64,000 bases of DNA. It comes from an uncultured Campylobacterales bacterium. GTDB lineage: Bacteria > Campylobacterota > Campylobacteria > Campylobacterales > QNZT01. The translations under genes were made by a program, and so were the position numbers. How positions within the stretch are numbered: position 1 is the stretch's first letter; every line of letters begins with the position of its first letter. The notes beneath the pieces are model-generated. The model was not told the origin of the DNA. It was given only the letters and a program-made list of their open reading frames with translations, and ran no database searches. The DNA lies in the NCBI GenBank assembly GCA_964560425.1, contig CAZLLE010000083.1, positions 51,743-115,742 on the forward strand. Reading direction: 5' to 3'. This document shows, one piece after another, positions 1 to 64,000 of this stretch.

Positions 1-1
1 T

Positions 2-853
2 TTTGGATTTTTAGATTTTTCGTTTGATGAAGTAGGTATAGGTAAAGCAACTTCAAGTAGGTATGCTTATACAAATGCTTATAATTATGATATGGGTATT
101 GCTGGGATGAGTGAAATTTGTAGTAATAATGATGCCTTAAATAGTTACCACTATTATACGCAAGTTTGTGCAGATTTGACACAAAAAGTTGATGAAGAGG
201 CCTTTTCTATGGTGATGGAGTATAATAAAAATTTAAATCCAAAAGTAGTTGTTTGGCCTTATGATGGACAACAAGACTCCAAAACAGTTTTTTATGAAGA
301 GTCACCAGATCCTCTTCCTGAATGTGGAGTGAGCGGTTATCCTATTAGTATACAGTTTAATGATATAAAAAATGGGTCTATAGATATGGGTTCATTTAAG
401 TTATTTAATGTAACTACAAATCAAGAAGTTACAAATACAAAATTGATGAATAAAAGCAATGACCCCAATCAGAGATTTACAGATAAGCAGTTTGCTCTTT
501 TTCCAATGGAGAGGTTAAATTGGAATACAAATTACCGTGTTGAAATAGAGTATAATGAAAATGGTGTTTATCAAAAACGAAATTGGAGTTTTAAAACGAA
601 ATCTTTGCCATATCAATATTTTGTAGTAACGGGAAATAATCAATCTTTTAGCGTTGCAAGAGGAGGTACATATCTATTTTATATGAAACCTGCAAATTGT
701 AATGATGTTTTGCGTGAAGCAACCGCATCTGGCTTGGCTGTTGGTATCGGTTTTTATGATACAAATACGATACAAATTACTATACCTAATCAGAGTGGAA
801 ATATTTTTGTAACTCCATCAAATGGAAGAAATTTTACAATTCATGTTAATTAG
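2..853 (+). CDS. hypothetical secreted protein, C-terminal part (5' end outside window)
   Basis: The frame is open from base 2 (FGFLDFSFDEVGIGK... precedes the first Met at 92) to the stop at 851-853, so the gene probably starts upstream of the window. I can name no motif with confidence. Confidence 0.6.
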   Translation, partial: FGFLDFSFDEVGIGKATSSRYAYTNAYNYDMGIAGMSEICSNNDALNSYHYYTQVCADLTQKVDEEAFSMVMEYNKNLNPKVVVWPYDGQQDSKTVFYEESPDPLPECGVSGYPISIQFNDIKNGSIDMGSFKLFNVTTNQEVTNTKLMNKSNDPNQRFTDKQFALFPMERLNWNTNYRVEIEYNENGVYQKRNWSFKTKSLPYQYFVVTGNNQSFSVARGGTYLFYMKPANCNDVLREATASGLAVGIGFYDTNTIQITIPNQSGNIFVTPSNGRNFTIHVN

Positions 854-873
854 ATAAGAGGATAAAACCTCTT

Positions 874-1431
874 ATGTCTAAAGTTTTGATTTTATCAATT
901 TTGTTTTTTTTAGGTTGTTCTGTAAAATATCCGAAAGTAGAAATAGTAAAAACAGATAAATTATTTGTAAAAAAATTAAATCAGGATAAAATCGAAGAGA
1001 TTCAGCATCTCTATAATCAATTAATAGAATTATCTGAGAATGTATCTATAGATGAAGCTCAAAATTTGGCAAGTTCTATTGTTGTCTACTCAATGTATTT
1101 GTCTAATAAATATAAATTAGTTTCACCTCCTAACTTTCAAAACTTTTTAGTGAATATTAAAATAAAAGAGAGAGGTTTATGTTATCAATGGATGTATGAT
1201 TTGAGCTCTTTTATAGGTAAAAATAGATACGAAACATTTGATTTTTATTATGCTGTGGATAATTTGAATACAATCTTTGAACATAATGTATTTGTAATAA
1301 CAGCGAAAAAGGAACTTTTTAAGAGTGGTATTGTGATTGATCCTTGGAGAAATTCAGGTGCAATTCATAGTGTCAAAATTGAAGATGATAAGAACTATAA
1401 ATGGACCAAAAGAGTGAAAGTATTTGACTAA
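874..1431 (+). CDS. putative lipoprotein, unknown function
   Basis: The N-terminus MSKVLILSILFFLGC has a signal peptide plus lipobox Cys. The ORF starts 21 nt after the previous stop, with a GAGGA-like RBS upstream. Confidence 0.65.
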   Translation: MSKVLILSILFFLGCSVKYPKVEIVKTDKLFVKKLNQDKIEEIQHLYNQLIELSENVSIDEAQNLASSIVVYSMYLSNKYKLVSPPNFQNFLVNIKIKERGLCYQWMYDLSSFIGKNRYETFDFYYAVDNLNTIFEHNVFVITAKKELFKSGIVIDPWRNSGAIHSVKIEDDKNYKWTKRVKVFD

Positions 1432-1452
1432 ATACTTTCCTCCTTTAATTAT

Positions 1453-1953
1453 CTATTTTGTAATATTGTACTCTTGAGTTACTGATGAGCTTTTTCCATT
1501 ACTATCTGTAATTGTTAGAGTTGTGATAATTTTTGTTGCAACTTCACATATATGAACAGTGTGTGAGGTTGTATTTTGAATTGAACAATCAATATATGGG
1601 TCACCGTCACTATCAAAGCTATGAATTTCCCAGTCACATTGAACAATTTCACTACTATTATTTTCTATTTCACTTGGTTGACTTGAGTTACAGTCAAATG
1701 TATATGCTTCTCCCGTTATAATAGGTTTTCCATCATTGAAATTTATTACTGGGATAGGTGTAGAAACTGCAGTTACCTCTAGTTCTGGGCTACTTGTGGC
1801 TACAACTTCTTTTATTGTTTGATTTTGTACTTGCGGAATAAGTACAGGCTCATTTAGTGATTTTCCAGAATCACAACAACTATCTTCAGAACTGCCACAA
1901 CCAATAGATAGTAGGGCAGTTATAGCAATTGAAGTTAATATAAAATATTTCAT
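1453..1953 (-). CDS. putative lipoprotein with PKD/Ig-like C-terminal module
   Basis: The lipobox is LLSIGCGSS. The C-terminal pattern CDWEIHSFDSDGDP...TLTITDSNGKSS resembles PKD-type beta-sandwich repeats. Confidence 0.55.
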   Translation of the reverse strand: MKYFILTSIAITALLSIGCGSSEDSCCDSGKSLNEPVLIPQVQNQTIKEVVATSSPELEVTAVSTPIPVINFNDGKPIITGEAYTFDCNSSQPSEIENNSSEIVQCDWEIHSFDSDGDPYIDCSIQNTTSHTVHICEVATKIITTLTITDSNGKSSSVTQEYNITK

Positions 1954-2149
1954 TTAATCAAACACTCCTAGTTTTAATTTTTAGTAATAAGTGTAACTTG
2001 TTACCTTATAAAAAAAGATTAATAAATTATAATCTTCCTTTATAATACCAAAACTAGATAATTTTTATCTTAAATTTAAATTTAAATTTTACTTTAAATT
2101 TAAAATTTTACTTAAAATATAAAATAGATTACTTGTTTTTGTAAAAAAG

Positions 2150-2872
2150 TTAAATACATTGATTTGTTACAAATTGTTGATTTGGATATAAAAATATCTC
2201 AACTCTTCTATTTAGTGCCATATTTGATGGTGTTGTATTTGGAACAATAGGTTTATCATAAGAACAACCTTTCTTATATATTGGATTTGAAATACGACTA
2301 TTATGAATAATATTGGCTACACTTGCTGCTCTTCTTTCTGAAAGATTTTGGTTGTGAGCATGGCTTCCTCTACGATCAGTATGTCCTACTACTTGAATAA
2401 TTGTTGATGGATAGTTGATTAAAATATTGTTTAAACGACTAACTTTTGATCTTGCAGCTTGAGTTAAAGTAGAGGAGTTTGTAGGGAACATCATAGCTTC
2501 TCTAAAAGTAATTTTTACAAAACGATCATTACTTGTCACAATAATGTCTCTATCTCTATTAAATTCTGCTCTTGGAGAGTTATCTACTTGTGTGTCAAGA
2601 GCTTTTGCAACCTCTTTTGCTTGTTTATCCATATTATATCCAATCAAACCACCCAATGCCGCTCCAGCTGCTGCTCCAATAGCAGCATTTTTGCCCTTAT
2701 GTTTTTTTGTTGTTATTGCACCCAAAATTGCTCCAGCTGCTGTTCCAATCATAGCCCCTTTTTGAGTATTGTCTCCTGCCTGTGATGTTTGAGGCATTGT
2801 TGAGACACATCCTCCAATTAGTGGAACAAGAATTAATGGTGCAATTGCTTTTTTTAAAATATTTTTTTTCAT
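2150..2872 (-). CDS. OmpA-family peptidoglycan-associated lipoprotein with Gly-zipper N-terminal region
   Basis: The lipobox is LIGGC. A Gly/Ala zipper is present (GAMIGTAAGAILGA...GAAAGAALGGLIG). The OmpA_C signature reads VVGHTDRRGSHAHNQNLSERRAASV...NRRVEI. Confidence 0.85.
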   Translation of the reverse strand: MKKNILKKAIAPLILVPLIGGCVSTMPQTSQAGDNTQKGAMIGTAAGAILGAITTKKHKGKNAAIGAAAGAALGGLIGYNMDKQAKEVAKALDTQVDNSPRAEFNRDRDIIVTSNDRFVKITFREAMMFPTNSSTLTQAARSKVSRLNNILINYPSTIIQVVGHTDRRGSHAHNQNLSERRAASVANIIHNSRISNPIYKKGCSYDKPIVPNTTPSNMALNRRVEIFLYPNQQFVTNQCI

Positions 2873-2919
2873 TAAAATAATCCTTTATTAACTTTTGCCA
2901 AAATTATACTATATAAAAG

Positions 2920-3441
2920 TTAATTGATTATCATGCTTTGAATATCCTCATATAAAAATATTTCAACTTTTTTGTTATCTTTAGATGGGTATCCTTTAGC
3001 AAACATTTCATTTTTAATGTGAGAATTATCTATAATTTCGGCTATATTAAATGCTCTATTATTTGCCAAATCAATATTCTCTTCCTCTTTTATTAGATCA
3101 TTAGAGTATGTATTGATTTGTATAATGATTGTTGGAAATTTTTTGAGTGAGTGTGTGAGCTGATCTAATATTTCTACTTTTACTATTGGTGTTATGATAG
3201 AAGAGCATTTTGCAAAAGCATTTTTTGGAAAATTGATTTTAATATATTTATCTGTTTTTACTATTAATGATAAGTTATAATCTAATTGCTTATCTTTTAA
3301 CTTTAAATTTTGTTTGAAATTGGATAAAAGAGAGGGATTTTCCAAAAGATCCTTTGTTTGAATATTTTTGGTTGTTGTTGCACATCCTACTAGGAGTAGT
3401 GTAAGTTGTATTGTGGTTAATATTTTTATTATATTTTTCAA
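2920..3441 (-). CDS. lipoprotein with degenerate OmpA-like C-terminal domain
   Basis: The lipobox is LLVGC. The C-terminal half is colinear with OmpA_C (INTYSNDL...NNRAFNIAEII...KKVEIFLY) but the key TD/R residues are substituted. Confidence 0.5.
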   Translation of the reverse strand: MKNIIKILTTIQLTLLLVGCATTTKNIQTKDLLENPSLLSNFKQNLKLKDKQLDYNLSLIVKTDKYIKINFPKNAFAKCSSIITPIVKVEILDQLTHSLKKFPTIIIQINTYSNDLIKEEENIDLANNRAFNIAEIIDNSHIKNEMFAKGYPSKDNKKVEIFLYEDIQSMIIN

Positions 3442-3590
3442 AATTTGTCAACCTTTTTTTACTTTTGTACTATAATATCAGTTTTTATGAAAAAAATCAA
3501 TATATCAAGAAAAATAAAGAATTGTTTATGTAAAATGTACCACTTTTTTACAAAAGCTTAATCATATCAAATCATAAATAAGGTACTATC

Positions 3591-4937
3591 GTGTTTGGAG
3601 CATTAACAGATTCATTTAAAACAGCTATAAATAAAATGCGTTTCGCAGGTGATGATAAATCACTCAAAAAAGCGTTAGATTCCCTTAAAAAATCTCTTTT
3701 AAAGGCTGATGTCCATCATAAAGTAGTAAAAGAACTTATTATGGATATTGATTCAGATGTAAGGGCTAAAGGTATTGGAAAAGATAATTTTCTTCTATCT
3801 TTGAAAAATAGACTTACAGAGATCTTGAGTGCACCTGGAAATCAAGGTTTTGTATATGCCTCAAAGCCACCTACAACAGTTTTGATGTGTGGTCTGCAAG
3901 GTAGTGGTAAGACAACAACAACTGTTAAATTGGCAAATTATTTGAAGACCAAAAAGAAAAAAGTTTTGGTTGCGGCTTGTGATATGCAAAGATTAGCGGC
4001 AGTTGAGCAGTTGAAGCAACTATGTACTCAAAATGAGATAGATCTATTTTCTCAAGAAGATGGGGCAGATGCCGTTGAGATTGCAAAAAATGCGATGAAA
4101 AAAGCAAAAAGTGGTCTGTATGATGTTCTTTTAGTAGATACAGCAGGTCGATTAGCTATTGATGAAGAGCTTATGAATGAGCTTGGAGAGATAAAAGATA
4201 CTGTATCTCCTGATGAAGTTTTTTATGTAGCAGACTCTATGACTGGTCAAGATTCAGTTAGAACAGCAGCAACATTTAATGAAAAGATGAAAATTTCTGG
4301 TGTGGTGCTAAGTAAATATGATGGTGATAGCAAAGGTGGAGTTGCTTTAGGTATTGCAAAACAGCTTGGTATTCCTCTTAGATTTATTGGTACTGGTGAG
4401 AAAGTTGTAGATTTAGAGATCTTTTTGCCTGATCGTGTTGTTAATAGATTGATGGATGAGGGTGATTTAGAGGGACTAGCTGAGAAAACTGCTGATATTA
4501 TAGATGAGAAACAAGCTAGAAAACTTACCTCCAAAATCAAAAAGGGTCAGTTTAACTTCAATGACTTTTTAGATCAGTTGGAGAGTATGAAAAAACTTGG
4601 TAATCTTAAATCTTTAATAGGTATGATGCCGGGGCTTTCTGGAATGGCTGGAAAACTCAAAGATTTAGATTTGGATAATTCAGCTGAAATAAAAAAAATA
4701 AAAGCTATGATAAGTTCTATGACAAAAAAAGAGAGAGAGACCCCATCTTTATTGAATAATAGCCGTAAGAAGAGAATTGCAAATGGTGCAGGATTATCTC
4801 AAATGGAAGTAAATAGATTTCTTAAGCAGTTCCAAAATGCTGCTAAAATGGCAAAGAAATTTTCTGGGAAAAAGGGTATGAGAGATTTAGAAAATATGAT
4901 GTCTCAACAAGGCAAAGGACCAATGTTAGGTCGGTAA
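3591..4937 (+). CDS. ffh: signal recognition particle protein Ffh
   Basis: GTG start. The N-terminus MFGALTDSF is typical. SRP54 GTPase motifs are GLQGSGKTTT, DTAGR and SKYDGDSKGG. A Met-rich M domain lies at the C-terminus. Confidence 0.97.
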   Translation: MFGALTDSFKTAINKMRFAGDDKSLKKALDSLKKSLLKADVHHKVVKELIMDIDSDVRAKGIGKDNFLLSLKNRLTEILSAPGNQGFVYASKPPTTVLMCGLQGSGKTTTTVKLANYLKTKKKKVLVAACDMQRLAAVEQLKQLCTQNEIDLFSQEDGADAVEIAKNAMKKAKSGLYDVLLVDTAGRLAIDEELMNELGEIKDTVSPDEVFYVADSMTGQDSVRTAATFNEKMKISGVVLSKYDGDSKGGVALGIAKQLGIPLRFIGTGEKVVDLEIFLPDRVVNRLMDEGDLEGLAEKTADIIDEKQARKLTSKIKKGQFNFNDFLDQLESMKKLGNLKSLIGMMPGLSGMAGKLKDLDLDNSAEIKKIKAMISSMTKKERETPSLLNNSRKKRIANGAGLSQMEVNRFLKQFQNAAKMAKKFSGKKGMRDLENMMSQQGKGPMLGR

Positions 4938-4943
4938 ACTTTT

Positions 4944-4987
4944 ACAGTTTATCTTTTGTGAAATAGAGTTCACAAAAGATAAGCTGT
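4944..4987 (+). terminator. long stem-loop downstream of ffh (no U-tract)
   Basis: ACAGTTTATCTTTTGTGAA / TTCACAAAAGATAAGCTGT forms a stem of about 19 bp (14 bp perfect core, one G-T pair) with a 6-nt loop, 7 nt after the ffh stop. It is not followed by a T-run, so it may be a processing or stability element rather than an intrinsic terminator. Confidence 0.4.
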
Positions 4988-5097
4988 ATACAATAGGTAT
5001 CTATTTGTAATAAAATTTATATTAACTATGTTTTATTATGAATAGGTACATGAGTTAAGTGCTTAAAAATAAAAATTAATTAAATTAGGGAGTATTA

Positions 5098-5331
5098 ATG
5101 GCAACAGTTGTTAGACTTACAAGAATGGGTAGAAATAAAAAACCATTTTATAGAATCGTGGTTACAGATAGTAGAAAAAGAAGAGATAGTGGTTGGATAG
5201 AGTCAATTGGTTATTATAATCCAATGGTAGAGCCAGAAGTAATCAAGTTTGATAGTGAGAGATTAGATTATTGGAGAAGCTGTGGTGCAAAACTGAGTGA
5301 TAGAGTTAAGAGAATTACAGCAAGTAAGTAG
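5098..5331 (+). CDS. rpsP: 30S ribosomal protein S16
   Basis: [22 protein letters not shown] is the classic S16 N-terminus. The conserved ffh-rpsP-rimM-trmD-rplS context supports the call. Confidence 0.97.
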
Positions 5332-5349
5332 TTTTAGGTAATTTAAATC

Positions 5350-5595
5350 ATGATAGATAAATTTATACTAGAGTTTGCAAAGCTTATAGCTGATTACCCT
5401 GACAAGATTCGCATTGATCGCGAGGATGTCGATGACAAATTTTCTGAGCTTACGGTTTGGGCAAATAAGGGTGATACAGGGAAGTTAATTGGTAAAAATG
5501 GGAAGATGATAAGTTCCTTAAAAACCATTATCTCTGGTTGCAAAGCTAAAGATGGACGCTCTTATAGAGTGAGTATCAAAGCAAATGAAGGATAA
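5350..5595 (+). CDS. KH-domain RNA-binding protein (YlqC/UPF0109 family)
   Basis: The GxxG loop reads GKLIGKNGKMISSL. The position between rpsP and rimM is conserved. Confidence 0.85.
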   Translation: MIDKFILEFAKLIADYPDKIRIDREDVDDKFSELTVWANKGDTGKLIGKNGKMISSLKTIISGCKAKDGRSYRVSIKANEG

Positions 5596-6118
5596 TGATC
5601 TTTTAGCAGTTGCTACTATTGGAAAAGTTGTTGGGCTTAGTGGCGAATTAAAGCTACATAGTCATAGTGACTTTTCTGAGCAATTTGTGGAAGGTGCTAA
5701 GTTTACTCTAAATAATGGTAACCAGATTGAGATAGAGTCATATAATCCAAATAGATCACTCGTAAAGTTTTATCACTTTAATGTGCGAGAGGATGCTGCT
5801 AAATTAACAAATCAAAAACTTTTTACTACTGTTGATGAGAGTCGTAAAAACTGTGTTTTAGGTGAAAAAGAGTTTTTTTGGTTTGATATTGTTGGTTTGG
5901 ATATTATAGATGATGGCAAAAATCTTGGTAAGGTAAAAGAGGTTGAGAGAATTGCTAATAGTGATTATCTTCTAATCGAAACTGATAAGCAGTTACTAAA
6001 AGATGGATTGCCCAAAAGATTTTATATACCATACATAGATAGATATGTTATAAAAGTTATTTTAGGTAGTGGATTGATTAAAACTATTGATGCTTATGGA
6101 TTGCTTGAGAGTTCATGA
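5585..6118 (+). CDS. rimM: 16S rRNA processing protein RimM
   Basis: The N-terminal pattern is [13 protein letters not shown] with a PRC-barrel C-terminus. It overlaps the neighbouring genes by 11 nt and 4 nt within the trmD operon. Confidence 0.9.
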
Positions 6119-6810
6119 AATTCACATTTTTGACACTTTTTGATACTTTAATCAAAGAGTATTTTGAAGATTCTATACTATCTCGTGCTATCAAAAAAGA
6201 TCTTATAGAGATTGATTTTATAAATCCTAGAGATTATACTCTCAATAAACATAAAAAAGTTGATGATTATCAGGTTGGCGGTGGAGCAGGGCTTTTGTTG
6301 ATGGCTCAGCCTCTTGGTGATGCTATAAAATCTATTAAAGATAATGATCCTAACGCATATATTATCTTTCCAACTCCAGCAGGAAAACCATTTAAACAGA
6401 TTGATGCAAAAAGATTATCCAAAAAATCTCATATAGTATTTGTTAGTGGTCGATATGAGGGGATTGATGAGAGGGTAATTGAGAAGTATGCAGATGAGCT
6501 ATTTAGTATAGGTGATTTTATTCTTACAGGTGGTGAATTGGCTAGCTTGTGTATGTGTGATGCTATTAGTAGAAATGTATCGGGAGTGCTTGGAAATCAA
6601 GACTCTTTGAGTGTTGAAAGCTTTGAAGCAGAGCAGTTAGAAGCACCAGCTTTCACAAAACCAAATCAATTTGATGGCAAGGAAGTTATTAAAGAGTATT
6701 TAAAGGGAAATCATAGTAAAATCCACACTTTAAAAAATAGATTAGCCATCTATAAAACACAATTTTTTAGACCAGACTTATATCAAAAAACAAAAATTAA
6801 TAGTAAATAG
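6115..6810 (+). CDS. trmD: tRNA (guanine37-N1)-methyltransferase TrmD
   Basis: Motifs seen are [11 protein letters not shown] and LTGGELAS. Operon context supports the call. Confidence 0.95.
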
Positions 6811-6821
6811 AGGAAAAAACA

Positions 6822-7181
6822 ATGAGAAATAAGTACATTGAAGCTTTTGAAGCAAAGCAAATAGAGGGAAAAAATATTCCTGATTTTAGAGCGGGTGATA
6901 CGCTTAGAGTTGATGTTATAATTAAAGAGGGTGATAAAACAAGAGTTCAAAAATTTGAAGGTGTTTGTATTGCTAGAAGAGGTCAAGGTACAGGTGAGAC
7001 TTTTATGATTAGAAAAATAGGTGCTAACAATGTTGGTGTTGAGAGAATTTTCCCAATTTTGAGTGATAGCATTGAGAATATTACAGTTCTTAGAAGAGGT
7101 AGAGTAAGAAGAGCTAAATTGTTCTATCTTAGAGAGCTTAAAGGTAAAGCAGCAAGAATTAAAGAACTTAAAAGAAAGTAA
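6822..7181 (+). CDS. rplS: 50S ribosomal protein L19
   Basis: The FRAGDTLRV...[12 protein letters not shown]...RRAKLFYLR pattern is typical of L19. Confidence 0.97.
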
Positions 7182-7198
7182 TCTTTTAGATCTTTTAA

Positions 7199-7233
7199 GG
7201 TTCTCTACTCTTTTGAGTAGGGAACCTTTTTTT
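7199..7233 (+). terminator. rho-independent terminator after rplS
   Basis: GGTTCTCTACTC-TTTT-GAGTAGGGAACC forms a 12-bp stem (one G-T pair) followed by T7. It lies between the convergent rplS and the minus-strand gene ending at 7245. Confidence 0.8.
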
Positions 7234-7244
7234 ATGCCTAAAAT

Positions 7245-7673
7245 TTAAATTATAAATGGGATAATCATCTTTGTAGATTTTTTATACTCATGATAAAAAT
7301 CACTATTTATATGCCACAACTTCTCCTCTTTAAAAGCTTTTATTAATACTGCAAGAGTCATAATAATTAGAAAAAGTAAATTTATCCAATTGAAATGATA
7401 AAGGACAATACCTAACATAAATAGTATTAATGAACTATACATAGGGTGTCTTATAAACTTATATGGACCAGTTATAACTAATTTTGCATTATCTTTGATC
7501 TCTGGAGTAATATTAAAATTTCCAACCTTGTTGTGTGTAAAAATCCAAAGGGCTGTGATTGAAGATATTATGATTAATATCCACCATAAATTTGTAAGAG
7601 TTATGCTTTGTTTTGGATATAAGATAACAAATATGGAAAAGAATTGTACAGATACTAAAAATTTTGAATTCAT
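7245..7673 (-). CDS. isoprenylcysteine carboxyl methyltransferase (ICMT/PEMT)-family membrane protein
   Basis: It has four hydrophobic segments and the family motif VITGPYKFIRHPMYSS. Confidence 0.7.
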   Translation of the reverse strand: MNSKFLVSVQFFSIFVILYPKQSITLTNLWWILIIISSITALWIFTHNKVGNFNITPEIKDNAKLVITGPYKFIRHPMYSSLILFMLGIVLYHFNWINLLFLIIMTLAVLIKAFKEEKLWHINSDFYHEYKKSTKMIIPFII

Positions 7674-7676
7674 ATT

Positions 7677-8129
7677 TTAATAATTTTTCATAGCACTTCT
7701 AGCATCACGATCTGCTTGTCTCTTTTTGAGTGTCTCTCGTTTATCATGAAGCTTCTTACCTTTGGCAAGTGCAATTTGTACTTTTGCCAAATTTTTGTGG
7801 TTAAAATATATACTAATTGGTACAATAGAGAGACCATCTTGTGCTACTTTGCCTATAAGTTTATCTATCTCTTTGCGATGAAGTAGAAGTTTTCTATCTC
7901 TTCTCTCATCAGGTTTGTAGAATGAGTGTGTGGTTTCAAAATATGATATATGAGCATTTAGTAAAAATGCCTCATTTTTAATGATCTTTACAAAACTATC
8001 TTTTAGATTTACTCGACCAGCTCGAAGGGCTTTTACTTCACTCCCTTTTAATGATAATCCTGCTTCAAATCTCTCTAATATCTCATAATCATGAAAAGCT
8101 TTTCTATTTTTTGCTACTGTTATACCCAT
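7677..8129 (-). CDS. smpB: SsrA-binding protein SmpB
   Basis: [13 protein letters not shown]...[13 protein letters not shown]...LLLHRKEI is the SmpB signature. Confidence 0.96.
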
Positions 8130-8138
8130 TTATATATC

Positions 8139-8909
8139 CTATCTAATTCTAAAAAATGAACTACCACTACCACTAAAAAACCAGCTATCTTTTTGATACT
8201 CTTTTAATTTAGGTTCTAAATCAAGACTAGGGGCAAATAGGTCATTTAGTGTAATACTATCATAATTTGCAAGAATATCTCTACTTGAGAGAGGGAGCAA
8301 CTCTTCTGCCAATTTTGGTTCTATTTGGGATAGATACTCTTTTCTAAATTGCTGATAAACTTTTGTGGTATCACAAGCTATTTTTGGTGTGAAGGTTTCT
8401 ATATCAATAGACTCTTCTTTGAACTCCTCTACAATCTCACCAATACCGCTTACATTTGCACTATTTGTCTCATAAATAAAAAATGATACATCAGCTCCAA
8501 TAGAACTACCGATGGATGATAGAGTCTCTTTGTCTAATCCTAAAGATAAAACTTTGTTTGTGAGTAGTAAAAATGAAGCAGCATTTGAACTACCTCCACC
8601 AAGTCCTGCAAATTCAGGAATATGTTTATTTACGACTACATCATGAGTTTCAAAAAACTCTTCTATTCTCTTCTCTTTGGTATAATTTAATAGTGCTTTA
8701 TAGGCTTTGTATATAGTATTGCTTTTGGTCTGACAACTAAAATTACCTATTAGGTTAAAAGTTTTATTGTTTGACTCTTTTTTTTTAAACTCAATTGTGT
8801 CAAATAGATTTTTGACAATAACAAACCTAGAGATAAGCTCATGATAATTATTACGAGTTCCCACAATTTTTAAAAATATATTAACTTTTGCATAAGAGAT
8901 TATTTTCAT
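8139..8909 (-). CDS. ispE: 4-(cytidine 5'-diphospho)-2-C-methyl-D-erythritol kinase
   Basis: The GHMP kinase motif reads PEFAGLGGGSSNAAS and the N-terminus is AKVNIFLKIVG. The csrA-ispE-smpB synteny matches Helicobacter. Confidence 0.9.
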   Translation of the reverse strand: MKIISYAKVNIFLKIVGTRNNYHELISRFVIVKNLFDTIEFKKKESNNKTFNLIGNFSCQTKSNTIYKAYKALLNYTKEKRIEEFFETHDVVVNKHIPEFAGLGGGSSNAASFLLLTNKVLSLGLDKETLSSIGSSIGADVSFFIYETNSANVSGIGEIVEEFKEESIDIETFTPKIACDTTKVYQQFRKEYLSQIEPKLAEELLPLSSRDILANYDSITLNDLFAPSLDLEPKLKEYQKDSWFFSGSGSSFFRIR

Positions 8910-8923
8910 TAAAAAACCTTATA

Positions 8924-9154
8924 TTATTTTTTTAGTAACTTACTAAAACTTTTAAGTTGTTCGATATTTGGTTTGAGAGAAGCTTTAGTATTTGCCTCTT
9001 TGACTTTCTCTTTTAACTCTCCTCTTAAGATAACTATATCTTTTGGGGCAGTTATTCCTATTTTTACCATTCCTTTGGTTATATTTTCGATAGATATTGT
9101 GATATCATTTCCTATATGGATCTTTTCTCCATCTTTTCTTCCTAGTATTAACAT
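8924..9154 (-). CDS. csrA: carbon storage regulator CsrA
   Basis: MLILGRKDGEKIHIG...ITISI...VKIGITAPKDIVILRGEL is the canonical CsrA fold sequence. Confidence 0.95.
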   Translation of the reverse strand: MLILGRKDGEKIHIGNDITISIENITKGMVKIGITAPKDIVILRGELKEKVKEANTKASLKPNIEQLKSFSKLLKK

Positions 9155-9981
9155 AATTTAACTCCATTTAATATATATGTTACTTTAGAATCTTCTATTT
9201 TAATAATAGAAAGTATAGTTCCTATTTTTAAAAAGTATTCACCTTCCTCTTTTATTTGAAAATTTTCAATATAGACTTTTTTGCCTAGGAGAATATCGTC
9301 ATGATCTGATAAATAGTAATTTTGTTTTACATTTAAATATTTTATTGGGTCTAATGCTATCTCTTTGTTGTAAAAAAGTTCTCCCTCATGAAGCCTCTCC
9401 AATGCACTTAAAGAGCCAAAGGTACCAAGTTTATTGGCTATTATATCTCCCATGCTTCTAATATATCCACCCTCTGAAATTGTTATTTCAAAGGTTAAAA
9501 ATGGATGATTATAATGAATAAGTTCTATTTTTGATATTGTACTTGTAATCTTTTTTAGATTGATCTCTTCATCATTTCTTGCTAGTTTATATGCTCTTTC
9601 ACCATTGATTTTTTTTGCTGAATATTTTGGTGGTAGATAGTCTATCTTCCCTTTGAGTGAATTTAGTGTTTGAATAATTTTTTCATGAGGGATATGTGGT
9701 ATCTCTTTTATTAAATCTACTTTCTCGATATCTAGTGTATCACTATGAGCTCCTAGCCAAAGTGTAGCTCTGTAGCTTTTTGGGCTTTTTTTGAGAAATC
9801 TAAAGAGCTTTGTATATTGTCCAAAAGCGATAATAAGTACACCTTTGGCAAATGGGTCTAATGTCCCTGAAAAACCAGCTTTTTTGGGCTGATAAGTTCT
9901 TTTTATTTTTGATAGATAACGGTTGGAACTCATAGATGCAGGTTTATATCCTACAAATAGTCTATTAATTGCTATTTTCAA
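9148..9981 (-). CDS. truB: tRNA pseudouridine(55) synthase TruB
   Basis: The catalytic motif is GTLDPFAKGVL. It overlaps csrA and uvrD by 7 nt and 4 nt. Confidence 0.92.
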   Translation of the reverse strand: MKIAINRLFVGYKPASMSSNRYLSKIKRTYQPKKAGFSGTLDPFAKGVLIIAFGQYTKLFRFLKKSPKSYRATLWLGAHSDTLDIEKVDLIKEIPHIPHEKIIQTLNSLKGKIDYLPPKYSAKKINGERAYKLARNDEEINLKKITSTISKIELIHYNHPFLTFEITISEGGYIRSMGDIIANKLGTFGSLSALERLHEGELFYNKEIALDPIKYLNVKQNYYLSDHDDILLGKKVYIENFQIKEEGEYFLKIGTILSIIKIEDSKVTYILNGVKLC

Positions 9982-12038
9982 ATTTTTTCTACAAATGAAG
10001 CTAGAATATCCCTCTGCTTACCACTAAAGTTTATTTTAAGCATATACTCTCTCTTGATTTTATTTACACCCAATACTCTACCAATACCAAATAGTTTATG
10101 TTTAACTAGCGTTCCTTTTTTGTAACAGGTTGTTTTTTCTAGTTTTAGTGAACCTTTGACTACTCCCGCTTCTGCTAAAAATCTACTTTGAAGTAGTCCT
10201 GCCCTTTTTCCTCTATAAAAACGACTAGCGGAGCTACTAAGGGTGAGTTCATCTTTGGCTCTTGTAAATGCAACATAAGCTAATCTTCTCTCCTCTTCTA
10301 TATCGTTTCCATCTCCAATTAGTGGGAAAAATCCCTCCTCTAATCCTATGACAAAGATATGTTCAAACTCTAATCCTTTACTAGCATGAATACTCATGAG
10401 TGAAACACTTTCATCATCAATTTGGTCTTGATCACTTCTTAGAGATATCTCATTTAGAAAAATATCTAATGAGGCATCATCATTCATCTGCATAAAATCT
10501 TTGAATAGAGCATAAAACTCCTCTATGTTTAGAACTCTCTCTAGTGAATTTGGTAAAGATTCATAATATGCTCTAATTTTGAAACTCTCTTCTAATCTAT
10601 CCATAAGTTCTGAGATTGGCTCATTATCTAAACTCTCTTTTATTTTGAGTATATTTTCACTAAATGATATGAGAGAGGTAAATGCTTTTTTTGTAATTTT
10701 ATCTTTGATTTCATCTAAGTTGTTTGTAATAAAACTAAATATTGAACAGTTTTTCTCTTTTGCTCCAAAAGATAGTTTATCTATAGTTGCTTTTCCTATC
10801 CCTCTTTTTGGTTTATTGATTACTCGCTTGATCGAAAAGTTATCATGTACATTTGAAATTAGGCGAAGATAAGAGATTATATCTTTGATCTCAGCTCTTT
10901 CGTAAAATTTTAGACCACCTACCATTTTATAGGGAATACTATTTCTATTAAATGACTCCTCCAATGATCTACTGAGTGCATTTATTCTATATATAATAGC
11001 AATCTCTTTTGGATTAACTTTCTTGGTTAAAATAAGTTTTTTTATGTGATTTGCAATAATATGAGCTTCTGCATTTTCATCTTGTGAATGGATAATTGTA
11101 ATCTCTTTACCATCCTCTTTGGTACCAATAAGCACTTTTCCTAGTCTCGTTCTATTGTGTTCTATAAGGCTATTTGCAACTTTCAGTATATTATTTGTTG
11201 ATCTATAGTTTTTTTCTAGTTTAATTGTTTTTGTATTTGGAAAGATTTGGTTAAATTCTAAAATATTTTTGATATTTGCACCACGCCAGCCATAAATACT
11301 TTGATCATCATCACCTACTACACATAGATTTTTATGAGAAGTAGTAAGTTTTTCTAAAAGTTTAAATTGTAAATCATTTGTATCTTGGTACTCATCTACC
11401 ATGATATATTGATATTTTTGGCTAATCTCTCTTGCTAAAGTAGGGTTTTGCTCTAATATTTGATAAGGCAGAGCCAATAAATCTTCAAAATCAACCAAGT
11501 TATTTTGTTTCAGATAATCATCATACTGTTTATAAATAGCTGCAATTTTCTTGTAATTTGGAAGTTGAGCCCCACTAATTGCTCTTTCGGGGGTCATGAG
11601 ATTATTTTTAAATCTAGATATTTCACTAGCTATTGTGGGTATTGGTAGATCTACATCAAAACTTTTTATAATTCTTTTTTTATCGTCACTATCAATGATT
11701 ACAAAACTATTAGATCTATTTAGATGATTTATATGATGTTTTAGAAAAAGTAGCCCAAATTTATGAAATGTACATAAAAGTGGCGTATAAGATATATCTG
11801 AATCAATCAGTGAAAGAGCACGATGTCGCATCTCATTGGCTGCTTTATTAGTAAAGGTTAAAGTTAAAATTGAAGATGGATGAATACCATTGGCAATAAG
11901 ATATGCAACTCTTGATGTGACTGTCTTTGTTTTCCCACTTCCTGCCCCTGCTAAAATAAGCACAGGTCCATCTATTGTCTGTACAGCCTCTATTTGTGGT
12001 GCATTAAGTGTGTCAAAAATAGTTGCCATCTTCTCCAT
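9978..12038 (-). CDS. uvrD: ATP-dependent DNA helicase, UvrD/PcrA family
   Basis: Motifs seen are Walker A AGAGSGKT, MVDEYQDTN, VGDDDQSIYGWRGA, NYRS and VAFTRAK. Confidence 0.93.
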   Translation of the reverse strand: MEKMATIFDTLNAPQIEAVQTIDGPVLILAGAGSGKTKTVTSRVAYLIANGIHPSSILTLTFTNKAANEMRHRALSLIDSDISYTPLLCTFHKFGLLFLKHHINHLNRSNSFVIIDSDDKKRIIKSFDVDLPIPTIASEISRFKNNLMTPERAISGAQLPNYKKIAAIYKQYDDYLKQNNLVDFEDLLALPYQILEQNPTLAREISQKYQYIMVDEYQDTNDLQFKLLEKLTTSHKNLCVVGDDDQSIYGWRGANIKNILEFNQIFPNTKTIKLEKNYRSTNNILKVANSLIEHNRTRLGKVLIGTKEDGKEITIIHSQDENAEAHIIANHIKKLILTKKVNPKEIAIIYRINALSRSLEESFNRNSIPYKMVGGLKFYERAEIKDIISYLRLISNVHDNFSIKRVINKPKRGIGKATIDKLSFGAKEKNCSIFSFITNNLDEIKDKITKKAFTSLISFSENILKIKESLDNEPISELMDRLEESFKIRAYYESLPNSLERVLNIEEFYALFKDFMQMNDDASLDIFLNEISLRSDQDQIDDESVSLMSIHASKGLEFEHIFVIGLEEGFFPLIGDGNDIEEERRLAYVAFTRAKDELTLSSSASRFYRGKRAGLLQSRFLAEAGVVKGSLKLEKTTCYKKGTLVKHKLFGIGRVLGVNKIKREYMLKINFSGKQRDILASFVEKI

Positions 12039-12200
12039 TACAGAACTCTTTTTTGTTTTATTTAAATAGATTATATAAAAAAGCTAATAAAAGTTTTATT
12101 ATTTATTATTTAACAATACTTATAATTGAATTTAATATTATTTTTGGTTATGTTTCATTATAATATATAAATAAAATTGATAGTTAGATAGGAATAAATA

Positions 12201-13106
12201 ATGTTAAAAGATTTTGCAAAATTAGAGACTTTTTTGACAGTTGTGAAAGAGAGAAGTTTTTCAAAAGCGTCAAAAAAACTTGGAATTTCGCAACCAGCTG
12301 TGACACAACAAATTAAATGGTTAGAAGATTATTTAGATAATAGAATTGTTGAGAGAAAAAAGAATGGTATTACTCTAACAAAGACAGGAGAAGAGCTTTA
12401 TAGAGTTGCTTTGCGATTAGATAAGTGTGTCTCTGGAGTGGAAAAAGATATTATTCGTATTATTAATAAAGAGCTTACTTTTGTATTGGGGGCATCTTTT
12501 ACAATAGGTAATTATGTATTGCCTTATTGTGTTAATGATATAAAAGAGGCAATTAAAAATGAAGTTTTATTGGATATTAACTATTCTGGACATGTATTAG
12601 AAAAACTTATATATAAAAAAGTTGATTTGGCTCTTATTGAGTCTCCTATATTTTTAGATGGTTTAATTTATAAAGAGTGGTTAGAAGATGAATTGGTTCT
12701 TTTTAGTAACTCTAAGTTGCCTAAAAGTGTAAAAATAGAAGATTTAATGAACTTTAAATGGATATGTAGAGAAGAGGATTCTCATACTCGTAAAATTGTT
12801 TCAGATGCTTTTGCTGAAGCTGATATAAACTGTAGAAATTTTAATGTTGTTGGTACATTAACAAGTCAAACAGCAATTAAGCAGACTATTTTAAATGCAC
12901 CTGTTGATGTTAAGAGTCCAACAGTATCTCTATTATCAAAATTTGTAATTCAAGATGATTTGGATGCAGGAACTCTATACTATTCAACAATTAAAGGTAT
13001 TAAAATAAAAAGATCATTTTATGTAGTTTATCTCAAAGATAGAAAATATGATGCTTTTATTGCAAAAGTTTCTGATTTTATCATGGGTAGAAGTAGAAAA
13101 GCATAA
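12201..13106 (+). CDS. LysR-family transcriptional regulator
   Basis: The N-terminal wHTH reads FSKASKKLGISQPAVTQQIKWLE, and a substrate-binding-like C-terminus of about 200 aa follows. Confidence 0.9.
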   Translation: MLKDFAKLETFLTVVKERSFSKASKKLGISQPAVTQQIKWLEDYLDNRIVERKKNGITLTKTGEELYRVALRLDKCVSGVEKDIIRIINKELTFVLGASFTIGNYVLPYCVNDIKEAIKNEVLLDINYSGHVLEKLIYKKVDLALIESPIFLDGLIYKEWLEDELVLFSNSKLPKSVKIEDLMNFKWICREEDSHTRKIVSDAFAEADINCRNFNVVGTLTSQTAIKQTILNAPVDVKSPTVSLLSKFVIQDDLDAGTLYYSTIKGIKIKRSFYVVYLKDRKYDAFIAKVSDFIMGRSRKA

Positions 13107-13161
13107 GTACTTGACCAATATTAATTTGAAATTAATAATTGGCTAGGTAATTATTGAATTA

Positions 13162-13189
13162 GGGAAGTCAACTTGACTTCACCCTTTTT
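13162..13189 (+). terminator. stem-loop plus T-run after the LysR gene
   Basis: GGGAAGTC-AACTT-GACTTCACCC is followed by TTTTT. It overlaps the stop of the convergent minus-strand gene. Confidence 0.5.
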
Positions 13190-13640
13190 AGTGAAAATTG
13201 CTTTTTACAATATTTTTATTTTCTGGATTTGATAAAAAGATATTTGTTGACTTTTTGATTGACTCTTTTTTTGATTCTCTATTTTGAGCTATTGCTAGAT
13301 TGATAAATATTGGTGTATCATCTACAAGTATTTGTACGATAGAGTTTAGTGGCACAGAGACATAGCTTCCAACATTATCTTTACCGAAACCTGCCTCAAA
13401 ATATAAATTATCATCATCTATACTAGAACTCTCAAATGTATAATCGGCGATTATAAACAGAGTGATTGGTTTAAGAGAAGAACTAATTTCATTTGGTAAT
13501 GGTGGATTAAAATATACATTTGTAATATTTGTTAAAATTGAAAAAAATTGACCCTTCTTCATCAGTAATTCAATAATTTCACTTGTGTGCAACTTCATTA
13601 AGTTTGAAAACTCTTCGTCATTAATGATTCTATTTGTCAT
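13188..13640 (-). CDS. SspB-like ClpXP adaptor (tentative)
   Basis: The pattern NLYFEAGFGKDNVGSYVSVPLNSIVQIL parallels E. coli SspB EVRFNARFGGIPRQVSVPLAAVLAIY. Size (150 aa) is compatible. The call rests on pattern similarity only. Confidence 0.45.
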   Translation of the reverse strand: MTNRIINDEEFSNLMKLHTSEIIELLMKKGQFFSILTNITNVYFNPPLPNEISSSLKPITLFIIADYTFESSSIDDDNLYFEAGFGKDNVGSYVSVPLNSIVQILVDDTPIFINLAIAQNRESKKESIKKSTNIFLSNPENKNIVKSNFH

Positions 13641-13649
13641 TTCTTTACC

Positions 13650-14243
13650 CTAATATATAAACTTGGCATTTTTAACCTCATGAAAGCCTATTATAGCGTT
13701 CATGATAGCAAAACCAGTATAGTTTTCTACTTCTTTAATTCTAACATTTTTTTCTAAAATTAGTTTATGTTTTAATAAATATTCTCTATAAGTTCCCCTA
13801 AAAAGGGGTGTTTTGGGTGTAATCCACACACTTCCATCAAAAAATGCAATATTTGCAATTGAAGTATCGGTAAGTAATTCATTCTTTACCATGATGATAT
13901 CATGACAAGTTTCTTTTTGCTTAAAAAGTAAATCTATTTCTTTTCTGTTGGTACTTTTATAAGTATATTTTATATTGGTATTAATTAATTTAAAAGATTG
14001 AAATTCTCTTTTAACTATAGGATGAAATTCTACTTTTTCTATCTCTTTTGTATATAAGATTTTGCAACGATAATTTCTATTTTTAGATGCAATAGTGATA
14101 TATTGTGATAAGTTTATATCTGTTGTAATATTAAAATTTTCTAAAATAGTTCTATTTAATCTAGTATTATGTAGATCCAGATTTTGAATAATACCATTTT
14201 CAATTTTTAGTGTTTCAAAAAAAAGGGACATAAACTTTCTCAC
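13650..14243 (-). CDS. pabC: aminodeoxychorismate lyase-like protein (class IV aminotransferase fold, short form)
   Basis: The N-terminus reads [23 protein letters not shown]. It is translationally coupled to the chorismate-binding enzyme upstream by a 29-nt overlap. Confidence 0.55.
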   Translation of the reverse strand: MRKFMSLFFETLKIENGIIQNLDLHNTRLNRTILENFNITTDINLSQYITIASKNRNYRCKILYTKEIEKVEFHPIVKREFQSFKLINTNIKYTYKSTNRKEIDLLFKQKETCHDIIMVKNELLTDTSIANIAFFDGSVWITPKTPLFRGTYREYLLKHKLILEKNVRIKEVENYTGFAIMNAIIGFHEVKNAKFIY

Positions 14244-15162
14244 ACATCTCTTTATACTCCTCTTTAATATTACTATCTATTGTAATACCTCCACCACTTT
14301 TGTAGATCAATTGATCCCCATTGCGTTCAATAAAACGAATCATGACACTACTATCAAGACTATTTCCATCAAAAACACCAAAAATACCGCTAAAAAAACC
14401 TCTATTATAATTTTCAATCTCTTTAATAATTTGAGTTGTTCTCTTTTTTGGAGTACCTGTAATAGAGCCTGCTGGAAGTAAAGTTGTAATAATATCACCT
14501 AATCTATCTTGCCAACTCTCCTCTAACTCTCCATGAATTTTTGAACTCACTTGCAATAATTCTCTTTCCCCTGCTTTTATCTTTTCGATATAACGAAATT
14601 TATCTACACGAACTTTTTTTGAAACCATTGATAGATCATTTCTCAAAAGATCAACAACCATGACATGTTCTGCCATCTCTTTTTGATTATTTAAAATTTT
14701 ATCTTGTGCATTTGGGATTTTTGCGTCAATTGTCCCTTTCATAGGATATGTATATATTTTGTTATCTTTGATCTCTATAAATCTCTCAGGAGAGAAGCAT
14801 ATAAATTGATCTTTGAAATATAGTTTAAATTTTGCATCTGTGTAGTGGTATAACTCTTTTAATGAGTAGTCTATATTGATATTAGAGGGACATGTTAAAT
14901 TTGTGAGATAACTATTCCCTTTTTTGATATGTAGTTGCAGTTTATCAAACGCTTTTTTATATTTTTGAAACGCTATTGGTTTAAACGAGTATGCTTTTTT
15001 TTTATCTTTTATCTCTATATTTTTTTTATCTATCGAAAATAGAATATCTTGATCTATATCTTTTAGAGGGATAATATCGTAGTTTTTTAGCTCAAAATCA
15101 ATAACAAAAAAAGATGGTTCTCTCCTTTTGCCATAAAAATTTAATTTATCTTTAATGCTCAA
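14215..15162 (-). CDS. pabB: aminodeoxychorismate synthase component I (chorismate-binding enzyme, short form)
   Basis: Chorismate-binding motifs are [23 protein letters not shown] and GGGITIDS. Confidence 0.8.
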
Positions 15163-16033
15163 TAAGCTTTTCCAAAGTAGCCATTCTTACAAAAAGACCA
15201 TTTTTGACCTGTTGTAAAACTTTACATCTAGGATCTTCCAACATTTTATCATCAATATCAATATTTCTATTTACAGGTCCAGGGTGAAGTAGTAAAATAT
15301 CTCTATCTTTCATTATCTCTTTGGTAATACAGTAATCTTGTGCATAATCTTTTAAAGATGCATATATTTGGTTACTATGTCTCTCTGTTTGTGTACGAAG
15401 GCTCATAATAATATCTACATTTTCTACTGTTTTGTGCAGATCAAAACTTTTTTTGAGATGTGTAGTATGTGGTAAAAAATGAGGGGGTGCTACAAGTGTG
15501 ATATCTATACCAAATCTACTGAGGAGTTCAATGTTACTATTTGCAACACGAGAGTTTTTGATATCTCCTACAATTGCTATCTTTTTGCCACTAATATCTT
15601 CAAAGTTAAAGTGTTCTTTGATTGTAAAAAGATCAAGTAGTGCTTGTGTAGGGTGTGCATGAGCCCCATCTCCACCATTTAAAATAGGGCAATTTACATA
15701 ATTTGATAAAATTTTTGGAACACCAGCATCTTTGTGTCTGACTACAATGGCATCTGGTTCCATTGCATCTAAGTTTTGTGCTGTATCAAAAAGTGTTTCA
15801 CCTTTGGCTGTTGAACTTTTGGAAACATCTAGACTTACTACAGAAGCTCCTAATCTTTTTGCAGCAATTTCAAAACTACTTCTTGTTCTTGTGGAGTTTT
15901 CAAAAAATATAGTAATAATTAATTTTCCATCTAAAGTTTTAAGGTGTTTTAATTTTTTTAACTCTTTAGCTCTTGTAAATATCTCTTCGACTTCTTCTAT
16001 GCTCAAATCATTGGTATTGGTTAAGTGTTTCAT
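15152..16033 (-). CDS. pyrB: aspartate carbamoyltransferase catalytic subunit
   Basis: Motifs seen are [21 protein letters not shown] and HPGPVNR. Confidence 0.95.
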
Positions 16034-16143
16034 ATTGTTATTATAGCAGTTAGAACTAAATTAATTTATAACAATTTCACAATTTATTCACAAAAAAAGT
16101 TTACAATTAGAATGTAAGTAATAAAATACTTGGGAGGAAAATA

Positions 16144-16692
16144 GTGAAAAAGCAAATTTTATTAACTTTAATATTTATTTTATCTTTGGGAGCGGAGAGT
16201 TTAACATATACAGAATATGTAAGTGTTCAATCTTCAACACCAGAGTATCAGCAGAGTAATAGTCGTGTACCATATCAAGAGTGTTATAATAGAAGGGTTC
16301 CTGTGAGCTCTTATAGTAGTCATTCAAATAATTATAATCAACAACAAGCTACATCTTCTGCCATTGTTGGTGGTGCTTTGGGTGGTGTGATTGGTCATCA
16401 GTTTGGTAGTGGTAGAGGTAAAGATGCTGCTACAATTGGTGGTGCTATTTTGGGAACTCTTGTAGCTGGAAATGCAGCAAGAGATCAATATAATAGCAAT
16501 TATAACCCTCAATATGCTCAATCTTCGCAATATCAAACAAAAAGAGAGTGTGTAACTAAATATAGATACCAATCACAACAGAGAGTTTTTGTTGGGTATA
16601 AAAATGTTGCTTATTATAAGGGTAGAAAAATTGTTAAGTATAGTGAACGCCGTTTGAGTAGTATTCCTATTCGGGTGACAATAGATTATTAG
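16144..16692 (+). CDS. glycine-zipper (Rick_17kDa_Anti-like) outer-membrane or secreted protein
   Basis: A signal peptide is present. The Gly-zipper reads AIVGGALGGVIGHQFGSGRGKDAATIGGAILGTLVAG. Q/Y/N-rich flanks surround it. Confidence 0.7.
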   Translation: MKKQILLTLIFILSLGAESLTYTEYVSVQSSTPEYQQSNSRVPYQECYNRRVPVSSYSSHSNNYNQQQATSSAIVGGALGGVIGHQFGSGRGKDAATIGGAILGTLVAGNAARDQYNSNYNPQYAQSSQYQTKRECVTKYRYQSQQRVFVGYKNVAYYKGRKIVKYSERRLSSIPIRVTIDY

Positions 16693-17314
16693 CAATATTT
16701 TCTATATCTTTTTGCACGGTTAATACCCTCTCAAACTTCTCTTGAAAGTAGGGTAAGCTTACTTGGTCAAAAGAGCTATTTTTCTCTTTTAAGTTTACAC
16801 ACCAAGTAAAAGGTATAGCTCTACTCTCTAGTGCTTCTATAGAGAGTAGAGTATTGTTAATACACCCTAGTTTTTCATCAGTGATGAGAAGCGTGGAGGT
16901 TACTTTAAAATAGTTGGCTAAATCAATCATATAGTAGTTTTTTTCTATAGGAGTTAAAAGTCCCCCAGCACTCTCAATTAGTAAAATATCACAATGCTTT
17001 GATAGTTTATCGAAAGCTTGAGCTATCTTTGAAAACTCTATTTTACTTTTTCCTTTTGATACATAGGGTGCAGCAGGTAATTGATATGTAATGGGTGCGA
17101 CATCTTTTATGTTTATGTTATTAAAATTTTTATTGTAGATTTGACAATTATCTAAGAGCAGTTGTGCATCATAAGCTATCTCTTGTACTCCTGTTTCAAT
17201 AGGTTTAAAAACACCAACTTGAAAACCTCTTTTAGATAGCTCTGCTATCAATTTTATTGTCGTGTATGTTTTGCCAATGTCTGTGTTAGTTGCCGTGATA
17301 AGTATAGATTTCAT
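16667..17314 (-). CDS. bioD: dethiobiotin synthase
   Basis: The P-loop reads ITATNTDIGKTY and IESAGGLLTP is also present. Its 3' end overlaps the convergent gene by 26 nt. Confidence 0.88.
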   Translation of the reverse strand: MKSILITATNTDIGKTYTTIKLIAELSKRGFQVGVFKPIETGVQEIAYDAQLLLDNCQIYNKNFNNINIKDVAPITYQLPAAPYVSKGKSKIEFSKIAQAFDKLSKHCDILLIESAGGLLTPIEKNYYMIDLANYFKVTSTLLITDEKLGCINNTLLSIEALESRAIPFTWCVNLKEKNSSFDQVSLPYFQEKFERVLTVQKDIENIANNLLSPE

Positions 17315-17439
17315 CTGAAAATATTACCAAATTACAAGTTAGAGCAAAATTTTTAACAATTAAATATTTCTATTTACCCTTTATATAAAAAATAGAGTAT
17401 ACTTTGTGTAATTAATATGATAAAAAGAAGGGTAGACTA

Positions 17440-17745
17440 TTGGGGTACAAAAATAGTGAAGAAGTCAGTTCTCAGAGCCAAGAAGAGATTTTGAGCTTAA
17501 AAAGGTATAAAGTAGTTCTACTAAATGACGATTTTACAAGCATGGACTTTGTAGTTGAAGTTTTGATGGAACTGTTTGACCATACAGTAGATAGTGCCAT
17601 CAATATTATGCTCCAGATTCATAGATCAGGTAGAGGTGTTTGTGGTGTTTATACCTATGAAATTGCTGAAACTAAAATCTTGCAGGTCGAGAAGCGTGCT
17701 AAAAAAAATGAATATCCATTAAAAGCCATTATGGAGGAAGAATAA
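17440..17745 (+). CDS. clpS: ATP-dependent Clp protease adaptor ClpS
   Basis: YKVVLLNDDFTSMDFVVEVL...IMLQIHRSGRGVCGVYTYEIAETK matches ClpS. TTG start. Confidence 0.93.
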   Translation: MGYKNSEEVSSQSQEEILSLKRYKVVLLNDDFTSMDFVVEVLMELFDHTVDSAINIMLQIHRSGRGVCGVYTYEIAETKILQVEKRAKKNEYPLKAIMEEE

Positions 17746-17749
17746 TTAT

Positions 17750-19957
17750 ATGTTAAATAAAGAGTTAAATTCAGTACTAAATGAGGCTTTAGAATTTGCT
17801 AAGAAGAGTAGGCATGAGTATGTAACTATTGAACATGTTTTCTATTCGTTGTTGACAAATGAACAAGCAATTGCGGTGTTAAAAAAATGTGGTGCTGATA
17901 CAGCTTTTTTATATGAGAGAATTAAAACACATCTTGATTCTGTATTTAAACCACTCCCAGAAGATAATTATCATGATCCATTTGAGACTGTTGCATTAGC
18001 AAGAGTGATTGATAATATGATTACACATATAAAGGGAGCAGATAAAAAACAGGCTAATGTTGGTGATCTATTAGCTGCTCTTTTTGAAGAAGAGAGATCT
18101 TATAGTGTCTATCTTCTTAAGCAACAAGGTGTATCAAGATTAAATATCTTAGAGGGTATTACAGAAGAGAAACATAAAGAGGATAGTTTAATTGAGCCTA
18201 AAGAGGATGGCGAATTAGCGAACTACACTATTAATCTAAATGAACTTGCAAGAAAAGGTAAAATTGACCCTGTGATTGGTCGAGAAGATGAACTTAGTCG
18301 TGTAATGCAAGTTTTGTGTAGAAGAAAGAAAAATAATCCTCTTTTAGTTGGTGAGCCTGGTGTTGGTAAAACAGCAGTTATTGAGGGTTTGGCTCTTAAA
18401 ATTATTAATGATGAAACACCTGATATTTTAAAAGGTGCAACACTTTTCTCTCTTGATATTGGTGGATTATTATCGGGTACCAAATATAGAGGTGATTTTG
18501 AAAAGAGACTCAAGGGTGTATTGAATGAGCTTGAAGAGATAGAAAACTCTGTCTTATTTATTGATGAGATTCATACTATTGTAGGAGCAGGCTCAACAAG
18601 TGGTGGTTCTATGGATCTATCAAACCTTCTTAAACCTGCTCTTGCATCGGGAAATATTAAATGTATTGGTGCTACGACATATAGTGAGTATAGAAGTTTT
18701 TTTGATAAAGATAAGGCACTAAGTCGTAGATTTGCAAAAGTAGATATTGATGAACCAACAATTGAAGATGCCTTTAAGATTGTTGTTGGTCTTAAAGATA
18801 AATATGAATCACATCATAATATTACTTATACAAATAAAGCTCTTAGAAGTTCAGTTGAACTTGCAAAAAAATATATTAATGATAGATTTTTGCCAGATTC
18901 AGCAATTGATTTGATTGATGAGGTTGGAGCTTCATTTCATATCCAAACACATGAAAGAAAGAGTGTAACAGTAAGAGATATTGAAGCAATTGTTGCAAAA
19001 ATGGCAAATATTCCGAGTCGTCAAGTTAATTCTGATGATAGAGATATATTAAAAAATCTTGAAGAAGAGTTAAAATCTAAAGTCTTTGGGCAAGATGAAG
19101 CAATTGTACAACTATCAAAAGCTGTAAAAAGAGGTAGAGCAGGGCTTGGTAAGCCAGAGTCTCCTATTGGATCATTTCTTTTTGCTGGACCTACAGGTGT
19201 TGGAAAAACTGAAGTTGCAAAGCAGTTATCTACTACACTTGGCATTCATTTTGAGAGATTTGATATGAGTGAATATATGGAGAAACATACAGTTAGTAGA
19301 CTTATTGGTGCTCCTCCTGGATATGTTGGATATGAAGAGGGTGGTCAGCTTACTGAGTCTGTAAGAAAACATCCTTATACTGTTTTACTTTTGGATGAGA
19401 TTGAAAAAGCACACCCTGATGTATTGAATATTTTACTTCAAGTAATGGATAATGCTACGCTGACAGATAATAATGGCGTAAAAACTGATTTTAGAAATGT
19501 TATTATTATTATGACTTCAAATTTGGGTGTTGCAGCTGCTCCAAAAGTTGGATTCCAAAAAGATGAGACGCATAAAACTGATAGTGCTATTAATGAATTT
19601 TTTGCTCCTGAATTTAGAAATAGATTAGATGCTGTCGTTCACTTTAAACCTCTTGGTAGAGATGTTATGATTAATATTGTTGAAAAACAGTTAATTGAAC
19701 TAGAGATGCTTCTAAAAGATAAAAAAGTTAGAATAGAAGCAACTACAAATGCAAAAGATTATTTTGCACAAAAAGGTTATAGTTCAACACTTGGTGCTAG
19801 GGTTATGGCTCGAATTATTCAAGATGAGGTAAAAACTCCATTGACTGATGAGGTTCTATTTGGTAAGTTGAGAAGTGGTGGTGTTGTGAAGCTTGATATG
19901 AAAGATGATAATCTTATTATTAGTTATGAGAGTGATAAAGAGATGGCGGTAATGTAG
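17750..19957 (+). CDS. clpA: ATP-dependent Clp protease ATP-binding subunit ClpA
   Basis: Two AAA+ modules are present (GEPGVGKT and GPTGVGKT) after a Clp N-domain. It lies immediately after clpS. Confidence 0.95.
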   Translation: MLNKELNSVLNEALEFAKKSRHEYVTIEHVFYSLLTNEQAIAVLKKCGADTAFLYERIKTHLDSVFKPLPEDNYHDPFETVALARVIDNMITHIKGADKKQANVGDLLAALFEEERSYSVYLLKQQGVSRLNILEGITEEKHKEDSLIEPKEDGELANYTINLNELARKGKIDPVIGREDELSRVMQVLCRRKKNNPLLVGEPGVGKTAVIEGLALKIINDETPDILKGATLFSLDIGGLLSGTKYRGDFEKRLKGVLNELEEIENSVLFIDEIHTIVGAGSTSGGSMDLSNLLKPALASGNIKCIGATTYSEYRSFFDKDKALSRRFAKVDIDEPTIEDAFKIVVGLKDKYESHHNITYTNKALRSSVELAKKYINDRFLPDSAIDLIDEVGASFHIQTHERKSVTVRDIEAIVAKMANIPSRQVNSDDRDILKNLEEELKSKVFGQDEAIVQLSKAVKRGRAGLGKPESPIGSFLFAGPTGVGKTEVAKQLSTTLGIHFERFDMSEYMEKHTVSRLIGAPPGYVGYEEGGQLTESVRKHPYTVLLLDEIEKAHPDVLNILLQVMDNATLTDNNGVKTDFRNVIIIMTSNLGVAAAPKVGFQKDETHKTDSAINEFFAPEFRNRLDAVVHFKPLGRDVMINIVEKQLIELEMLLKDKKVRIEATTNAKDYFAQKGYSSTLGARVMARIIQDEVKTPLTDEVLFGKLRSGGVVKLDMKDDNLIISYESDKEMAVM

Positions 19958-19960
19958 TTT

Positions 19961-20599
19961 TTGATTCCTCAAATTAATCGTTTTAGTCATGTATTTCCGG
20001 ATCCAAGCCAAACTTCCAAAGAGGGATTAGTGGCTTGGGGTGGAGATCTAAATCCGAATCGTATTATGGCAGCATACCTAAAGGGTATTTTCCCATGGTA
20101 CAATGAAAATGATCCTATTCTATGGTGGAGTCCAGATCCACGACTTATTCTCTATCCTCAAGATATTAAAATCTCAAAAAGTTTAAAAAGAAGTATGAAA
20201 TCTTATGAAATTCGTATCAATACAAATTTTGAAGCTGTAATTAGAAAATGCCAAGAAGTTCGTCTAGGTGAAGATGGTGGCACATGGATTTTAGAAGAGA
20301 TTATTGAGGCATATATGGAGCTTCATGAGTTAGGATTTGCCAAATCTTTTGAAACTTACTATCAAGGAGAACTTGTTGGTGGTCTTTATGGTATAGATTT
20401 GGGGAGTGTTTTTTGTGGTGAATCTATGTTTCAAATAAGAAGTGATGCCTCTAAAGCTGCTTTAGTTCATCTATCAAATTATTGTTTAGAGAATCAATAT
20501 AACTGTATTGATTGTCAAGTTCCTTCAGATCATCTCAAATCAATGGGAGCAATAGAGATCAATCGGGATGATTTTTTTAAACTTTTACCTTCTCTTTAA
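19961..20599 (+). CDS. aat: leucyl/phenylalanyl-tRNA--protein transferase
   Basis: Motifs seen are GIFPWYNE...PILWWSPDPR and FCGESMF. TTG start. It completes an N-degron module with clpS and clpA. Confidence 0.92.
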   Translation: MIPQINRFSHVFPDPSQTSKEGLVAWGGDLNPNRIMAAYLKGIFPWYNENDPILWWSPDPRLILYPQDIKISKSLKRSMKSYEIRINTNFEAVIRKCQEVRLGEDGGTWILEEIIEAYMELHELGFAKSFETYYQGELVGGLYGIDLGSVFCGESMFQIRSDASKAALVHLSNYCLENQYNCIDCQVPSDHLKSMGAIEINRDDFFKLLPSL

Positions 20600-20649
20600 A
20601 TAAAAATTCAATTTTGACGATTTAACCCTATACAATAATAATAGGGATT

Positions 20650-23289
20650 TTGATGCGATATTTAGTTTTACTACTACTTCTTTTTACTTTTTCTAATGCT
20701 TTAAAAGTTGATGTGGAATATTTAAAAAGAGAGATATCTAATAATCCTCAAGAGATTAAATATAGGCTAATTTTGGCTAAATATTTTATTTCGCATGGGA
20801 ACAGTGTTGAAGCTAAAAAATATCTTCAAGAAGCTTTAGATATTGATTCTTCTAATAGAGATGCTATTAGTTATAAGCGTAGGCTTAATGAAGTTATAAA
20901 TTTTGAAAATTATCTGTTAACTCATGGTATTAATAATTTAAACCAAAAGAGTAAAATTTTTATTTTGCTTAATACTCTTTTTGATAAAAAAAACTATCAA
21001 GAGTATATCTCTGTTTATGAAAATTTAAATAGTATAAATGTTTCACTTAATCAAAAAAGTCATCTGCAAGCCATAAAATCATATTTGTCTATTGGAGATA
21101 CTCTTCATGTTCGTGCTATTTTAGATAAAAATTTAATAAAAAACTATAGTGATACTCTTTGGGCGGAAGCTAGAATCTGTATATTAGAAGAAAAATATAG
21201 TTGTGCTAGGGAATATTATCACAAATTACTTTCTCAAAGTTTAGATGAGAAATATTTTATAGAGCTTTTTGATTTGGCTGAAAAGAGGGTAGATTCTAAA
21301 GAGTTAGAGCTTCTTTATAGAGAGGTAAAATTACTATTTCCTAATAGAATGGTATCCAAAAATATAGCTCAAAAGTTTGGTAAATATAGAGATAAGGTGT
21401 TGAACTCTCTTCAAAGCAGTTATTATAAAAATAGAACATTAAATTCATTGCGACCTTATGCTTATAAACTACATGAAGTGGGTAAAATTGATGAATCAAT
21501 AGATGAGATAAAGAAGTTTATAGTTACTAATCCTAACGATAATGGGGCAAAATATCTTTTGGCAAAGATATACTCTTGGAGTGGTTATCCTCAAAAATCT
21601 ATATCTACACTAACTCCAGTTATAGATGATAATGGTGATAATTATGAGCTATTATCCTTTTTTGTTGATAATCTATATCAGGTGGGGGATTATAAAAGAT
21701 CTATTTTTTATCTTAATAGAATGTCGAAGTTGACAACAGATAAAGATGAACTCTCTAAAATAGATAAAAAATTATCTTCGCTCTTAAAACTTCGTAAAGA
21801 AAAATCTACAATAGAAGCTCAAGATTTTCTCTCCAAAGCTATAAAATATCACGAAGAGAAATCTTATAAATTAGCAATTTCATATTATGAGAAATATTAT
21901 AATTTTACTAAAGATAAAAAAATAACTAAAGAGATTGCTGAATTATCATTTTTAGTAGGGGATTTAGTAAAAGCTGAAAAATTTTATAGAATCTATCTAT
22001 TTACTTATCCTGATGATTTTTTTATGAATTTTAGATATGCCACTCTATTAGAAAGTAAAAGAGAGTATCAAAAAACTATACCTCTACTCAAAAGAGTTGT
22101 TAGTGCTAGAGATGAAAATTATTATTTAGCTAAGTACCATTTAGCCTTTAATCTAATGCTTCTTGATAATGATAGAAGTTGGCTAGAGTCTAGAAAGATT
22201 TTTCATTCATTAAAAGATGAGCTTACTTCTGATGAGAGTTATAAAGGATCAAAAAGTATGCTTCCTTTGATTACTCAAGCTTTGAAAAAGGTTGATAAGG
22301 AGCGTCCAAAAGCCTCTTCTTATAAAGATATTATGCTTGGAGCTGGACAAAAGAAGGTGATTGATGATGATATTTTTTATCCTATAAGTATAAAAATGGT
22401 TGATTCACTCTCTACATCTTCGCTTCTTGGTGTAGCTGAGAAGTTAAAAAATGATAAGCCTAGAGAAAAAATCACTCTAGAGTATAGATCTATAAATGAT
22501 GATACTATTTTTAGTACTAATTATGGTATTAGAGGTCGTAATCTAATCACTGTAGCTGGAAGACAATTTGGTGCAAGTGTAAATAAATTTAAGATTCGTA
22601 CAGATGAAAAAGAGCATGAAGCTACAACTGTTGCTCTGAATATGAACACAAAAAATATTAATGTTTCTATAGGTTTTAATAAATTTGCCGATTTTACAGA
22701 AGTAGTACCCAAGATTGAATATTCACAAAAAGTGGCAAACCATAATATAAATGTTGGATTATCTTATCAAAATGGTCTGTTTTCAAATTATCGTCAACAG
22801 ATGGTTGAATCAAAAGTAAAAAATTTACAGCTTACTTTTTATGATGCGATATTGTTACATAATTTAGAACATTCAGAAGTTTGGGCTCAGGCTAGTATTT
22901 ATGATAATGATGCTCAAGGTTATAGTTTGGGTTTTAATTATCCTCTATGGAAAATAGCTACTGATAATGCTCAATTACCTTTTCTTGTAAATGGTAATTA
23001 TGAATACAACACAAATCCAGAGGCTTCTTATAGTCCTTCTGAATTTTATGATTCAAATTTTATTGATGTTCGCCCCAAATTATCTTTAGGTAGAGGTACT
23101 TATCTATCAGGTTTGGGTGGTATGGGATATTCACTAGAGAGTAAGGATATGTTATTTCATTATGGTCTTAGTTCTAGTATATTACTTTTTGATGTGGTTG
23201 AGTTTTTATTAAATTGTCAGCATATGCAGAGTCAGTATAGTAAGTATGGCTCTGATGAGTGTAGTGCAAATCTGGGATATGTATGGTAA
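20650..23289 (+). CDS. TPR-repeat plus C-terminal beta-barrel outer-membrane exopolysaccharide export protein (PgaA/BcsC-like)
   Basis: It has a signal peptide (LLLLLFTFSNA), about 550 aa of TPR-like helical repeats, and a last ~300 aa with an alternating-strand pattern ending ANLGYVW. The likely true start is ATG 20653, after AGGGA. Confidence 0.75.
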   Translation: MMRYLVLLLLLFTFSNALKVDVEYLKREISNNPQEIKYRLILAKYFISHGNSVEAKKYLQEALDIDSSNRDAISYKRRLNEVINFENYLLTHGINNLNQKSKIFILLNTLFDKKNYQEYISVYENLNSINVSLNQKSHLQAIKSYLSIGDTLHVRAILDKNLIKNYSDTLWAEARICILEEKYSCAREYYHKLLSQSLDEKYFIELFDLAEKRVDSKELELLYREVKLLFPNRMVSKNIAQKFGKYRDKVLNSLQSSYYKNRTLNSLRPYAYKLHEVGKIDESIDEIKKFIVTNPNDNGAKYLLAKIYSWSGYPQKSISTLTPVIDDNGDNYELLSFFVDNLYQVGDYKRSIFYLNRMSKLTTDKDELSKIDKKLSSLLKLRKEKSTIEAQDFLSKAIKYHEEKSYKLAISYYEKYYNFTKDKKITKEIAELSFLVGDLVKAEKFYRIYLFTYPDDFFMNFRYATLLESKREYQKTIPLLKRVVSARDENYYLAKYHLAFNLMLLDNDRSWLESRKIFHSLKDELTSDESYKGSKSMLPLITQALKKVDKERPKASSYKDIMLGAGQKKVIDDDIFYPISIKMVDSLSTSSLLGVAEKLKNDKPREKITLEYRSINDDTIFSTNYGIRGRNLITVAGRQFGASVNKFKIRTDEKEHEATTVALNMNTKNINVSIGFNKFADFTEVVPKIEYSQKVANHNINVGLSYQNGLFSNYRQQMVESKVKNLQLTFYDAILLHNLEHSEVWAQASIYDNDAQGYSLGFNYPLWKIATDNAQLPFLVNGNYEYNTNPEASYSPSEFYDSNFIDVRPKLSLGRGTYLSGLGGMGYSLESKDMLFHYGLSSSILLFDVVEFLLNCQHMQSQYSKYGSDECSANLGYVW

Positions 23290-24605
23290 AGGGGAGTGTA
23301 ATGAAGCAGGAACTCGATCAGGGTAATGTTTTTGTAATTGATGGTGATGAAAATGTTTGTATATTATCACATGTCTTACAACTGCAACATAGATATTTTG
23401 CAAATAAGATGTTATTTATATCATCAAAAGAGTCTTCATCTATAAAAGGTAATTTACAATATTTAAAAGATAAATTAGAGAAATTTGATGATATATATGC
23501 GAGGTTAAAATTTCTTTTTTTAAAAGAGTCTTGGCAAAATTTAAATGAAAAGTATGGAAACTCTTTTTTTAAAAATGAGTTAAATGATATTATTGGACAT
23601 GAGGGAGTAGGGACTATCTATTTTCATCATATTGATCTATTTTTTGATAATTTAGCTCCTCATGATATGCATGTTATTGTGAGTGATATTATTGGATTAG
23701 TTAAATATCATCATAAAAAAATTATTTTTTCATATAGTTCCAAACTTAGATTAGGATCAGTTTTAGATGATTTAATGCAAGAGTTTGTCGATATCACTTA
23801 TCATGTAACTAAAAATAGTGAACAAGTCTGTATGAATGAGGTTTTTTTTCATAAAAAGAGTGTTGTAAATCTTCTTCTTTTGACTCAAGATCCTCTTTTG
23901 GTAAAGTTTCATAGTTATATTTTTGATTGTCTAGGGCTTGTTAATTTTTTACATCTAGATGAGTTGACTAATGAGAATAAAGATAAATTATATAATGCAG
24001 ATATTATTGTATATCATTTGGCTGATGAAAAATTAAAAAATATGCTTTTAGAGTGGAATAATCAGAAAAAAGTCAAATCAAAACTTTTTCAACTTAGTTT
24101 TGAAAATTTGCATAGAAAACAAGATAAAATTATGGAGCTTCAAAGTGGATTTGACCATATTTTTGAACAAAATTTTGATCTACTAGATTATCTATTTCAT
24201 ATAGAAAATAGTGTCAAAGATAACTTTTATACTAAGAAGATGAAATATCTCCCTGTATTAAAAAATGCTGTTATTTTCGATGAAGGCATTTTTAAAAGGC
24301 AAATTGTTGACTTTATAGATAAAGAGATATTCTTCTCTATTGTAGTTATCTATTATGAATCAAGATATAAAATTGAGCTTCCACATTTAGAAGAGCTTAT
24401 TAGAGAAAATGATTATATCTATTTTGATGCAGGTGAGAGTAGAATAGTTTTTCTAATGTTGAATATGTTACCAACAACAGCGTATATGCTTTTAAAGTCT
24501 AGATTAGAAAAATCGCATATTTATATCAAAAAGCATCAGTTACATTGTGTAAATGATCTATATCCTACACTCTCTCATAAAAAAGAGACTGTATATGCTA
24601 CTTAG
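23283..24605 (+). CDS. cytoplasmic three-module protein with degenerate GGDEF (RxxD retained); candidate c-di-GMP receptor (BcsE/PelD-like)
   Basis: No TM segments. The C-terminal REND-YIYFD-AGESR-IVFLML aligns with RKSD-TFARW-GGEEF-VIILSQ of the cyclase at 59832-61139. The better start is ATG 23301, preceded by AAGGGGAG. Confidence 0.55.
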   Translation: MVKGSVMKQELDQGNVFVIDGDENVCILSHVLQLQHRYFANKMLFISSKESSSIKGNLQYLKDKLEKFDDIYARLKFLFLKESWQNLNEKYGNSFFKNELNDIIGHEGVGTIYFHHIDLFFDNLAPHDMHVIVSDIIGLVKYHHKKIIFSYSSKLRLGSVLDDLMQEFVDITYHVTKNSEQVCMNEVFFHKKSVVNLLLLTQDPLLVKFHSYIFDCLGLVNFLHLDELTNENKDKLYNADIIVYHLADEKLKNMLLEWNNQKKVKSKLFQLSFENLHRKQDKIMELQSGFDHIFEQNFDLLDYLFHIENSVKDNFYTKKMKYLPVLKNAVIFDEGIFKRQIVDFIDKEIFFSIVVIYYESRYKIELPHLEELIRENDYIYFDAGESRIVFLMLNMLPTTAYMLLKSRLEKSHIYIKKHQLHCVNDLYPTLSHKKETVYAT

Positions 24606-24619
24606 AGGAGGGTATAGAC

Positions 24620-25918
24620 ATGGTTAGAATATTGTTTCTATTTTTTATATTGCTATTTTTATCTTATACAAGTCTTACACAGCTGAATAATCTCTATCTG
24701 TATGGGGATACATTTGTTAAGTATGGAATTATTTTTATCTTAGTTTTCTCTTTGATTGTAATTGCTAGATATTTTATTCTGTTGCTTCTTTCGATGTTAA
24801 ATCTCTTTAGACATGTTAAATCTAAACAGAAGTATAACTATTATCATCAAAAAAAAGTTACTATTATTGTCCCTTGTTTTAATGAAGATAAGGTAATTAA
24901 AGCTTCATTAGAGTCTCTAAAAAAGCAGACATATCAAAATTATGAGATTATTGTTGTAGATGATGGTAGTAGTGATGATACTTTTAAAATTGCAAAACGG
25001 ATGGAATTTAATGATGGAAAGTGTAGGTTAATTGCTGTTACAAAAGAGAATGGTGGTAAAGCTAATGCTCTTAATCTTGGTATAGAGATGGCAAAGGGTG
25101 AGCTATTTTTGGCGGTTGATGCCGATTCTGTCCTCTCAAGAGATGCCTTGGAATTGATGGTTCCATATTTTGATGATCCTCGTGTGGGGGCTGTTGCTGG
25201 TTCTGTTTATGTTGTAAATCAAGATAATTTATGGACAAAACTTCAAGCTTTAGAGTATATTCAAGGATTAAATTTAGTAAGAAATGGTCAAGCGTATCTA
25301 AAACTTGTCAATATTATTCCCGGTCCCATTGGTATGTTTCGTCGTGATGCTGTATCCTCTTTGGGTGGTTATAGTGATGATACTTATGCAGAAGATTGTG
25401 ATTTGACTCTTAGATTAATCAATGAAAATTATAAAATTGATTATGAGATTGATGCTGTCTCATATACTGAAGCACCAGAGGAGCTTTTGGATCTACTAAA
25501 ACAGAGATATCGTTGGACAAGAGGTATTTTGCAATCTATTTTGAAGCATAAAATGAAGCTTGTCAATATCTTTTCAAATTTTTCGATGAGTATGGTTCTA
25601 TGGTATATGGTATTTGAGGCATTTTTATGGCCATTTGCCTCAATATTTGCAAATGTTTTTATTGTCTATCTAGGGGTTAGTTCTTCTCATAGTGAACTTC
25701 TTCTATATTGGTGGGTAATGTTTACAGTATTGGATGTTGTGGCTAGTATCTATTGTGTAAGTGTAACAAAAGAGCGTATGGGGCTTGTTTGGTACTCTCT
25801 CTATTATCGTATCTTTTTTATTAATGTGATTAATATAGCAAAGGTATTGGCAACTATTGAAGAGTTGTTTGGAATAGAGATGAGTTGGGGTAAATTAGAG
25901 AGAAAAGGAAAAATTTAA
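24620..25918 (+). CDS. processive family-2 glycosyltransferase (PgaC/IcaA/NodC-like polysaccharide synthase)
   Basis: It has 2 N-terminal and about 3 C-terminal TM helices. Motifs are VVDDGSSDD, AVDADS, AEDCDLT and QRYRWTRG. No PilZ domain is present. Confidence 0.88.
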   Translation: MVRILFLFFILLFLSYTSLTQLNNLYLYGDTFVKYGIIFILVFSLIVIARYFILLLLSMLNLFRHVKSKQKYNYYHQKKVTIIVPCFNEDKVIKASLESLKKQTYQNYEIIVVDDGSSDDTFKIAKRMEFNDGKCRLIAVTKENGGKANALNLGIEMAKGELFLAVDADSVLSRDALELMVPYFDDPRVGAVAGSVYVVNQDNLWTKLQALEYIQGLNLVRNGQAYLKLVNIIPGPIGMFRRDAVSSLGGYSDDTYAEDCDLTLRLINENYKIDYEIDAVSYTEAPEELLDLLKQRYRWTRGILQSILKHKMKLVNIFSNFSMSMVLWYMVFEAFLWPFASIFANVFIVYLGVSSSHSELLLYWWVMFTVLDVVASIYCVSVTKERMGLVWYSLYYRIFFINVINIAKVLATIEELFGIEMSWGKLERKGKI

Positions 25919-25920
25919 TC

Positions 25921-26121
25921 ATGGATATTAATATATTAGAAATTTTATCTTATACAGTTGTTACTATTACTGTATTGACAATGATATTTGGTGTTATTGC
26001 TTACTCTTTTTATAAAATTAGAGAGAGCAGGAGAAATGCTCAAAAAGATAATGCTCAAAATGAAGATAATGTATTGGAAAAAGATGAGTATCTATTTTTT
26101 GATGAGAAGGAGATTTTATGA
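25921..26121 (+). CDS. 66-aa single-pass membrane protein (possible synthase partner, PgaD/IcaD analogue)
   Basis: One TM segment (YTVVTITVLTMIFGVIAYSFY) is followed by a basic then acidic tail. It starts 2 nt after the GT2 stop and overlaps the next gene by 4 nt. Confidence 0.6.
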   Translation: MDINILEILSYTVVTITVLTMIFGVIAYSFYKIRESRRNAQKDNAQNEDNVLEKDEYLFFDEKEIL

Positions 26122-27986
26122 ATGTTGCAATAGATGAAAAAAAAGATTATTATGTTGCAAAATTGGGATTATCTCTAATTTTTTTGTTTGCCATTATGGC
26201 ATTTATGATGTACAAAATTCAACAAGGATCTGAAAATAGTGAAACTAAACCAAATTTTGCTGTACCAGTTCTTACTAATAACCCTATTTATATTGTAAAA
26301 TCATACTCCACTGCTTTAACATTTAGTAAAAATGGTTTAAGTAGTGATACTTATATTGAAAAATTGGACTCATTTAAAAAGTTTTTATCAGCAATGGGAT
26401 ATAAATCTTCCTATATTGATGAGGATAAAATTGGTTTATTAGATAAAAAAAGTATACTATTTTTACTTGATGCTGTATCTTTGAGTGATAGTGCTAAAGA
26501 TGGAATTAAGCTATTTACAAAAAATGGTGGATCACTATTTTTTAACTTTAATACAGGTTTTAGTGATGGTGATGGTAAATATATTGGAGATCAATTTGTA
26601 AATGATATTACCTCTTTGAAACTTAGTAAAAAGGGTTTTGTTAAATTTGAAGATGGTATTTTTATGACAAAAAAATTGCTTACCCCTATGTCCTCTTCTT
26701 ATCAAATGGGTGAACTACTATATCTTGTAATATATGATAATATTCCTATTTATGATAACCCAAATAGATTAAAACCAGATCTTATGGCATTGGCTTATAA
26801 TCAATCTTCTCCTCCTCGCGGTAAAGATAATATTGAAAAATTGACATTTTCTGAATCTGGAATAGGTTGGAGCGGTTATTATGGATATGGTAGATGGATT
26901 TATCTAAATTTCCCTAGTTACTCTTTTTATGAGACAGAAGGTAAAAGTAGTGAATTTGCAAAATTATTAAATGGCATGATCGATTATCTCTCTTCTGATA
27001 TCATTGTGGAAAAATTTCCTTATATTGATGAAGAGAGTGCTATATTCATATCAGAGGATACAGAGTATAGATTTGAAAATTTTGAAAAATTTTCTGATTT
27101 ATCTTTAAAGTATCAGATACCTGTAACAGCATTTATTGTAGCTAATTTAGCAGAAAATCCTCAGTATAAAGATTTAATGGCGAAAGTAGCAAAAAATCCA
27201 TATTTAGAGTTTGCTTCACATAGTACCTCACACAAAAAAATTGTTGGTGAATCAGAGGAATTTATCAAAAATGAGACAGTTGGTTCAAAAAACATAATTG
27301 ATAGATATGCACCAACTCCTATTGTTGGATTTAGACCTCCTAGAGAAGAGCTAAATGATATGATGAAAAAGTATCTACAAGAGGGTGGTTATAAATTTAT
27401 TTTACCAAAAACACAACAATATCTTTATCCTAAATTTGATGAAAAGTATAGAAATATCATGATGATTCCTCGCCATGGGACAGATGATTATGGTTATTTG
27501 GTAAATTTAGATTGGGATCAAAAGACAATTATAGATCAGATGAAAGAGGAGGCTAACTTTATTACTTATTTGAATGGTATATATACTTTGAGTATGCATA
27601 CACACCTCTTTGCTTATGATACAAATATCAATATTGTAGATAGGTTTTTTCAATATATCAAAAAAAACCCACAGCTTAAACCTCTTTCTGGGGCTCAAAT
27701 TTATAATAAAGTTACAGAAGCGATGGGGATAGATATCTCTTCTACTGTTCAATCAAATAGATTAGTTATTAGTGTAAAAAATAGTAATAGTAAAATTGTT
27801 AAAAATTTAAGTTTGAGGATTTTCAAAAATCCTTTGGATAAAATAGAAAAATTAGAATCAAATATGGAAAATATTACTCTTAAAATAAATAAACAAAGCG
27901 ATCAAGAGGTAGATATAAATATCAAAACTTTACAGCCAAATTCAGAGGTTCTACTTTTTGTAAACTATAAAAGAGAGAAAAGATGA
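26118..27986 (+). CDS. membrane-anchored polysaccharide deacetylase (CE4/NodB) with N-terminal domain of unknown function
   Basis: It has an N-terminal TM anchor. CE4 motifs are SEDTE, ASHSTSHKK, GFRPPREE and LSMHTHLF. The ~300 aa before and ~110 aa after the CE4 core are unassigned. Confidence 0.8.
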   Translation: MNVAIDEKKDYYVAKLGLSLIFLFAIMAFMMYKIQQGSENSETKPNFAVPVLTNNPIYIVKSYSTALTFSKNGLSSDTYIEKLDSFKKFLSAMGYKSSYIDEDKIGLLDKKSILFLLDAVSLSDSAKDGIKLFTKNGGSLFFNFNTGFSDGDGKYIGDQFVNDITSLKLSKKGFVKFEDGIFMTKKLLTPMSSSYQMGELLYLVIYDNIPIYDNPNRLKPDLMALAYNQSSPPRGKDNIEKLTFSESGIGWSGYYGYGRWIYLNFPSYSFYETEGKSSEFAKLLNGMIDYLSSDIIVEKFPYIDEESAIFISEDTEYRFENFEKFSDLSLKYQIPVTAFIVANLAENPQYKDLMAKVAKNPYLEFASHSTSHKKIVGESEEFIKNETVGSKNIIDRYAPTPIVGFRPPREELNDMMKKYLQEGGYKFILPKTQQYLYPKFDEKYRNIMMIPRHGTDDYGYLVNLDWDQKTIIDQMKEEANFITYLNGIYTLSMHTHLFAYDTNINIVDRFFQYIKKNPQLKPLSGAQIYNKVTEAMGIDISSTVQSNRLVISVKNSNSKIVKNLSLRIFKNPLDKIEKLESNMENITLKINKQSDQEVDINIKTLQPNSEVLLFVNYKREKR

Positions 27987-29224
27987 AACCTTTAGCCACT
28001 GCGGTACTATTAGTTATCGGAGTATTGGGTTCAATTATTTATGATGTGGAGAGGGGAGATATAAATTTCCCCTATCCTTCTCATATTGCTTATACTTATG
28101 GTTCTATTTCTCCCACTAGTAATACACAAGAAGAGAAAGATAAGATAGTAAGTGACTATTATGATATATGGAAAAAAAATTATCTTATAAAAGAGACAAA
28201 TAGTACATTACCCCTCTATAGAATTGCTACAGATATTAATAATATAACAAGAACCGTCTCTGAAGCACAAGGTTACGGCATGATTATTACTGCTATTATG
28301 GCAGGATATGATAAAGATGCCAAAGAGATTTTTGATGGTCTGTGGAGATTCTCTCGTCTCTATCCTAGCTCAATATCTTCTGATCTGATGGCATGGGAGA
28401 TTCCCAAAAAAGTAAAAAACTCAAATAGTGCTTTTGATGGTGATACTGATATGGCTTATGCACTATTAATAGCAGATAAACAATGGGGTTCTTCTGGAGA
28501 TATTCACTATACAAATGAGGCAAAAAAATTAATAGAAGCAATCTACAAATATACTATAGGAAAAGATAGTAAACTTCCTCTTCTTGGGGATTGGGAAGAC
28601 CCTTATGGTGAAAAATTTAACCAATTTACCCCTCGAACCTCTGATTTTATGTTGAGAAATTTTAGATCTTTTTATGCTTTTACTAAAGATAACAGGTGGT
28701 TAGAAGTTTTGGAAGCTTCACAATTAGCACTTATGAGTTTTCAAAAATATAGTGCACCATATACTGGATTGGTATCTGATTTTATTAAATTTGATTATGA
28801 AAAAAATTATTTTGTACCAACTCAACAACATTTTTTGGAGACTCATGATAATGCTTTTTATTATAATGCGTGTAGAGTACCACTTCGTATAGGAATGGAT
28901 GCTCTTTTGAGTGGAGATGATAGATCAATAGATATTACACAAAATATATCCTCATGGATTATTAATAGTACAAATGGAGATCCTACACTTATAAAAGGTG
29001 GATACATGATGGATGGTAAAGTGATTGGCAATTTTTTTACTACAGCTTTTGCCTCTCCTCTAGCCGTAGCTAGCATGCTCTCGCCAAAAGATCAAATATG
29101 GCTAAATAAAAATTATGATTTTATAAAAGATAGAGTAGAAAATTATTATGAAGATAGTTTAAATCTACTCTCTCTTTTAGTTTTGAGTGGTAATTTTTGG
29201 GACTCTGCTAAAACCCCAAAATAG
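27983..29224 (+). CDS. glycoside hydrolase family 8 (BcsZ/chitosanase-like)
   Basis: It has an N-terminal signal/anchor. GH8 signatures are TVSEAQGYGMII and SAFDGDTDMAYALLIADKQWG. Confidence 0.85.
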   Translation: MKPLATAVLLVIGVLGSIIYDVERGDINFPYPSHIAYTYGSISPTSNTQEEKDKIVSDYYDIWKKNYLIKETNSTLPLYRIATDINNITRTVSEAQGYGMIITAIMAGYDKDAKEIFDGLWRFSRLYPSSISSDLMAWEIPKKVKNSNSAFDGDTDMAYALLIADKQWGSSGDIHYTNEAKKLIEAIYKYTIGKDSKLPLLGDWEDPYGEKFNQFTPRTSDFMLRNFRSFYAFTKDNRWLEVLEASQLALMSFQKYSAPYTGLVSDFIKFDYEKNYFVPTQQHFLETHDNAFYYNACRVPLRIGMDALLSGDDRSIDITQNISSWIINSTNGDPTLIKGGYMMDGKVIGNFFTTAFASPLAVASMLSPKDQIWLNKNYDFIKDRVENYYEDSLNLLSLLVLSGNFWDSAKTPK

Positions 29225-30329
29225 ATATATTTGCATATCTCTCATATGCCCATATCGCAGCAATTATTGCTGTGATAAATGATCCTCCATAAACTACGAT
29301 ATTTCGATAATAGATACTCTCTCTTGCCAAAAATATATATGGTAATATTACTAGAACAATGATTAGTTGACCTATCTCTACGCCTACATTAAATCCAAAA
29401 AGCATACCTACTAAAGTTATATCTTCTAATAGTAGCTCTTTTAATACATTGGCAAATCCAAAGCCATGAATTAATCCAAATCCAAATGCTAAAAACCATA
29501 TTTTTGATTTTATAAAACCAAATAGATTATTTATAGCAGTAAATAAAACTGATAGAGCTATGGCAATCTCTATATATCTTGAATCGATATCAACTATATC
29601 AATTACACTTAGTACTAAGGTAATGGAGTGAGCAACACTAAAGGCTGTTACTATCTTTGCTACTTCTATAAAAACTTTTTTGAATGAATTATATGTTTTT
29701 AACTCTTTGTTCTCATAATAGTAGATAGCAGGAAGAAGTAGCATGAGTAAGAATAGAATATGATCAAAACCTATCCATATATGCCAAATACCTTCTATTA
29801 GAAAGTTTTTAAATGCTCCCAATGTACTTCTTGCTTCCATATCTATTTCATAACTAGTGGATCTTTGGCTTAAAATTATGGGTTTAGTTTGATTGCTCTC
29901 ATTTACTCTTACAAATGCTTTTTGATTTTTGTCTATAGTGAAAAATAGATCATAATTTATTTTAAGAACTTTTTCTGGTTTAGGACAGAGGAGATGCATA
30001 TCAAGTTTAATATATGATTGATGGGAACCTCTTTGATGTGCTGTATATTTTTTTATTTTAAATCTACATTGTTGTCCATCAGAATATACTTGAAAGTGTC
30101 TAAACACATAAGGTAGTATCTCTTTTTTGTGTGCTTTTAGTTCATTCCATGAGACAACTTTATTTTGATTGTCATCAAGAGAAAACATCTCTTCTAATAT
30201 AACACTCCCAAAATCTAAACTAATTTTAATTGGATCTGAGTTTAGATTAATATCTATAAAATTCTCTTTTAATACATCTGCATAAGAGATTTGTAACATG
30301 ACTAAAATAGCAACTATTATCTTTTTCAT
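29208..30329 (-). CDS. HupE/UreJ-family membrane protein with N-terminal periplasmic domain
   Basis: It has a signal peptide, a soluble region of about 170 aa, then 6 TM helices with WIGFDHILFLLMLLL and HGFGFA motifs. Its 3' end overlaps the GH8 gene by 17 nt. Confidence 0.7.
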   Translation of the reverse strand: MKKIIVAILVMLQISYADVLKENFIDINLNSDPIKISLDFGSVILEEMFSLDDNQNKVVSWNELKAHKKEILPYVFRHFQVYSDGQQCRFKIKKYTAHQRGSHQSYIKLDMHLLCPKPEKVLKINYDLFFTIDKNQKAFVRVNESNQTKPIILSQRSTSYEIDMEARSTLGAFKNFLIEGIWHIWIGFDHILFLLMLLLPAIYYYENKELKTYNSFKKVFIEVAKIVTAFSVAHSITLVLSVIDIVDIDSRYIEIAIALSVLFTAINNLFGFIKSKIWFLAFGFGLIHGFGFANVLKELLLEDITLVGMLFGFNVGVEIGQLIIVLVILPYIFLARESIYYRNIVVYGGSFITAIIAAIWAYERYANISILGF

Positions 30330-31612
30330 CTTATTACCCCACTTTCACTCATATTTGCACTGTGAAAAATCACAGTTTTATGTAGCTTTGAAAAATATTT
30401 AAGAAGTAGATGTTGTAAAGTCGGTTCAATTGATGGTGTAAACCATGCATTATTGCTCATGGCGATCATAAATTTTGGATTGTTCACAAATAGCTCCTCT
30501 CTTGTGGCTTCATAACATATTGCATTTCTAAATATCTCCCCCTTTAATTCTATATCTGTTGGATTTTTGGCGGCTATATAATCATCCGCACCATTATACA
30601 ATATTCTATTAATTTGCTTTGAGATAAAAGATGGTAATGGAATCTCCTCCCCAAAAGGTACTAATACAACTTTATTAGCAATTTTTACCTCTCCTTTTAT
30701 GAAATAGTAGGTTGAATTATAGGAGTCTTTGCCATCTGTATATAATCCTCCCGTTACTATATTTATATTTTGTGATAGTTTTCTGAGCTTTATCATAAGG
30801 TTTGGTGTCATGTTTAAAAATATAGGAAATGCACTTTCGCTAATGACTACAGTATCATATTTTTTTGCAATTGCTTGATGAATAATATTTAGATTGATAT
30901 TGATACTTTTATCTCTATACTCATCTTTCCATTTCAACTCTTGTGGAGTATGTAGAGATGATAGATAAATTTTTTGATTTGGAAGTGGAAGTTTATCCTC
31001 TGGTATAAAATTTATTGAGGCTATAAGAATTAAAATTGATAAATATCTATAACTATTTTTAATCAGAATAAAGAGTACAATAGCTAGTAAAAATAGGGCA
31101 AATTGCCACTTTTCAACTCCAAAAAAACTATCAATTAATGTAAGTTCTGGAACAAACCAATTAAAATTTAGTGGGTGAAAATAGCTTAATAATAGAATCA
31201 AAATGGCTCTAATTGCAACATGAAATATGCCAATAAACCAAAATATAATACCATATACAAGTGCTATAAATATCATCATAAAAGGTATGGCATAAGAGGC
31301 ATCATAATATCTAAAAGAGAAACCAATCCAATAAAACCAAAGTAATCCTATAAATAGACCACTCCAAAAAAGTATCTCTCTTGGTGATTTTAGAACTAGA
31401 TAGAAACCTAAAATAGCCACAGTAGAGTTAATTATTTTTAAAATAGTTAAATTATTAAGATTGAAAAAATTAAGATATATGAAGAGTGATAAAAGAAAAG
31501 CGTTTAAAAAGCCTTTTATTATATATTCGGTGGTAGAATATCTGCCTAAATTTTTTATACTGAAGGATGTATATGCAAGAACAGGCGAGTATTTTAACAT
31601 CGTTGTTACCAC
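30326..31612 (-). CDS. lnt: apolipoprotein N-acyltransferase
   Basis: A multi-TM N-terminal half is followed by a CN-hydrolase domain with VPFGEEIPL and AICYEATREE (catalytic Cys). The track start is GTG 31612, and ATG 31600 is an alternative. Confidence 0.8.
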   Translation of the reverse strand: MVTTMLKYSPVLAYTSFSIKNLGRYSTTEYIIKGFLNAFLLSLFIYLNFFNLNNLTILKIINSTVAILGFYLVLKSPREILFWSGLFIGLLWFYWIGFSFRYYDASYAIPFMMIFIALVYGIIFWFIGIFHVAIRAILILLLSYFHPLNFNWFVPELTLIDSFFGVEKWQFALFLLAIVLFILIKNSYRYLSILILIASINFIPEDKLPLPNQKIYLSSLHTPQELKWKDEYRDKSININLNIIHQAIAKKYDTVVISESAFPIFLNMTPNLMIKLRKLSQNINIVTGGLYTDGKDSYNSTYYFIKGEVKIANKVVLVPFGEEIPLPSFISKQINRILYNGADDYIAAKNPTDIELKGEIFRNAICYEATREELFVNNPKFMIAMSNNAWFTPSIEPTLQHLLLKYFSKLHKTVIFHSANMSESGVIR

Positions 31613-31845
31613 TTATTGTTTTATTTGGAATTTTTTACTTTCTAATTATTAGACCACAACAGAAACAGGCAAAAGAGCACAAAGAGATGGTAAGTAATCT
31701 ATCAAAAGGTGATAAGATCATTACTAGTGGTGGTCTTATGTGTGAAGTAATAAAAACCGAAGAGGATTTTATCAAAGTGAAACTTAATGATGCTACAGTT
31801 GTAAAACTTGCAAAAGATTTTGTTGCGAGTAAGATAGAAGCGTAA
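31567..31845 (+). CDS. yajC: preprotein translocase subunit YajC
   Basis: LIVLFGIFYFLIIRPQQKQAKEHKEM...KGDKIITSGGLMCEV matches YajC. ATG 31573 has the best RBS (AAGGA, 5-nt spacer). Confidence 0.92.
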   Translation: MYMQEQASILTSLLPLIVLFGIFYFLIIRPQQKQAKEHKEMVSNLSKGDKIITSGGLMCEVIKTEEDFIKVKLNDATVVKLAKDFVASKIEA

Positions 31846-31849
31846 TTAG

Positions 31850-33418
31850 ATGAACTTTAGATTAATTATTTTTATAGTTGCCATTATATTTGGTATTGGT
31901 ATGTCTATGCCCTCTATTTTGCAAACAGAGAAGGGCTCAAAGATATCACTAGGACTTGATCTTCAAGGTGGGCTTCATATGTTACTTGGAGTCAAAACTG
32001 ATGAAGCAATCAAGTCAAAGGTTAAATCCTTAGCATCTAGTATTAAATTTTTTACTAGTGATGAAGAGATTTTAATTGAAGATTTAAGAGTTAATGATAA
32101 TATTATTACTTACACCGTTCTTGATAGTGATGAACTACCCAAAATGGATGAAATGCTTTCAAAAATTGAAGGTTTGGATATCAAAAAAGATGGTGAAAAT
32201 TATAGTATTGGATACACAGAAGCTGAAAAGCTTATTATCAAAGAGTTTGCAATTGCTCAAGCTGTAGATACTATTAGAAATAGATTGGATCAATTTGGAC
32301 TCTCTGAGCCTAGTGTTGCAAAGCAGGGGCAAGATAAGATTGTTGTTGAACTTCCTGGTATTAAAAGTGCAGAAGAAGAGAAGAGAGCAAGGGAGTTGAT
32401 TTCCAAAGCTGCCTATCTACAGTTGATGGCGGTTGATGAAAAAAGAAGTGATCAAACATACTCTCTCTCTCCCGAAGAGGCAGCTGAATATGGTGATGTA
32501 ATATTGCCAGATTATCAAGATGAGAAGAGAAAATATCTTTTAAATGAGATTCCTATTCTTGATGGTAGTATGATTACTGATGCAAGAGTTGGTTTTGATC
32601 AAAATAATCAAGTTGCAATCCACTATTCACTTAATAGTGAGGGAGCAAAGATTTTTGGTGATTATACTGAAGTTAGTGTTGGAACTCGTATGGCGATTGT
32701 TCTTGATAATGAGGTAGTCTCTGCTCCAAATATTCGTGAAAGAATTGGTGGTGGGGCTGTTCAAATTACGGGTAATTTTACTATGCAAGAGGCAAGTGAT
32801 GTTGCCATTTCTCTAAGAAGTGGGGCACTTTTAGCTCCAGTTGTTTTACTAGAAAAGAGAAGTGTTGGACCATCTTTGGGTGCTGATAGTATTAAAGCTA
32901 GTTTGATTGCTCTTCTATTAGGATTTGCTGCTGTTTTTATTTTCATGATTGTCTATTATGGTTATTCAGGGTTTATATCTGATATTGCTTTGGTTGCTAA
33001 TCTATTTTTGATTGTTGCTATTATGGCAATGTTTGGGGCTACTTTGACCCTTCCTGGTATGGCTGGTATTGTACTTACTGTTGGTATGGCAGTAGATGCA
33101 AATGTTATTATCAATGAGAGAATTAGAGAACTGCTGCATAGTGGCTCAAAAGTAAAAAATGCGATAGAGAATGGCTATAATAATGCTATGAGTGCTATTT
33201 TGGATGCAAATATTACAACTCTGATTGCAGCAGTAGTATTATATGCGTATGGTACAGGACCAATTAAAGGTTTTGCTATTACAATTAGTATTGGTATTTT
33301 AGCTTCAATGTTGACTGCAATTTTAGGTACACATGGTGTATATGACTTTTTAATTGGGCGTATTCAAAAGAGTGGTGATCTCAAAAAATGGTTTGGTATC
33401 AAAGAGGAGGGTAAATAG
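31850..33418 (+). CDS. secD: protein translocase subunit SecD
   Basis: It has a large periplasmic loop. GLDLQGG and the C-terminal 6-TM SecD/F fold (GMAVDANVIINERI) are present. Confidence 0.95.
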   Translation: MNFRLIIFIVAIIFGIGMSMPSILQTEKGSKISLGLDLQGGLHMLLGVKTDEAIKSKVKSLASSIKFFTSDEEILIEDLRVNDNIITYTVLDSDELPKMDEMLSKIEGLDIKKDGENYSIGYTEAEKLIIKEFAIAQAVDTIRNRLDQFGLSEPSVAKQGQDKIVVELPGIKSAEEEKRARELISKAAYLQLMAVDEKRSDQTYSLSPEEAAEYGDVILPDYQDEKRKYLLNEIPILDGSMITDARVGFDQNNQVAIHYSLNSEGAKIFGDYTEVSVGTRMAIVLDNEVVSAPNIRERIGGGAVQITGNFTMQEASDVAISLRSGALLAPVVLLEKRSVGPSLGADSIKASLIALLLGFAAVFIFMIVYYGYSGFISDIALVANLFLIVAIMAMFGATLTLPGMAGIVLTVGMAVDANVIINERIRELLHSGSKVKNAIENGYNNAMSAILDANITTLIAAVVLYAYGTGPIKGFAITISIGILASMLTAILGTHGVYDFLIGRIQKSGDLKKWFGIKEEGK

Positions 33419-34390
33419 ATGGAAATTTTTAAAGGAAATAAGACTTATGATTTCATGAGCAAAAGTAAAATTTTTATCATTATCTCTATGGTACTTATTC
33501 TTGGGTCTTGGGGGCTTCTTGCCACTAAGGGGCTAAATTATGGTATTGATTTTGCTGGTGGTACTATTGTACAGGTAAAATACAAAGGTGAAGCACCAAT
33601 TTCTGATATTCGTCAAAGAGTAACCTCAAATAAAGAGTTTGCTGGTGCCATTGTGACAGAGTTTGGAGCTAAAGAAGAGGTGATTATTCGTATCCCAACA
33701 ACAACAACATCTGTTGGCAATGATACTGGTGATACTATTAAAACTCTACTTACTGGTAGTGGTGATTTTGAGATTCGTCGTGTGGATATGGTAGGACCAA
33801 AAGTTGGTAATGAGCTTCGTGAAAAAGGTCTTATGGCAATGTTACTCTCTATCATTGGGATCTTGATATATATATCACTTAGATTTGAGTGGAGATTTGC
33901 TGTTGCTTCTATTTTTGCTTTGGTTCATGATGTATCTATCGCTCTTGGTATGTTGGTACTGTTTGGTGTTGATGTAAATCTTGATATTCTAGCAGCACTT
34001 TTGACCATTTTGGGTTATTCTCTAAATGATACAATTATCGTTTTTGATCGTATTCGTGAGGGTATTAAAGATTCTAAAATTTATGATCTTTTTCAAATTA
34101 TCAATGAATCAGTTACAAATACATTATCTCGTACAACATTAACTTCATTAACCACTTTCTTTGTGGTTGTAACTCTCTACTTTTTTGGAGGAGAGATTAT
34201 CAATGGATTTAGTTTTACAATGCTTATTGGTGTAGTTGTTGGTACTTATAGTTCTATATTTGTGGCATCTCCATTTTTGAAATGGCTCGGTTTTGATGTT
34301 GAAGCATTTAAGAAAAAAGAGGCTCAAAAAGAGAAACTAAGAATAGAAAAAGAGAAAATGCGTGCTCAATATGAGGGCGGTGTAGTATAA
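33419..34390 (+). CDS. secF: protein translocase subunit SecF
   Basis: Motifs are NYGIDFAGGT and GYSLNDTIVVFDRIRE. It starts directly after secD. Confidence 0.95.
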   Translation: MEIFKGNKTYDFMSKSKIFIIISMVLILGSWGLLATKGLNYGIDFAGGTIVQVKYKGEAPISDIRQRVTSNKEFAGAIVTEFGAKEEVIIRIPTTTTSVGNDTGDTIKTLLTGSGDFEIRRVDMVGPKVGNELREKGLMAMLLSIIGILIYISLRFEWRFAVASIFALVHDVSIALGMLVLFGVDVNLDILAALLTILGYSLNDTIIVFDRIREGIKDSKIYDLFQIINESVTNTLSRTTLTSLTTFFVVVTLYFFGGEIINGFSFTMLIGVVVGTYSSIFVASPFLKWLGFDVEAFKKKEAQKEKLRIEKEKMRAQYEGGVV

Positions 34391-34408
34391 TTAGAATGGG
34401 AGTTTGTC

Positions 34409-34747
34409 ATGGATTGGGGTAAAGTTGTATATATCTTTTTTGCATTGATGAGTCTTACAACTACCGCTGGGTTTTTGTATGATCATAATGTAATTGCACT
34501 ATTTATTGCTGCGAGTATAAATTTGATATCTACTTTGTTAAAAATTGGTATCAAAAATGTTTTGGCAGCAGAGTTGTTTGCAAGTTCACTTGTGGCAGAT
34601 TTACATCTAATCCCTGCTTTTTTATATGAGCAACTAGGTGGCAATACAGAAGCTGCTATGGCTATGGCAATAGGTGGGGTTATAGCAAACACCTTTTCTA
34701 TGATGCTTGTTCTTATAGAGTCTTCTAAGATACGAGAAGATTTTTGA
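34409..34747 (+). CDS. small integral membrane protein (3-4 TM), unknown function
   Basis: The 112-aa product is hydrophobic throughout. It sits downstream of secF and is followed by a strong terminator. Confidence 0.6.
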   Translation: MDWGKVVYIFFALMSLTTTAGFLYDHNVIALFIAASINLISTLLKIGIKNVLAAELFASSLVADLHLIPAFLYEQLGGNTEAAMAMAIGGVIANTFSMMLVLIESSKIREDF

Positions 34748-34754
34748 TTTTGTG

Positions 34755-34790
34755 GGTTTGGTAAATCTTACCAAACCTACTTTTTTTTGT
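34755..34790 (+). terminator. rho-independent terminator
   Basis: GGTTTGGTAA-ATC-TTACCAAACC forms a perfect 10-bp stem, followed by TAC and T8. Confidence 0.8.
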
Positions 34791-34890
34791 TTGCATATTT
34801 CGAAATAATTTTTGTGACTATTAATGCCCCCCAAAATATAAGCATAATCACTACCATTTTATAAACTATCTCTGCAATATTTATCTCCAT
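34777..34890 (-). CDS. possible 37-aa single-TM peptide (not in ORF track)
   Basis: The product reads MEINIAEIVYKMVVIMLIFWGALIVTKIISKYANKKK, with GAGGAAG 4 nt upstream of the ATG. Its stop lies inside the 34755 hairpin. Confidence 0.3.
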   Translation of the reverse strand: MEINIAEIVYKMVVIMLIFWGALIVTKIISKYANKKK

Positions 34891-34956
34891 ATAACTTCCT
34901 CTATCCTATTTTATATTAGAATATCCAAGTAATCCTTAGTACTTATTTCGTCATCT

Positions 34957-35214
34957 TTATAAGAGGGCTTGTATTTTTGAAATACTATTTTTGTTGTCTA
35001 TATTTAATGTTCTCAATTTTGCTGCTAGAGACAATAAATTATCTTCTTGGGTGGAAGCTAAGATATTTAGAGTGAGGATATTTATATCAAAGGCATTCTT
35101 CTCAATACTCTCAATTATAGTTTTTATATACTCTCGTTGATCATCTTTTTTTCCTACATTTCTTTCTTGAATATGTTGCATATTTTCTACCTCCTTTAAG
35201 ATAAAATCGACCAA
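34957..35214 (-). CDS. hypothetical small protein
   Basis: No motif is recognised. The internal ATG at 35181 (MQHIQERN...) is preceded by AAAGGAGG with an 8-nt spacer, so 34957-35181 (74 aa) is the more likely CDS. Confidence 0.5.
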   Translation of the reverse strand: MVDFILKEVENMQHIQERNVGKKDDQREYIKTIIESIEKNAFDINILTLNILASTQEDNLLSLAAKLRTLNIDNKNSISKIQALL

Positions 35215-35299
35215 AATATATTTTTTTTGAGTACTTTTTCAAATTTTTAGCACAAATGGGTTAATATGCTCTATTAATTAATGAATAAGGTATTTTTAC

Positions 35300-36433
35300 A
35301 TGGCAGTTGATCTAAGTTATTATGAAATTTTAGAACTCGAACAAGGTTGTAATGGTAGTGAAATTAAGAAAGCATATAGAAAACTTGCTCTTAAATATCA
35401 CCCAGATAGAAATCAAGGCGATAAAGGTGCTGAAGAGCAATTTAAATTGGTAAATGAAGCTTATCAGGTATTGAGTGATTCTCAAAAAAGAGAGATTTAT
35501 GATAGATATGGTAAAGCAGGATTAGAAAATCAAGGTGCTGGTGGATTTGGTGGAGGTATGAACTCTGATGATTTAAGTGCTATTTTTGAATCTGTATTTG
35601 GTGGTGGTTTTGGAGGTTTTGGTGGTTCCCGTAGAGGAGCTGCTAGTGAAGGTCAAAAGTATGCTTTGGATATTGAGAGTGAGATTACTTTAGATTTTAA
35701 TGAGGCTATTTTTGGATGTGAAAAAGAGATTGAGTATAGTTTCAAAAAAGAGTGTCCGACTTGTGATGGTACGGGTGATAAAGATAAAAAGCCTACTACT
35801 TGTAGTGCTTGTGGGGGAAAAGGTCAAGTATATTATAGACAAGGCTTTATGACATTTTCTCAAACTTGTGATGTTTGTCATGGAGAGGGTAAACAGGTCA
35901 AAAATCCATGTTCTACTTGTAATGCCAAAGGGTATATTACTGAAAAAGCAAAAACTACAGTCAAAATCCCCGCAGGAATAGATCATGGCAATCGTATTAG
36001 AGTAGGCGGTAAAGGTAATATAGGTAAAAACGGTAGAGTTGGTGATCTATATCTTCTTATTATGGTTGAAGATGACGAACACTTTATTAGAGATGGAGAT
36101 ACAATCTATATTGAAGTACCAATTTTCTTTACTCAAGCGGCACTTGGTGGAATGATAGAGATACCTACTCTTAGAGAGAAAAAAGAGATTAAGATACCTG
36201 TTGGTGTAAAAGATAAAGAGCAGTTTGTCTTAAGAGGTGAAGGTGTTGAGAATGTGCATTCTAAAAGAGCAGGTGATTTGATTGCTCAAATTAAAATTAT
36301 ATATCCTAAGAAGTTAAATGATGAACAAAAAGAGCTTTTGGCAAAACTTCAAGAGTCGTTTGGTTATGAGAGCAAACCTAGTGAAAATAAGTTTGAAGGT
36401 GTTATGGATAAAGTTAAAAGCTGGTTCCACTAA
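35300..36433 (+). CDS. dnaJ: molecular chaperone DnaJ
   Basis: It has a J-domain (YYEILE...[16 protein letters not shown]), a G/F region, and four CxxCxGxG zinc-finger repeats. Confidence 0.97.
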
Positions 36434-36444
36434 AGGTAGATTAT

Positions 36445-37473
36445 ATGTTTTTTTTTAGAAATATCATCGCTAAGTTTTTAAAAAAAACATATAGTGAAGA
36501 TTACCGTTTTTTACTTGTAGTTTTTGTTGTTGCTTCTTTGATTTTTGGTGTTTTTATCTCTTTGTATGAAAACATCTCCTTGATTGATACATACTACTAC
36601 ATCATTACTACAGCAACTACAGTTGGTTATGGTGATATATCACCATCAACTGTGGTAGGCAAAATTATAGCAACAATCTATATGATGCTTAGTATTACAA
36701 TTCTTGGTATTTTAATGGGAAAAGTTGCTGAACATATTATCTCTATAAATGATAAAATAAGACGAGGGTTATATAAGATGAAAGATGGTGTTGATCTATT
36801 GATTATTGGGTATCCCAATGATGATAAGATGCGTGAATTAGTGATAGAACTTAGAGGTGATGATAGGTTTGATGATGAGGTAATACTCAATATTAATAAT
36901 ATCATAGAGTCCAAAAATAGATGGATGGATGATTTGGATGTCTATTTTATAAAAGGTTTAGCATCAAATCAAAAAGTTTTGGAAGATGCAAATATATCAA
37001 ATGTAAAACAAGTTTTAATTTTGGCAAATGATATAAGTGATATAAACTCAGATGATTTTACAATATCCTCATGTGCTATGATCAAAAAGCTTAATCCTTC
37101 CGTTCATGTTATAGTAGAAAAAGTACGCCAAGATGCAACTCTTTTTGAAATTGTAGGAGCAGATATTATTGTAGATTCTGCTAGTTCTTCACTCCTAGCT
37201 CAAGAGATTTTGGATCCAGGGGCAATAGAGTTGGGAGATGCAATTTTTTCAAATAGTACAGAGGGAACACAATATAATATTATTTATAATGGTGAAGATA
37301 TGAGTTGGGAAGATATCGCTATCTCTATTCTAAAATCTGGTGCAATTGCTGAAGGATTTAGAAATAGTGGTGAGAAACGATTTAATCTTTTGCCATCTTT
37401 AGATGATATTGTAAAAAAAGGTGCATTAGTAAAATATAGAGCTAATAGTAAATTATCAAAAATATCAGTTTAA
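36445..37473 (+). CDS. potassium channel protein (2-TM pore plus RCK/TrkA-like cytoplasmic domain)
   Basis: The selectivity filter is TATTVGYGD, between two TM helices. A Rossmann-like C-terminal domain follows. Confidence 0.85.
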   Translation: MFFFRNIIAKFLKKTYSEDYRFLLVVFVVASLIFGVFISLYENISLIDTYYYIITTATTVGYGDISPSTVVGKIIATIYMMLSITILGILMGKVAEHIISINDKIRRGLYKMKDGVDLLIIGYPNDDKMRELVIELRGDDRFDDEVILNINNIIESKNRWMDDLDVYFIKGLASNQKVLEDANISNVKQVLILANDISDINSDDFTISSCAMIKKLNPSVHVIVEKVRQDATLFEIVGADIIVDSASSSLLAQEILDPGAIELGDAIFSNSTEGTQYNIIYNGEDMSWEDIAISILKSGAIAEGFRNSGEKRFNLLPSLDDIVKKGALVKYRANSKLSKISV

Positions 37474-37483
37474 CTATTTAAAA

Positions 37484-39112
37484 TTAAATTTTTGATTTAA
37501 TAATAATTTTGGAGGGGTTAAAAAGCTCTCCAGCTCTTTTTACAAAAGGGTCATCTAAGATATCATTTTGGTCTATCTCTTTTGTTTGATTTTCTCCTAT
37601 AACTTGATTTTCTATACAGCTGTTTGGTTGTCTATTAAATTCAATATCTTCTATCATTGACGCTGTTGTTGTGGGCGGAGACTCCTCTTCTTCTATGATC
37701 TTTTTATCACAAGCTTGCATCTCTATTTTTGTCTCTATACCAAATATCTCTTGTACAAAATGTCTGATAATTCCAGAACTATGACGCAAGGTATTTTTGC
37801 AATTTTGGGATGCACATGATGTGAGAATAAGTTTTTGATTTTCAAAGTTTACAAAAGATACTTCATTTTTAAAACACTCTCCTAGCTCATAATTTCTATC
37901 GTATAGTTTGTCGATAAGTTGATTAAAGCTATTTTGATGGTTTTGTATTTGTGGTTTTGGTATTATTATCTCTTTTTTATCCTCTTTCTCTTCTTCTTTT
38001 TGAGTATATATCTGTTTTCTATTTTGTGGACTCTCTTTTGATGTTGGAATAGTTATATCTTTTTCCAAATTCAAAATCATATCATCTATATCTTTGATTT
38101 TTAGAGCTTCCATCATCTTAAAAAATATAAGAGATAGTACAAATCCACTATCTGCATTGATAAATAGAAGATTTTTGCTTTCACTTAAAATTCTAAAAAA
38201 ACGATCACTAACCATTGTAGAAAACTTAGGGTCTCCTGCGAAAAAAGCCTCTTTTATATAGATTGTAAGTTCATCAATAACAACTTCACCTTCATAGTTT
38301 TCAAGCTCTTTTATATACTCTATGACCCTATCTTTCTCTCTGTTGAAGATAGCATTTATAATTTTTTCAAGAAATTCAGGGTCTAGTATACCAAGCATAG
38401 AGGCTACATTTTTGGTATCTATAAAGTTTTTGGAAAAGATAATAGATTGATCTAGTAGAGTAAGTGTATCTCTTAGTGATCCATGTCCTGCACGAGATAG
38501 CATGGCTAATGCCTCTGTCTCATACTCTACATTTTCTAGATTCAATATATTGGAAAGATGTTTAATAATTTCAAGATGTTGTATCTTTTTAAATCTAAAA
38601 TGTTGAGTACGAGATAAAATAGTAGCTGGTAGTTTCATTGGGTCTGTTGTAGCTAATATGAATTTTACATATTCGGGTGGCTCTTCTAGTGTCTTTAAAA
38701 GGGCATTAAATGCCTCTTTTGTGAGCATATGTACTTCATCTATGATAAATATCTTAAATCTTGCACTATTTGGTTTATATTTGGTCTGTTCAATAAGATT
38801 ACGAATATCATCAATTTTTCTGCTACTAGCACCATCCATCTCTATAATATCGATATGTCTATTTTCATTGGATAATTTACAATGCTCACATACCTCACAT
38901 GGTGTGGATGTTGGACCTTGTTGGCAAATAAGGGATTTTGAAAATATTCTTGCAGTTGATGTCTTTCCACTTCCCCTTAATCCTGAAAATAGATAGGCAT
39001 GAGAGAGTCTATTTTGATCTAGGGCATGAGTCAATGTTTGTGTTATTGTATCTTGTCCAATCAACTTATCAAATGAAGCTGGACGATATTTGAGTGCTAA
39101 TACTTGTGACAT
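37484..39112 (-). CDS. dnaX: DNA polymerase III subunit gamma/tau
   Basis: Motifs are KYRPASFDKLIGQ, GLRGSGKTS, a CEVCEHC zinc module, IIDEVHML and SRTQ. Confidence 0.95.
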   Translation of the reverse strand: MSQVLALKYRPASFDKLIGQDTITQTLTHALDQNRLSHAYLFSGLRGSGKTSTARIFSKSLICQQGPTSTPCEVCEHCKLSNENRHIDIIEMDGASSRKIDDIRNLIEQTKYKPNSARFKIFIIDEVHMLTKEAFNALLKTLEEPPEYVKFILATTDPMKLPATILSRTQHFRFKKIQHLEIIKHLSNILNLENVEYETEALAMLSRAGHGSLRDTLTLLDQSIIFSKNFIDTKNVASMLGILDPEFLEKIINAIFNREKDRVIEYIKELENYEGEVVIDELTIYIKEAFFAGDPKFSTMVSDRFFRILSESKNLLFINADSGFVLSLIFFKMMEALKIKDIDDMILNLEKDITIPTSKESPQNRKQIYTQKEEEKEDKKEIIIPKPQIQNHQNSFNQLIDKLYDRNYELGECFKNEVSFVNFENQKLILTSCASQNCKNTLRHSSGIIRHFVQEIFGIETKIEMQACDKKIIEEEESPPTTTASMIEDIEFNRQPNSCIENQVIGENQTKEIDQNDILDDPFVKRAGELFNPSKIIIKSKI

Positions 39113-39171
39113 TTTAATCCTTAATTGGGATTGGTATAGGGATATTTTACACTAATATAGTACTTAATACC

Positions 39172-39906
39172 CTAAAGCCATATTTTAGATATTTTTTTTA
39201 AGTTATCAGGATTTTCAGAAGCAAACAGTTTTAATCTAGTATCAGGAAACTCCTCTTTTAGATGATAAGTCTCTTCAAGATACTCTACCATAGCCTCTCC
39301 TGAGTGTATTAATGTGGCGTTTGGAAAATATCTCTTAATTGCTTTTGAGATAAGAGGAAAATGTGTACAACCTAAAATAATAAAATCAGGCTCTTTAACA
39401 TTTTGAAAGTAGTGATTAATAACTGTCTCTAATACATTACCTTCAAAAAGTCCCTCTTCAACAATGGGAACAAATAGTGAAGGTGCTAAAGATTCTATAT
39501 TGTGGTAACCATAGTGGCGTAAAAGTCTCTCATATTTTTGGCTATTTACAGTCGCTCTTGTACCAAGGATCAATATTTTGGAGTTTTTATCACTTGTACG
39601 ATTTCTGAGTGCTAAGACACCAGGGTCAATTACGCCTGATATTTTAAATGGTGCATTTTCCATTAACTCTTCAATAGCGTAAGCACTTACTGAGTTACAA
39701 GCAGCAATCATGATATCAACATCAAAGTTTTTAAAAAACTCTAAAGCCTCAAGGGAGTATCTAATAATAGTATTTTTATCTTTTACTCCATAAGGAACTC
39801 TTGCAGTATCACCAAAATATATAATCTCTTCAAAGAGTTTATGTTCTAATAGACTTTTTACAACGGTTAGACCACCTACACCACTATCAAATACACCAGC
39901 TTTCAT
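39172..39906 (-). CDS. murI: glutamate racemase
   Basis: Motifs are GVFDSGVGGLTV, IAACNSVS and LGCTHFP (the two catalytic Cys). Confidence 0.95.
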   Translation of the reverse strand: MKAGVFDSGVGGLTVVKSLLEHKLFEEIIYFGDTARVPYGVKDKNTIIRYSLEALEFFKNFDVDIMIAACNSVSAYAIEELMENAPFKISGVIDPGVLALRNRTSDKNSKILILGTRATVNSQKYERLLRHYGYHNIESLAPSLFVPIVEEGLFEGNVLETVINHYFQNVKEPDFIILGCTHFPLISKAIKRYFPNATLIHSGEAMVEYLEETYHLKEEFPDTRLKLFASENPDNLKKISKIWL

Positions 39907-39915
39907 ATAATAAGG

Positions 39916-41295
39916 TTATGCACCATCATTCATGATTGACAAAAACTCGGTATTATTCTTTGTCTTTTTAAGTTTAGAGTATAAAAATTTAAGTGCTTCT
40001 ATATCTTCCATTTGACTCATTGCTGAACGAAGAGCCCAAACCTTTTGTAGTATTTCAGTATCAAGAAGAAGTTCCTCTTTTCTTGTACCAGATTTGAGGA
40101 TATTTATTGCTGGATAGATTCGTCTTTCACTTATGTGTCTATCAAGAACGGTTTCACTATTACCTGTACCTTTAAACTCTTCAAAAATTACTTCATCCAT
40201 TCTACTACCAGTATCAACAAGTGCAGTAGAGATAATAGTTAAACTTCCTCCAAATTCAATATTTCTAGCAGCACCAAAAAATCTTTTTGGCTTATGTAGA
40301 GCATTGGCATCTACACCACCACTTAGTACTTTTCCACTTGATGGCGTTACTGTATTGTATGCACGAGCTAATCTAGTGATTGAATCTAGTAAAATAACAA
40401 CATCTTTGCCCATCTCTACTAATCTTTTTGCTCTCTCAATTACAAGTTCTGCCACTCTTACATGGTTTGATGCAGGAAGATCAAATGTTGAGCTAAATAC
40501 TTCACCTTGTACAGATCTTTGCATATCTGTAACTTCTTCAGGTCTCTCATCAACCAATAGAACCATCAATGAAACTTCTGGATGATTTTTACTAATACCA
40601 TGAGCCAACTCTTTTAGCATTTCAGTTTTACCTGTTCTTGGTGGTGCTACAATTAGCCCTCTTTGACCCTTTCCTATTGGTGCAAATAGGTTTAACACTC
40701 TACCTGTCAATTTGTTTGGATCATATTCAAGATCTAAGATTTCATTTGGATATAGAGGTGTAAGATTTTCAAATAGTGGACGATTTCTCATCTCTCTAAG
40801 AGGTAGATAGTTGATTGCTTCAATTTTTAAAAGAGCATAATATCTCTCTTGATCTTTTGGTGCTCTCACCTGACCTGTCACAATATCACCATTTCTAAGG
40901 GCAAATTTACGAATTTGTGTGGCACTTACATAAGCATCATGAGAACTATCACTAAAGTTTACATCAGTTGTTCTCAAAAATCCATATCCATCATTTGCAA
41001 TCTCTAAAATTCCAGTAAAAAGGATAAATCCACCTTTACTTACTTGTGCTTTTAAAATTTCAAAAATTAGATCTTGTCTCTTTAATTGGTGTGGATTTTC
41101 AACTTTAAGTCCATCTGCTATTGATAGAAGATCATTTAGACCTTTTGCTCGTAGTTCTTCTATTTTATGACCCTCTACTGGTACATGGGTTCTTGTCTTG
41201 TTTTGTTTTCCTCCATGATTATTGGAGCGGTTATTTTGGGGTTTGTCCATTTTGCCTTCTTTGGAAGTATTTGTATGTAGTGATTTTTTTCTCAA
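39916..41295 (-). CDS. rho: transcription termination factor Rho (with basic N-terminal extension)
   Basis: Motifs are [30 protein letters not shown] and an RNA-binding CSD-like region. About 45 extra N/K/R/H-rich residues precede the usual N-terminus. ATG 41250 is an alternative start. Confidence 0.95.
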
Positions 41296-41432
41296 TAGTA
41301 AGATAAGTTTATTTCATTGCCATGTGGGAAAAAAATATTTAAATCAGAAACGATGGAAAGATTTTAGTAAAATGAACTTTAAGAAATGTTTAATTTACTA
41401 AAATAACTCCGTTTTGTTTGTAAAATCAAATA

Positions 41433-42998
41433 TTATGGAAGAATATTCTTCAAAATAAAATCCGCTACCACTCTTTGCCCCTCTCTTGAGAGATGTACAT
41501 TATACCCATCTTTTTTATACCAGTCATATGATGTCTTCTCTTGAGTTGGCATTAGAGAGTCTATTACATTAATAAGTGGTATATTTAACTCTATGGAAGT
41601 TTGGATATAGGCACTTCTTATTATTTGTGTAAAGTCATCATCGTCATATTGTCTATTTGGCATAGTTAGTACAAATATAGTCATTGGTTTATAACTTCTA
41701 ATTTTATTAATAGCAATTTCTAAATTCATTCCAATTTTATTTTGAGTGTTTGGATTCCATACATCATTAATTCCAAGAGATATATCGACAATGGTATGTT
41801 CACCATTATTAGGTATTAGATTTACTGCATCTTTCCAGTTTGGTGTAAAAATATTTCCCGCAAAATCTCTTATTGTATGTCCTGATTTTGCCACAAGGTG
41901 AGAAGAAACATTATATTTTTTTAGAGTATCTCTTAGTTGATAATATAAATATTGTCCACCATGTTGTCCATCATCTGCTCTTGTACTATCACCTACACAA
42001 ATATATGTTACATCTGTAATAATGCCATTTTTTGAATCGTTTATAAGTTCTTTAATATCTTGAAATTCACCCGTAAAAATAGGTCTTTCAATAGTTTCAA
42101 TATTGCACTCAATAGGTAATCTATCTGTTGAATCATAATTTTTCCCATTTAACTCATTTTGATATATTGTTTCTATCTCTTGTGGAGTTAGAGGACGATC
42201 AAATAGTTTTGTTTCATCTAGTATCCCAGAAAAGCCATTATCAAACTCATTCCAAATAGTACCACCTAAAATATTTGTATCCCTAGTTAGAATAGATGTG
42301 TCTATACAGCTTTGATCGAGGTGATCTGATGGATTTCCGTTGGTATCATAGGTAGGTTGTTCTATTCCATCTAAATATATTTTTGCCTCTCCACTTTTAT
42401 GATCATAAGTTGCACTATAATGGTGTAGTCCATCTTGTATAGCATCTGTCCATATTTGTGTATTACAGTTACCATTTAGAAGTTGAAAGCGTATACGATT
42501 TTTATCCCCACCTTGCCAAAATGATATAAAATCTCTAGCTTTTCCCTCTTTATCTCTTCCATTTGAAATTTCAATAAAATGTCTATCTTGATAATCTAAC
42601 TCTCCAAAATCAACCCATGAGGATAGAGTTAATCCGTTTTCAAAACTATTTTTGATTGTAGGTAATTGAATATATCCATCTTCACTAAATTGATTGGCTC
42701 TATTTAATATTGAAGTTGTAGAAAATTTTCTATTATGAGGAGTGCCATGAAGTCCATTTTGACTGCTATCTTTTATTTTGCTATTTATAGAACATTCATC
42801 AAAACGGTACTCAAATATTAAATCTGGATTAATTTTGTTTGCATATTTTGAGAAACTATTTTCTGAGTGATAAACTTTGGTATTACTATTTTGAGCTGTA
42901 GTTGTAGTTATATCTGTAGTTCCTCCACAACCACTAAATATAATAGTAGTAAATAGTATGGATAGATAGGAATTTATAGATAATAGTATTTTATTCAT
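41433..42998 (-). CDS. lipoprotein with LamG/concanavalin-like N-terminal domain and SGNH/GDSL hydrolase C-terminal domain
   Basis: The lipobox is IIFSGC. A LamG-like pattern is present (GLHGTP...GYIQLP...LTLSSWV...LDETKLFDRPLTPQEI). SGNH blocks are CVGDSTRADDG, SLGINDVW and DGYNVHLSREG. Confidence 0.7.
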   Translation of the reverse strand: MNKILLSINSYLSILFTTIIFSGCGGTTDITTTTAQNSNTKVYHSENSFSKYANKINPDLIFEYRFDECSINSKIKDSSQNGLHGTPHNRKFSTTSILNRANQFSEDGYIQLPTIKNSFENGLTLSSWVDFGELDYQDRHFIEISNGRDKEGKARDFISFWQGGDKNRIRFQLLNGNCNTQIWTDAIQDGLHHYSATYDHKSGEAKIYLDGIEQPTYDTNGNPSDHLDQSCIDTSILTRDTNILGGTIWNEFDNGFSGILDETKLFDRPLTPQEIETIYQNELNGKNYDSTDRLPIECNIETIERPIFTGEFQDIKELINDSKNGIITDVTYICVGDSTRADDGQHGGQYLYYQLRDTLKKYNVSSHLVAKSGHTIRDFAGNIFTPNWKDAVNLIPNNGEHTIVDISLGINDVWNPNTQNKIGMNLEIAINKIRSYKPMTIFVLTMPNRQYDDDDFTQIIRSAYIQTSIELNIPLINVIDSLMPTQEKTSYDWYKKDGYNVHLSREGQRVVADFILKNILP

Positions 42999-43202
42999 AA
43001 TAATAGGTTCCTTTTAGATGAGTTGGTTTAAAATTTATATGCAAAAAAAGTGAAATAATCGTGGAGTATCTATTTAAGTTTTTATATTAAAAAATATTTT
43101 ACCTTTGAATTCTTTATTTAATCTTAAAAAATAAAAAACAAAGTTTTTATAATTTTAATAAAAGTATAATATATTCAAATCTTATAAAGGAATAGTATTT
43201 AG

Positions 43203-43826
43203 ATGTCTTTTTCAAAAACTATTAATTGTCCACAATGTGGTGTTTCTTTAAATAATGTTATAAAATATACAGCTTTGATGAAATGTCCTCAATGTGGTAG
43301 TGTATTAGTTTATGAAAATGAATCTTTTCGTTCGATGGGTAAAATTGCAACACTTGCAGATGAGCCATCTTTACTTTGTTTAAATCAATCTTTTTCATAA
43401 CAAGATGTAAAATTTACTCCTATTGGAAAAGTTCGTTATAGATATGATATAGGTTTTTGGGAAGAGTGGTTTGTGATTGACTCAAAAGGAAAAGAGTTTT
43501 GGGTGAGTGTTGATGAGGGTGATTTTGCTTTTGAAGTACCTTTTGATATCAAAAAAAAATTTCCAAAAAAGAGTGAACTTAAAGTCTCTGCAACTATATT
43601 TTTTGAGGGAATTAGCTGGGTTGTATCAGAGCTTGGCGAGGGTAGTTGTGAAGGATTTGAAGGACAATTGCCAGAGATGATTAGGATTGGTGAGAAGTTT
43701 GATTATATTCACTTTACAAGCTTAAAGGGCGAAGATTTTTTGAGTGTTGAGTGTTATAAAGATGGAACGCAAAAAGCATATCGAGGATATTGGGTAGATG
43801 CATATGAGATCAAGAGGGTTTCATGA
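43203..43826 (+). pseudogene. Zn-ribbon plus DUF4178-like protein interrupted by an in-frame TAA (43398-43400)
   Basis: Track ORFs 43203-43400 and 43473-43826 share one frame. The 72 nt between them translate without further stops into QDVKFTPIGKVRYRYDIGFWEEWFV, which continues the same domain. Only a GTG start without a clear RBS is available for the second piece. Confidence 0.5.
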
Positions 43827-45043
43827 GTAATAATAAAATTAGAGTCATTAACTGTAAAAATTGTGGTGGTTCTATGGAGATGTTTATAGAGAGTAGAAAA
43901 CTACAAACTTTAACTTGCTCATATTGTGGGAGTGTTCATGATGTGCAACATGAATTTAACATACTCTATAAATATTCAAATAATCTCAAATCAAATAGCC
44001 CTATTAAACTTGGAATGAAGGGTAAAATCAAAGATGTAGAGTTTATTGTAATTGGGGAGATTTTTTATAGTGATAAACTATATCCTGAGTCAAAATTAGT
44101 AATGAGTGATTATTTGGTTGATTATCAGCTCTACTCACCCACTCATGGTTATGCTACTCTCTCTTATGAAAATGGACACTATATTTTTTCAAGAAGAGTA
44201 AGAGATATTGCTCCAAATCTACTTAATGGTATTTTTGTGGGAAATGTAGTTGTATATAGGAATATAGCTTTTAAAGTAGTAGAAATTTATCAAACTTATC
44301 TATATCAGGTAAAAGGAGCTTTGAGCTGGAGGGCAAAAAAGGGTGATAAAACAGCCGTAGTTATGGCTAGTTCACCACCATATATGATATCTTATGAGAA
44401 GAGTAGAAATGAGATAGAGTACTATTTTGAGGAGTATATTAAACCTGAGATTATTTTTGAAGGGTTTAATATCAAAAATGATCAAGAGGATCATCGTCTT
44501 GGAGTTCATAGTGCTCAACTTTTTGATTCACCTATTTTACAAGCACTCTCAAAAGTGAGTTTTATAAGCATGATTTTCTCTATATTTGTGCTTCTATTTC
44601 TATTTATATTTGGAAGTGGAAAAGAGATTTTTTTGGATAATTGGAGTGGAACCAATTTGCAAAATGCTATCTCAAAAGAGGTTAATGTGAGTAATGTTTC
44701 GCATCTATTAAATCTCCAATTAAAAAGTTCATTTAGTGGAAATAGGTGGAGTGATTATGATATTTCACTTTTACAAAATCAAAAAGTGATCAAAAATTTC
44801 TCCAATGAACTAAATATGGCTAGAAAAAAGAGTCCAAAGATAAATATATATTTTAAGCTCCCTTCAATGGGTAAATATAATCTCAAAATTGCTTCAAAAA
44901 TAACTAAGACTCCATATATTAAAGTCTCTTTGAAGCAGAATGTTTGGACTTTGAAATATTTTTTTATGCTTTTTTTGATTAGCTTTCTCTCTTATATTTT
45001 CTATCTTTTCAAAAGATATAGTTTTGAACTAAAGAGAGATTAA
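43823..45043 (+). CDS. Zn-ribbon plus DUF4178-like domain membrane protein
   Basis: The zinc ribbon is CKNCGG...CSYCGS. A DUF4178-like beta-rich core is present (LGMKGKIKDVEFIVIGEIFY...). TM segments lie near residues 240-265 and at the C-terminus. It overlaps the upstream gene by 4 nt. Confidence 0.7.
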   Translation: MSNNKIRVINCKNCGGSMEMFIESRKLQTLTCSYCGSVHDVQHEFNILYKYSNNLKSNSPIKLGMKGKIKDVEFIVIGEIFYSDKLYPESKLVMSDYLVDYQLYSPTHGYATLSYENGHYIFSRRVRDIAPNLLNGIFVGNVVVYRNIAFKVVEIYQTYLYQVKGALSWRAKKGDKTAVVMASSPPYMISYEKSRNEIEYYFEEYIKPEIIFEGFNIKNDQEDHRLGVHSAQLFDSPILQALSKVSFISMIFSIFVLLFLFIFGSGKEIFLDNWSGTNLQNAISKEVNVSNVSHLLNLQLKSSFSGNRWSDYDISLLQNQKVIKNFSNELNMARKKSPKINIYFKLPSMGKYNLKIASKITKTPYIKVSLKQNVWTLKYFFMLFLISFLSYIFYLFKRYSFELKRD

Positions 45044-45044
45044 T

Positions 45045-45215
45045 ATGATTAAAGTTTTTACATTAATATTTCTGTCTCTTACTCTTTTGGCATCATATTT
45101 AACCTATAATGATATAGCTGCTCAGGGTGTAAATGTTGAAGAGGAGAAGAGTGTGAGAAGTAGTAGCTACTCTTCGGGTGGTTTTAGTGGTGGCGGGTAT
45201 AGTTATGGGAAATAA
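45045..45215 (+). CDS. 56-aa signal/anchor peptide with Gly/Ser/Tyr-rich tail (not in ORF track)
   Basis: The product reads MIKVFTLIFLSLTLLASYLTYNDIAAQGVNVEEEKSVRSSSYSSGGFSGGGYSYGK. The ATG is 1 nt after the upstream stop and the ORF fills the otherwise empty 189-nt gap. It falls below the apparent 60-aa track cutoff. Confidence 0.5.
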   Translation: MIKVFTLIFLSLTLLASYLTYNDIAAQGVNVEEEKSVRSSSYSSGGFSGGGYSYGK

Positions 45216-45232
45216 AAACAGGAGATTTTAAA

Positions 45233-45445
45233 ATGGATGAGACAGTAATAATGCAGTTGATATCAACACTTTTATATGGGATAATTGGTTTAGTAATATT
45301 TATATTTTCACTTATTGTATTGGAGAAGATAACTCAATTCTCAATCAATAAAAAAATTGTAGAAGAGGGTAATATCGCTTTGGCAATTGTAGTAGGTTCT
45401 ATTATTATCGCTATTGGTATGATTAGTTCTTCAGCAATTCAATAA
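45233..45445 (+). CDS. DUF350 (YjfL-like) small membrane protein
   Basis: The 70-aa product has two TM helices (LLYGIIGLVIFIFSLIVL and IALAIVVGSIIIAIGMI). A GGAG RBS is present and the next gene starts at the following base. Confidence 0.65.
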   Translation: MDETVIMQLISTLLYGIIGLVIFIFSLIVLEKITQFSINKKIVEEGNIALAIVVGSIIIAIGMISSSAIQ

Positions 45446-46966
45446 GTGAAAGAGGGCAAATATTATAAAGAGAGTGCTCTTCTCTTTTCTACCTTTATTA
45501 TTGCTATTTGTGGATTAATTTATGAGCTTTTAGCAGGTACTCTATCTAGTTATCTTTTGGGAGACTCTATCTACCAATTTTCCCTAACTATTGGATTTTT
45601 TATGAGTGCAATGGGAGTTGGTGCATGGCTTAGTCGTTTTATCAAAGATGATCTTCCAAGGGCTTTTATATATATTCAAATTGCTATTGCTATTTTGGGT
45701 GGAGTTAGTGCTGAGGTTCTATTTTTTGCTTTTAGTGTTATTCATAACTACTATTTAATATTTTTTATGGTGATAATATCTCTTGGAGCGATGATTGGTA
45801 TAGAGATACCTCTTGTTATTAGAATATTAGAGAAGAGTAGTTTGCGAGAGAATCTTTCAAATGTTTTTACTGCTGATTATATCGGAGCTCTATTTGCTGC
45901 TTTGATTTTTCCTATAGTTCTATTACCAAAATTGGGCGTAATGCAGACAAGTTTTTTTGTTGGTTTTCTCAATATTTGTGTAGCTCTTTTGGCATGGTTT
46001 ATATTTGTAGAGTTGAAAAATAGATATAAAATATTATTAGCTATTATTGCTACTAATATATTACTGTTTGTAGGATTTTTTAGTGCAAATAGTGTTATGG
46101 ATTCTCTTGAGAGTAGATTATATAAGGGTAATATTATCTACACCAAAACTACTAAATATCAGAGATTAACAATTACAAAAAATAGAGATAGAGTCAGATT
46201 TTTTATAAATGGTGCATTGCAATTTGATTCAATAGATGAGTATCGCTATCATGAGATGTTGGTGCATCCTGCTATGAATAGGGCTTTAGATCGAGAGAAT
46301 ATACTTATTTTGGGTGGTGGTGATGGACTTGCTTTAAGAGAGATATTGAAATATAAAGATGTAAAAAGTGTAATCATGGTAGATTTAGATCCTGAAGTGA
46401 CTAAAATTTTTAGATCAAATCTACTTTTGACTTCACTAAATAAAAACTCTCTAAATAGTAAAAAATTGACTATAATAAACAAAGATGCATGGAAATTTTT
46501 GCAAGAGAATCAAAATTTATATGACATAATCATAATAGATTTGCCAGATCCAAACAATATAAGTCTTAGTCGTCTATATACGACAACATTTTATAATCTT
46601 GTAAAATTAAACCTATCTAAAAATGGTATATTTACAGTTCAATCTACATCACCTCTTTTTGCAAGAGAGGCTTTTTGGTCAATTTACAAGAGTGTCTCTT
46701 TTGAAGATAACGAGTTTAAAATATATCCCTATCATGTATATATTCCAAGTTTTGGAGAGTGGGGATTTATCTTGGCAAGTCGTATGAATGTAGATTTTAA
46801 TCTTTTTGATTCTAAAATAGAGAGAAGATTTATAGATCAAAATGTGATGAAAAGATCACTTCTTTTCTCTTTAGATATGAGTCAAATAGATGTAGAGCCA
46901 AATAGATTAAGTAATCATCTTTTGATTAAATATTATAATGATGGATGGGTAAAATGGTATGAGTAA
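45446..46966 (+). CDS. membrane-fused polyamine aminopropyltransferase (spermidine synthase-like)
   Basis: GTG start. About 7 N-terminal TM helices are followed by a SpeE fold with ILILGGGDGLALRE, MVDLDPEV and IIIDLPDPNN. Confidence 0.8.
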   Translation: MKEGKYYKESALLFSTFIIAICGLIYELLAGTLSSYLLGDSIYQFSLTIGFFMSAMGVGAWLSRFIKDDLPRAFIYIQIAIAILGGVSAEVLFFAFSVIHNYYLIFFMVIISLGAMIGIEIPLVIRILEKSSLRENLSNVFTADYIGALFAALIFPIVLLPKLGVMQTSFFVGFLNICVALLAWFIFVELKNRYKILLAIIATNILLFVGFFSANSVMDSLESRLYKGNIIYTKTTKYQRLTITKNRDRVRFFINGALQFDSIDEYRYHEMLVHPAMNRALDRENILILGGGDGLALREILKYKDVKSVIMVDLDPEVTKIFRSNLLLTSLNKNSLNSKKLTIINKDAWKFLQENQNLYDIIIIDLPDPNNISLSRLYTTTFYNLVKLNLSKNGIFTVQSTSPLFAREAFWSIYKSVSFEDNEFKIYPYHVYIPSFGEWGFILASRMNVDFNLFDSKIERRFIDQNVMKRSLLFSLDMSQIDVEPNRLSNHLLIKYYNDGWVKWYE

Positions 46967-46975
46967 GGGGAATAT

Positions 46976-47707
46976 ATGAAAATAGTATTATTACTTTTAA
47001 TTGGAGTGATATTGAGTGCGGGTAATATAAAAATAGCTGTGGCAGCTAATGTTAGCTATGCAATAGAGGATTTAAAGGCGGAGTTTAATACGCTTTATCC
47101 TGATATAAAAGTTCAAGTTACACTTGGAAGTAGTGGAAAATTGACAGCCCAAATCAAAAATGGAGCTCCGTATCAACTATTTATGTCTGCAAATATGAGA
47201 TATCCAAAATCTCTATATACTGATAAAATAGCCATAACAAAACCAAAAGTTTATGCACAAGGTGGACTTGCTTTTTTGAGTAGTAAAAAAAGAGATTTTT
47301 CAAAAGGGATTAATCTCTTAAAAGATAAAAAAATATCTAAAATAGCTATTGCTAATCCAAAAACAGCACCCTATGGAAAAGCAACATTAGAAGCTTTGAC
47401 AAATGCCAAAATTTATAATGATATAAAATCAAAAATTGTCTATGGTGAATCAATCTCACAAACTCTAACATTTACATTAAGGGCTACAGACATTGGAATT
47501 GTTGCAAAATCTCTACTTTTTTCACCTAGAATGGCTAAATTTAAAAAAGGTATAAATTGGAGTGAATTAGATTCTTCTCTTTATACTCCTATTAGTCAAG
47601 GGATTGTTATGCTAAAAGATAATAGAGATGTGGAGCTATTTTATAATTTTATATTGAGTCAAAAGGCAAAAAAAATCTTGAAAAATTTTGGGTATATAGT
47701 AGAGTGA
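46976..47707 (+). CDS. modA: molybdate ABC transporter substrate-binding protein
   Basis: It has a signal peptide. AANVSYA...TLGSSGKLTAQI...NPKTAPYGKA is the ModA pattern. modB and modC lie downstream. Confidence 0.9.
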   Translation: MKIVLLLLIGVILSAGNIKIAVAANVSYAIEDLKAEFNTLYPDIKVQVTLGSSGKLTAQIKNGAPYQLFMSANMRYPKSLYTDKIAITKPKVYAQGGLAFLSSKKRDFSKGINLLKDKKISKIAIANPKTAPYGKATLEALTNAKIYNDIKSKIVYGESISQTLTFTLRATDIGIVAKSLLFSPRMAKFKKGINWSELDSSLYTPISQGIVMLKDNRDVELFYNFILSQKAKKILKNFGYIVE

Positions 47708-48099
47708 ATAGTTTAATTGCTTTGGTTGTAAAAATTGATAATGTTGATAATCTTAATATTGTTGATTTTAAATTTTTGGATCAGACTCTTAGCATGATGA
47801 GCTTGGATTTGAGTGATAATATCAGAGTTGGAAGTAGGGTTGAATTAATGGCAAATCCCTCTCATGTTGCAATAGCCAAAAATTTTAGGGGAGTATTAAG
47901 CTACTCAAATCAATTAGAGGCAAAGATAAAATCATTAGAGAATGGTAAACTTTTGAGTAGTATTAAACTCTCTATTGGAAGCTCTATATTAGAATCTATT
48001 ATTACACTTCGTTCATCTAAAAAGATGAATTTAAAAGTAGGTGATGAAGTTACAGCTCTTATTAAAGCTAGTGAACTCTCTATTTTGAGGGTTTTGTAG
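47704..48099 (+). CDS. molybdopterin-binding Mop/TOBE domain protein
   Basis: The 131-aa product has two TOBE-like halves (SRVELMANPSHVAIAK and GDEVTALIKASELSI). It lies between modA and modB. Confidence 0.7.
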   Translation: MNSLIALVVKIDNVDNLNIVDFKFLDQTLSMMSLDLSDNIRVGSRVELMANPSHVAIAKNFRGVLSYSNQLEAKIKSLENGKLLSSIKLSIGSSILESIITLRSSKKMNLKVGDEVTALIKASELSILRVL

Positions 48100-48791
48100 T
48101 GTTTGAACTATTACAAAATCTTGAATTTACTCCGTTTGTATTATCTTTTAAATTGGCTTCTATTACTACTTTGATTTTGTTTATTGTCTCTCTCCCTTTG
48201 GCTTGGTATCTATCTCAAACATCTTCAAAAATCAAACCATTTTTGGAGGCTATTACAGCTTTGCCTATTGTACTTCCTCCATCAGTTTTGGGATTTTATA
48301 TTTTAGTTGCTCTTTCTCAAAATTCACCAATTGGTACTTTCTTTGATAAATATTTTGATATCAAACTTGTATTTAATTTTACAGGGCTTGTAGTTGCTAG
48401 TTGTTTTTACTCTCTTCCTTTTATGCTTCAGCCTCTTCAGAGTGGTTTTGAAAATATAAATAAAAATATGCTTGAAGCCTCTTATCTAGCGGGTAAAAGT
48501 AAATTTGTAACTATCTTTAGAGTCGCTCTTCCAAATATAAAACCAGCTCTTTTAACTGCTATCATTATAACTTTTGCACATACTGTTGGTGAGTTTGGAG
48601 TTGTTTTGATGGTTGGTGGAAGTATTCCTGAAGAGACAAAAGTGGCTTCAGTTGCAATATATGAGATGGTAGAGATTATGGATTATAGTTCCGCTCATAT
48701 CTATAGTGCTATTATGGTTATCATGAGTTTTCTTGTATTACTTATTGTATATATTTTTAATGCCAAAGAGAATAAAAAGTTTAGGGTATAA
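48099..48791 (+). CDS. modB: molybdate ABC transporter permease
   Basis: It has five TM helices and the EAA loop EASYLAGKSKFVTIFRVALP. Confidence 0.9.
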   Translation: MFELLQNLEFTPFVLSFKLASITTLILFIVSLPLAWYLSQTSSKIKPFLEAITALPIVLPPSVLGFYILVALSQNSPIGTFFDKYFDIKLVFNFTGLVVASCFYSLPFMLQPLQSGFENINKNMLEASYLAGKSKFVTIFRVALPNIKPALLTAIIITFAHTVGEFGVVLMVGGSIPEETKVASVAIYEMVEIMDYSSAHIYSAIMVIMSFLVLLIVYIFNAKENKKFRV

Positions 48792-48794
48792 GAG

Positions 48795-49673
48795 ATGTTG
48801 AAAATAGAGTTAACTAAGAGGCTTCATGGTAGTAGTGGAGAGATGAATTTGGATATTAATCTTGAAATAGATGAGAATGATTTTGTTGCTCTAAGTGGAA
48901 AAAGTGGAAGTGGAAAAACAACATTTTTAAGAATACTTGCAGGGTTGGAAGATGCAAGAGGAGAGATAAAAATAGGTGATAAAATTTGGCTAGATTCCAA
49001 GATTAATACTCCGCCTCAAAAAAGAGAGATAGGTTTTGTCTTTCAAGATTATGCACTCTTTTCAAACATGAGTGTAGAAGAGAATCTACTTTTTGTAAAT
49101 AGAGATAAAACTCTTGCTTCTCGCTTGTTGGATATTACAGAGCTTAGTGAACTAAAAAAGCGTTTCCCAAATACCCTTAGTGGAGGACAAAAACAGCGTG
49201 TTAGTTTGTGTAGGGCTTTGATGAATAGACCAAAATTGTTACTTATGGATGAGCCATTATCTGCTCTTGATCCTATGATGCGAACAAAACTTCAAAATGA
49301 GATTTTGACACTTCACTCTGAATTTGGAACAACTACTATTATGGTCAGTCATGATAGTAGTGAAATTTATAGATTGAGTAATAGAGTATTGATCTTAAAT
49401 CAAGGAAAAATTATTGATGATGGTCTTGCAAAAGATGTTTTACTAAAGACAACAGGCTCTCAAAAATTCTCTTTTGAGGGTGAATTGCTAGATATTATCA
49501 AAGTAGATGTGATCTATATAGCAATTATATCTATAGCTCAACAGTTAGTTGAAGTTGTAGTTACTTCCAAAGAGGCTCAAAATTTGACTATTGGTGAAGT
49601 GGTGAATGTTAGTACAAAAGCTTTTAGTCCGACCATCTCTTCAAAGGGGAAAAGTTTTCCCCCCTTAAAGTGA
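48795..49673 (+). CDS. modC: molybdate ABC transporter ATP-binding protein
   Basis: Motifs are Walker A GKSGSGKTT, signature LSGGQKQRV and Walker B LLLMDEP. A short TOBE-like tail is present. Confidence 0.88.
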   Translation: MLKIELTKRLHGSSGEMNLDINLEIDENDFVALSGKSGSGKTTFLRILAGLEDARGEIKIGDKIWLDSKINTPPQKREIGFVFQDYALFSNMSVEENLLFVNRDKTLASRLLDITELSELKKRFPNTLSGGQKQRVSLCRALMNRPKLLLMDEPLSALDPMMRTKLQNEILTLHSEFGTTTIMVSHDSSEIYRLSNRVLILNQGKIIDDGLAKDVLLKTTGSQKFSFEGELLDIIKVDVIYIAIISIAQQLVEVVVTSKEAQNLTIGEVVNVSTKAFSPTISSKGKSFPPLK

Positions 49674-50678
49674 TTTTTTGATTCTATAGTTGATCTGTTT
49701 TATTAGAGATTCCCAATTTACAGCTTTTTCTCTATTCATGATAGATGCATGATTGCTTGTGTTCCAGTTTAGATATTTTGCTGGATTTAGCCATTTGTTG
49801 AGGTATCTAATCTCATAGTGTAGATGAGCTCCTGTGCTTCTGCCTGTGCTACCTACATAGCCTATTATATTACCTTTATATACATACTCACCCTTTTTGA
49901 CCTTATATTGACTTAAATGTCCATACGCAGTTTCAAATCCATAAGCATGATTTATAAGTATAAATTTCCCATAGCCACCTTTATTACCTACAAAAGAGAT
50001 AACTCCATCAGCTGTAGCACGAATTGGTGTACCTTTTTTGGCAACTAAATCTATACCTGCATGAAAACTTTTTTTATGAGTTATTGGATGTGTACGATAA
50101 CCAAATTTACTAGATACTCTTTTGTATGGGATAGGTCTATCATTTGGAATATTTTTCTCAAGAGTAGTTGTCAAAGCTTTTGATAACTTTTTTTGAATAA
50201 ATTTTTTCCTATTTTGACTATTTGCTTTTATGTCAGCTGCTTTTATTCTATCACCAAGAGCTGCATCCATATCTGGTTCAAGTCCAATCTTTTTCTCTAT
50301 CTCTTGTAGATGTTCATTCATTGATTCTAGTTTTTGACTATCATCAGTTATACTTTGTTGTAGTTGTAGATTTTTACTAATTAGTGTATGTTTTACATCT
50401 TCTAGCTCTTTTTTTTCTAATAAGAGAGTTTTATGCTCTTTTTTAAGTTGTTGATTTTGATCAATAAGTTGTTGTTGTGAATCTTTTAATTCTTGTGTAT
50501 ATAATGCATAATCATCAACCCTAACAGATAGAGTTTTTAGTAATATTGCACCTATAATAATAATTAGGATTACTCCTAGAAGTACCCATTTTGCAACTAC
50601 TTTAATGAATTGATTCAGTGTATATTGTCTGATCCCATTTATATCACTTATGGTAATCATGAACTGGTTTTTCATCAT
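49665..50678 (-). CDS. M23 (LytM) family metallopeptidase with coiled-coil region
   Basis: It has an N-terminal TM, a Q/L/E-rich coiled coil, and catalytic motifs HAGIDL and GAHLHYEI. Its 3' end overlaps modC by 9 nt. Confidence 0.88.
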   Translation of the reverse strand: MMKNQFMITISDINGIRQYTLNQFIKVVAKWVLLGVILIIIIGAILLKTLSVRVDDYALYTQELKDSQQQLIDQNQQLKKEHKTLLLEKKELEDVKHTLISKNLQLQQSITDDSQKLESMNEHLQEIEKKIGLEPDMDAALGDRIKAADIKANSQNRKKFIQKKLSKALTTTLEKNIPNDRPIPYKRVSSKFGYRTHPITHKKSFHAGIDLVAKKGTPIRATADGVISFVGNKGGYGKFILINHAYGFETAYGHLSQYKVKKGEYVYKGNIIGYVGSTGRSTGAHLHYEIRYLNKWLNPAKYLNWNTSNHASIMNREKAVNWESLIKQINYRIKKSL

Positions 50679-50688
50679 TTCTTTCCTT

Positions 50689-51687
50689 CTATACTTTGCA
50701 TAAACTATTTTCAGTTAATGCAAAGAGTACCTCTTCTAGGGTATCTCTATATTTCGAGTATTCTACTTGTAGTGTTCCTGCATTAAGATGACCTCCTCCT
50801 CCTAGTTTTGATAGGATTTGTGCAATATTAGCATTAGAGTTTTTGTTGATAATAGATTTACCTACTGCAAATACAATATTTTTTTTATCTTTAGCTGGAA
50901 ATATATGAATTGATGTATTTGCATTTGGAAAAAGTGTATAGATTAAAAAACGATTTCCGGGATAAATTATCTCTTCATCTTTGAGATTGAGTATTATAGT
51001 TTTATCTTCTAGGGTTGCACATCTTTTTAGTTGATCTATAAATTGTTGTTGATATTTATTATAAAGTTCAACTCTCTCTTTTACATCAGGAAGTTGCAAA
51101 ATTTCACTGATTGTATATTTGTTACAATAATCGACTAAATCCATCATAAGAGAGTAGTTAGATATTCTAAAGTTTTTGAACTTTCCAAGATTAGTGCGTG
51201 GATCCATTATAAAACTAAGTAGATTCCAACCTGTTGGATTTTTGATTTCATCTATAGTATATTTTGCTTGATTAGCATAATTTAGTGCATCTATCATCTC
51301 TTTGAAATATAAAGGAAAATCAGCACCAACTCTTTGATAATAGCTATATATTACCTCTGCTGTTGATGAAGCATCAGTAAATAGTACATGATTTGCATTA
51401 ATAATAATATTTCCAATTGTATGTGTGTAGTGATGATCAAATGCTTTATTTACACCTTGTGCATATGGTAAATTTGCTGTGATATCATCTAAACTAATTT
51501 CGATTTTACCATCTTGCATATCCTTTGGATGTACAAATTTAATATTATCGATGATCTCAAGATATTTGAGTAGAGATGCACATATAATACCATCCATATT
51601 ACTTCTAGTTAATAATCTATATTTTTTTGTGTTGTTGTTGGCTTGCATATTTTGGATCCTCAATTTTTGATATAAGTACCAAACCAT
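50689..51687 (-). CDS. DHH/DHHA1-family phosphoesterase
   Basis: Motifs are NMDGI, AFDHHYTH and GGGGHLNAGT. The track start lies inside a 20-bp inverted repeat. ATG 51648 (MQANNN...) has a GAGGA RBS and is the likelier start. Confidence 0.7.
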   Translation of the reverse strand: MVWYLYQKLRIQNMQANNNTKKYRLLTRSNMDGIICASLLKYLEIIDNIKFVHPKDMQDGKIEISLDDITANLPYAQGVNKAFDHHYTHTIGNIIINANHVLFTDASSTAEVIYSYYQRVGADFPLYFKEMIDALNYANQAKYTIDEIKNPTGWNLLSFIMDPRTNLGKFKNFRISNYSLMMDLVDYCNKYTISEILQLPDVKERVELYNKYQQQFIDQLKRCATLEDKTIILNLKDEEIIYPGNRFLIYTLFPNANTSIHIFPAKDKKNIVFAVGKSIINKNSNANIAQILSKLGGGGHLNAGTLQVEYSKYRDTLEEVLFALTENSLCKV

Positions 51688-51720
51688 AATAAATATTTTG
51701 TTTATTATGGTTTGGTACTT
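51674..51720. repeat. 20-bp perfect inverted repeat (7-nt spacer)
   Basis: The arms are AAGTACCAAACCATAATAAA and TTTATTATGGTTTGGTACTT, separated by tattttg. No flanking T-run is present on either strand. It shares the core GGTTTGGTA/TACCAAACC with the hairpin at 34755. Confidence 0.85.
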
Positions 51721-51759
51721 ATTACAAATCAGATCGACAAAAAGGGAAAAAAGTGAAGC

Positions 51760-51787
51760 TTTTTCATGAGTGTTGAATCATGAAAAA
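51760..51787 (-). terminator. AT-rich stem-loop downstream of the LysM gene
   Basis: TTTTTCATGA-8 nt-TCATGAAAAA forms a perfect 10-bp stem. On the minus strand a T-rich stretch follows after about 9 nt. This is a weak terminator candidate. Confidence 0.35.
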
Positions 51788-51795
51788 ACTTGCTA

Positions 51796-52650
51796 TTATT
51801 GTGGAATTCTAAGTTTTTGTCCGGGATAAATTAATCTTTTATTTTTTATAAGCTCGGGGTTGGCTTTGATAATTTTTTTATATGCAGATACTGTACCATA
51901 AGCTTTTAGAGCAATTTTTGAGAGTGTATCACCACTTTTGACAGTAATAAATTTCATCTCTTTCTCTCTTGTTTTTATCTCTTTTGCAATTGATTGAGTA
52001 TATTTTGTCTTTTTCTGTTTTTTGAAATCCTCTTTAAAGTCTTTCTCTATCTCATCATTAATTAACATAGACATTCTTGAGAGTGCATCTAGTTCAAGAG
52101 TATTCTCTTTTTTTGTTACAACAACTTTGTTAAATCTCTGCATATCTTTCTCTGATAGATTATCACCTGCCTCTTTACTCTGCTCCTCTTTTGTCATCTC
52201 TAAATTAGTATCATTTTGTACATTATCTAATCTATCTACTTCTGCTTCAACAAGTGATGATATAAAATCTTTATTATCTGTTTGTGCATCTTTTGTTTTG
52301 CTAGAAGCACTATTCATTTGTGCCATAACTGCTTGAACAATCATACTAATATCTTCAGCTTTCAAGTTTCCTGTTTTTATTTGAGGAGCTTGTTGTGTAG
52401 TAGGAGTTGAGATATTTTGTGTTTGATTTGATCTTATATTATCCTCTTTAATCATATATTTATATCCAAACATAATTAGATAAGCTGTGATAATAAATAG
52501 AACCAAAATAATTAAAATTTGAATTATACTTCCAAAAGGAGTGTTACTCTCTTCTTTATTTTCTTGCGTATCTTTAACATTCAAATTACTATTTGCACCA
52601 TATTGGTTAAAGTCATTTTCCAAATGCTCAGATTCTTCTCTTTTAAACAT
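51796..52650 (-). CDS. LysM-domain membrane protein
   Basis: It has one TM (IIQILIILVLFIITAYLIMFGY), a low-complexity linker, and a C-terminal LysM (ITVKSGDTLSKIALKAYG...IYPGQKLRIP). Confidence 0.85.
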   Translation of the reverse strand: MFKREESEHLENDFNQYGANSNLNVKDTQENKEESNTPFGSIIQILIILVLFIITAYLIMFGYKYMIKEDNIRSNQTQNISTPTTQQAPQIKTGNLKAEDISMIVQAVMAQMNSASSKTKDAQTDNKDFISSLVEAEVDRLDNVQNDTNLEMTKEEQSKEAGDNLSEKDMQRFNKVVVTKKENTLELDALSRMSMLINDEIEKDFKEDFKKQKKTKYTQSIAKEIKTREKEMKFITVKSGDTLSKIALKAYGTVSAYKKIIKANPELIKNKRLIYPGQKLRIPQ

Positions 52651-52661
52651 CTTCTTTTCCT

Positions 52662-53333
52662 TTACTTATTAATCTCTTTTTGTACTACTGTTGTCAGTCC
52701 TAGAATTTTCCATCCTTGAAAACCATCTCTATAATAGAAAATTTTATCTGTTGGATATCCATATTTTAATAGTCCATTTATTAATCTTCGTGATTGATCG
52801 CACCATAGGCCATTATCAAAAATAGTTAATTCTTTTGCTTTTTCAAAATTCCATTTACCATCTTTATCTATGTTCATTCCTAGAAGTGTAAAGATTTTTG
52901 CGATTTTACTTTTTTTTGCTCTTTCCATCACGGGATAAGGAATATTAACTGCTGATGGTATAGTTTCAATCTCATGCCATCTTTTTAATCTAGCATCCAC
53001 TATAACTCCTTGTGCTTTTTCCACCTTGTTTTTGATAAAGCTCATCAACTCTACTTCTCCAACTGTTTTAATATCAGGGTGAACTTTCATAGGATGTATA
53101 CAAAATGGTGGACACTCTCTTGCTACTTTTACATAATCATCAGTTAAGATATTCTCTGTATCTTGTATTCTTTGTACACGAACTTCATTTCCTAAATGGT
53201 ATAGGTTGACATAAGGTATATCTTTTGTAATTTTTACATGTATCTGCTCTTTTTGCATATCGACACTATTTTGAGAAAATAGAGAGCTACTAAATAAAAC
53301 TCCACTTGCTATTGCTACATTTATAACTTTCAT
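52662..53333 (-). CDS. secreted rhodanese-like domain protein (paralog A)
   Basis: It has a signal peptide. Motifs are CPPFC, DARLKRWHEIETIPSAVNIPY and a putative active-site loop FDNGLWCDQSRR. It is clearly paralogous to 55047-55694. Confidence 0.65.
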   Translation of the reverse strand: MKVINVAIASGVLFSSSLFSQNSVDMQKEQIHVKITKDIPYVNLYHLGNEVRVQRIQDTENILTDDYVKVARECPPFCIHPMKVHPDIKTVGEVELMSFIKNKVEKAQGVIVDARLKRWHEIETIPSAVNIPYPVMERAKKSKIAKIFTLLGMNIDKDGKWNFEKAKELTIFDNGLWCDQSRRLINGLLKYGYPTDKIFYYRDGFQGWKILGLTTVVQKEINK

Positions 53334-53345
53334 TATTTTTCCTTG

Positions 53346-55037
53346 TTAATAATCTATGCTAAGTTCACTCATGTGAACTGCTTTATTCATCTCTTTTAAG
53401 AGGATAGGGTTTAGTTTTATTATATTCGCTAAATCACTACTATTTGGACTCTTTTTTATATATAGTGGTTTGAGCTTTTTCCATAGGGTTTGAACCTTTA
53501 TAAGCTGTTGTTTAATTGATTTATTACTTACAGGTATAACTTTTATATTTTCATCACCTTTTAAGAGTGCCAAAAGTGAATTTTCAAATAGAGCAATAGT
53601 CTCATCTAACTTTTTTTGGTTACTGTTTTGGTTTAAATTTGCTACTGTTAGTAGTTTCTCTTTTGCCATCTTTTGTGTTAACATTCTTTGTCTTCCTGCA
53701 ACATCAATAACTTGTGTTCGTACGACATCCATGTATCCATCAAAATTCTTATTTTTCTTATATAGTTGCACAAGGGTATTTGAAATTTTTAGTAGATTCT
53801 CATTGTGTGAAGCAATAAATATAATATCTTTCGGATCTGTTTTTTGAGTATTACTAATATTTTGAATATGTTTATAAAAAGGTTGCCACTCCTCTTGAAT
53901 AGTTTTTAGTTGTGTAAGAATATTTTTATCTGTTGTTGGTATTAATTGTAGATCTTTATCGCCATTTATAAAGCCATTTAGTGTTTTGTTGTATAAATTA
54001 GAGGCTTTTTTTAGCTCTTTTTTACTATTTTTTACCCCAATGTTTGATGCAATTAGCAGTGAAAGTTTTGACATTTTTTGTGTCAACATTCTCTGCTTTC
54101 CTGCTAGATTAATAACATGATTTTTTTCACTTTTTAACTCCATAAAATTACCAACAATAGCTGATAAGTTTTTCATGAGTTTCTCTTTTCTTATTGAGTT
54201 TTCATATAGTGAAACAATTTGATTCATCTGTGTACGAAGTGAGTCTAGTTTAATAATACTCTCTTTTAATTTTCCTCTATTTTTTTGAAGTTTCTTATAA
54301 TCAAGAGATGGTTTAATATCTTCCCAATCTTTTTGAGCAATTTTTAACTCTTTTTTAATTTTGGTTAGTTTAGTTCCCTTTAAATTTAGTGAACTATCTC
54401 CATTTTGTAACCCTTTTAATATTTTGTCAAATAGAGATATAGTTGTTTGTAACTCTTTTTTATTCTCTTTTGTATTGATATTATTAGTGATTAGGAGAAT
54501 CTCTTTTGCTATTTTCTGTGTAAGCATTCTCTGTTTTCCAGCAAGGTTGATATCATTTGTCAAACTTGATTTTAAGTTAGAACTATCTCCCCTTTTGATA
54601 TACATCTCTACAACTTTATTTATCTCTTTTAAGAGTTGTAAATTTATTTCTGCTATAGAGTGATAACTTTTTTTAGATGATCTGTTATGTAAAATATTTT
54701 CAATATCTTTATGAAATTTTTTCCAAATTTTTTCTACGATTTTTAGTCGTTTTTGAATTTTTGAATTTTTAATAGCTACAAGATTTAACTCTTTATCTCC
54801 ATTGATTAGACCATTAAGTGTCTGCTCAAAAAGTTTAATACTATGATTTAGGTTTTTTATATTTTTCTTTTTATCAATACTAGATTTAATTAAAAATATC
54901 TCTTTTGTTATTTTTTGTGATAACATCCTCTGTTTACCTGCCAAATTTATAGTTGTGGCTAACTCTTTATTTGATAAGGCAAATGATAGAGATGGTAGTA
55001 GTAGTAATAAAATAAAAATTTTCTTTATATATATCAA
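53346..55037 (-). CDS. secreted protein made of four tandem PilJ/NarX-type (NIT-like) sensor modules, no output domain
   Basis: TTG start and a signal peptide ending LSFALS. The motif AG(K/R)QRML(S/T)QK occurs at residues 33, 166, 312 and 447. I see no TM segment or catalytic/HAMP/MCP domain after the signal peptide. Confidence 0.7.
   Translation of the reverse strand: MIYIKKIFILLLLLPSLSFALSNKELATTINLAGKQRMLSQKITKEIFLIKSSIDKKKNIKNLNHSIKLFEQTLNGLINGDKELNLVAIKNSKIQKRLKIVEKIWKKFHKDIENILHNRSSKKSYHSIAEINLQLLKEINKVVEMYIKRGDSSNLKSSLTNDINLAGKQRMLTQKIAKEILLITNNINTKENKKELQTTISLFDKILKGLQNGDSSLNLKGTKLTKIKKELKIAQKDWEDIKPSLDYKKLQKNRGKLKESIIKLDSLRTQMNQIVSLYENSIRKEKLMKNLSAIVGNFMELKSEKNHVINLAGKQRMLTQKMSKLSLLIASNIGVKNSKKELKKASNLYNKTLNGFINGDKDLQLIPTTDKNILTQLKTIQEEWQPFYKHIQNISNTQKTDPKDIIFIASHNENLLKISNTLVQLYKKNKNFDGYMDVVRTQVIDVAGRQRMLTQKMAKEKLLTVANLNQNSNQKKLDETIALFENSLLALLKGDENIKVIPVSNKSIKQQLIKVQTLWKKLKPLYIKKSPNSSDLANIIKLNPILLKEMNKAVHMSELSIDY
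53346..55037 (-). repeat. four tandem intragenic repeats of about 400-440 nt
   Basis: The conserved core codons for AGKQRML sit at 54921-54941, 54522-54542, 54084-54104 and 53679-53699 (computed from the ORF frame). The flanking LFE/LFD...LNGL(I/Q)NGD...W pattern recurs in each unit. Confidence 0.75.
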
Positions 55038-55046
55038 TTAATTCTC

Positions 55047-55694
55047 CTACTGTTTTGGTACAATTGTACTTAATCCAAGAAGTTGCCAAAACTGCATACC
55101 ACCTCTGTAATATGAGATTTTATCTTTTGGATAACCATGTTTGATTAAGTTTCTCATTCCACTAACAGCTTGTTGACACCAAGGTCCATTATCAAATAGA
55201 AGTAGTTGCATAGCATCTGAAAAGTTCCAACCTTTTTTACTTTTAGTTGCTCCAAATAGTTTAAATATCTGATCTACATAAGGGTTGTCTTCATCTGCTG
55301 AGAGAATAGAAAAAGGTATATTTACAGCCCCCGGTATTGTACCGTTTTGGTGCCATTTTGGCATTCTTGCATCAACTAAAGCACCTCTGTTATTTGATAG
55401 CTTTTTTTGAATAAAATCAAGTACATCTAGTTCAGAGATTGCAACAATACCCTCTATTGGCTCAAGTGCTTGAACACAAAATGGTGGACATGGTCTAGAT
55501 GTTTTTGCATAACTATTATTTAGTTTTTTTTGTGTATCTTGAACTCTTTGAATTTTCATTATTTTGCCCTCAAATTCAACCTCCACAAATGGTAAATCTT
55601 TTTTGATATTAACCTCTAAAGCCGATAAATTAGCCGTAAATGAGAGTGCTACCATTATTGTTGTTACTATTTTTGGTAAATATACTCTTTTCAT
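55047..55694 (-). CDS. secreted rhodanese-like domain protein (paralog B)
   Basis: It has a signal peptide. Motifs are CPPFC, DARMPKWHQNGTIPGAVNIPF, FDNGPWCQQAVS and GYPKDKISYYRGGMQFW. It is colinear with 52662-53333. Confidence 0.65.
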   Translation of the reverse strand: MKRVYLPKIVTTIMVALSFTANLSALEVNIKKDLPFVEVEFEGKIMKIQRVQDTQKKLNNSYAKTSRPCPPFCVQALEPIEGIVAISELDVLDFIQKKLSNNRGALVDARMPKWHQNGTIPGAVNIPFSILSADEDNPYVDQIFKLFGATKSKKGWNFSDAMQLLLFDNGPWCQQAVSGMRNLIKHGYPKDKISYYRGGMQFWQLLGLSTIVPKQ

Positions 55695-55825
55695 GTTGCT
55701 CCTTGTATAACTATTTTAAATTCTCTTAAGCAACTTCTATTCCTATACTCAGGTTATTAATTTATTCTTCTTTTTTCCGATCTTAAGTACATGAAGTAAA
55801 TATTTATATATTAGAAGGATGGGAG

Positions 55826-56614
55826 ATGGCATTTTTCTCTAGAATGGGCAAAAAAAAAGAGAACAAAAATTTTTATAGTGTTTCTACAATTATCACAGAA
55901 GGGACAAGTAGTTTTGGAAATATTGTGGGTAATGATACAATCCATGTAGATGGAAATGTAGAGGGTAATATCAAGGTAAATAATATTGTAATTATCGGTA
56001 AAAGTGGTGTAGTAAATGGAAAAATACAAGCACAGCAGGTGATGATCAGTGGTGAAACATCAGGGCAAATTATATGTAACTCTCTTGAAGTTATGGATTC
56101 AGCAGTTGTTAGTAGTCATGTAAAAGCAAATAAGGCGTTGGTTAAGGGTGTTATTAAGGCTACAATCCATTGTGATGGTCTTTTTGTAGAGAAAAATGGT
56201 GTTATTAGAGGAAAAGTACAAGCCAAAGATTTAGTGGTAAGTGGAATTGTAAATGGTGATGTTGCTTGTAATGTACTTTCAATCAAAAAGAGTGGTTTTG
56301 TTCGTGGTAAAATGTTTGTCAATAATATGATAAATGAAGGTGGTAAAGTAGAGGGAGCGATTGGACTTTATAATGATTTATTAACTCCAGAGCAGATGGC
56401 TAAACTTAAAAATGGTAAATCTGTTAAACTACTTGAAATGTCAGATTATTATGTAGATGTACCAACAGAGGTTGAAACTGAATCAAAAATTAAAGATATT
56501 ATAGAGCAAGTTGTCTCATATGAGGGTGAAAAAAATCCAGAACTTGGATTTATTGCTCCAAAAGAGTCAATAGATGAAGATTTTGTTGATGTTGATTTTG
56601 AGGCAATACCTTAA
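55826..56614 (+). CDS. ccmA: bactofilin-family cytoskeletal protein (CcmA-like) with acidic C-terminal extension
   Basis: It shows a repetitive beta-helix pattern (IHVDGNVEGNIKVNNIVIIGKSGVVNGKIQAQQVMISGETSGQI...). The RBS is AGGATGGGAG. Confidence 0.85.
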   Translation: MAFFSRMGKKKENKNFYSVSTIITEGTSSFGNIVGNDTIHVDGNVEGNIKVNNIVIIGKSGVVNGKIQAQQVMISGETSGQIICNSLEVMDSAVVSSHVKANKALVKGVIKATIHCDGLFVEKNGVIRGKVQAKDLVVSGIVNGDVACNVLSIKKSGFVRGKMFVNNMINEGGKVEGAIGLYNDLLTPEQMAKLKNGKSVKLLEMSDYYVDVPTEVETESKIKDIIEQVVSYEGEKNPELGFIAPKESIDEDFVDVDFEAIP

Positions 56615-56661
56615 AACCATTTTGATAACATGGAGTTTAAAAAAATTATAGTAGGTGATTT

Positions 56662-57465
56662 TTGAAAATTCCATATATTAGTATATTTTTGTTATTAATA
56701 ATTGTAGGGGTCTCATTTTTTGGCTCATATTTTTATAATATCTCTCCTTTTGAATTAAATAAAGAGGCAATTTTATTGCCTCCCTCTTTTGAGAATCTAA
56801 TGGGTACAGATCGTCTTGGTCGTGATGTTTTTGCACGGATAATGGAGGGTGGAAAAGTCTCTTTGATTATTGGTGTAGGAAGTGCTTTGATTGCTAGTTT
56901 TACAGGGCTTATGATCGGTGTTTCTGCTGGTTTTTTGGGTAGAGGTGTTGACAAGCTTGTTATTATTTTGATTGATCTATTTTTGACATTTCCTACTTTT
57001 TTCTTGTTATTAGCTTTGATTAGTTATATGAATGCATCTATTTTGATTTTAGTAATTGTAATCTCTATTACTGGATGGATGGGTATGGCTAGAATGATTC
57101 GTAGTGAGAGTTTTGCTATTAATTCAAAACCATTTATTAAGATACTCAAAATTTCAGGCGTTAGCAAAGTTAAAATTATTCTCAAATATTTTACTCCTCT
57201 TCTTGCTCCTATATTTTTTATTAGTTTTACTTTTGGTGTTGGTGGTGCAATTTTGGCAGAGAGTGGACTAAGTTTTTTGGGGATTGGTATTATGCCTCCA
57301 CAAATTAGTTGGGGAAGTGTTTTGAGTGAGGGTAAAGATGTTGTTGATATTGCTTGGTGGCTCAGTTTTTTTCCTGGTTTGATGATCTTTTTGATAATTT
57401 ACTCTTTGGCAAATATATCTGATTTTTTACAAAGGTATACAAATCAAAAAGATAAGGTCGTATAG
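56662..57465 (+). CDS. ABC transporter permease, DppC/OppC/NikC-like (no cognate ATPase or binding protein adjacent)
   Basis: TTG start and six TM helices. Motifs are LMGTDRLGRDVFARI and the EAA-like loop ...FIKILKISGVSKVKIILKY.... Confidence 0.8.
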   Translation: MKIPYISIFLLLIIVGVSFFGSYFYNISPFELNKEAILLPPSFENLMGTDRLGRDVFARIMEGGKVSLIIGVGSALIASFTGLMIGVSAGFLGRGVDKLVIILIDLFLTFPTFFLLLALISYMNASILILVIVISITGWMGMARMIRSESFAINSKPFIKILKISGVSKVKIILKYFTPLLAPIFFISFTFGVGGAILAESGLSFLGIGIMPPQISWGSVLSEGKDVVDIAWWLSFFPGLMIFLIIYSLANISDFLQRYTNQKDKVV

Positions 57466-58212
57466 ATGGATAGATTAAAAGAGATATTAGATGCTGAAGT
57501 TTTAAAAAGAGACTCTTTTGATGAAATATCTCTTGATAAACCAGATCCAATGCTTGTTGCAAGGGAGTACAAAGATGAGTATATATCTCTGATTTGTGCT
57601 CTGTTTGCTTATGGAAATGCTAGGTTGATTGTAAAATTTTTAAGCTCTTTAGATTTTTCTTTGATTGATGGTAGTGAAGAGGAGATTAAAAAATCTTTGA
57701 GTGATTATTATTATAGATTTCAAAGCTCAGAAGATGTAATTAATATATTTATAACTCTTAGAAGAGCAAAATTAGAATTTTCTCTTGAAGATATATTTTT
57801 GAGTGGCTATCAAAGAGAAAATAATATTTTAGATGGTTTAAATACTTTGATAAGTAAATTACTTGAATTAAATAAGTTTACTTCTCATGGATATCAATTT
57901 TTACTTGGTTCTCCACCAACTAAAAAGAGTAAATCTGCTTATAAAAGATGGAATATGTATCTAAGGTGGATGGTAAGATCTGATAAAATAGATTTAGGAC
58001 TATGGGAGAGAGTAGATCAAAAAGATCTATTAATTCCGCTAGATACACATACCTTTAAGGTGTCTCGTAAGCTTGGATTGTTGGAGAGAAAGAGTTATGA
58101 TTTGAAAGCAGTTGTAGAGTTAAGCCAAAAATTGAGAAGTTTTGATCCTCTTGATCCAATTAAATATGACTTTGCTCTGTATCGTATAGGACAAGAGAAA
58201 CAAAAGATTTAA
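57466..58212 (+). CDS. DUF2400/TIGR02757-like protein (HhH-GPD-like fold suspected)
   Basis: It starts at the base after the permease stop. LIPLDTHTFKVSRKLGLL resembles the EndoIII-type VDTH..RV..RLG helix-hairpin-helix region. The family name is from memory only. Confidence 0.5.
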   Translation: MDRLKEILDAEVLKRDSFDEISLDKPDPMLVAREYKDEYISLICALFAYGNARLIVKFLSSLDFSLIDGSEEEIKKSLSDYYYRFQSSEDVINIFITLRRAKLEFSLEDIFLSGYQRENNILDGLNTLISKLLELNKFTSHGYQFLLGSPPTKKSKSAYKRWNMYLRWMVRSDKIDLGLWERVDQKDLLIPLDTHTFKVSRKLGLLERKSYDLKAVVELSQKLRSFDPLDPIKYDFALYRIGQEKQKI

Positions 58213-58289
58213 GCTTTAAGAAAAATTTTATCAATTATTAATCGAAAATAAGATAAAATACGCGAACTTTATACACAAGGAACTCTACG

Positions 58290-58964
58290 ATGAATGAGAT
58301 TTTTACTTTCTTTGGGCTGATCTCCCATGACCACACATTTATTTTTGTAACTCATACCCTTCTTGCTGCGGGTATAGTGATTTTTATTGCTAGAATGGCT
58401 ACTTCTTCGCTTCAATTAGTACCAAAAGGTACTCAGAATGTAATGGAGTCATATCTTTTAGGTGTTATTTCTATGGGTCAAGATGTAATGGGCAAAGAGT
58501 TGGCTAAAAAATATCTTCCTTTAGTTGCAACAATTGGTCTACTTGTTTTTGTATCTAATATGATTGGTATTATTCCCGGTTTTGAATCACCAACAGGAAA
58601 TATTAACTTTACACTTGCACTTGCTCTTATTGTATTTATATATTATAACTATGAGGGTATTAAAGAGAATGGCGTAGTTAAATATTTTGCACACTTCATG
58701 GGACCTAGCATTTGGTTGGCTCCTCTTATGTTTCCTATTGAGATTTTGTCTCATTTTTCAAGAATTATCTCTTTGTCATTTAGACTTTTTGGAAATATTA
58801 AAGGTGATGATCTATTCTTGGCTGTTATTTTGATGCTTGCACCATTTGTTTTCCCTCTTGCACCATTTGCGATTTTGGTATTTTTTGGATTGCTTCAATC
58901 ATTCATTTTTATGATTTTGACTTATGTTTATCTTGCAGGTGCTGTACAGATTAGTGATCACTAA
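58290..58964 (+). CDS. atpB: F0F1 ATP synthase subunit a
   Basis: It has five TM helices and [13 protein letters not shown] with the essential Arg. A stand-alone position is typical of epsilonproteobacteria. Confidence 0.93.
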
Positions 58965-58967
58965 GGA

Positions 58968-59231
58968 ATGAGAGTGCAAAAAAATAGTTTTGAATCAATT
59001 GTAAGTTTTTTACAAGGAGCCTCTTGGGCAATTGTTGTCATTGGTGCGTATCTATTTTTTACACTTTTCTATCCATTTGGGCTTATTGTAGCTTTGGTGG
59101 GTGGATTTTTTGGTGCTATGATTGGTCTGTTTATGGTTGTTTTCTTTGAGATGGCTCACGCTCAAGAAGAGAGTTTGAAAGAACAAAGAGAGCAGACTAA
59201 GCTTCTAAAAGAGTTATTAGAAAAAAAATAG
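58968..59231 (+). CDS. small two-TM membrane protein, unknown function
   Basis: The 87-aa product has two hydrophobic helices and a charged C-terminal helix. It is tightly coupled between atpB and thiE. Confidence 0.55.
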   Translation: MRVQKNSFESIVSFLQGASWAIVVIGAYLFFTLFYPFGLIVALVGGFFGAMIGLFMVVFFEMAHAQEESLKEQREQTKLLKELLEKK

Positions 59232-59788
59232 TGATCAGTTATTGTATTACTGACCCCTCTTATTATAGTGACTCTACTGAAAAATTTTCTCTATATATTG
59301 AGGAAATTTTTCAAAGTCACAAAGTTGATATGATCTCTTTTAGAGATAAAAGAGGTATCAATTTGGAACCTTTTATAAAGATATTTCTTGATATTTGTAA
59401 AAAATATAATACTCCTGCACTTATTAATTCTCATATTGATTTAGCTCTAAAATATAATTTTTTTGGTGTACATCTTACCTCCTCTCAATTTAATAAAATA
59501 TCTTATGCCCATAATAAAAAACTTTTTGTTATTGTTAGTACACACTCTTTAGAAGAGGCTAAATTAGCTCAAAAATATGGTGCTTCTTTGATTACCTTTA
59601 GCCCCATTTTTCACTCTCCAAATAAGGGTAAACCAAAAGGATTAGAAGCTCTAAAAGAGGTTGTAGATAATCTTGATATTGGATGTATTGCTCTTGGTGG
59701 AATTATGAGTCAAAAAGAGATAGATAGTTGTCAAAAAGCTGGATCATATGGATTTGCCTCGATACGATTTTTTGCAAATAAAGTTTAA
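59231..59788 (+). CDS. thiE: thiamine-phosphate synthase-like protein
   Basis: GTG start. A TIM-barrel ThiE pattern is present (ISFRDK, GVHLTS, ITFSPIFHSPNKG, ALGGI). Confidence 0.75.
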   Translation: MISYCITDPSYYSDSTEKFSLYIEEIFQSHKVDMISFRDKRGINLEPFIKIFLDICKKYNTPALINSHIDLALKYNFFGVHLTSSQFNKISYAHNKKLFVIVSTHSLEEAKLAQKYGASLITFSPIFHSPNKGKPKGLEALKEVVDNLDIGCIALGGIMSQKEIDSCQKAGSYGFASIRFFANKV

Positions 59789-59831
59789 TATATTTAATTT
59801 TTGATAAAATAATAGGATTATTTATTCTAAA

Positions 59832-61139
59832 TTGGTAAAATATATGAAAAAAAATCGAAGTATTGTCAAAACCTTTTTTATTAGCATGTCAACAGTTATT
59901 TTCTCATTGGTTCTAATTGTTGTTATTCTTTCTGTATATCAGAGTAGTTTTGATATTGATCCTACTTTTAGAGAGTTCAGTAACGGCATTCTAGACTCTC
60001 TTTTTGCAATTAGAACTAGTCAATTGCTTTTTATTGCCTTTTTTGCAGTGGTTATCTCTATTATCATTGCATATTTTATATCTTCAAATATAGAGAAAAA
60101 TTTTGATGTTTTTCATCTTTACTTCCATAAAGCTGCACATAAATTAGAAAAAATAGATACAAATAAATTACAGTTTGATGAATTTATTAGTCTTGCAAAT
60201 TCTGTTAATACTATGATAGATAGTATTAATGAAGCACATAAAGAGTTAGAGTGGAATCAAAAATATCTTCAGGCAATATTAGAGGCACAGACAAACATGG
60301 TATTGGTTTTATCAAGTGCTGAAAATGATATTATAGAGAGTGTAAATCAAGCGTTTTTAAACTATTTTGAAGTAGAAAGTATTGAAGAGTTCTATTATGA
60401 GTATAACTCTTTGACTGATGTACTAAAATATGAAGATTTGATGCTTAAAGATATATCAATTAATGATAAAAAATGGTTTGAATATATTTTAGAGAATCCA
60501 TCAATTACGCATAAAATTGTGATTGAGAGGGAGTCTTTGGATGATACTTTTATTGTTACAGCTAGTTTGGTGGATATAGAAAATGTTTATCGTGTTGTAA
60601 TTGCTCTTCATAAAGTAACAGAGTTAGAAGAGCAGAGAAAGATGTTTGAAAAAGAGGCATCTACTGATACTTTGACAAGAATTGCAAATAGATTAAAATT
60701 CAATGCCGTTTTAGAACAGCAGGTAGAGATTTCAAAAAGATATGGTGATGATCTTTCGATAATACTTTTTGATATTGATAACTTTAAAATGATTAATGAT
60801 ACTTATGGACATCAAGTTGGGGATAATGTTCTTGTAGAACTCTCTGCTGTTATTAGTGAATCTGTTAGAAAAAGTGATACTTTTGCGAGATGGGGAGGAG
60901 AGGAATTTGTAATTATTTTGTCTCAAACATCTCTTGAAACAGCTAAGATTTTAGCTGAAAAACTAAGAGAAAAAGTTGCTGGATACTCTTTTAGTGATAA
61001 TCTTGATGTTACTTGTAGTTTTGGTGTTGCTCAATATCAAAATATGGAGCCTATTTCTGATTTTCTCAAGCATGTAGATGATGCACTCTATCAAGCAAAG
61101 GATGCTGGTAAAAATATTGTTGTGAGTGATATATATTAA
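59832..61139 (+). CDS. membrane-bound diguanylate cyclase (2 TM, linker, PAS-like, GGDEF with I-site)
   Basis: Motifs are DTLTRIANR, FDIDNFKMINDTYGH and RKSD-x5-GGEEF. The likely true start is ATG 59844. Confidence 0.9.
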   Translation: MVKYMKKNRSIVKTFFISMSTVIFSLVLIVVILSVYQSSFDIDPTFREFSNGILDSLFAIRTSQLLFIAFFAVVISIIIAYFISSNIEKNFDVFHLYFHKAAHKLEKIDTNKLQFDEFISLANSVNTMIDSINEAHKELEWNQKYLQAILEAQTNMVLVLSSAENDIIESVNQAFLNYFEVESIEEFYYEYNSLTDVLKYEDLMLKDISINDKKWFEYILENPSITHKIVIERESLDDTFIVTASLVDIENVYRVVIALHKVTELEEQRKMFEKEASTDTLTRIANRLKFNAVLEQQVEISKRYGDDLSIILFDIDNFKMINDTYGHQVGDNVLVELSAVISESVRKSDTFARWGGEEFVIILSQTSLETAKILAEKLREKVAGYSFSDNLDVTCSFGVAQYQNMEPISDFLKHVDDALYQAKDAGKNIVVSDIY

Positions 61140-61193
61140 AGCCAATAGATTGTAATATAGCCACAATAATAATATACTATTTAAGGTAATTTA

Positions 61194-62618
61194 ATGTTTG
61201 AAGTTATAATCGGTTTAGAAGTTCATATTCAACTAAATACAAAAACAAAGATTTTTTGTTCATGTGCTACATCTTTTGGAGAGGAGGCAAATACTAATGT
61301 TTGTCCTGTCTGTTTGGGGCTTCCTGGGGCTCTTCCTGTATTAAATAAAGAGGCAGTCAAAAAATCTATATTACTCGGTAATGCTATCAATGCAACTGTA
61401 CATAAAAAATCTATTTTTAATCGTAAAAACTATTTTTATCCTGATCTTCCAAAAGGGTATCAAATCTCTCAATTTGAGATTCCTATTGTGGAGAGTGGAG
61501 AGTTATATATAGATTTTGATGATGGAACTCAAAAAAGAATAGGTGTTACAAGAGCTCATCTTGAAGAGGATGCGGGTAAAAATATTCATCATGGCTTAGA
61601 GAGTCATGTAGATCTTAATCGTGCAGGAACCCCACTTCTTGAAATTGTGAGTGATCCTGATATGAGAAGTAGTGATGAGGCTATTAGATATCTCAAAAAA
61701 TTACACTCTATTGTAAGGTATCTTGATATTAGCGATGCAAATATGCAAGAGGGGTCATTTAGATGTGATGTAAATGTCTCAATTCGTCCAAAAGGTGAAG
61801 AAAAACTCTATACTAGAGTAGAGATCAAAAATTTGAACTCATTTAAATATATCCAAAAAGCTACAGAGTATGAGATAAATCGTCAAATTGATGCTTGGGA
61901 AGATGGTCTATATGAAGATGAAGTTTATCAAGAGACTAGATTGTTTAATGTTGATACAGGTGAAACTAGAAGTATGAGAGGTAAAGAGGATAGTGCTGAA
62001 TATCGTTATTTCCCTGATCCTGATCTTTTGCCTGTAATTGTAACTGATGAGATGCTAGAAGAGGGTAAAAATATCCCTGAATTACCTGATGAAAAACGAA
62101 AAAGACTTGTAAGTGAATATGGTATTAAAGAGAAAGATGCTGTTGTAATTACATCCGTTTTGGAGATGGCTCACTATTATGAGAAGATGATTCAAGAGGG
62201 TGCTAGTGCCAAAAATAGTCTCACTTGGTTGACTACAGAACTTTTAGGACGATTAAAAGGAGAATTTACAATAGAAAATTCTCCCGTAGATGCTATAAAA
62301 TTGGCATTGATTGTAAAAAGAATAGAAGATGGTACTATTAGTGGAAAAGCTGCAAAAGAGGTTCTTGATTTTGTAATGGAGTCTGATGAAGATATTGATT
62401 TGGTCATTGATAAGCTTGGTCTAAAACAGGTAAGTGATGATGGTGCTATTGAAGAGTTGGTTGATACTATCTTATCTGCAAATATGGATAAAGTAGAACA
62501 GTATAAATCTGGTAAAGATAAGCTATTTGGTTTTTTTGTAGGACAAGTTATGAAGGCTAGTAAAGGTAGTGCTAACCCTGCAAAAGTAAATGAAATTCTA
62601 AAGAAAAAACTTAGTTAA
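61194..62618 (+). CDS. gatB: Asp-tRNA(Asn)/Glu-tRNA(Gln) amidotransferase subunit B
   Basis: Motifs are [34 protein letters not shown] and a C-terminal YqeY-like tail. Confidence 0.96.
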
Positions 62619-62635
62619 TATTTAGTGAGGTTAAG

Positions 62636-63523
62636 ATGAAAATTGGTGTAGTTGGAGCTGGAAAGTGGGGGCAGGCTTTGGCTTATGCTTTGAGTGAAAA
62701 AAATGAAGTTCTCATTACATCAAGAAGACCCAAAGATATTAAAAACTTTGTATCTTTAGAAGAGGTTCTGAAGTGTGAGTATCTTGTTTTTGCAATTTCT
62801 GCACAAAATGCTAGAGAGTGGCTAGAGAATAAATTTATTTTTAATGACCAAAAGATATTAGTAGCCTCTAAAGGGATTGAAGTTAGTAGTGGAAAGTTTC
62901 TAAATGAGATATTTTTAGATTTTGTACCTGATAAAAATATGGCTTATATATCTGGTCCTACATTTGCAGCAGAGGTAATTCAAGGTCTTCCATGTGCTTT
63001 GGTAGTTAGCTCCTCTTCCAAAAAAACAGCCAAAAAATTTGCTTCATTTTTTCCATCTTTTATCAAGGCTTATGTAAGCAAAGATGTTATTGGTGCAGAA
63101 GTAAGTGGTGCTTACAAAAATGTTATTGCTATTGCTAGTGGTATATGTGATGGTATGAATCTTGGTAATAATGCTAGAGCTAGTTTAATCTCAAGAGGTC
63201 TTGTTGAAATGCAGAGATTTGGTCTCTTTTTTGGTGCAAAAAAATCTACTTTTTCTGGATTAGGAGGGGCAGGTGATCTCTTTTTGACAGCATCTAGTGT
63301 ATTATCTCGAAATTACCGTGTTGGTTTTGGACTTTCAAAGGGAAAAAGTTTAGATGATATTTTAGAAGAGTTAGGAGAGGTAGCAGAGGGTGTTTATACT
63401 GCTGATGCAATATATAAAATCTCTTTAGAATATGAGATATATACACCAATTGCAGATGAAGTTTATGCTATTTTACATGGAAAAAATGTAAAAGATAGTA
63501 TGCAAAATCTGTTATCAAAATAA
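62636..63523 (+). CDS. gpsA: NAD(P)H-dependent glycerol-3-phosphate dehydrogenase
   Basis: Motifs are GAGKWGQALA, SKGIE, SGPTFAAEV and GAYKNVIAIA. Confidence 0.93.
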   Translation: MKIGVVGAGKWGQALAYALSEKNEVLITSRRPKDIKNFVSLEEVLKCEYLVFAISAQNAREWLENKFIFNDQKILVASKGIEVSSGKFLNEIFLDFVPDKNMAYISGPTFAAEVIQGLPCALVVSSSSKKTAKKFASFFPSFIKAYVSKDVIGAEVSGAYKNVIAIASGICDGMNLGNNARASLISRGLVEMQRFGLFFGAKKSTFSGLGGAGDLFLTASSVLSRNYRVGFGLSKGKSLDDILEELGEVAEGVYTADAIYKISLEYEIYTPIADEVYAILHGKNVKDSMQNLLSK

Positions 63524-63541
63524 GCGGTATTAAGCAAAAAA

Positions 63542-63550
63542 TGCTATAAT
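63542..63550 (+). promoter_or_regulatory. extended -10 promoter-like element TGCTATAAT
   Basis: It is a perfect TGnTATAAT preceded by an A-tract, 19 nt after the gpsA stop. It faces about 220 nt of non-coding DNA and no + strand ORF. Confidence 0.35.
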
Positions 63551-63684
63551 ATCACTTCAAGTTAAATCGTATCAATGCTACGAAAACCAAGTAGTCAATT
63601 ACATTTAACAAATATAGTCTAGGTGGGATACACCTGACTTTAAATGCTTGTAATCAAATAAAGCTTGACTTTATGGAGCAAGAA

Positions 63685-63706
63685 TCCACCTCTTTCAAGG
63701 GGTGGA
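63685..63706 (+). other. GC-rich stem-loop in the gpsA-distal intergenic region
   Basis: TCCACCTC-TTTCAA-GGGGTGGA forms an 8-bp stem with one G-T pair. It is conspicuous in an AT-rich background. Confidence 0.5.
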
Positions 63707-63749
63707 GTATCAATGTTGTAGTTATATTAAAGAGTAGAAGAGTATAGAA

Positions 63750-63765
63750 CTCCCCTTTGGGGGAG
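63750..63765 (-). terminator. stem-loop just downstream of the minus-strand DUF1566-like gene
   Basis: CTCCCC-TTTG-GGGGAG is a 6-bp GC stem starting 7 nt beyond the stop at 63772-63774. On the minus strand it is followed by a moderately U-rich tract. Confidence 0.45.
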
Positions 63766-63771
63766 GAGTTT

Positions 63772-64000
63772 CTATGGAATATCTCTTACACACCGTACTT
63801 TGTGTGTATTGGTTGAAGGTTCATTTTGGTTATCAATACCATTTGAAAAATCTATAAGAGTAATACCAGAATCATTAGTTGATGACCAATAGCTATCAGT
63901 TGTTTTATATTTAAATGCTCTATATGTGGTGGGTGACTTATATAGATCAACAATGCTATATAGCTCATTAATATTTGGTAAACGCCAATTTGTTCCATTT
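63772..64000 (-). CDS. DUF1566 (Lcl C-terminal-like) domain protein, C-terminal 75 aa (5' end outside window)
   Basis: The reverse-strand translation reads NGTNWRLPNINELYSIVD...SYWSSTNDS...IDFSNG...HKVRCVRDIP then stop, matching the WRLP...EL...YWSS...VRCVR pattern of DUF1566. Confidence 0.7.
   Translation of the reverse strand, partial: NGTNWRLPNINELYSIVDLYKSPTTYRAFKYKTTDSYWSSTNDSGITLIDFSNGIDNQNEPSTNTHKVRCVRDIP

Follow-up and report, generated by a model that had tools for sequence, protein, structure and literature searches.

A widely conserved, uncharacterised exopolysaccharide gene cluster encoding a predicted BcsE-like protein and a chitosanase-type hydrolase

Gene content of the locus

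Within the window, the whole 64,000-nt stretch of DNA that was analysed, six plus-strand ORFs form a single cluster, translationally coupled and in one orientation, whose parts are those of a synthase-dependent exopolysaccharide system, as the initial annotation had proposed. The coordinates given there agree exactly with the mechanical ORF list, the overlaps (7, 4 and 4 nt) and gaps (14 and 2 nt) between the ORFs are correct, and the quoted motifs were all found in the translations: ANLGYVW in O1; VDDGSSDD, DADS, EDCD and QRYRW in O3; HSTSH, RPPRE and MHTH in O5; SEAQGYGM and AFDGDTDMAYALL in O6. Pfam searches confirmed the TPR repeats of the 879-aa signal-peptide protein O1, the GT2 domain of O3, Polysacc_deac_1 in O5 and GH8 in O6. 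A seventh conserved gene, O7, was absent from that six-gene list. The genes are as follows:

O1, 20650..23289, plus strand: TPR protein, 879 aa (ORF list, Pfam TPRs)
O2, 23283..24605, plus strand: BcsE-like cytoplasmic protein, 440 aa (AF2 and Foldseek)
O3, 24620..25918, plus strand: membrane-embedded GT2 synthase, 432 aa (Pfam, NCBIfam)
O4, 25921..26121, plus strand: single-pass membrane peptide, 66 aa (ORF list, conserved position)
O5, 26118..27986, plus strand: predicted membrane-anchored periplasmic CE4 deacetylase, 622 aa (Pfam, AF2, Foldseek)
O6, 27983..29224, plus strand: GH8 hydrolase, chitosanase (ChoK/CSN-MN) subfamily, 413 aa (Pfam, PDB matches)
O7, 29208..30329, minus strand, convergent: HupE/UreJ_2-family membrane protein, 373 aa (Pfam HupE_UreJ_2)

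The gene content, its conservation, the O2 and O5 folds, the catalytic motifs and the GH8 subfamily are the established part of the analysis. A GGDEF cyclase is encoded at 59832-61139 of the same window.

Conservation and two gene orders

A survey of gene neighbourhoods recovered the same gene set in approximately 50 loci, which lie in Campylobacterota and a few Gammaproteobacteria. Since their genomic contexts are unrelated, the arrangement is not a chance one. The core consists of five genes, namely the TPR protein O1, O2, the GT2 O3, a 57- to 70-aa single-TM peptide (O4) and the CE4 protein O5, and occurs in two gene orders. Type A, the layout of the present locus, adds the GH8 and HupE genes. 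In type B, O2 comes first and the GH8 is replaced by a secreted protein of approximately 330 aa with no detectable homologues, which fills the GH8 position in at least 16 loci. The GH8 is thus restricted to type A, and half of the family (type B) is without it. Neither the wide distribution nor the two architectures were part of the initial annotation.

In type A loci of sufficient length the GH8 gene comes next after the CE4 gene, the exceptions being L012 and L020. Of the roughly 20 type A loci that are long enough, 19 have the HupE gene no more than approximately 1.5 kb downstream of the GH8. These cover at least three different genomic contexts, and a HupE gene is also found near seven type B loci, upstream or downstream. 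The most conserved module gene is O3 (median identity 72% among type A loci and 54% among type B). Three loci (L024-L026) carry O1, O3, O4 and O5 with no O2 detectable nearby; the retention of O4 in these loci indicates that it has a role for which no neighbouring O2 is needed.

GGDEF-EAL genes flank the module in 10 loci. Some genomes carry beside it a genuine bcs cluster that has BcsZ, BcsC and BcsQ of its own, and the module is therefore a separate system. No epimerase or dehydrogenase gene was found to accompany the module from locus to locus; in L003, a gene for a UDP-sugar dehydrogenase is located immediately upstream. A literature search found no paper on this gene combination, in agreement with the earlier view that it matches no characterised system. 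The cluster is a real, widely conserved family of exopolysaccharide systems that is uncharacterised and unnamed.

The synthase and its small membrane partner

O3 matches Pfam Glycos_transf_2 (6.6e-38) and Chitin_synth_2 (1.9e-13) and has all of the processive motifs (D, DxD, ED and QRxRW); Pfam detected no PilZ or other recognised sensor domain. Its best NCBIfam model is PgaC_IcaA at 204.9 bits, less than half of that model's cut-off of 422.3 bits, followed by NodC at 120. The alignment with E. coli PgaC covers 277 aa at 36% identity with all motifs aligned, and among proteins of solved structure its best matches are hyaluronan synthase (1e-18) and BcsA (2e-14). By NCBIfam, O3 is nearer to the enzymes that make beta-1,6 PNAG than to either NodC or the chitin synthases, a point against a beta-1,4 product. 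Listeria PssC, approximately 30% identical to IcaA, nevertheless makes a beta-1,4 ManNAc polymer (PMC4125290, PMC13492145), so GT2 similarity is a poor guide to linkage either way.

In O4 an N-terminal TM helix is followed by a basic YKxRE stretch and a variable linker, and the C-terminal Y(L/I)FFE motif is conserved. By sequence O4 is recognisable, always between the GT2 and CE4 genes, in every locus whose contig covers that stretch, with a length of approximately 57 to 70 aa when taken from called genes or ATG starts. It has no sequence similarity to PgaD (137 aa, two TM helices) or BcsF (63 aa, one TM helix), and its single-pass architecture resembles that of BcsF more than PgaD. The C-terminal tail of BcsF adds a beta-strand to the sheet of the BcsE NTPase* domain (PMC11470070). 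By analogy, O4 is a putative synthase partner and/or a BcsF-like anchor that would contact O2.

A predicted BcsE fold in O2

The AF2 model of O2 (pLDDT 87.2, pTM 0.70) comprises a degenerate P-loop NTPase domain (approximately residues 1-190), a degenerate receiver (195-320) carrying R278KQD and a degenerate GGDEF domain (330-430) carrying R374END, after which AGESR occupies the position of GGDEF. The degenerate GGDEF domain, noticed in the initial annotation and confirmed by the model and Foldseek, escaped sequence searches with Pfam, NCBIfam and the PDB. The best five Foldseek matches are E. coli BcsE chains, aligned over the full length (approximately 490 columns, 3.8e-13 to 2.3e-11), with KaiC (7.5e-8) and DgcR/PleD (1.5e-7) next, placing BcsE approximately five orders of magnitude ahead of any other protein. 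As modelled, therefore, O2 has the BcsE fold, in support of the earlier description of it as BcsE-style.

The similarity to BcsE is undetectable by sequence. The O2 family is fast-evolving (22-29% identity), and its profile matches PDB receiver domains at 1e-5. Walker A is canonical in only one of 40 sequences, and in type B members a remnant of the P-loop with GK persists. Both R278 and R374 are invariant; the residue at +3 is D in 37 and 39 of the 40 sequences, respectively. In an hhalign comparison that is itself non-significant (probability 1.8%), the two RxxD motifs fall on R306ATD and R415TGD of BcsE, its two experimentally validated c-di-GMP I-sites (PMC8892547). These features suggest that O2 is a putative c-di-GMP receptor.

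Deacetylase, hydrolase and accessory protein

O5 (Polysacc_deac_1, 1.2e-12) consists of a TM helix (residues 12-36), a GATase1/GH42-domain-B-like N-domain (approximately 55-300), a NodB/CE4 catalytic domain (approximately 305-535) and a C-terminal beta-sandwich (538-619). Foldseek with the AF2 model (pLDDT 88.6, pTM 0.85) returned CE4 deacetylases (3rxz at 5.6e-11, 3qbu, 6h8l and 3cl6) and, for the N-domain, GH42 chains; human NDST1 was matched over 569 columns. Among 66 homologues, four CE4 motifs are conserved. The first consists of D314 and E316, with E313 and T315 present in 90% or more; the others are H368-S-x-x-H372, R406-P-P-R-E410 (P407 again in 90% or more) and H494-x-H496. In a fifth, NLDW (463-466), L464 and W466 are invariant and N463 and D465 are present in at least 90%. 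With this confidently modelled CE4 fold and its conserved catalytic motifs, O5 is predicted to be a de-N-acetylase. No similarity to PgaB was detected, nor any GH153-like domain.

O6 matches Pfam GH8 at 3.1e-25. Among PDB chains it aligns over its full length with chitosanase (1v5c/7cju, E=2.2e-82), then 5xd0 (8e-78), and with BcsZ-type 3qxf at 1e-4. It is 41.6% identical to ChoK, and 63 of the 91 family-conserved residues are identical in ChoK. E94, D152 and N295, all conserved, correspond to the ChoK catalytic residue E74 and to D135 and N271 (residue roles, including that of E74, from PMC6362164). The position of the catalytic base is ambiguous in this alignment owing to a 2-residue indel; as we read it, the distal acidic subsite residues D131 and D315 of ChoK are not kept (N148 and G339 in O6). 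By these matches O6 is classified as a chitosanase-type (ChoK) GH8 enzyme, predicted to be membrane-anchored or secreted. A BcsZ-type identity was ruled out (53 bits against the NCBIfam BcsZ cut-off of 299; approximately 1e-4 against 2e-82 for ChoK). To our knowledge, all characterised GH8 activities act on beta-1,4 bonds. Some PDB relatives of ChoK, such as 5xd0, were deposited as glucanases.

The overlap of O7 (HupE_UreJ_2, 1.5e-45) with the GH8 stop amounts to 17 nt. The protein combines a signal peptide and a periplasmic domain of approximately 150 aa with a HupE transporter domain. As a conserved accessory, O7 would possibly supply metal to the system.

The putative exporter

Translation of O1 probably begins at the ATG at 20653, which is preceded by an AGGGA ribosome-binding site. 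A signal peptide is followed by TPR repeats (approximately residues 20-500), the only domains found by Pfam, and by a C-terminal domain of approximately 310 aa (residues 570-879, approximately nt 22357-23286). In 31 of 33 homologues this domain measures 304-336 aa, whereas the length of the TPR part ranges from 414 to 851 aa. The last residue is W in 29 of the 33, and C856 and C871 are invariant. Period-2 amphipathic segments make up 68% of the domain's length, against 31±8% in column shuffles, and it has no TM helix. Searches against the PgaA, BcsC and NfrA barrels, Pfam families and PDB chains found no homology. Indirectly, the constant size, the amphipathic segments and the terminal Trp point to a putative outer-membrane beta-barrel export channel.

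Comparison with known systems

The module shares with pgaABCD (the TPR-porin PgaA, the CE4+GH153 lipoprotein PgaB, the GT2 PgaC, and PgaD) a short PilZ-less GT2 with a small membrane partner, periplasmic CE4 de-N-acetylation and a TPR exporter, and O3 is a true PgaC homologue with the same motifs. The differences are that O3 is below the PgaC_IcaA equivalog cut-off; that O5 is unrelated in sequence to PgaB, TM-anchored and equipped with a GATase1-like N-domain instead of GH153; that O4 has 66 aa and one TM helix rather than 137 aa and two; that the O1 C-domain is dissimilar to PgaA; and that a BcsE-like protein, a GH8 and a HupE gene are added. The initial annotation had correctly described a short GT2 without PilZ, with the motifs of processive synthases, in a locus without BcsB; the nearest families of this GT2 are PgaC/IcaA, then NodC. 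Its description of a Pga-type core with Bcs-type accessories needs revision. Only the GT2 is Pga-related, at 36% identity to PgaC and 204.9 bits against 422; the CE4 protein and the 66-aa peptide are not Pga-type parts, nor does the GH8, given its ChoK-type matches, qualify as a Bcs-type accessory.

Compared with type II Bcs BcsE-BcsF of E. coli (PDB 9fo7, 9fp0, 9fnn, 9fp2), O2 has the same NTPase*-REC*-GGDEF* fold in its model and keeps RxxD on both REC* and GGDEF*, and O4, like BcsF, is a single-pass protein of approximately 60 aa with a cytoplasmic tail. Neither protein shows detectable sequence similarity to its counterpart, O2 has 440 aa against 523 for BcsE, the synthase is PgaC-like, and BcsR, BcsQ, a PilZ-bearing BcsA, BcsB and BcsG are absent from the module. 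Most hosts of the module belong to Campylobacterota, while BcsE has been described as characteristic of Beta- and Gammaproteobacteria (PMC8892547). O6 is similar over its full length to ChoK of Bacillus sp. K17 (PDB 1v5c) and to CSN-MN and keeps the catalytic acid and the -1/+1 subsite residues, but is operon-embedded in a Gram-negative, where it would be membrane-anchored or periplasmic, while ChoK is a secreted nutritional enzyme.

Pseudomonas Pel offers a parallel in its cytoplasmic degenerate-GGDEF I-site receptor (PelD), partly deacetylated HexNAc polymer, paired deacetylase and hydrolase activities (PelA) and TPR exporter (PelB) (PMC8892547). The GT4 PelF with PelG and PelE, the TM-GAF-GGDEF receptor, the single multidomain PelA and the PelC ring of that system are all absent here. 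Listeria monocytogenes Pss, as described, combines an IcaA/PgaC-like GT2 (PssC), a separate degenerate-GGDEF receptor (PssE) and a dedicated membrane-bound hydrolase (PssZ), and is a precedent for a beta-1,4 HexNAc polymer from such a GT2 (PMC4125290, PMC13492145). It differs in being Gram-positive with no outer-membrane exporter, in having the BcsB-like PssD, in its receptor architecture and in PssZ, placed in GH126 by its authors (PMC13492145). E. coli Nfr pairs a TPR outer-membrane protein (NfrA) with a c-di-GMP-controlled GT2 (NfrB), and also has YbcH. It has no CE4 or GH8, its sensor is a domain fused to NfrB rather than a separate BcsE-like protein, O3 is only 24% identical to NfrB (E=0.002), and the similarity of O1 to NfrA is limited to the TPRs.

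Proposed function and alternative explanations

We consider it probable that the cluster encodes a c-di-GMP-gated, synthase-dependent system of an unnamed family that secretes a partly de-N-acetylated HexNAc polymer, with O2 as the putative cellulose-type, BcsE-like signalling protein in control. Instead of the usual PNAG or cellulose, the polymer may resemble chitosan, as the GH8 would favour beta-1,4 GlcN/GlcNAc over beta-1,6 PNAG. O3 would polymerise UDP-HexNAc, most likely UDP-GlcNAc because no precursor-supply gene travels with the module, and thread the chain across the inner membrane. Beside it, O4 would tether O2 to the membrane through its Y(L/I)FFE strand, in analogy to BcsF, and O2 would bind c-di-GMP at the two RxxD sites of its degenerate receiver and GGDEF domains and license synthesis, a role played elsewhere by PilZ, PelD or PgaCD. 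In the periplasm, membrane-anchored O5 would remove some N-acetyl groups and the chitosanase-type O6 would trim or release the partly deacetylated chain. O1 would scaffold these steps and export the polymer via its C-terminal domain in the outer membrane, and O7 may supply the metal needed by the CE4 enzyme.

A divergent Pga system, in which O3 makes beta-1,6 PNAG, O5 deacetylates like PgaB, O1 exports like PgaA, and the GH8 or the type B 330-aa protein substitutes for the missing GH153 domain, is a reading we take seriously but find unlikely. It would account for PgaC_IcaA being the best curated GT2 model, for the aligned PgaC motifs and for the overall parallel with pgaABCD; moreover, GT2 and CE4 are common to types A and B, so that the hydrolase appears interchangeable. 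It does not sit well with the sub-cut-off GT2 score, with the dissimilarity of the CE4 protein, small peptide and exporter C-domain to their Pga counterparts, or with the GH8, whose closest relatives (42% identity) are chitosanases and whose characterised members, as far as we know, cleave beta-1,4 bonds. In addition, the c-di-GMP sensor for PNAG is PgaCD itself, not a BcsE-like protein (PMC7112194). A polymer that is not GlcNAc-based, either beta-1,4 ManNAc-type as in Listeria Pss and E. coli Nfr or another or mixed HexNAc to which the GH8 has diverged, is very unlikely. The IcaA-like PssC does make a ManNAc-Gal polymer under a degenerate-GGDEF c-di-GMP receptor (PMC4125290, PMC13492145), NfrA/NfrB is annotated in databases as a TPR outer-membrane protein with a c-di-GMP-activated GT2, and the dehydrogenase gene of L003 would fit. 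Such enzymes are not conserved across loci, however, and O3 is remote from NfrB and has no MshEN domain, the module has no BcsB-like PssD equivalent, and the shared 63 of 91 conserved GH8 residues tie O6 to chitosanase.

A role for O2 in structure or assembly, or as a nucleotide-binding scaffold, instead of as a c-di-GMP receptor seems improbable. Regulation would then lie elsewhere, for example in c-di-GMP bound directly at the GT2-O4 interface as in PgaCD, or be transcriptional. The fast evolution of O2, the three O4-keeping loci where it is not detectable, the P-loop remnant in type B members and the role of E. coli BcsE as an enhancer rather than primary sensor (PMC8892547) are in line with this. 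Against it, the Arg and the Asp of each RxxD motif are among the few (near-)invariant O2 residues, the two motifs map to the validated I-sites of BcsE (PMC8892547), and the GT2 has no recognised sensor domain. We give little credence to the GH8 and HupE genes being mere neighbours with jobs of their own, such as environmental chitosan scavenging and metal uptake, outside the secretion system. Both are absent from, or not adjacent in, type B loci, and Bacillus ChoK-type enzymes are secreted nutritional chitosanases (PMC6362164). Yet the CE4 and GH8 genes share 4 nt at their junction, the GH8 follows the CE4 gene in all sufficiently long type A loci except L012 and L020 whatever the genome context, the type B slot is filled by a secreted protein, which parallels the place of the hydrolase in Bcs, Pel, Pga and alginate systems, and the HupE linkage survives changes of both context and orientation.

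Organization of the locus and its boundary

Six plus-strand ORFs make up the operon, at exactly the coordinates given in the initial annotation, which was made from the sequence alone. The overlaps of 7, 4 and 4 nt and the gaps of 14 and 2 nt described there are correct by our ORF list, and all of the motifs it quoted were found in the translations. With the convergent gene that follows, the features are:

20650-23289, +, O1, TPR protein (879 aa)
23283-24605, +, O2, BcsE-like protein (440 aa)
24620-25918, +, O3, GT2 (432 aa)
25921-26121, +, O4, single-TM peptide (66 aa)
26118-27986, +, O5, CE4 (622 aa)
27983-29224, +, O6, GH8 (413 aa)
29208-30329, -, O7, HupE/UreJ_2-family membrane protein (373 aa; Pfam 1.5e-45)

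Pfam profiles confirmed the TPRs in O1 and the GT2, Polysacc_deac_1 and GH8 assignments, and gave zero matches for O2 and O4. The true start of O1 is likely the ATG at 20653, which has AGGGA before it. O7 has an N-terminal periplasmic domain and overlaps the GH8 gene by 17 nt; the boundary of the module should reach 30329, taking in this HupE-type gene. The promoter scan returned 87 promoter-like sites in the window against 69 expected, and in such AT-rich DNA the promoter and terminator scans are uninformative. An Rfam scan of the window matched no family, so the window holds no c-di-GMP riboswitch.

Conservation of the gene set in two layouts

In close relatives (82-96% identity in O2) the seven genes are arranged in the same way and again lie in a clpS-clpA-aat / lnt-yajC-secDF context. 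The taxon of the window is deduced from its relatives, which are metagenome-assembled genomes of Campylobacterales type. Many full-length homologues of the 622-aa CE4 were found, two of them in the same operon in quite different contexts: one in Sulfurimonas sp. SWIR-19 and one in a metagenome-assembled genome whose cluster adjoins glmS. A genome scan with the CE4 alignment, using one genome per species, returned 49 loci from Campylobacterales, Sulfurospirillum, Sulfuricurvum, Sulfurimonadaceae, Nitratifractor and Nautiliaceae, the majority being Campylobacterota metagenome-assembled genomes; a few were gammaproteobacterial (Marinobacterium jannaschii DSM 6295, Pontibacterium sinense and Methylococcales).

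We called ORFs at every locus and screened them with the proteins of the window and the family HMMs. The initial annotation had called for such a survey of gene neighborhoods, and it revealed a recurring core of five genes (O1 to O5), essentially universal across the loci, in two layouts. Type A, the layout of the window, has the order O1-O2-O3-O4-O5-GH8, and the convergent HupE/UreJ_2 gene comes next in 19 of the approximately 20 loci that extend far enough. Type B has the order O2-O1-O3-O4-O5, followed by a secreted protein of approximately 330 aa where type A has the GH8, and its O1 is longer (approximately 1040-1170 aa). The most conserved gene is the GT2, with a median identity of 72% in type A and 54% in type B; O1 and O2 are fast-evolving, at 22-29% identity. 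The recurring core, its varied contexts and the conservation of its genes together argue that the cluster is a real, selected unit. A sub-variant with the order O1-O3-O4-O5, where no O2 was detectable within the contig and the C-terminal motif of O4 is kept, was found at loci L024-L026, and is probably shared by locus L022.

The GT2 synthase and the CE4 deacetylase

O3 matched Pfam GT2 (6.6e-38) and Chitin_synth_2 (1.9e-13). Its best curated model was NCBIfam TIGR03937 PgaC_IcaA, which scored 204.9 bits (curated cut-off 422.3), with the NodC model second (120 bits); the CelA/BcsA models scored 52-66 bits against cut-offs of 699-992. O3 and E. coli PgaC are 36% identical over 277 aa, and their D, DxD, ED and QRxRW motifs coincide in the alignment. 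From these comparisons O3 is a homologue of the PgaC family and not an equivalog: the Pga-type GT2 proposed initially stands as to homology and falls short at the family cut-off. The proposed lack of a PilZ domain was borne out, as none was matched in the 432 aa of O3. The closest solved structures were hyaluronan synthase and BcsA.

O5 matched Polysacc_deac_1 in Pfam at 1.2e-12 and had no match among PDB sequences. An AF2 model built from 66 homologues (pLDDT 88.6, pTM 0.85) comprises an N-terminal TM helix, a GATase1/GH42-domain-B-like domain, a NodB/CE4 domain and a C-terminal beta-sandwich, and matched CE4 deacetylase structures in Foldseek at 5.6e-11. Across the 66 homologues, motif 1, which reads ED rather than DD, has D314 and E316 conserved and E313 and T315 in at least 90%; H368-x3-H372, R406-P-P-R-E (P407 in at least 90%) and H494-x-H496 are likewise conserved. 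In a fifth motif, NLDW at 463-466, L464 and W466 never vary, and N463 and D465 occur in 90% or more. By the NodB fold of the model and the catalytic motifs in the sequence, O5 is a CE4 enzyme. It had been taken as a Pga-type CE4, yet neither BLAST nor the family HMM detected a relationship to PgaB, and the model contains no GH153-like (beta/alpha)8 domain, so that only the CE4 part of this assignment survives.

The arrangement of N-domain and CE4 domain in the O5 model also aligns over 569 columns with NDST1 (9f6z), the human heparan sulfate N-deacetylase/N-sulfotransferase. On the model, a polysaccharide N-deacetylase from a bacterium and one from an animal thus share an architecture, which was unexpected.

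The GH8 hydrolase and its counterpart in type B loci

O6 (Pfam GH8, 3.1e-25) had been described as a Bcs-type accessory, a description that our comparisons overturn. It matched the Bacillus chitosanase ChoK (1v5c, 7cju) over its whole length at E=2.2e-82 with 41.6% identity, against E about 1e-4 for BcsZ-type structures, 27% identity to E. coli BcsZ, and 53.2 bits with the NCBIfam BcsZ model, whose cut-off is 299. Among the positions conserved in the operon GH8 proteins, 63 of 91 are identical in ChoK. The ChoK residues with described roles are the catalytic acid E74 and D135 and N271 of the -1/+1 subsites (PMC6362164), which correspond to E94, D152 and N295 of O6. The base is plausibly E286 or D289, both conserved, in a loop where a 2-residue indel makes the alignment ambiguous. 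By sequence, O6 belongs with the ChoK-type chitosanases.

The type B slot after the CE4 holds a secreted protein, approximately 320-350 aa long, in which the motifs NPE(Y/F)N and FQEMR are invariant, for example at L003:11838-12824 (+). This protein of approximately 330 aa occurs in L003, L030, L032-L039, L043, L044, L046-L048, L050, L056 and L061, and had no match in Pfam, NCBIfam or PDB sequences. It may be an unclassified glycoside hydrolase standing in for the GH8; that it is a TIM-barrel hydrolase, from the invariant NPEYNE and FQEMR, is only a guess.

A BcsE-like protein and a BcsF-sized peptide

A word-indexed search found only 4 close relatives of O2, and redoing it with the family alignment added almost none; an exhaustive HMMER search gave 64 cluster representatives of 410-486 aa. 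O2 had no match in Pfam, NCBIfam or PDB sequences. The family alignment has R278, Y316 and R374 invariant and D281 and D377 near-invariant, and the conservation of R278/D281 and R374/D377 defines two RxxD motifs. The family profile matched a receiver domain mid-protein (1e-5), in which, by our reading of the alignment, the usual phospho-acceptor position appears substituted. Of 40 members, one has a canonical Walker A; the GGDEF signature is gone.

When the AF2 model of O2 (pLDDT 87.2) was compared with the PDB using Foldseek, the top five matches were E. coli BcsE chains, over approximately 490 columns at 3.8e-13 to 2.3e-11; the next, at approximately 1e-7, were KaiC (N-domain) and DgcR and PleD (REC-GGDEF). 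By the model and these matches, O2 has the tripartite NTPase∗-REC∗-GGDEF∗ fold of BcsE, in agreement with the BcsE/PelD-style protein of the initial annotation. BcsE has a catalytically dead NTPase domain and a degenerate REC-GGDEF tandem, and binds intercalated c-di-GMP via R306ATD on REC∗ and R415TGD on GGDEF∗ (PMC8892547). An hhalign alignment of the O2 family with E. coli BcsE, not significant at a probability of 1.8% and used for motif register only, places O2 R278KQD on R306ATD and R374END on R415TGD. BLAST and HMM searches gave no match between O2 and BcsE. O2 thus resembles BcsE in its modeled fold and its key motifs, but not detectably at the sequence level. The window cluster contains no BcsQ or BcsR; BcsQ adjoins the module only in Sulfuricurvum-like loci, which also hold a full bcs cluster.

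O4 was recognized by sequence in every locus with that stretch on the contig, always between the GT2 and the CE4. By called genes or ATG starts it is approximately 57-70 aa long: a single TM helix at the N-terminus is followed by the basic stretch YKxRE, a linker that varies and, at the C-terminus, the conserved motif Y(L/I)FFE. E. coli BcsF has 63 aa and one TM helix, and PgaD 137 aa and two. BLAST found no similarity of O4 to either sequence; in size and topology O4 matches BcsF, and the PgaD-type partner suggested earlier is not supported. The C-terminal tail of BcsF adds a beta-strand to the sheet of the BcsE N-domain in the Bcs macrocomplex (PMC11470070), and by analogy the hydrophobic C-terminal motif of O4 could add a strand to O2. 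O4 probably also acts on the synthase itself, because three loci keep it where no O2 is detectable.

The putative exporter

O1 has a signal peptide followed by TPRs. In a set of 33 homologues, the length of the TPR part ranges from 414 to 851 aa; 31 of them have a C-terminal domain of 304-336 aa, and 29 end in Trp. C856 and C871 are invariant in all 33 (residues 856-879 lie at 23215-23286 of the window), which suggests a conserved disulfide close to a terminal beta-signal-like strand. Period-2 amphipathic segments take up 68% of the C-terminal domain (31±8% when columns are shuffled), which would suffice for about 16-18 strands; the domain has no TM helix. From these sequence features, it is likely an outer-membrane beta-barrel. 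It matched no Pfam family, BCSC_C included, in O1 or in any of 31 homologues; its family profile matched no PDB sequence, and it had no similarity to the barrels of E. coli PgaA, BcsC or NfrA. The similarity of O1 to BcsC is confined to the TPRs.

Comparison with characterized systems

By these comparisons the module fits none of the Pga, Bcs, Pel and Nfr systems. In the periplasm it would work much as Pga does; its GT2 is not a PgaC/IcaA equivalog, its partner peptide is not PgaD and its CE4 is not PgaB. From Bcs it differs in having no PilZ-bearing BcsA, BcsB, BCSC_C barrel or BcsZ-type GH8; its putative cytoplasmic sensor would work like that of Bcs type II. The absence of BcsB, noted initially, was upheld: no ORF in the window cluster is BcsB-like, and the BcsB query matched only the separate bcs cluster of L030. 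Pel, again with a similar periplasmic working, uses the GT4 PelF, PelD (TM-GAF-GGDEF∗), PelE, PelG and a PelC lipoprotein ring; in contrast, the synthase of the module is a GT2 and O2 has no TM or GAF domain, and no other Pel-type proteins were found in the cluster. In Nfr, the NfrB GT2 has a fused C-terminal c-di-GMP-binding domain; O3 is 24% identical to NfrB (E=0.002) in the GT domain only, O1 resembles NfrA in the TPRs only, and YbcH had no match.

Starting in reverse from divergent O2 family members, we found that these head type B modules directly beside a complete bcs cluster (L061-L063:1-9280, L033:20-3900, L030:13525-21806). The adjoining cluster, in Sulfuricurvum/Sulfurimonadaceae-type genomes, comprises bcsA with PilZ, bcsB, bcsZ, bcsC with BCSC_C, and bcsQ, and in some such genomes a single short divergent gene lies between bcsQ and the BcsE-like gene. 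The module thus coexists with a cellulose system in some genomes. In L030, a Sulfuricurvum locus, the bcs cluster lies on the opposite flank and the opposite strand and O2 is still with the module, which argues that the module and the cellulose system are separate. The bcs neighborhood also hints at a possible site for the exchange of a BcsE-type protein. We rejected a decayed Bcs system as an explanation of the module, since some genomes have a complete bcs cluster right next to it.

We found no description of this gene set or arrangement in the literature, and a systematic survey of synthase-dependent operons makes no mention of Epsilonproteobacteria, Campylobacter, Sulfurimonas or Arcobacter (PMC7112194). 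The initial view that the locus cannot be mapped onto a characterized system was therefore sustained. We regard the module as a solid, interesting candidate and not as categorically new; the chitosan-like product and the BcsE/BcsF-type control are what we still infer. The well-understood synthase-dependent exopolysaccharide systems are four (cellulose, PNAG, Pel and alginate), a picture that would be widened by the addition of a conserved fifth family that has an exporter domain and a deacetylase architecture of its own and a choice of two hydrolases, one without known relatives. BcsE has been regarded as characteristic of Bcs systems of the E. coli type; with the module, the BcsE/BcsF regulatory unit would prove not to be cellulose-specific.

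Proposed mechanism and product

The best-supported reading is that the module is a c-di-GMP-gated, synthase-dependent system. O3 would polymerize and translocate a HexNAc chain; O4 and O2 would form a membrane-tethered c-di-GMP sensor, the synthase itself having none; and O5 would partly de-N-acetylate the chain in the periplasm. The chain would be trimmed by O6 in type A or by the 330-aa protein in type B, and scaffolded and exported by O1. O7 may give the CE4 its metal, although a tie between O7 and the CE4 metal requirement is only a guess. An O7-type gene accompanies the module in different genomic contexts, and in Pontibacterium it lies upstream on the same strand.

The cues for linkage diverge, the GT2 leaning toward PNAG synthases and the GH8 toward beta-1,4 GlcN/GlcNAc. 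Listeria PssC is approximately 30% identical to IcaA and makes a beta-1,4 ManNAc polymer (PMC4125290, PMC13492145), a precedent that makes GT2 similarity unreliable for linkage, and the chitosanase-type GH8 speaks indirectly against a beta-1,6-linked GlcNAc product. No precursor-supply gene is conserved with the module across the loci, which favors a housekeeping donor such as UDP-GlcNAc. A chitosan-like polymer is the likeliest single product, at somewhat less than even odds; a dPNAG-like polymer is slightly less probable, and other products take the rest. It is doubtful, taken jointly, that this is the first bacterial synthase-dependent secretion system for a chitosan-like polymer, in which beta-1,4-GlcNAc would be made by a PgaC-related GT2, part-deacetylated by the CE4 and processed by a chitosanase-type GH8, under the control of a c-di-GMP sensor-anchor pair of BcsE/BcsF type that was recruited, or shared from an ancestor, outside cellulose systems, and which would be widespread in those Campylobacterota that dominate the biofilms of deep-sea vents. 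If the product is chitosan-like, the module would be a new natural bacterial source of such a polymer. The module offers a concrete candidate for the matrix polymer of Campylobacterota. It can be tested in cultured carriers: Sulfurimonas sp. SWIR-19, Marinobacterium jannaschii DSM 6295 and Pontibacterium sinense.

Neighboring regulators and other features of the window

GGDEF-EAL genes flank the module in 10 loci; the proteins beside it are of PAS-GGDEF-EAL type (L009:2630-4420 (-) and 9 other loci). Nautiliaceae loci have a histidine kinase-FecR-TPR protein just upstream of the module (L035:1785-3680). In the window, a 435-aa protein at 59832-61139 (+) has an intact-looking GGDEF domain (1e-45), so c-di-GMP signaling is present in this organism. 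The window also encodes a 406-aa ORF with no Pfam match at 43823-45043 (+), a Laminin_G_3 and GDSL-lipase protein at 41433-42998 (-), and a 562-aa protein with four PilJ-type sensor domains at 53346-55037 (-).

Follow-up and report, generated by a model that had tools for sequence, protein, structure and literature searches.

An open reading frame in the window (the whole 64,000-nucleotide stretch analysed, from an uncultured Campylobacterales bacterium), hereafter ORF X, encodes, with a probability of roughly 0.6, a catalytically dead cytosolic protein composed of degenerate RecA/KaiC-like NTPase, receiver and GGDEF domains that is a very remote relative of BcsE, the c-di-GMP-sensing regulator of cellulose secretion in E. 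coli. Here, we describe the fold and domain order of this protein, its two RxxD motifs, which are invariant and in register with those of BcsE, and the strictly conserved neighbourhood of its gene. The frame at nt 23283–24605 on the forward (+) strand is a real gene, as originally predicted, and encodes 440 aa. Because an RBS-like AAGGGGAG is situated 5 nt upstream of M7 (nt 23301) and homologues align from this residue, the protein probably starts there, which gives a length of 434 aa. Searches of Pfam, NCBIfam and PDB sequences gave no match for ORF X, and no transmembrane (TM) segment was detected (maximum Kyte-Doolittle 19-residue average of 1.38). The full-length AF2 model has a pLDDT of 89.9 and a pTM of 0.78. 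ORF X belongs to an unannotated family with 74 cluster representatives. An alignment of 57 homologues (15–33% identity) contains only three invariant columns, R272, Y310 and R368 (these numbers, and D275 and D371 below, start at M7), two of which are the arginines of the RxxD motifs RKQD (R272) and REND (R368).

Domain architecture and likeness to BcsE

The four best PDB matches of the ORF X model were full-length E. coli BcsE chains (9fo7_E, 9fp0_E and 9fnn_E/U), with E-values of 2e-12 to 8e-12 over about 487 columns. PleD (2v0n, E 2e-8) and KaiC (~1e-7) came next, BcsE being better by 4–5 orders of magnitude. Both BcsE and ORF X are cytosolic and share the order NTPase*-REC*-GGDEF*, the asterisks marking degenerate domains. 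This agrees with the BcsE-like build suggested in the original prediction, as does the register of both RxxD motifs described below, and places that reading on firmer ground than before. The tripartite architecture was recovered from the AF2 model, Foldseek and the Pfam matches of family members, with the GGDEF* part marginal when taken alone.

The N-terminal domain (nt 23301–23858, +) adopts a RecA/KaiC-like fold, with KaiC and FlaH among its Foldseek matches. Weak Pfam KaiC matches were found in 8 family members (best 2.4e-5), and DnaB_C and AAA_14 were matched in family members too. GxxxxGKLT is kept at the Walker A position in 40 of the 57 members; the clade of the window carries DxxENxC and has lost Walker A (IDGDENVCILSH), consistent with the RecA/KaiC-type fold without this motif that had been expected. 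BcsE also differs from most of the family in lacking a Walker-A-like GK motif. NTP binding may matter in the majority of members that keep GxxxxGKLT. The middle domain (nt 23859–24215, +), previously noted as receiver-like, indeed shows the β/α topology of a degenerate receiver in the AF2 model, and 6 family members have weak Pfam Response_reg matches (best 0.004). Its phospho-acceptor position is occupied by His in ORF X, by Asn in most of the family and by Asp in only 5 of 57 members.

The C-terminal domain (nt 24282–24575, +) is a minimal ferredoxin-like domain, which we read as a degenerate GGDEF and which gave a pLDDT of 87.6 when modelled alone. Neither ORF X nor its family members match PF00990 (GGDEF) or carry a GG(D/E)EF signature. 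The best Foldseek match of the isolated domain was the GGDEF domain of DosC (4zvf, E 4.9e-3, TM 0.46), and further GGDEF domains at TM 0.37–0.45 were intermixed with ACT, S6, Atx1 and BMC folds. No PDB match of the isolated domain fell below E 1e-3, and BcsE's own GGDEF* was absent from its top 50 fold matches. Alignment of the domain to BcsE residues 363–450 with hhalign gave p = 0.033, with the RxxD in register. The proposed resemblance of this module to GGDEF folds is thus only marginal for the modelled domain by itself, but within the full-length model BcsE is the best match.

AGESR (nt 24429–24443, +; aa 383–387) had been equated with the GG(D/E)EF position. It forms the turn of the β2-β3 hairpin at the place of this signature and lies five residues after REND, exactly the spacing pointed out earlier and also that of the RKSD-5aa-GGEEF arrangement in the window's genuine cyclase. 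This spacing simply mirrors the length of strand β2. All five columns are variable in the family, the first two being gaps in 16–18 of 57 sequences, and homologues that are 82–96% identical have TDESR, ESEGR or EESRK instead; AGESR is therefore a variable turn and no relic of GGDEF. The genuine diguanylate cyclase (nt 59832–61139, +; GGDEF Pfam match 1e-45) possesses an intact GGEEF and an RKSD I-site, and the genome therefore makes c-di-GMP. This gene is 35 kb away from, and unlinked to, the operon of ORF X.

In PleD-type REC-REC-GGDEF cyclases, as in ORF X, a GGDEF fold follows a REC, and five residues separate the RxxD I-site from the hairpin. Unlike PleD, ORF X has no GG(D/E)EF signature or catalytic residues, its GGDEF core is truncated, its REC phospho-acceptor is degenerate, and its first domain is RecA-like instead of REC.

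At the sequence level, ORF X is only about 10–12% identical to BcsE and ~85 residues shorter. The Pfam GIL family (PF10995), which was present in all BcsE controls, matched neither ORF X at E ≤ 0.1 nor any of the 57 members at E ≤ 1. Comparison of the ORF X family with BcsE by hhalign gave one collinear alignment of 337 columns with an E-value of 0.011 and a probability of only 2–4%. On 119 real BcsE sequences, the family HMM scored a median of 4.7 and a maximum of 13.6 bits, while the maximum for 600 shuffled controls was 1.1 bits. In the GGDEF* of both proteins, β1 and β2 are separated by a short helix only.

The two RxxD motifs

RKQD (nt 24114–24125, +; ORF aa 278–281) is located where REC* helix 4 begins, and REND (nt 24402–24413, +; aa 374–377) directly precedes strand β2 of GGDEF*. 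ORF X contains no other RxxD motif, and both are the invariant ones. For RKQD, R272 is found in 57/57 and D275 in 55/57 sequences; for REND, R368 is found in 57/57 and D371 in 56/57. Since 0.64 RxxD motifs are expected in ORF X by chance from its composition, a single RxxD carries no significance by itself, whereas its conservation does. The original prediction had singled out REND, whose arginine proved to be invariant, but had overlooked RKQD in the middle domain.

In BcsE, I-site I corresponds to R415TGD on GGDEF* (PMC7439463, PMC7840130) and I-site II to R306ATD on REC*, the role of which is described in PMC7840130. The tandem I-sites of BcsE, as well as the tethering of its N-terminal domain through a BcsF β-strand, have been published (PMC7439463, PMC7840130, PMC11470070). 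ORF X possesses a conserved RxxD on both of these domains. In the hhalign alignment, RKQD falls on R306ATD and REND on R415TGD, and hmmsearch also places RKQD on LRATDE. The spacing of the two motifs is about 100 residues in either protein (96 in ORF X, 109 in BcsE). The remaining invariant residue, Y310, is situated in the interdomain helix and linker (nt 24216–24281, +), where it forms an F-Y pair (nt 24225–24230) with F309, which is present in at least 90% of sequences. Residues 309–315 are helical in the AF2 model.

The operon and its conservation

The first gene of the operon (nt 20650–23289, +) encodes an 879-aa TPR protein with TPR Pfam matches and a signal-peptide-like N-terminus, whose C-terminal region is presumed to be an outer-membrane porin and export scaffold. 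A promoter-like site, for which the evidence is weak, was noted ahead of this gene (20614–20642). ORF X is followed by a membrane GT2 synthase of 432 aa (nt 24620–25918, +), which is PgaC/NodC/HAS-like. It showed Pfam GT2 families only and no PilZ domain in the Pfam/NCBIfam search, as had been claimed. The best curated family of the GT2 is TIGR03937 PgaC_IcaA (204.9 bits, 2e-60), below the cutoff of 422, and its PDB sequence matches are hyaluronan, cellulose and chitin synthases. The next gene (nt 25921–26121, +) encodes a 66-aa single-pass membrane protein with the conserved C-terminal tail YLFF(D/E)EKE(I/L). It is followed by a membrane-anchored CE4 polysaccharide deacetylase of 622 aa (nt 26118–27986, +; Polysacc_deac_1 1.2e-12), of which the N-terminal half is uncharacterised and for which the PDB sequence search gave no match. 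The last forward gene (nt 27983–29224, +; Glyco_hydro_8 Pfam) encodes a secreted hydrolase of family GH8 whose closest matches are GH8 chitosanases (1v5c and 7cju, 2.2e-82). Because the operon combines CE4 with a GH8 chitosanase-like enzyme, its product is probably a chitosan-like polymer, i.e., a β-1,4 partly de-N-acetylated HexNAc polymer.

Synteny was compared among loci with ORF X homologues at 25–96% identity. In all 24 related loci whose flanks were long enough, the ORF X homologue is accompanied by the GT2, the small TM protein, CE4 and the TPR-porin, the last being its immediate neighbour. Within the cluster, conservation is highest for the GT2 (1e-150 to 1e-216). The GH8 gene was found in the closer clade of loci only. 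Every locus that extends past the GT2 has a homologue of the 66-aa protein directly 3′ of it (60–71 aa, one TM helix; E 1e-11 to 1e-35). A HupE_UreJ_2 gene, encoding a membrane protein whose membership in the system is uncertain (nt 29208–30329, −; Pfam match 1.5e-45), adjoins the cluster in most loci, distant ones included. No cyclase or phosphodiesterase gene adjoins the operon in any locus examined.

The genes for BcsE and ORF X both lie in synthase-dependent EPS clusters that also code for a single-pass membrane protein of ~60 aa whose tail is cytosolic. The 66-aa protein shows a BcsF-like architecture, with a single TM and a hydrophobic conserved C-terminal YLFF; it gave no match to the BcsF Pfam family (PF11120, CBP_BcsF), and the E. 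coli BcsF control scored 1.9e-34. By analogy, it is a candidate tether for ORF X, the alternative being a PgaD-like role. BcsE works with BcsF, BcsR/BcsQ and the PilZ-bearing BcsA in Enterobacteria, whereas the Campylobacterota operon contains no BcsQ, BcsR or BcsA, a PilZ-less PgaC-like GT2 taking the place of the latter, and has the CE4 deacetylase and GH8 enzyme as against BcsB/BcsZ/BcsG. The best-established role of BcsE is the recruitment of BcsRQ, which cannot be the role of ORF X because its operon provides no BcsQ or BcsR partner.

PelD and, in the Listeria Pss system, PssE offer a conceptual parallel to our reading of ORF X, namely a dead GGDEF with an RxxD in an EPS operon, through which a PilZ-less glycosyltransferase may be controlled by c-di-GMP. 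The Pss system also possesses a GH8 hydrolase (PssZ) and a deacetylase. PelD is membrane-anchored and contains a GAF domain; ORF X has no TM segment and no GAF match, so that the comparison with PelD drawn originally is a poor one. ORF X also adds NTPase*, REC* and a second RxxD. PelD was not among the top fold matches of ORF X, and neither PelD nor PssE outranked BcsE in any comparison of sequence or fold. Pss and PssE are described as dependent on c-di-GMP (PMC4125290).

Proposed role and competing explanations

We propose that RKQD on REC* and REND on GGDEF* would, like their BcsE counterparts, close around a c-di-GMP dimer that is intercalated. The ~65-aa single-pass protein would anchor the N-terminal domain to the inner membrane, and its YLFFEEKEIL tail may add a strand to the N-terminal β-sheet of ORF X, as BcsF does to BcsE. 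Ligand-bound ORF X would then activate or stabilise the PilZ-less PgaC-like GT2, polymer synthesis would thereby be coupled to c-di-GMP, and the polymer would be exported via the TPR-porin. It is plausible that ORF X exerts such c-di-GMP control over a PilZ-less synthase, and the fully conserved synteny agrees with this.

The operon also resembles PgaABCD (poly-β-1,6-GlcNAc) in its TPR-porin, GT2 of ~430 aa, small inner-membrane partner and CE4 deacetylase. PgaC and PgaD bind c-di-GMP jointly, and the GT2 and the small protein, as a PgaD analogue, might likewise sense c-di-GMP, leaving ORF X as only a scaffold or chaperone whose RxxD motifs are structural or serve another ligand. The PgaC_IcaA family assignment of the GT2, the presence in all loci of a small membrane protein gene right behind the GT2 gene and the dissimilarity in sequence of this protein to BcsF all suit this explanation, which we nevertheless consider unlikely. 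With a single TM helix and 60–71 aa, the small protein differs from PgaD, which spans the membrane twice and is about 137 aa long. Unlike PgaABCD, the operon has a GT2 that reaches only 205 bits against the 422 cutoff, an extra BcsE-like gene, an inner-membrane-anchored deacetylase of different architecture, and a GH8 chitosanase-like hydrolase in place of the hydrolase domain of PgaB. Moreover, nothing in ORF X is constrained more strongly than its two invariant RxxD motifs, which are in register with those of BcsE, and a role as a mere scaffold would hardly account for this.

It is less probable still that ORF X acts independently of c-di-GMP as an NTP-dependent or phospho-relay-type assembly factor, in which a KaiC/RecA-like ATPase and a REC would organise or energise the secretion machine. 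GxxxxGKLT and a Walker-B-like hhhhHRxD strand in 40/57 members, the KaiC, AAA_14 and DnaB_C Pfam matches and the strong KaiC and FlaH fold matches would agree with such a factor; however, the Walker A Gly and Lys are gone from ORF X and its clade, Leu instead of Ser/Thr follows the Lys in 41/57 members, the REC acceptor is rarely Asp (5/57), and the invariant residues sit in the REC* and GGDEF* halves, none in the P-loop. Finally, a convergent or artefactual likeness to BcsE in an unrelated protein of unknown function, to which the weak hhalign statistics (E 0.011–0.033, probability below 4%), the unmatched GIL Pfam and the mixed domain-only fold search might point, is very improbable given the same order of three domains, the single collinear alignment that brings both motifs into register, the separation of real BcsE sequences from shuffled controls and the same kind of genomic setting, in which a synthase-dependent EPS operon also encodes a small single-pass partner.

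To our knowledge, BcsE has so far been regarded as peculiar to cellulose systems of the E. coli type (type II), beside a PilZ-bearing synthase and acting via BcsRQ. Taking ORF X as a remote BcsE relative, a family of BcsE-like proteins that neither Pfam nor NCBIfam recognises is firmly tied to another kind of EPS operon in another phylum, which suggests that the sensor with tandem I-sites is a transferable regulator of general use that is not restricted to cellulose. More tentatively, and with considerable doubt, BcsE/BcsF-type pairs could represent an ancient portable module of synthase-dependent EPS machines rather than an enterobacterial cellulose add-on. In Campylobacterota, such a pair could be the sole c-di-GMP input, switching on the PilZ-less synthase of a secreted chitosan-like polymer, and the P-loop members of the family could reflect the ancestral nucleotide-binding state behind the dead NTPase domain of BcsE. 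A system without PilZ and BcsRQ could reveal what a BcsE-type protein does alone. The set of a HexNAc-type GT2, CE4 and a GH8 chitosanase-like enzyme points to an uncharacterised EPS system with a chitosan-like matrix polymer, and the ORF X family puts a name on dozens of 'hypothetical proteins'. The operon is conserved in Campylobacterota from vents, seeps and sediments.

Operon and predicted role of the protein between porin and synthase

The ORF at 23283–24605 (+) was translated as originally delimited and yields 440 residues of a protein here called X. Its true start is probably the ATG at 23301 (M7), because AAGGGGAG precedes it by 5 nt and the alignment with the homologues begins at this methionine. 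From this start, X (23301–24605, +) is preceded by a TPR-porin gene, whose stop lies at 23289 (+), and followed by a GT2 synthase (24620–25918, +), a small ORF of 66 aa (25921–26121, +), a CE4 deacetylase (26118–27986, +) and a GH8 hydrolase (27983–29224, +). Judging from the tight packing and overlaps, the genes from porin to GH8 look like a single operon. Scans for promoters and terminators gave no informative signal in the AT-rich DNA of the window, and an Rfam scan of the entire window found no RNA families.

We favor, with a probability of about 0.6, the reading that X is a sensor of c-di-GMP resembling BcsE, the regulator of E. coli cellulose secretion. As a putative sensor, X would be held by the small single-pass protein and would activate the GT2, in which family scans found no PilZ domain. 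The best curated family of this synthase is PgaC_IcaA, at half of the cutoff score. An unlikely alternative is that the GT2 and the small protein sense c-di-GMP themselves in a PgaCD-like manner, leaving X as a scaffold; the PgaC_IcaA match speaks for it, the two invariant RxxD motifs of X described below against it.

Twenty-four related loci, ranging from 30% to 53% in GC content, were collected and then searched with the proteins of the window. When loci were sought with a closer subset of the family alignment, the named records were Campylobacterales and Sulfurospirillum MAGs only, and the genome of the window was not among them. In every locus with sufficient flank, X is adjoined by the TPR-porin, the GT2, the small single-pass protein and a CE4 protein of ~612 aa. 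The GT2 (1e-150 to 1e-216) is conserved far above X, and a single-pass protein of 60–71 aa lies immediately 3′ of it (1e-11 to 1e-35). Common to these small proteins are one TM helix, the basic stretch YK(I/L)RE.RR, a linker that varies and a conserved C-terminal (K/E)YLFFEEKE(I/L). BcsF, the small membrane partner of BcsE, is a ~60-aa single-pass peptide whose cytosolic tail adds a beta-strand and thereby tethers the N-terminal domain of BcsE (PMC11470070). The small operon protein shows the same architecture, while the BcsF model PF11120 did not match it. Its YLFF(D/E)EKE(I/L) C-terminus (66-aa protein, 25921–26121, +) is strongly conserved where X is just 20–30% identical, and this tail looks, from its sequence, like a docking strand.

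Gene order separates the closer clade (porin-X-GT2, plus GH8) from the distant members (X-porin-GT2), in which an unknown protein of ~330 aa replaces GH8. This replacement is conserved and without a Pfam domain (18104–19099, 8220–9200 and 17959–18957 in the distant loci L004, L007 and L011, respectively), and could be a hydrolase or lyase for the same polymer that has so far escaped recognition. The GH8 protein of the window matches the GH8 chitosanases 1v5c and 7cju in the PDB at 2e-82. Taken together with the CE4 protein, it suggests that the product is neither PNAG nor cellulose but a HexNAc polymer, beta-1,4-linked and in part de-N-acetylated. Combined, the PgaC/NodC-like GT2, CE4 and GH8 suggest a secreted chitosan-like (beta-1,4 GlcN/GlcNAc) EPS system, which fits neither Pga nor Bcs.

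The CE4 domain itself occupies just ~residues 319–427 of the 622-aa protein (26118–27986, +). The ~300 N-terminal residues that follow the membrane anchor had no family or PDB match, nor had the last ~190, and both parts are conserved in all loci. A membrane protein of the Ni/Co-permease-type family HupE_UreJ_2 is a conserved operon neighbour in close and distant loci (window 29208–30329, −; 18938–20068 in L011, 9662–10792 in L012 and 7–456 in L010); in one arrangement, its gene immediately precedes X in the same orientation. Speculatively, it may supply metal to the metal-dependent CE4 protein. In L007, BcsQ-like and BcsC-like genes (9856–12166, −) lie directly downstream of a distant X-type operon on the opposite strand; therefore, X-type and canonical cellulose systems can coexist as direct neighbours.

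Conserved motifs of the X family

X had no matches in Pfam, NCBIfam or, by tblastn, plasmids, and its sole result among PDB sequences was a chance lectin match (E = 2). A word-indexed search returned just four close relatives, while searching 1.84 billion cluster representatives exhaustively with HMMER gave 74 at E < 1e-3, mostly of 400–490 aa. The family alignment comprises 57 full-length members, 15–33% identical to X apart from a single one at 87%. Members are annotated with no name or as ‘hypothetical protein’ and with no Pfam domain. A further family-profile search of a large database added only unannotated members, none with the GIL/BcsE model PF10995, and thus gave no bridge to BcsE.

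Only three columns of this alignment are invariant, namely R272, Y310 and R368 (numbering from M7). Two of them, R272 and R368, supply the arginine of RKQD and REND, the sole two RxxD motifs in X, whose aspartates are retained in 55/57 and 56/57 sequences, respectively. Since composition alone predicts 0.64 RxxD per protein of this length, a lone RxxD is not significant; across the aligned sequences, it is conservation, not mere presence, that gives these motifs their weight. The original prediction had singled out REND (residues 374–377 of the 440-aa translation, nt 24402–24413), but had overlooked RKQD. Translation also confirmed that AGESR lies five residues past REND. Its equation with the GG(D/E)EF position does not hold, as this position is variable, differing even between homologues of 82–96% identity, with its first two columns gapped in 16–18 of the 57 sequences. 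AGESR is therefore read as a hairpin turn and not as a decayed signature.

For X itself, the proposed reading as a RecA/KaiC fold lacking Walker A is correct. In 40/57 members, GxxxxGKLT (a Walker A with Leu in place of the expected Ser/Thr) occurs with an hhhhHRxD strand, whereas in X and its clade DxxENxC replaces it (alignment columns equivalent to window 23343–23372). Both the Gly and the Lys of Walker A are gone in the window clade, so the X family has P-loop-bearing and P-loop-less states of a BcsE-type N-terminal domain. As a whole, the family looks, on these motifs, like a less decayed relative of the N-terminal domain of BcsE. In the phospho-acceptor column of the degenerate receiver domain, Asp stands in just 5/57 members, and most others have Asn or His there. 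That X is an NTP- or phospho-relay-type assembly factor appears improbable: the P-loop of many members speaks for it, its loss in the window clade and the few acceptor aspartates against it. Activity of X as a cyclase or as an ATPase was rejected for its clade.

Fold of X and comparison with BcsE

The AlphaFold2 model of X, built with the 57-sequence alignment (mean pLDDT 89.9, pTM 0.78), contains three alpha/beta domains. In the comparison that had been proposed, Foldseek returned full-length E. coli BcsE as the top four PDB matches (9fo7_E, 9fp0_E, 9fnn_E and 9fnn_U; E 2.4e-12 to 8.2e-12, ~487 alignment columns), all taken from cryo-EM structures of the Bcs macrocomplex. PleD (2e-8), many KaiC (~1e-7), DgcR and FlaH (target TM 0.53) followed. 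At ~0.25 the global TM scores are low, which is to be expected when three domains are flexibly linked. Among individual family members, weak Pfam matches were found to KaiC (8 members, best 2.4e-5), Response_reg (6 members, best 0.004), AAA_14 and DnaB_C, and none matched GIL/PF10995.

BcsE is described as a degenerate NTPase-REC-GGDEF protein in which R415TGD, the canonical I-site on the GGDEF domain, and R306ATD, a second I-site on the REC domain, jointly grip a dimer of intercalated c-di-GMP (PMC7439463, PMC7840130). The X family aligned collinearly with E. coli BcsE and with a 16-sequence BcsE alignment over 322–337 columns in hhalign, with E values of 0.027 and 0.011 and a probability of just 2–4%. 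In this alignment, ‘vR..Dk...GC’ of the family falls on ‘LRATDERLLLACGAN’ and ‘R..D..Y.D’ on ‘RTGDIMTIG’ of BcsE. The family HMM scored a median of 4.7 bits and a maximum of 13.6 on 119 real BcsE sequences, compared with a maximum of 1.1 bits on 600 shuffled copies, under half of which were reported at all. At the sequence level, the signal is faint but real, and its register agrees with that of the structural match. Resemblance by chance or convergence is very improbable given this control and the structural match, even with the low hhalign probability.

The domain order and both motifs of BcsE recur in X, and the motifs are similarly spaced (96 residues in X, 109 in BcsE). X does not match the curated model of the BcsE family and is without the partners of BcsE, and for these reasons it was not filed as a BcsE family member. 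The X family is, as judged from its sequences, an unannotated one that shares the architecture of BcsE, both I-sites (predicted in X) and operon logic. Our literature search turned up no account of BcsE-like proteins from Campylobacterota, nor of this operon type. A PelD-like assignment was rejected because X has neither a TM segment nor a GAF domain.

Modelled alone, the C-terminal domain (pLDDT 87.6) has the topology helix-beta-alpha-beta-beta-alpha-beta-alpha, with a hairpin immediately after RxxD. Its best PDB match is the GGDEF domain of DosC (4zvf, E 4.9e-3, TMq 0.46), and further GGDEF matches (5m3c, 7a7e, 8wcn, 7e6g and 4yme; TM 0.37–0.45) are interleaved with ACT, S6, Atx1 and BMC ferredoxin-like folds. 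Foldseek gave nothing at E < 1e-3 for this domain against the PDB, and the degenerate GGDEF domain of BcsE was absent among the top 50 matches. Against BcsE, hhalign gave p = 0.033 with RxxD in register. DosC and the other matches indicate some similarity to the GGDEF fold, as originally proposed, but at the domain level the support is marginal. Since the domain-only search gave no clean GGDEF answer, the assignment was placed on the full-length evidence, and the predicted degenerate GGDEF identity is carried mainly by the match of the whole protein, together with the topology and the register of the motifs.

The cyclase originally used for comparison is the ORF at 59832–61139 (+), 435 aa, with RKSD-TFARW-GGEEF and a GGDEF Pfam match at 1e-45. 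Membrane-anchored and PAS-like, with both GGEEF and the RKSD I-site intact, this enzyme shows, as judged from its motifs, that c-di-GMP is made by the organism. Its gene lies 35 kb off the operon, with which it has no synteny.

Follow-up and report, generated by a model that had tools for sequence, protein, structure and literature searches.

A minimal five-gene operon encoding a membrane-fused aminopropyltransferase homologue, and its relation to known envelope operons

Introduction

Gene clusters composed of AdoMetDC, a fused MFS/SpdSyn protein and DUF350 were reportedly described in 2019 by Li, Kurihara, Kim, Liang and Michael. The fusions are said to leave an E. coli speE mutant uncomplemented and to occur in species without spermidine, and a non-putrescine acceptor was reportedly proposed. 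An operon of the type examined here has been described by Ravi et al. (2024, mSystems, PMC11237479), who cite Li et al. (2019), place operons of 7TM-spermine/spermidine synthases in a second CesT/Tir-PspA group exemplified by Shewanella oneidensis AAN56744-AAN56747, propose the aminopropylation of other substrates, and raise the possibility that these systems keep track of polyamine concentration. In E. coli, YjfC is annotated as a peptide--spermidine ligase, and its operon also holds DUF350 (Pederick et al., 2023, cited in the annotation). Here, an operon within a 64-kb window (the whole stretch of DNA that was analysed) is compared with these systems and with 86 loci surveyed in 80 genomes from at least eight phyla.

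Organization of the operon

Inspection of the open reading frames revealed five co-directional, almost abutting genes on the plus strand of the window at 43203-46966 (Table 1). Coordinates and junctions are all as an earlier, sequence-only reading of this DNA had described them: genes 1 and 2 share an ATGA overlap at 43823-43826, genes 2 and 3 meet with a 1-nt gap in TAA-T-ATG (45041-45047), genes 3 and 4 are separated by 17 nt with an AGGAG ribosome-binding site ahead of 45233, and the GTG of gene 5 immediately follows the TAA of gene 4 (45443-45448). Together they make up a single, tightly coupled unit. The promoter candidate listed in Table 1 is the best sigma-70-like match in the 204-nt intergenic region 5' of gene 1, a region in which promoter-like sites are no more numerous than in shuffled sequence, and an Rfam search of 42800-47200 returned no element.

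Table 1. Features of the operon in the 64-kb window
Feature	Position	Strand	Details and evidence
Sigma-70-like promoter candidate, TTAAAA-18-TATAAT	43124..43153	+	10/12 positions matched; weak evidence
Gene 1, Zn-ribbon + DUF4178, short paralogue	43203..43826	+	207 codons, stop at codon 66; Pfam
In-frame TAA in gene 1	43398..43400	+	comparison with three relatives
Gene 2, long Zn-ribbon + DUF4178 paralogue, 406 aa	43823..45043	+	Pfam, homologues, AF2
Gene 3, microprotein, 56 aa	45045..45215	+	syntenic small ORF in nearly all loci
Gene 4, DUF350 (YjfL family), 70 aa	45233..45445	+	Pfam, reciprocal YjfL match
Gene 5, membrane-fused polyamine aminopropyltransferase, 506 aa	45446..46966	+	NCBIfam, Pfam, AF2

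Pfam searches place a LamG/GDSL protein gene on one side of the operon and modA, which starts at 46976, 9 nt past gene 5, on the other. While the operon does lie directly upstream of a molybdate transporter, as had been pointed out, this adjacency to modABC is incidental; in the relative L003 a Cas6-like gene follows the operon in its place.

The first Zn-ribbon/DUF4178 gene had been read as interrupted. The stop is indeed present, but the segments 43203-43400 and 43473-43826 belong to a single 207-codon frame with one in-frame TAA, which differs from TAT (Tyr66) only by a T->A substitution at position 43400. TAT occupies this position in L005, a 99.9%-identical ENA contig, and in L001 and L003 (83% identity), the gene being intact at 207 aa in all three, so the stop is either an SNP at the strain level or an error in the consensus, and gene 1 is not an old pseudogene. 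The other seven differences between the window and L005 comprise five synonymous and two missense changes. With gene 1 interrupted in the window, this strain may have a module of impaired function.

The DUF4178, DUF350 and microprotein components

HMM searches confirmed every DUF4178, DUF350 and SpeE domain call that had been made from the sequence. Gene 1 matches the Pfam DUF4178 profile over 43473-43826 at 34.9 bits (GA 25), and gene 2 alone reaches 22.7 bits, slightly below the same GA; PF13785 is carried by 22 gene 2 homologues of 26-85% identity, and both paralogues are recovered by a single iterated HMM. Both proteins carry a Zn ribbon, and its four Cys in gene 2 (C11, C14, C32 and C35) are invariant among homologues. 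In gene 2 the ribbon is followed by a beta-rich DUF4178 region to approximately residue 206, a TM segment at 237-263, a beta-sandwich at 267-374 with a predicted position external to the cytoplasmic membrane, and a second TM segment at 378-405. Foldseek searches with the AF2 model of this protein (mean pLDDT 87.9) gave generic beta-sandwich local matches only. As the short and long forms are fused in some lineages (ORFs of ~630-830 aa in L043, L048, L054, L058, L063, L074 and L080), the pair probably functions as a single complex.

Gene 4 matches DUF350 (PF03994) in Pfam at 42.7 bits (GA 26, 7.1e-11), the match spanning positions 5-65 of the 133-position profile, or one half of its two repeats; the protein is a minimal DUF350, made up of a single repeat with a pair of TM helices. 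A DUF350 HMM built in this work finds E. coli YjfL at 1.6e-12. DUF350 is present in 76 of the 86 loci, immediately 5' of the SpeE fusion.

The 56-aa ORF between genes 2 and 4 is, to judge from comparison across loci, a real and conserved gene, a small ORF being syntenic at this position in nearly all of them. Its product consists of an N-terminal signal-anchor, an S-V-R motif, a Gly/Ser/Tyr-rich tail, which most likely lies outside the membrane, and a final Lys. The microprotein has no match in Pfam or NCBIfam and no lipobox Cys, and sequence searches detect no homology with E. coli YjfM. A C-terminal Lys is found in 59 of 67 loci (GK in 35, HK in 16, VK in 5 and IK in 3), compared with 5.5% of background small ORFs, and the longer secreted or lipoprotein versions in Bacillota loci keep the same GGGxSFGK end. 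The Lys-terminated microprotein is a new lead.

The membrane-fused aminopropyltransferase

Gene 5 scores 607.6 bits against NCBIfam NF002956 (PRK03612; cut-off 472) over residues 7-504, 56.4 bits against NF037959 (cut-off 40) and 136.8 bits (8.3e-40) against Pfam Spermine_synth, and falls below the cut-off of the canonical speE model TIGR00417 (146.1 bits, cut-off 249.55). By these profiles it is a member of the PRK03612/COG4262-type membrane-fused aminopropyltransferase family, which also includes Rv2601 of Mycobacterium tuberculosis. Proteins of this type are very abundant: gene 5 finds at least 7,991 clusters (90% identity) with E<=1e-20, and its membrane domain on its own finds about 2,465 (50% identity).

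The protein comprises a helical membrane part (residues 1 to ~226) and an aminopropyltransferase (PABS) fold (~229-506), the latter with the motifs GGGDG (D293), D313/D315, D347 and D365-L-P-D368-P. Twelve residues (Q239, D264, E265, Y268, H269, E270, D293, D313, D315, D347, D365 and D368) show no variation in 82 of 82 homologues, and gene 5 has kept all the residues with which aminopropyltransferases bind decarboxylated AdoMet and take a proton from the attacking amine. The AF2 model has a mean pLDDT of 91.1. PDB matches cover only residues ~209-474, and the ~226 N-terminal membrane residues have no solved relative. The best solved relative is the thermospermine synthase 6bq2 (1.5e-35), and the long-polyamine enzymes of Thermus and Pyrobaculum likewise rank above ordinary spermidine synthases (~1e-24). 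With thermospermine and long-polyamine synthases nearest to it among solved structures, gene 5 probably acts on an amine larger than putrescine as acceptor.

The membrane topology depends upon the method used. The count of about seven TM helices proposed from the sequence agrees with the seven hydrophobic segments seen in hydropathy analysis but not with the AF2 model, which has six helices within residues 2-226. Hydropathy and the positive-inside rule place the catalytic domain outside the membrane, whereas the AF2 helix count and the predominance of single Cys in the domain place it inside.

Distribution and neighbouring genes

The order short DUF4178, long DUF4178, small ORF, DUF350 and SpeE fusion is conserved across the 80 genomes and at least eight phyla, with DUF4178 in 77 of the 86 surveyed loci. 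Together with Ravi et al. (2024, PMC11237479), the survey bears out the proposal that DUF4178, DUF350 and membrane-fused SpeE recur as neighbours, sometimes accompanied by AdoMetDC or PspA. Further genes join this core: AdoMet_dc is adjacent in 24 loci, mostly of Bacteroidota and Acidobacteriota, an FAD amine oxidase with an RR Tat-type N-terminus is found in 27, and Band_7_1 with a Zn ribbon in 13. HMM searches in all six frames of the 64-kb window, with small ORFs checked, found no AdoMet decarboxylase, and neither an amine oxidase nor a Band-7 protein is present there. A phmmer search with E. coli YjfJ, a single-sequence approach of limited sensitivity, detected PspA neither in the window nor in the 86 loci. 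In these searches, the reported absence of an adjacent AdoMet decarboxylase or PspA extends to the whole 64 kb. In a few loci (L018, L021 and L022) TM-SpeE occurs without adjacent DUF4178 or DUF350, which suggests that these partners may not be obligatory.

Proposed function and alternative explanations

With moderate confidence, we regard the five genes as the minimal core of a known and very widespread envelope operon that acts in aminopropyl transfer to a non-putrescine amine at the membrane. Gene 5 would take the aminopropyl group from decarboxylated AdoMet, a donor that would be supplied by a SpeD encoded elsewhere in the genome (in other phyla, inside the operon), and would transfer it at the cytoplasmic membrane to an amine other than putrescine, probably a larger or multiply charged one. 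The product would then be passed to, or act on, the membrane's outer face, where three components would be found: the tail of the microprotein, the gene 2 beta-sandwich and the amine oxidase that other taxa export. The sequence-only proposal of a membrane-associated aminopropyl-transfer module is supported by this analysis, and the literature reaches the same conclusion.

It is rather unlikely, by comparison, that gene 5 is an ordinary free-polyamine synthase that is merely anchored in the membrane, perhaps coupled to export, with accessory or unrelated neighbours, and that its product is spermidine or a thermospermine/spermine-type tetraamine made from spermidine or norspermidine. The canonical fold and catalytic residues, and the thermospermine and triamine-accepting enzymes among the best PDB relatives, are consistent with such a synthase, and the amine oxidase linked in 27 loci would suit polyamine turnover; yet the canonical speE model is missed, the arrangement with four non-polyamine genes persists from phylum to phylum, and the fusions studied in 2019 reportedly neither complement speE nor come from hosts with spermidine. 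In favour of a free-polyamine synthase, a carboxynorspermidine-decarboxylase-like gene (TIGR01047, 299 bits, below cut-off) accompanies the operon in four Campylobacterota loci, adjoining the SpeE fusion in L007, L013 and L014 and lying inside the cluster in L015, but this nspC-like gene is absent from the 64-kb window.

The cross-phylum comparison makes the microprotein, at ~50 residues, a candidate substrate in its own right. The acceptor would then be the epsilon-amine of its C-terminal Lys, and the product a polyamine-like tag on a membrane-anchored peptide. Though distinctly doubtful, such protein modification would account for the synteny of the microprotein, the excess of Lys ends over background and the retention of GGGxSFGK in Bacillota; it finds a parallel in the peptide-spermidine ligases YjfC and YgiC of related E. 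coli DUF350 operons, and with the seven-segment topology, if correct, the enzyme domain and the microprotein tail would face the same compartment. Against this, the enzyme depends on decarboxylated AdoMet from the cytoplasm whereas the tail most likely lies outside the membrane, a cytoplasmic location of the enzyme domain is favoured by the number of helices in the AF2 model and by the single-Cys pattern, no homology to YjfM is detectable, and a literature search found no report of aminopropyl-lysine. The C-terminal Lys could instead serve partner recognition or peptidoglycan attachment, as it does in Braun's lipoprotein. An equally improbable elaboration is that a ribosomal peptide is the long-sought acceptor for membrane-fused aminopropyltransferases, with the Lys aminopropylated at the envelope, that the ATP-grasp enzymes YjfC and YgiC reach a similar product through different chemistry, and that the exported amine oxidase remodels or removes the tag. 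If the acceptor were a protein lysine, the post-translational modification would be a new one for bacteria, and decarboxylated AdoMet would have a new use.

Finally, a sensor without turnover, in which the SpeE-like domain binds polyamine or decarboxylated AdoMet and signals membrane or polyamine status to DUF4178 and DUF350, would accord with the monitoring role suggested by Ravi et al. (PMC11237479) but is very improbable, given that neither the catalytic Asp residues nor any part of the cofactor pocket varies among 82 homologues of at least eight phyla, as expected of a working enzyme, and that AdoMet decarboxylase is co-encoded in 24 loci.

Comparison with known systems

The preferred reading, aminopropyl transfer to a non-putrescine amine at the membrane, can be set against several described systems. 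The soluble aminopropyltransferases ACL5 (6bq2), Thermus thermophilus SpeE (1uir, 3anx) and Thermotoga SpeE (1inl, 1jq3) share the fold and the cofactor and catalytic residues of gene 5 (TM-score 0.75-0.80 to the targets, rmsd 2.0-2.8 A), but they stand alone, whereas gene 5 adds ~226 N-terminal membrane residues. PA4773/PA4774 of P. aeruginosa, also brought into the earlier reading, we take to be a surface-spermidine system, a soluble SpeD/SpeE paralogue pair controlled by PmrAB and outside the fused family; as PA4774 lacks a membrane domain, the pair is an analogy at best.

Operons with DUF350 offer closer parallels. Like the operon in the window, E. coli yjfIJKLMC and tolC-ygiBC encode a polyamine-handling enzyme together with DUF350 (YjfL) and an exported protein whose tail is rich in Gly and Ser (YjfM); however, YjfC and YgiC are ATP-grasp ligases rather than aminopropyltransferases, their operons lack DUF4178, and YjfM ends in Gly-Gly whereas the microprotein ends in Lys. 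The clusters attributed to Li and colleagues share the fusion type (NF037959 match) and the DUF350 neighbour, but contain the AdoMetDC that the window lacks throughout its 64 kb.

The PspA-linked operon of Ravi et al. (2024) resembles the window in its membrane-fused SpeE-like enzyme, DUF350, beta-rich DUF4178 and intervening small exported or lipoprotein partner. Four differences can be noted. Firstly, it includes a CesT/Tir-PspA pair, whereas the operon in the window is flanked by the LamG/GDSL gene and modA. Secondly, its DUF350 is an 8-TM form as opposed to the 2-TM single repeat of gene 4. Thirdly, the window has two DUF4178 paralogues, one of them membrane-spanning. Lastly, its small partner is a lipoprotein (Ctha_1186 domain), while the anchored protein at the equivalent position in the window has no lipobox Cys. 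Taken together, the operon type is already published, and the window, which clearly displays its minimal conserved core, presents not a new kind of system but a further member of a known one.

Organization and conservation of the cluster

The five ORFs at 43203-46966 of the window, all called in one direction, form the reduced core of a widespread operon already described in the literature. A survey of one genome per species recovered 80 loci with full-length SpeE fusions at 42-57% identity, and covered Campylobacterota, Gamma- and Alphaproteobacteria, Acidobacteriota, Bacteroidota, Bacillota, Leptospira, Chloroflexota and Gemmatimonadota. When ORFs were called in the comparison loci and searched with iterated HMMs seeded from the window proteins, DUF4178 was found in 77/86 loci, typically as a pair of ~205 and ~430 aa, and DUF350 in 76/86, with the order short DUF4178, long DUF4178, small ORF, DUF350, SpeE fusion being near-universal. 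The remaining neighbours were clustered and representatives scanned with profiles, which identified a 120-aa AdoMet decarboxylase immediately upstream in 24 loci, a ~541-aa FAD amine oxidase immediately downstream in 27, a Band_7_1 and Zn-ribbon protein in 13, an unannotated multi-TM protein in 12 and, in Bacillota loci, linked K+ channels. These counts bear out the sequence-only reading, which had held that DUF4178, DUF350 and membrane-fused SpeE genes recur as neighbours, sometimes with AdoMet decarboxylase. Most linked amine oxidases carry an N-terminal RR-x-F/L twin-arginine motif, and some a lipobox, features which suggest that these enzymes are probably exported.

Several loci depart from the common arrangement. 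A carboxynorspermidine-decarboxylase-like PLP enzyme adjoins the SpeE fusion in L007, L013 and L014 and lies within the cluster in L015, all from Campylobacterota; in L015, a MAG, the order (8148-11509 and the next genes) is DUF350, SpeE fusion, nspC-like PLP decarboxylase, short DUF4178, long DUF4178, microprotein, and a 229-aa ORF just upstream encodes a putative MTA/SAH-nucleosidase-like protein. The SpeE fusions of three Thiotrichales-type loci (L018, L021, L022) have no adjacent DUF4178, microprotein or DUF350 gene, and large unrelated proteins are encoded upstream in L018 (810 aa) and L021 (1024 aa); genes for these partners may lie elsewhere, or the fusion may not require them. A contig labelled Candidatus Saccharimonadales (L077, DATMNZ010000064.1) has an entire Acidobacteriota-like cluster with its amine oxidase, which would be surprising in a reduced CPR genome and may reflect a binning error.

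Within the window, HMM searches of the six-frame translation found no AdoMet decarboxylase, amine oxidase, Band_7_1 or other linked family, the small ORFs encoding ribosomal protein L19, SmpB, ClpS and similar proteins. A single-sequence search with E. coli YjfJ, limited in sensitivity, detected no YjfJ/PspA-like protein in either the window or the comparison loci. The reported lack of an adjacent AdoMet decarboxylase or PspA thus extends across all 64 kb. The junctions first read between the co-directional ORFs match exactly on inspection of the sequence.

Gene junctions in the window and modelled features of the long DUF4178 protein
Feature	Position	Strand	Detail
Gene 1/gene 2 junction	43823-43826	+	ATGA, start overlapping stop
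Gene 2/microprotein junction	45041-45047	+	TAA-T-ATG
Microprotein/DUF350 junction	before 45233	+	17-nt spacer with AGGAG
DUF350/SpeE-fusion junction	45443-45448	+	GTG directly after TAA
SpeE fusion/modA spacing	modA start 46976	+	9 nt
Four-Cys Zn ribbon, then beta-rich domain	to ~residue 206		model
TM helix 1	residues 237-263		model
Beta-sandwich	residues 267-374		model
TM helix 2	residues 378-405		model

The cluster does lie directly upstream of a molybdate transporter, as originally noted, modA following after 9 nt. A complete uptake set occupies 46976-49673 (+), comprising a modA-like binding protein, TOBE protein, permease and ATPase; no terminator intervenes, and co-transcription may occur. 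As the gene downstream of the cluster is modA in one 83%-identity relative (L001) and Cas6-like in another (L003), a functional link to the modABC position was rejected and the transporter is regarded as an incidental neighbour. Upstream, the 521-aa product of a divergent gene (41433-42998, -) combines a lipoprotein-like leader (…FSGCGG) with LamG/concanavalin-like and GDSL lipase/acylhydrolase domains, and the gene keeps this position in the 83%-identity relatives. Genes unrelated to the cluster include those for a 142-aa PEMT/ICMT-type membrane methyltransferase (7245-7673, -) and a DUF6394 protein (34409-34747, +). No RNA element, riboswitches included, was detected in the cluster or upstream of it, and the promoter and terminator scan was uninformative in this AT-rich DNA (window G+C ~30%), site counts equalling those of shuffles.

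DUF4178 and DUF350 proteins

The first gene is interrupted, as described earlier, by a single in-frame TAA at 43398-43400, the sole obstacle between ORFs 43203-43400 and 43473-43826 of one shared frame. A near-identical contig (L005; ENA ERZ27262694 k141_581221), with 8 differences in 10.5 kb, has TAT (Tyr) at this site, as do two relatives that share 83% identity in the SpeE fusion, and the 207-aa gene is intact in all three. Of the seven remaining differences between the window and L005, five are synonymous and two missense, a pattern that resembles true strain variation. Together these comparisons indicate that the stop is a recent nonsense SNP or consensus error, not the mark of an ancient pseudogene.

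Profile searches upheld the domain assignments, with DUF350 and Spermine_synth both matched and 43473-43826 scoring above GA for DUF4178 (Pfam, 34.9 bits; GA 25). The 406-aa second protein, previously read as a Zn-ribbon and DUF4178-like protein with TM segments, matches DUF4178 at 22.7 bits, slightly under GA, and its model (mean pLDDT 87.9) contains the four-Cys ribbon and two TM helices. The window paralogues have only the Zn ribbon and domain start in common (31% identity over 77 aa). Invariant residues among homologues of the long protein include D40, S105, G109, R127, G165, E197 and E199. Foldseek provided no functional lead for this protein, returning only generic beta-sandwich local matches (GOLD, CBM, subtilase C-domain) with query-normalised TM-scores <=0.20. 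Judged by identity among homologues outside the closest group (26-42% versus 53-59%), the long DUF4178 protein evolves much faster than the enzyme. Short and long DUF4178 proteins appear to form a single ORF of ~630-830 aa, upstream of DUF350, in seven loci from Acidobacteriota, Gemmatimonadota, Leptospira and Bacteroidota (L043, L048, L054, L058, L063, L074, L080), which argues that the two work together. The 70-aa protein matches DUF350 (Pfam, 42.7 bits) at profile positions 5-65 of 133 only, and thus constitutes a single two-helix repeat, in keeping with its earlier description as a two-TM DUF350-like protein.

The membrane-fused aminopropyltransferase

The 506-aa protein had been read as a membrane protein fused to a SpeE fold, and it exceeds the cut-offs for the NCBIfam equivalog NF002956/PRK03612, "polyamine aminopropyltransferase" (607.6 bits versus 472), and for NF037959, "fused MFS/spermidine synthase" (56 versus 40), while residues 266-447 match Spermine_synth (Pfam, 136.8 bits). 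A search with the fusion matched at least 7,991 cluster representatives (E<=1e-20); its best homologues carry the names Sulfurovum, Campylobacterota or Campylobacterales. The membrane domain alone retrieves 2,465 representatives at 50% clustering, the top matches being of full-fusion length (~500-560 aa) or shorter and presumably partial. Neither a PDB sequence search nor Foldseek of the full model, which matched the soluble domain only, found a solved structure over the membrane domain, and a literature search found no published function for Rv2601/COG4262.

Twelve residues are 100% conserved in 82 homologues from the comparison loci: Q239, D264, E265, Y268, H269, E270, D293, D313, D315, D347, D365 and D368. 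D293 is the Asp of GGGDG, which in aminopropyltransferases keeps out the AdoMet carboxylate. The AlphaFold2 model is of high confidence (mean pLDDT 91.1), and its C-terminal domain aligns with known aminopropyltransferase structures (TM-score 0.75-0.80, rmsd 2.0-2.8 A). The closest solved protein by sequence is thermospermine synthase 6bq2 (1.5e-35), followed by Pyrobaculum and Thermus enzymes with triamine or agmatine acceptors (~1e-29 to 1e-30) and typical spermidine synthases (~1e-24). Residue invariance and closest solved relatives fit a predicted active enzyme whose acceptor would be larger than putrescine. The protein falls below the cut-off of the canonical speE model TIGR00417 (146 bits versus 249.55), and that it is a plain polyamine synthase, anchored in the membrane, is unlikely.

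The conserved catalytic residues and NF002956 match support the original proposal of a membrane-associated aminopropyl-transfer module of unknown purpose. On balance, sequence and model make it probable that the SpeE fusion would take an aminopropyl group from decarboxylated AdoMet and place it on a non-putrescine amine at the membrane, the product being used on the outer side of the cytoplasmic membrane.

Sidedness of the catalytic domain

Hydropathy gives the SpeE fusion seven hydrophobic segments, and mean Lys+Arg across the 82 homologues is 8.4 for the N-terminus and alternate loops versus 0.6 for the opposite side; seven passes with this charge bias would leave the catalytic domain on the outer side of the cytoplasmic membrane. 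DSSP assignment of the AF2 model, however, yields six helices, with residues 133-186 unbroken, and if this helix crosses once the domain would be cytoplasmic and the charge bias still acceptable. The earlier count of about seven TM helices consequently holds by hydropathy but not in the model. The catalytic domain contains one Cys in 49 homologues, none in 23 and two in 10; odd Cys counts are commoner in cytoplasmic than in exported domains. The decarboxylase has no apparent signal peptide, its product being made in the cytoplasm, and an external catalytic domain in monoderm Bacillota would mean loss of decarboxylated AdoMet. The single-Cys pattern and the need for this cofactor favour a cytoplasmic catalytic domain, which we consider likely. 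Direct-coupling analysis of the membrane domain (297 sequences, Meff 162), addressing a possible hairpin at residues 145-190, gave one strong coupling, 69-194, a gap artefact, and otherwise noise. Long N- and C-terminal extensions of homologues contained no compartment-specific domains, only disordered N-terminal tails.

The lysine-tailed microprotein

Nearly every locus encodes a protein of 49-74 aa between long DUF4178 and DUF350, which neither Pfam nor NCBIfam recognises. Consistent with the earlier description of a 56-aa anchor peptide with a G/S/Y tail, this conserved product begins with Lys/Arg, continues as a hydrophobic helix and ends in a Gly/Ser/Tyr/Arg-rich tail; an S/T-V/I-R motif lies 17-33 residues before the end in 35/56 unique sequences. 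Charges flanking the helix (N-side +1.0, C-side -0.8) suggest a cytoplasmic N-terminus and an external tail. Three Bacillota loci encode at this position proteins of 189-257 aa with signal or lipoprotein leaders and a ...GGGxSFGK end, and position and C-terminal motif are the basis for their putative homology to the short forms.

The most interesting new detail is the invariant terminal Lys. It is present in 59/67 ORFs picked (GK 35, HK 16, VK 5, IK 3), the other eight resembling mis-picks, against a background of 5.5% of 4,307 small ORFs from the same loci. The outward-facing beta-sandwich of long DUF4178 might recognise this residue; alternatively, by analogy with Braun's lipoprotein, which is joined to peptidoglycan through its terminal Lys, the residue could be an attachment point. 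It could also be the aminopropyl acceptor, an explanation favoured by the enrichment over background; a literature search, however, found no report of aminopropyl-lysine, and we consider this reading doubtful. The microprotein is nonetheless a testable candidate substrate, and interest in the system rests mainly on it and on the sidedness of the catalytic domain.

Comparison with known systems

Li and colleagues reportedly found AdoMet decarboxylases co-occurring with MFS-SpdSyn fusions and DUF350, no spermidine in the host species, and no complementation of an E. coli speE mutant by the fusion. PspA-less operon variants containing AdoMet decarboxylase, polyamine oxidase, Band-7 and K+ channel genes have been described, and are proposed to monitor polyamines or aminopropylate other substrates (Ravi et al., 2024, PMC11237479, citing Li et al., 2019, Biochem J). 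A sensor without catalysis is very improbable given the invariant catalytic residues. Literature searches found no functional studies of DUF4178 or DUF350; the window cluster is thus a minimal-form member of an operon type that has been described but not characterised.

The E. coli yjf operon (L087) likewise encodes a DUF350 protein, YjfL, and an exported Gly/Ser-tailed protein, YjfM, beside YjfC (7529-8692), named peptide--spermidine ligase in RefSeq. This activity has been shown for YjfC and YgiC, with physiological substrate unknown (Pederick et al., 2023). YjfM (6888-7526) has a C-terminal Gly/Ser/Arg-rich tail sharing the heptapeptide SYSSGGF with the window microprotein, but ends in Gly-Gly rather than Lys; homology through this heptapeptide was rejected as low-complexity resemblance, the microprotein HMM failing to detect YjfM. 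While that failure weighs against aminopropylation of the microprotein's Lys, a peptide--spermidine ligase in a DUF350 operon would, by analogy, weigh in its favour. The ligase activity of YjfC and YgiC, together with DUF350 in the yjf operon, makes peptide-polyamine conjugates a plausible idea for operons that contain DUF350.
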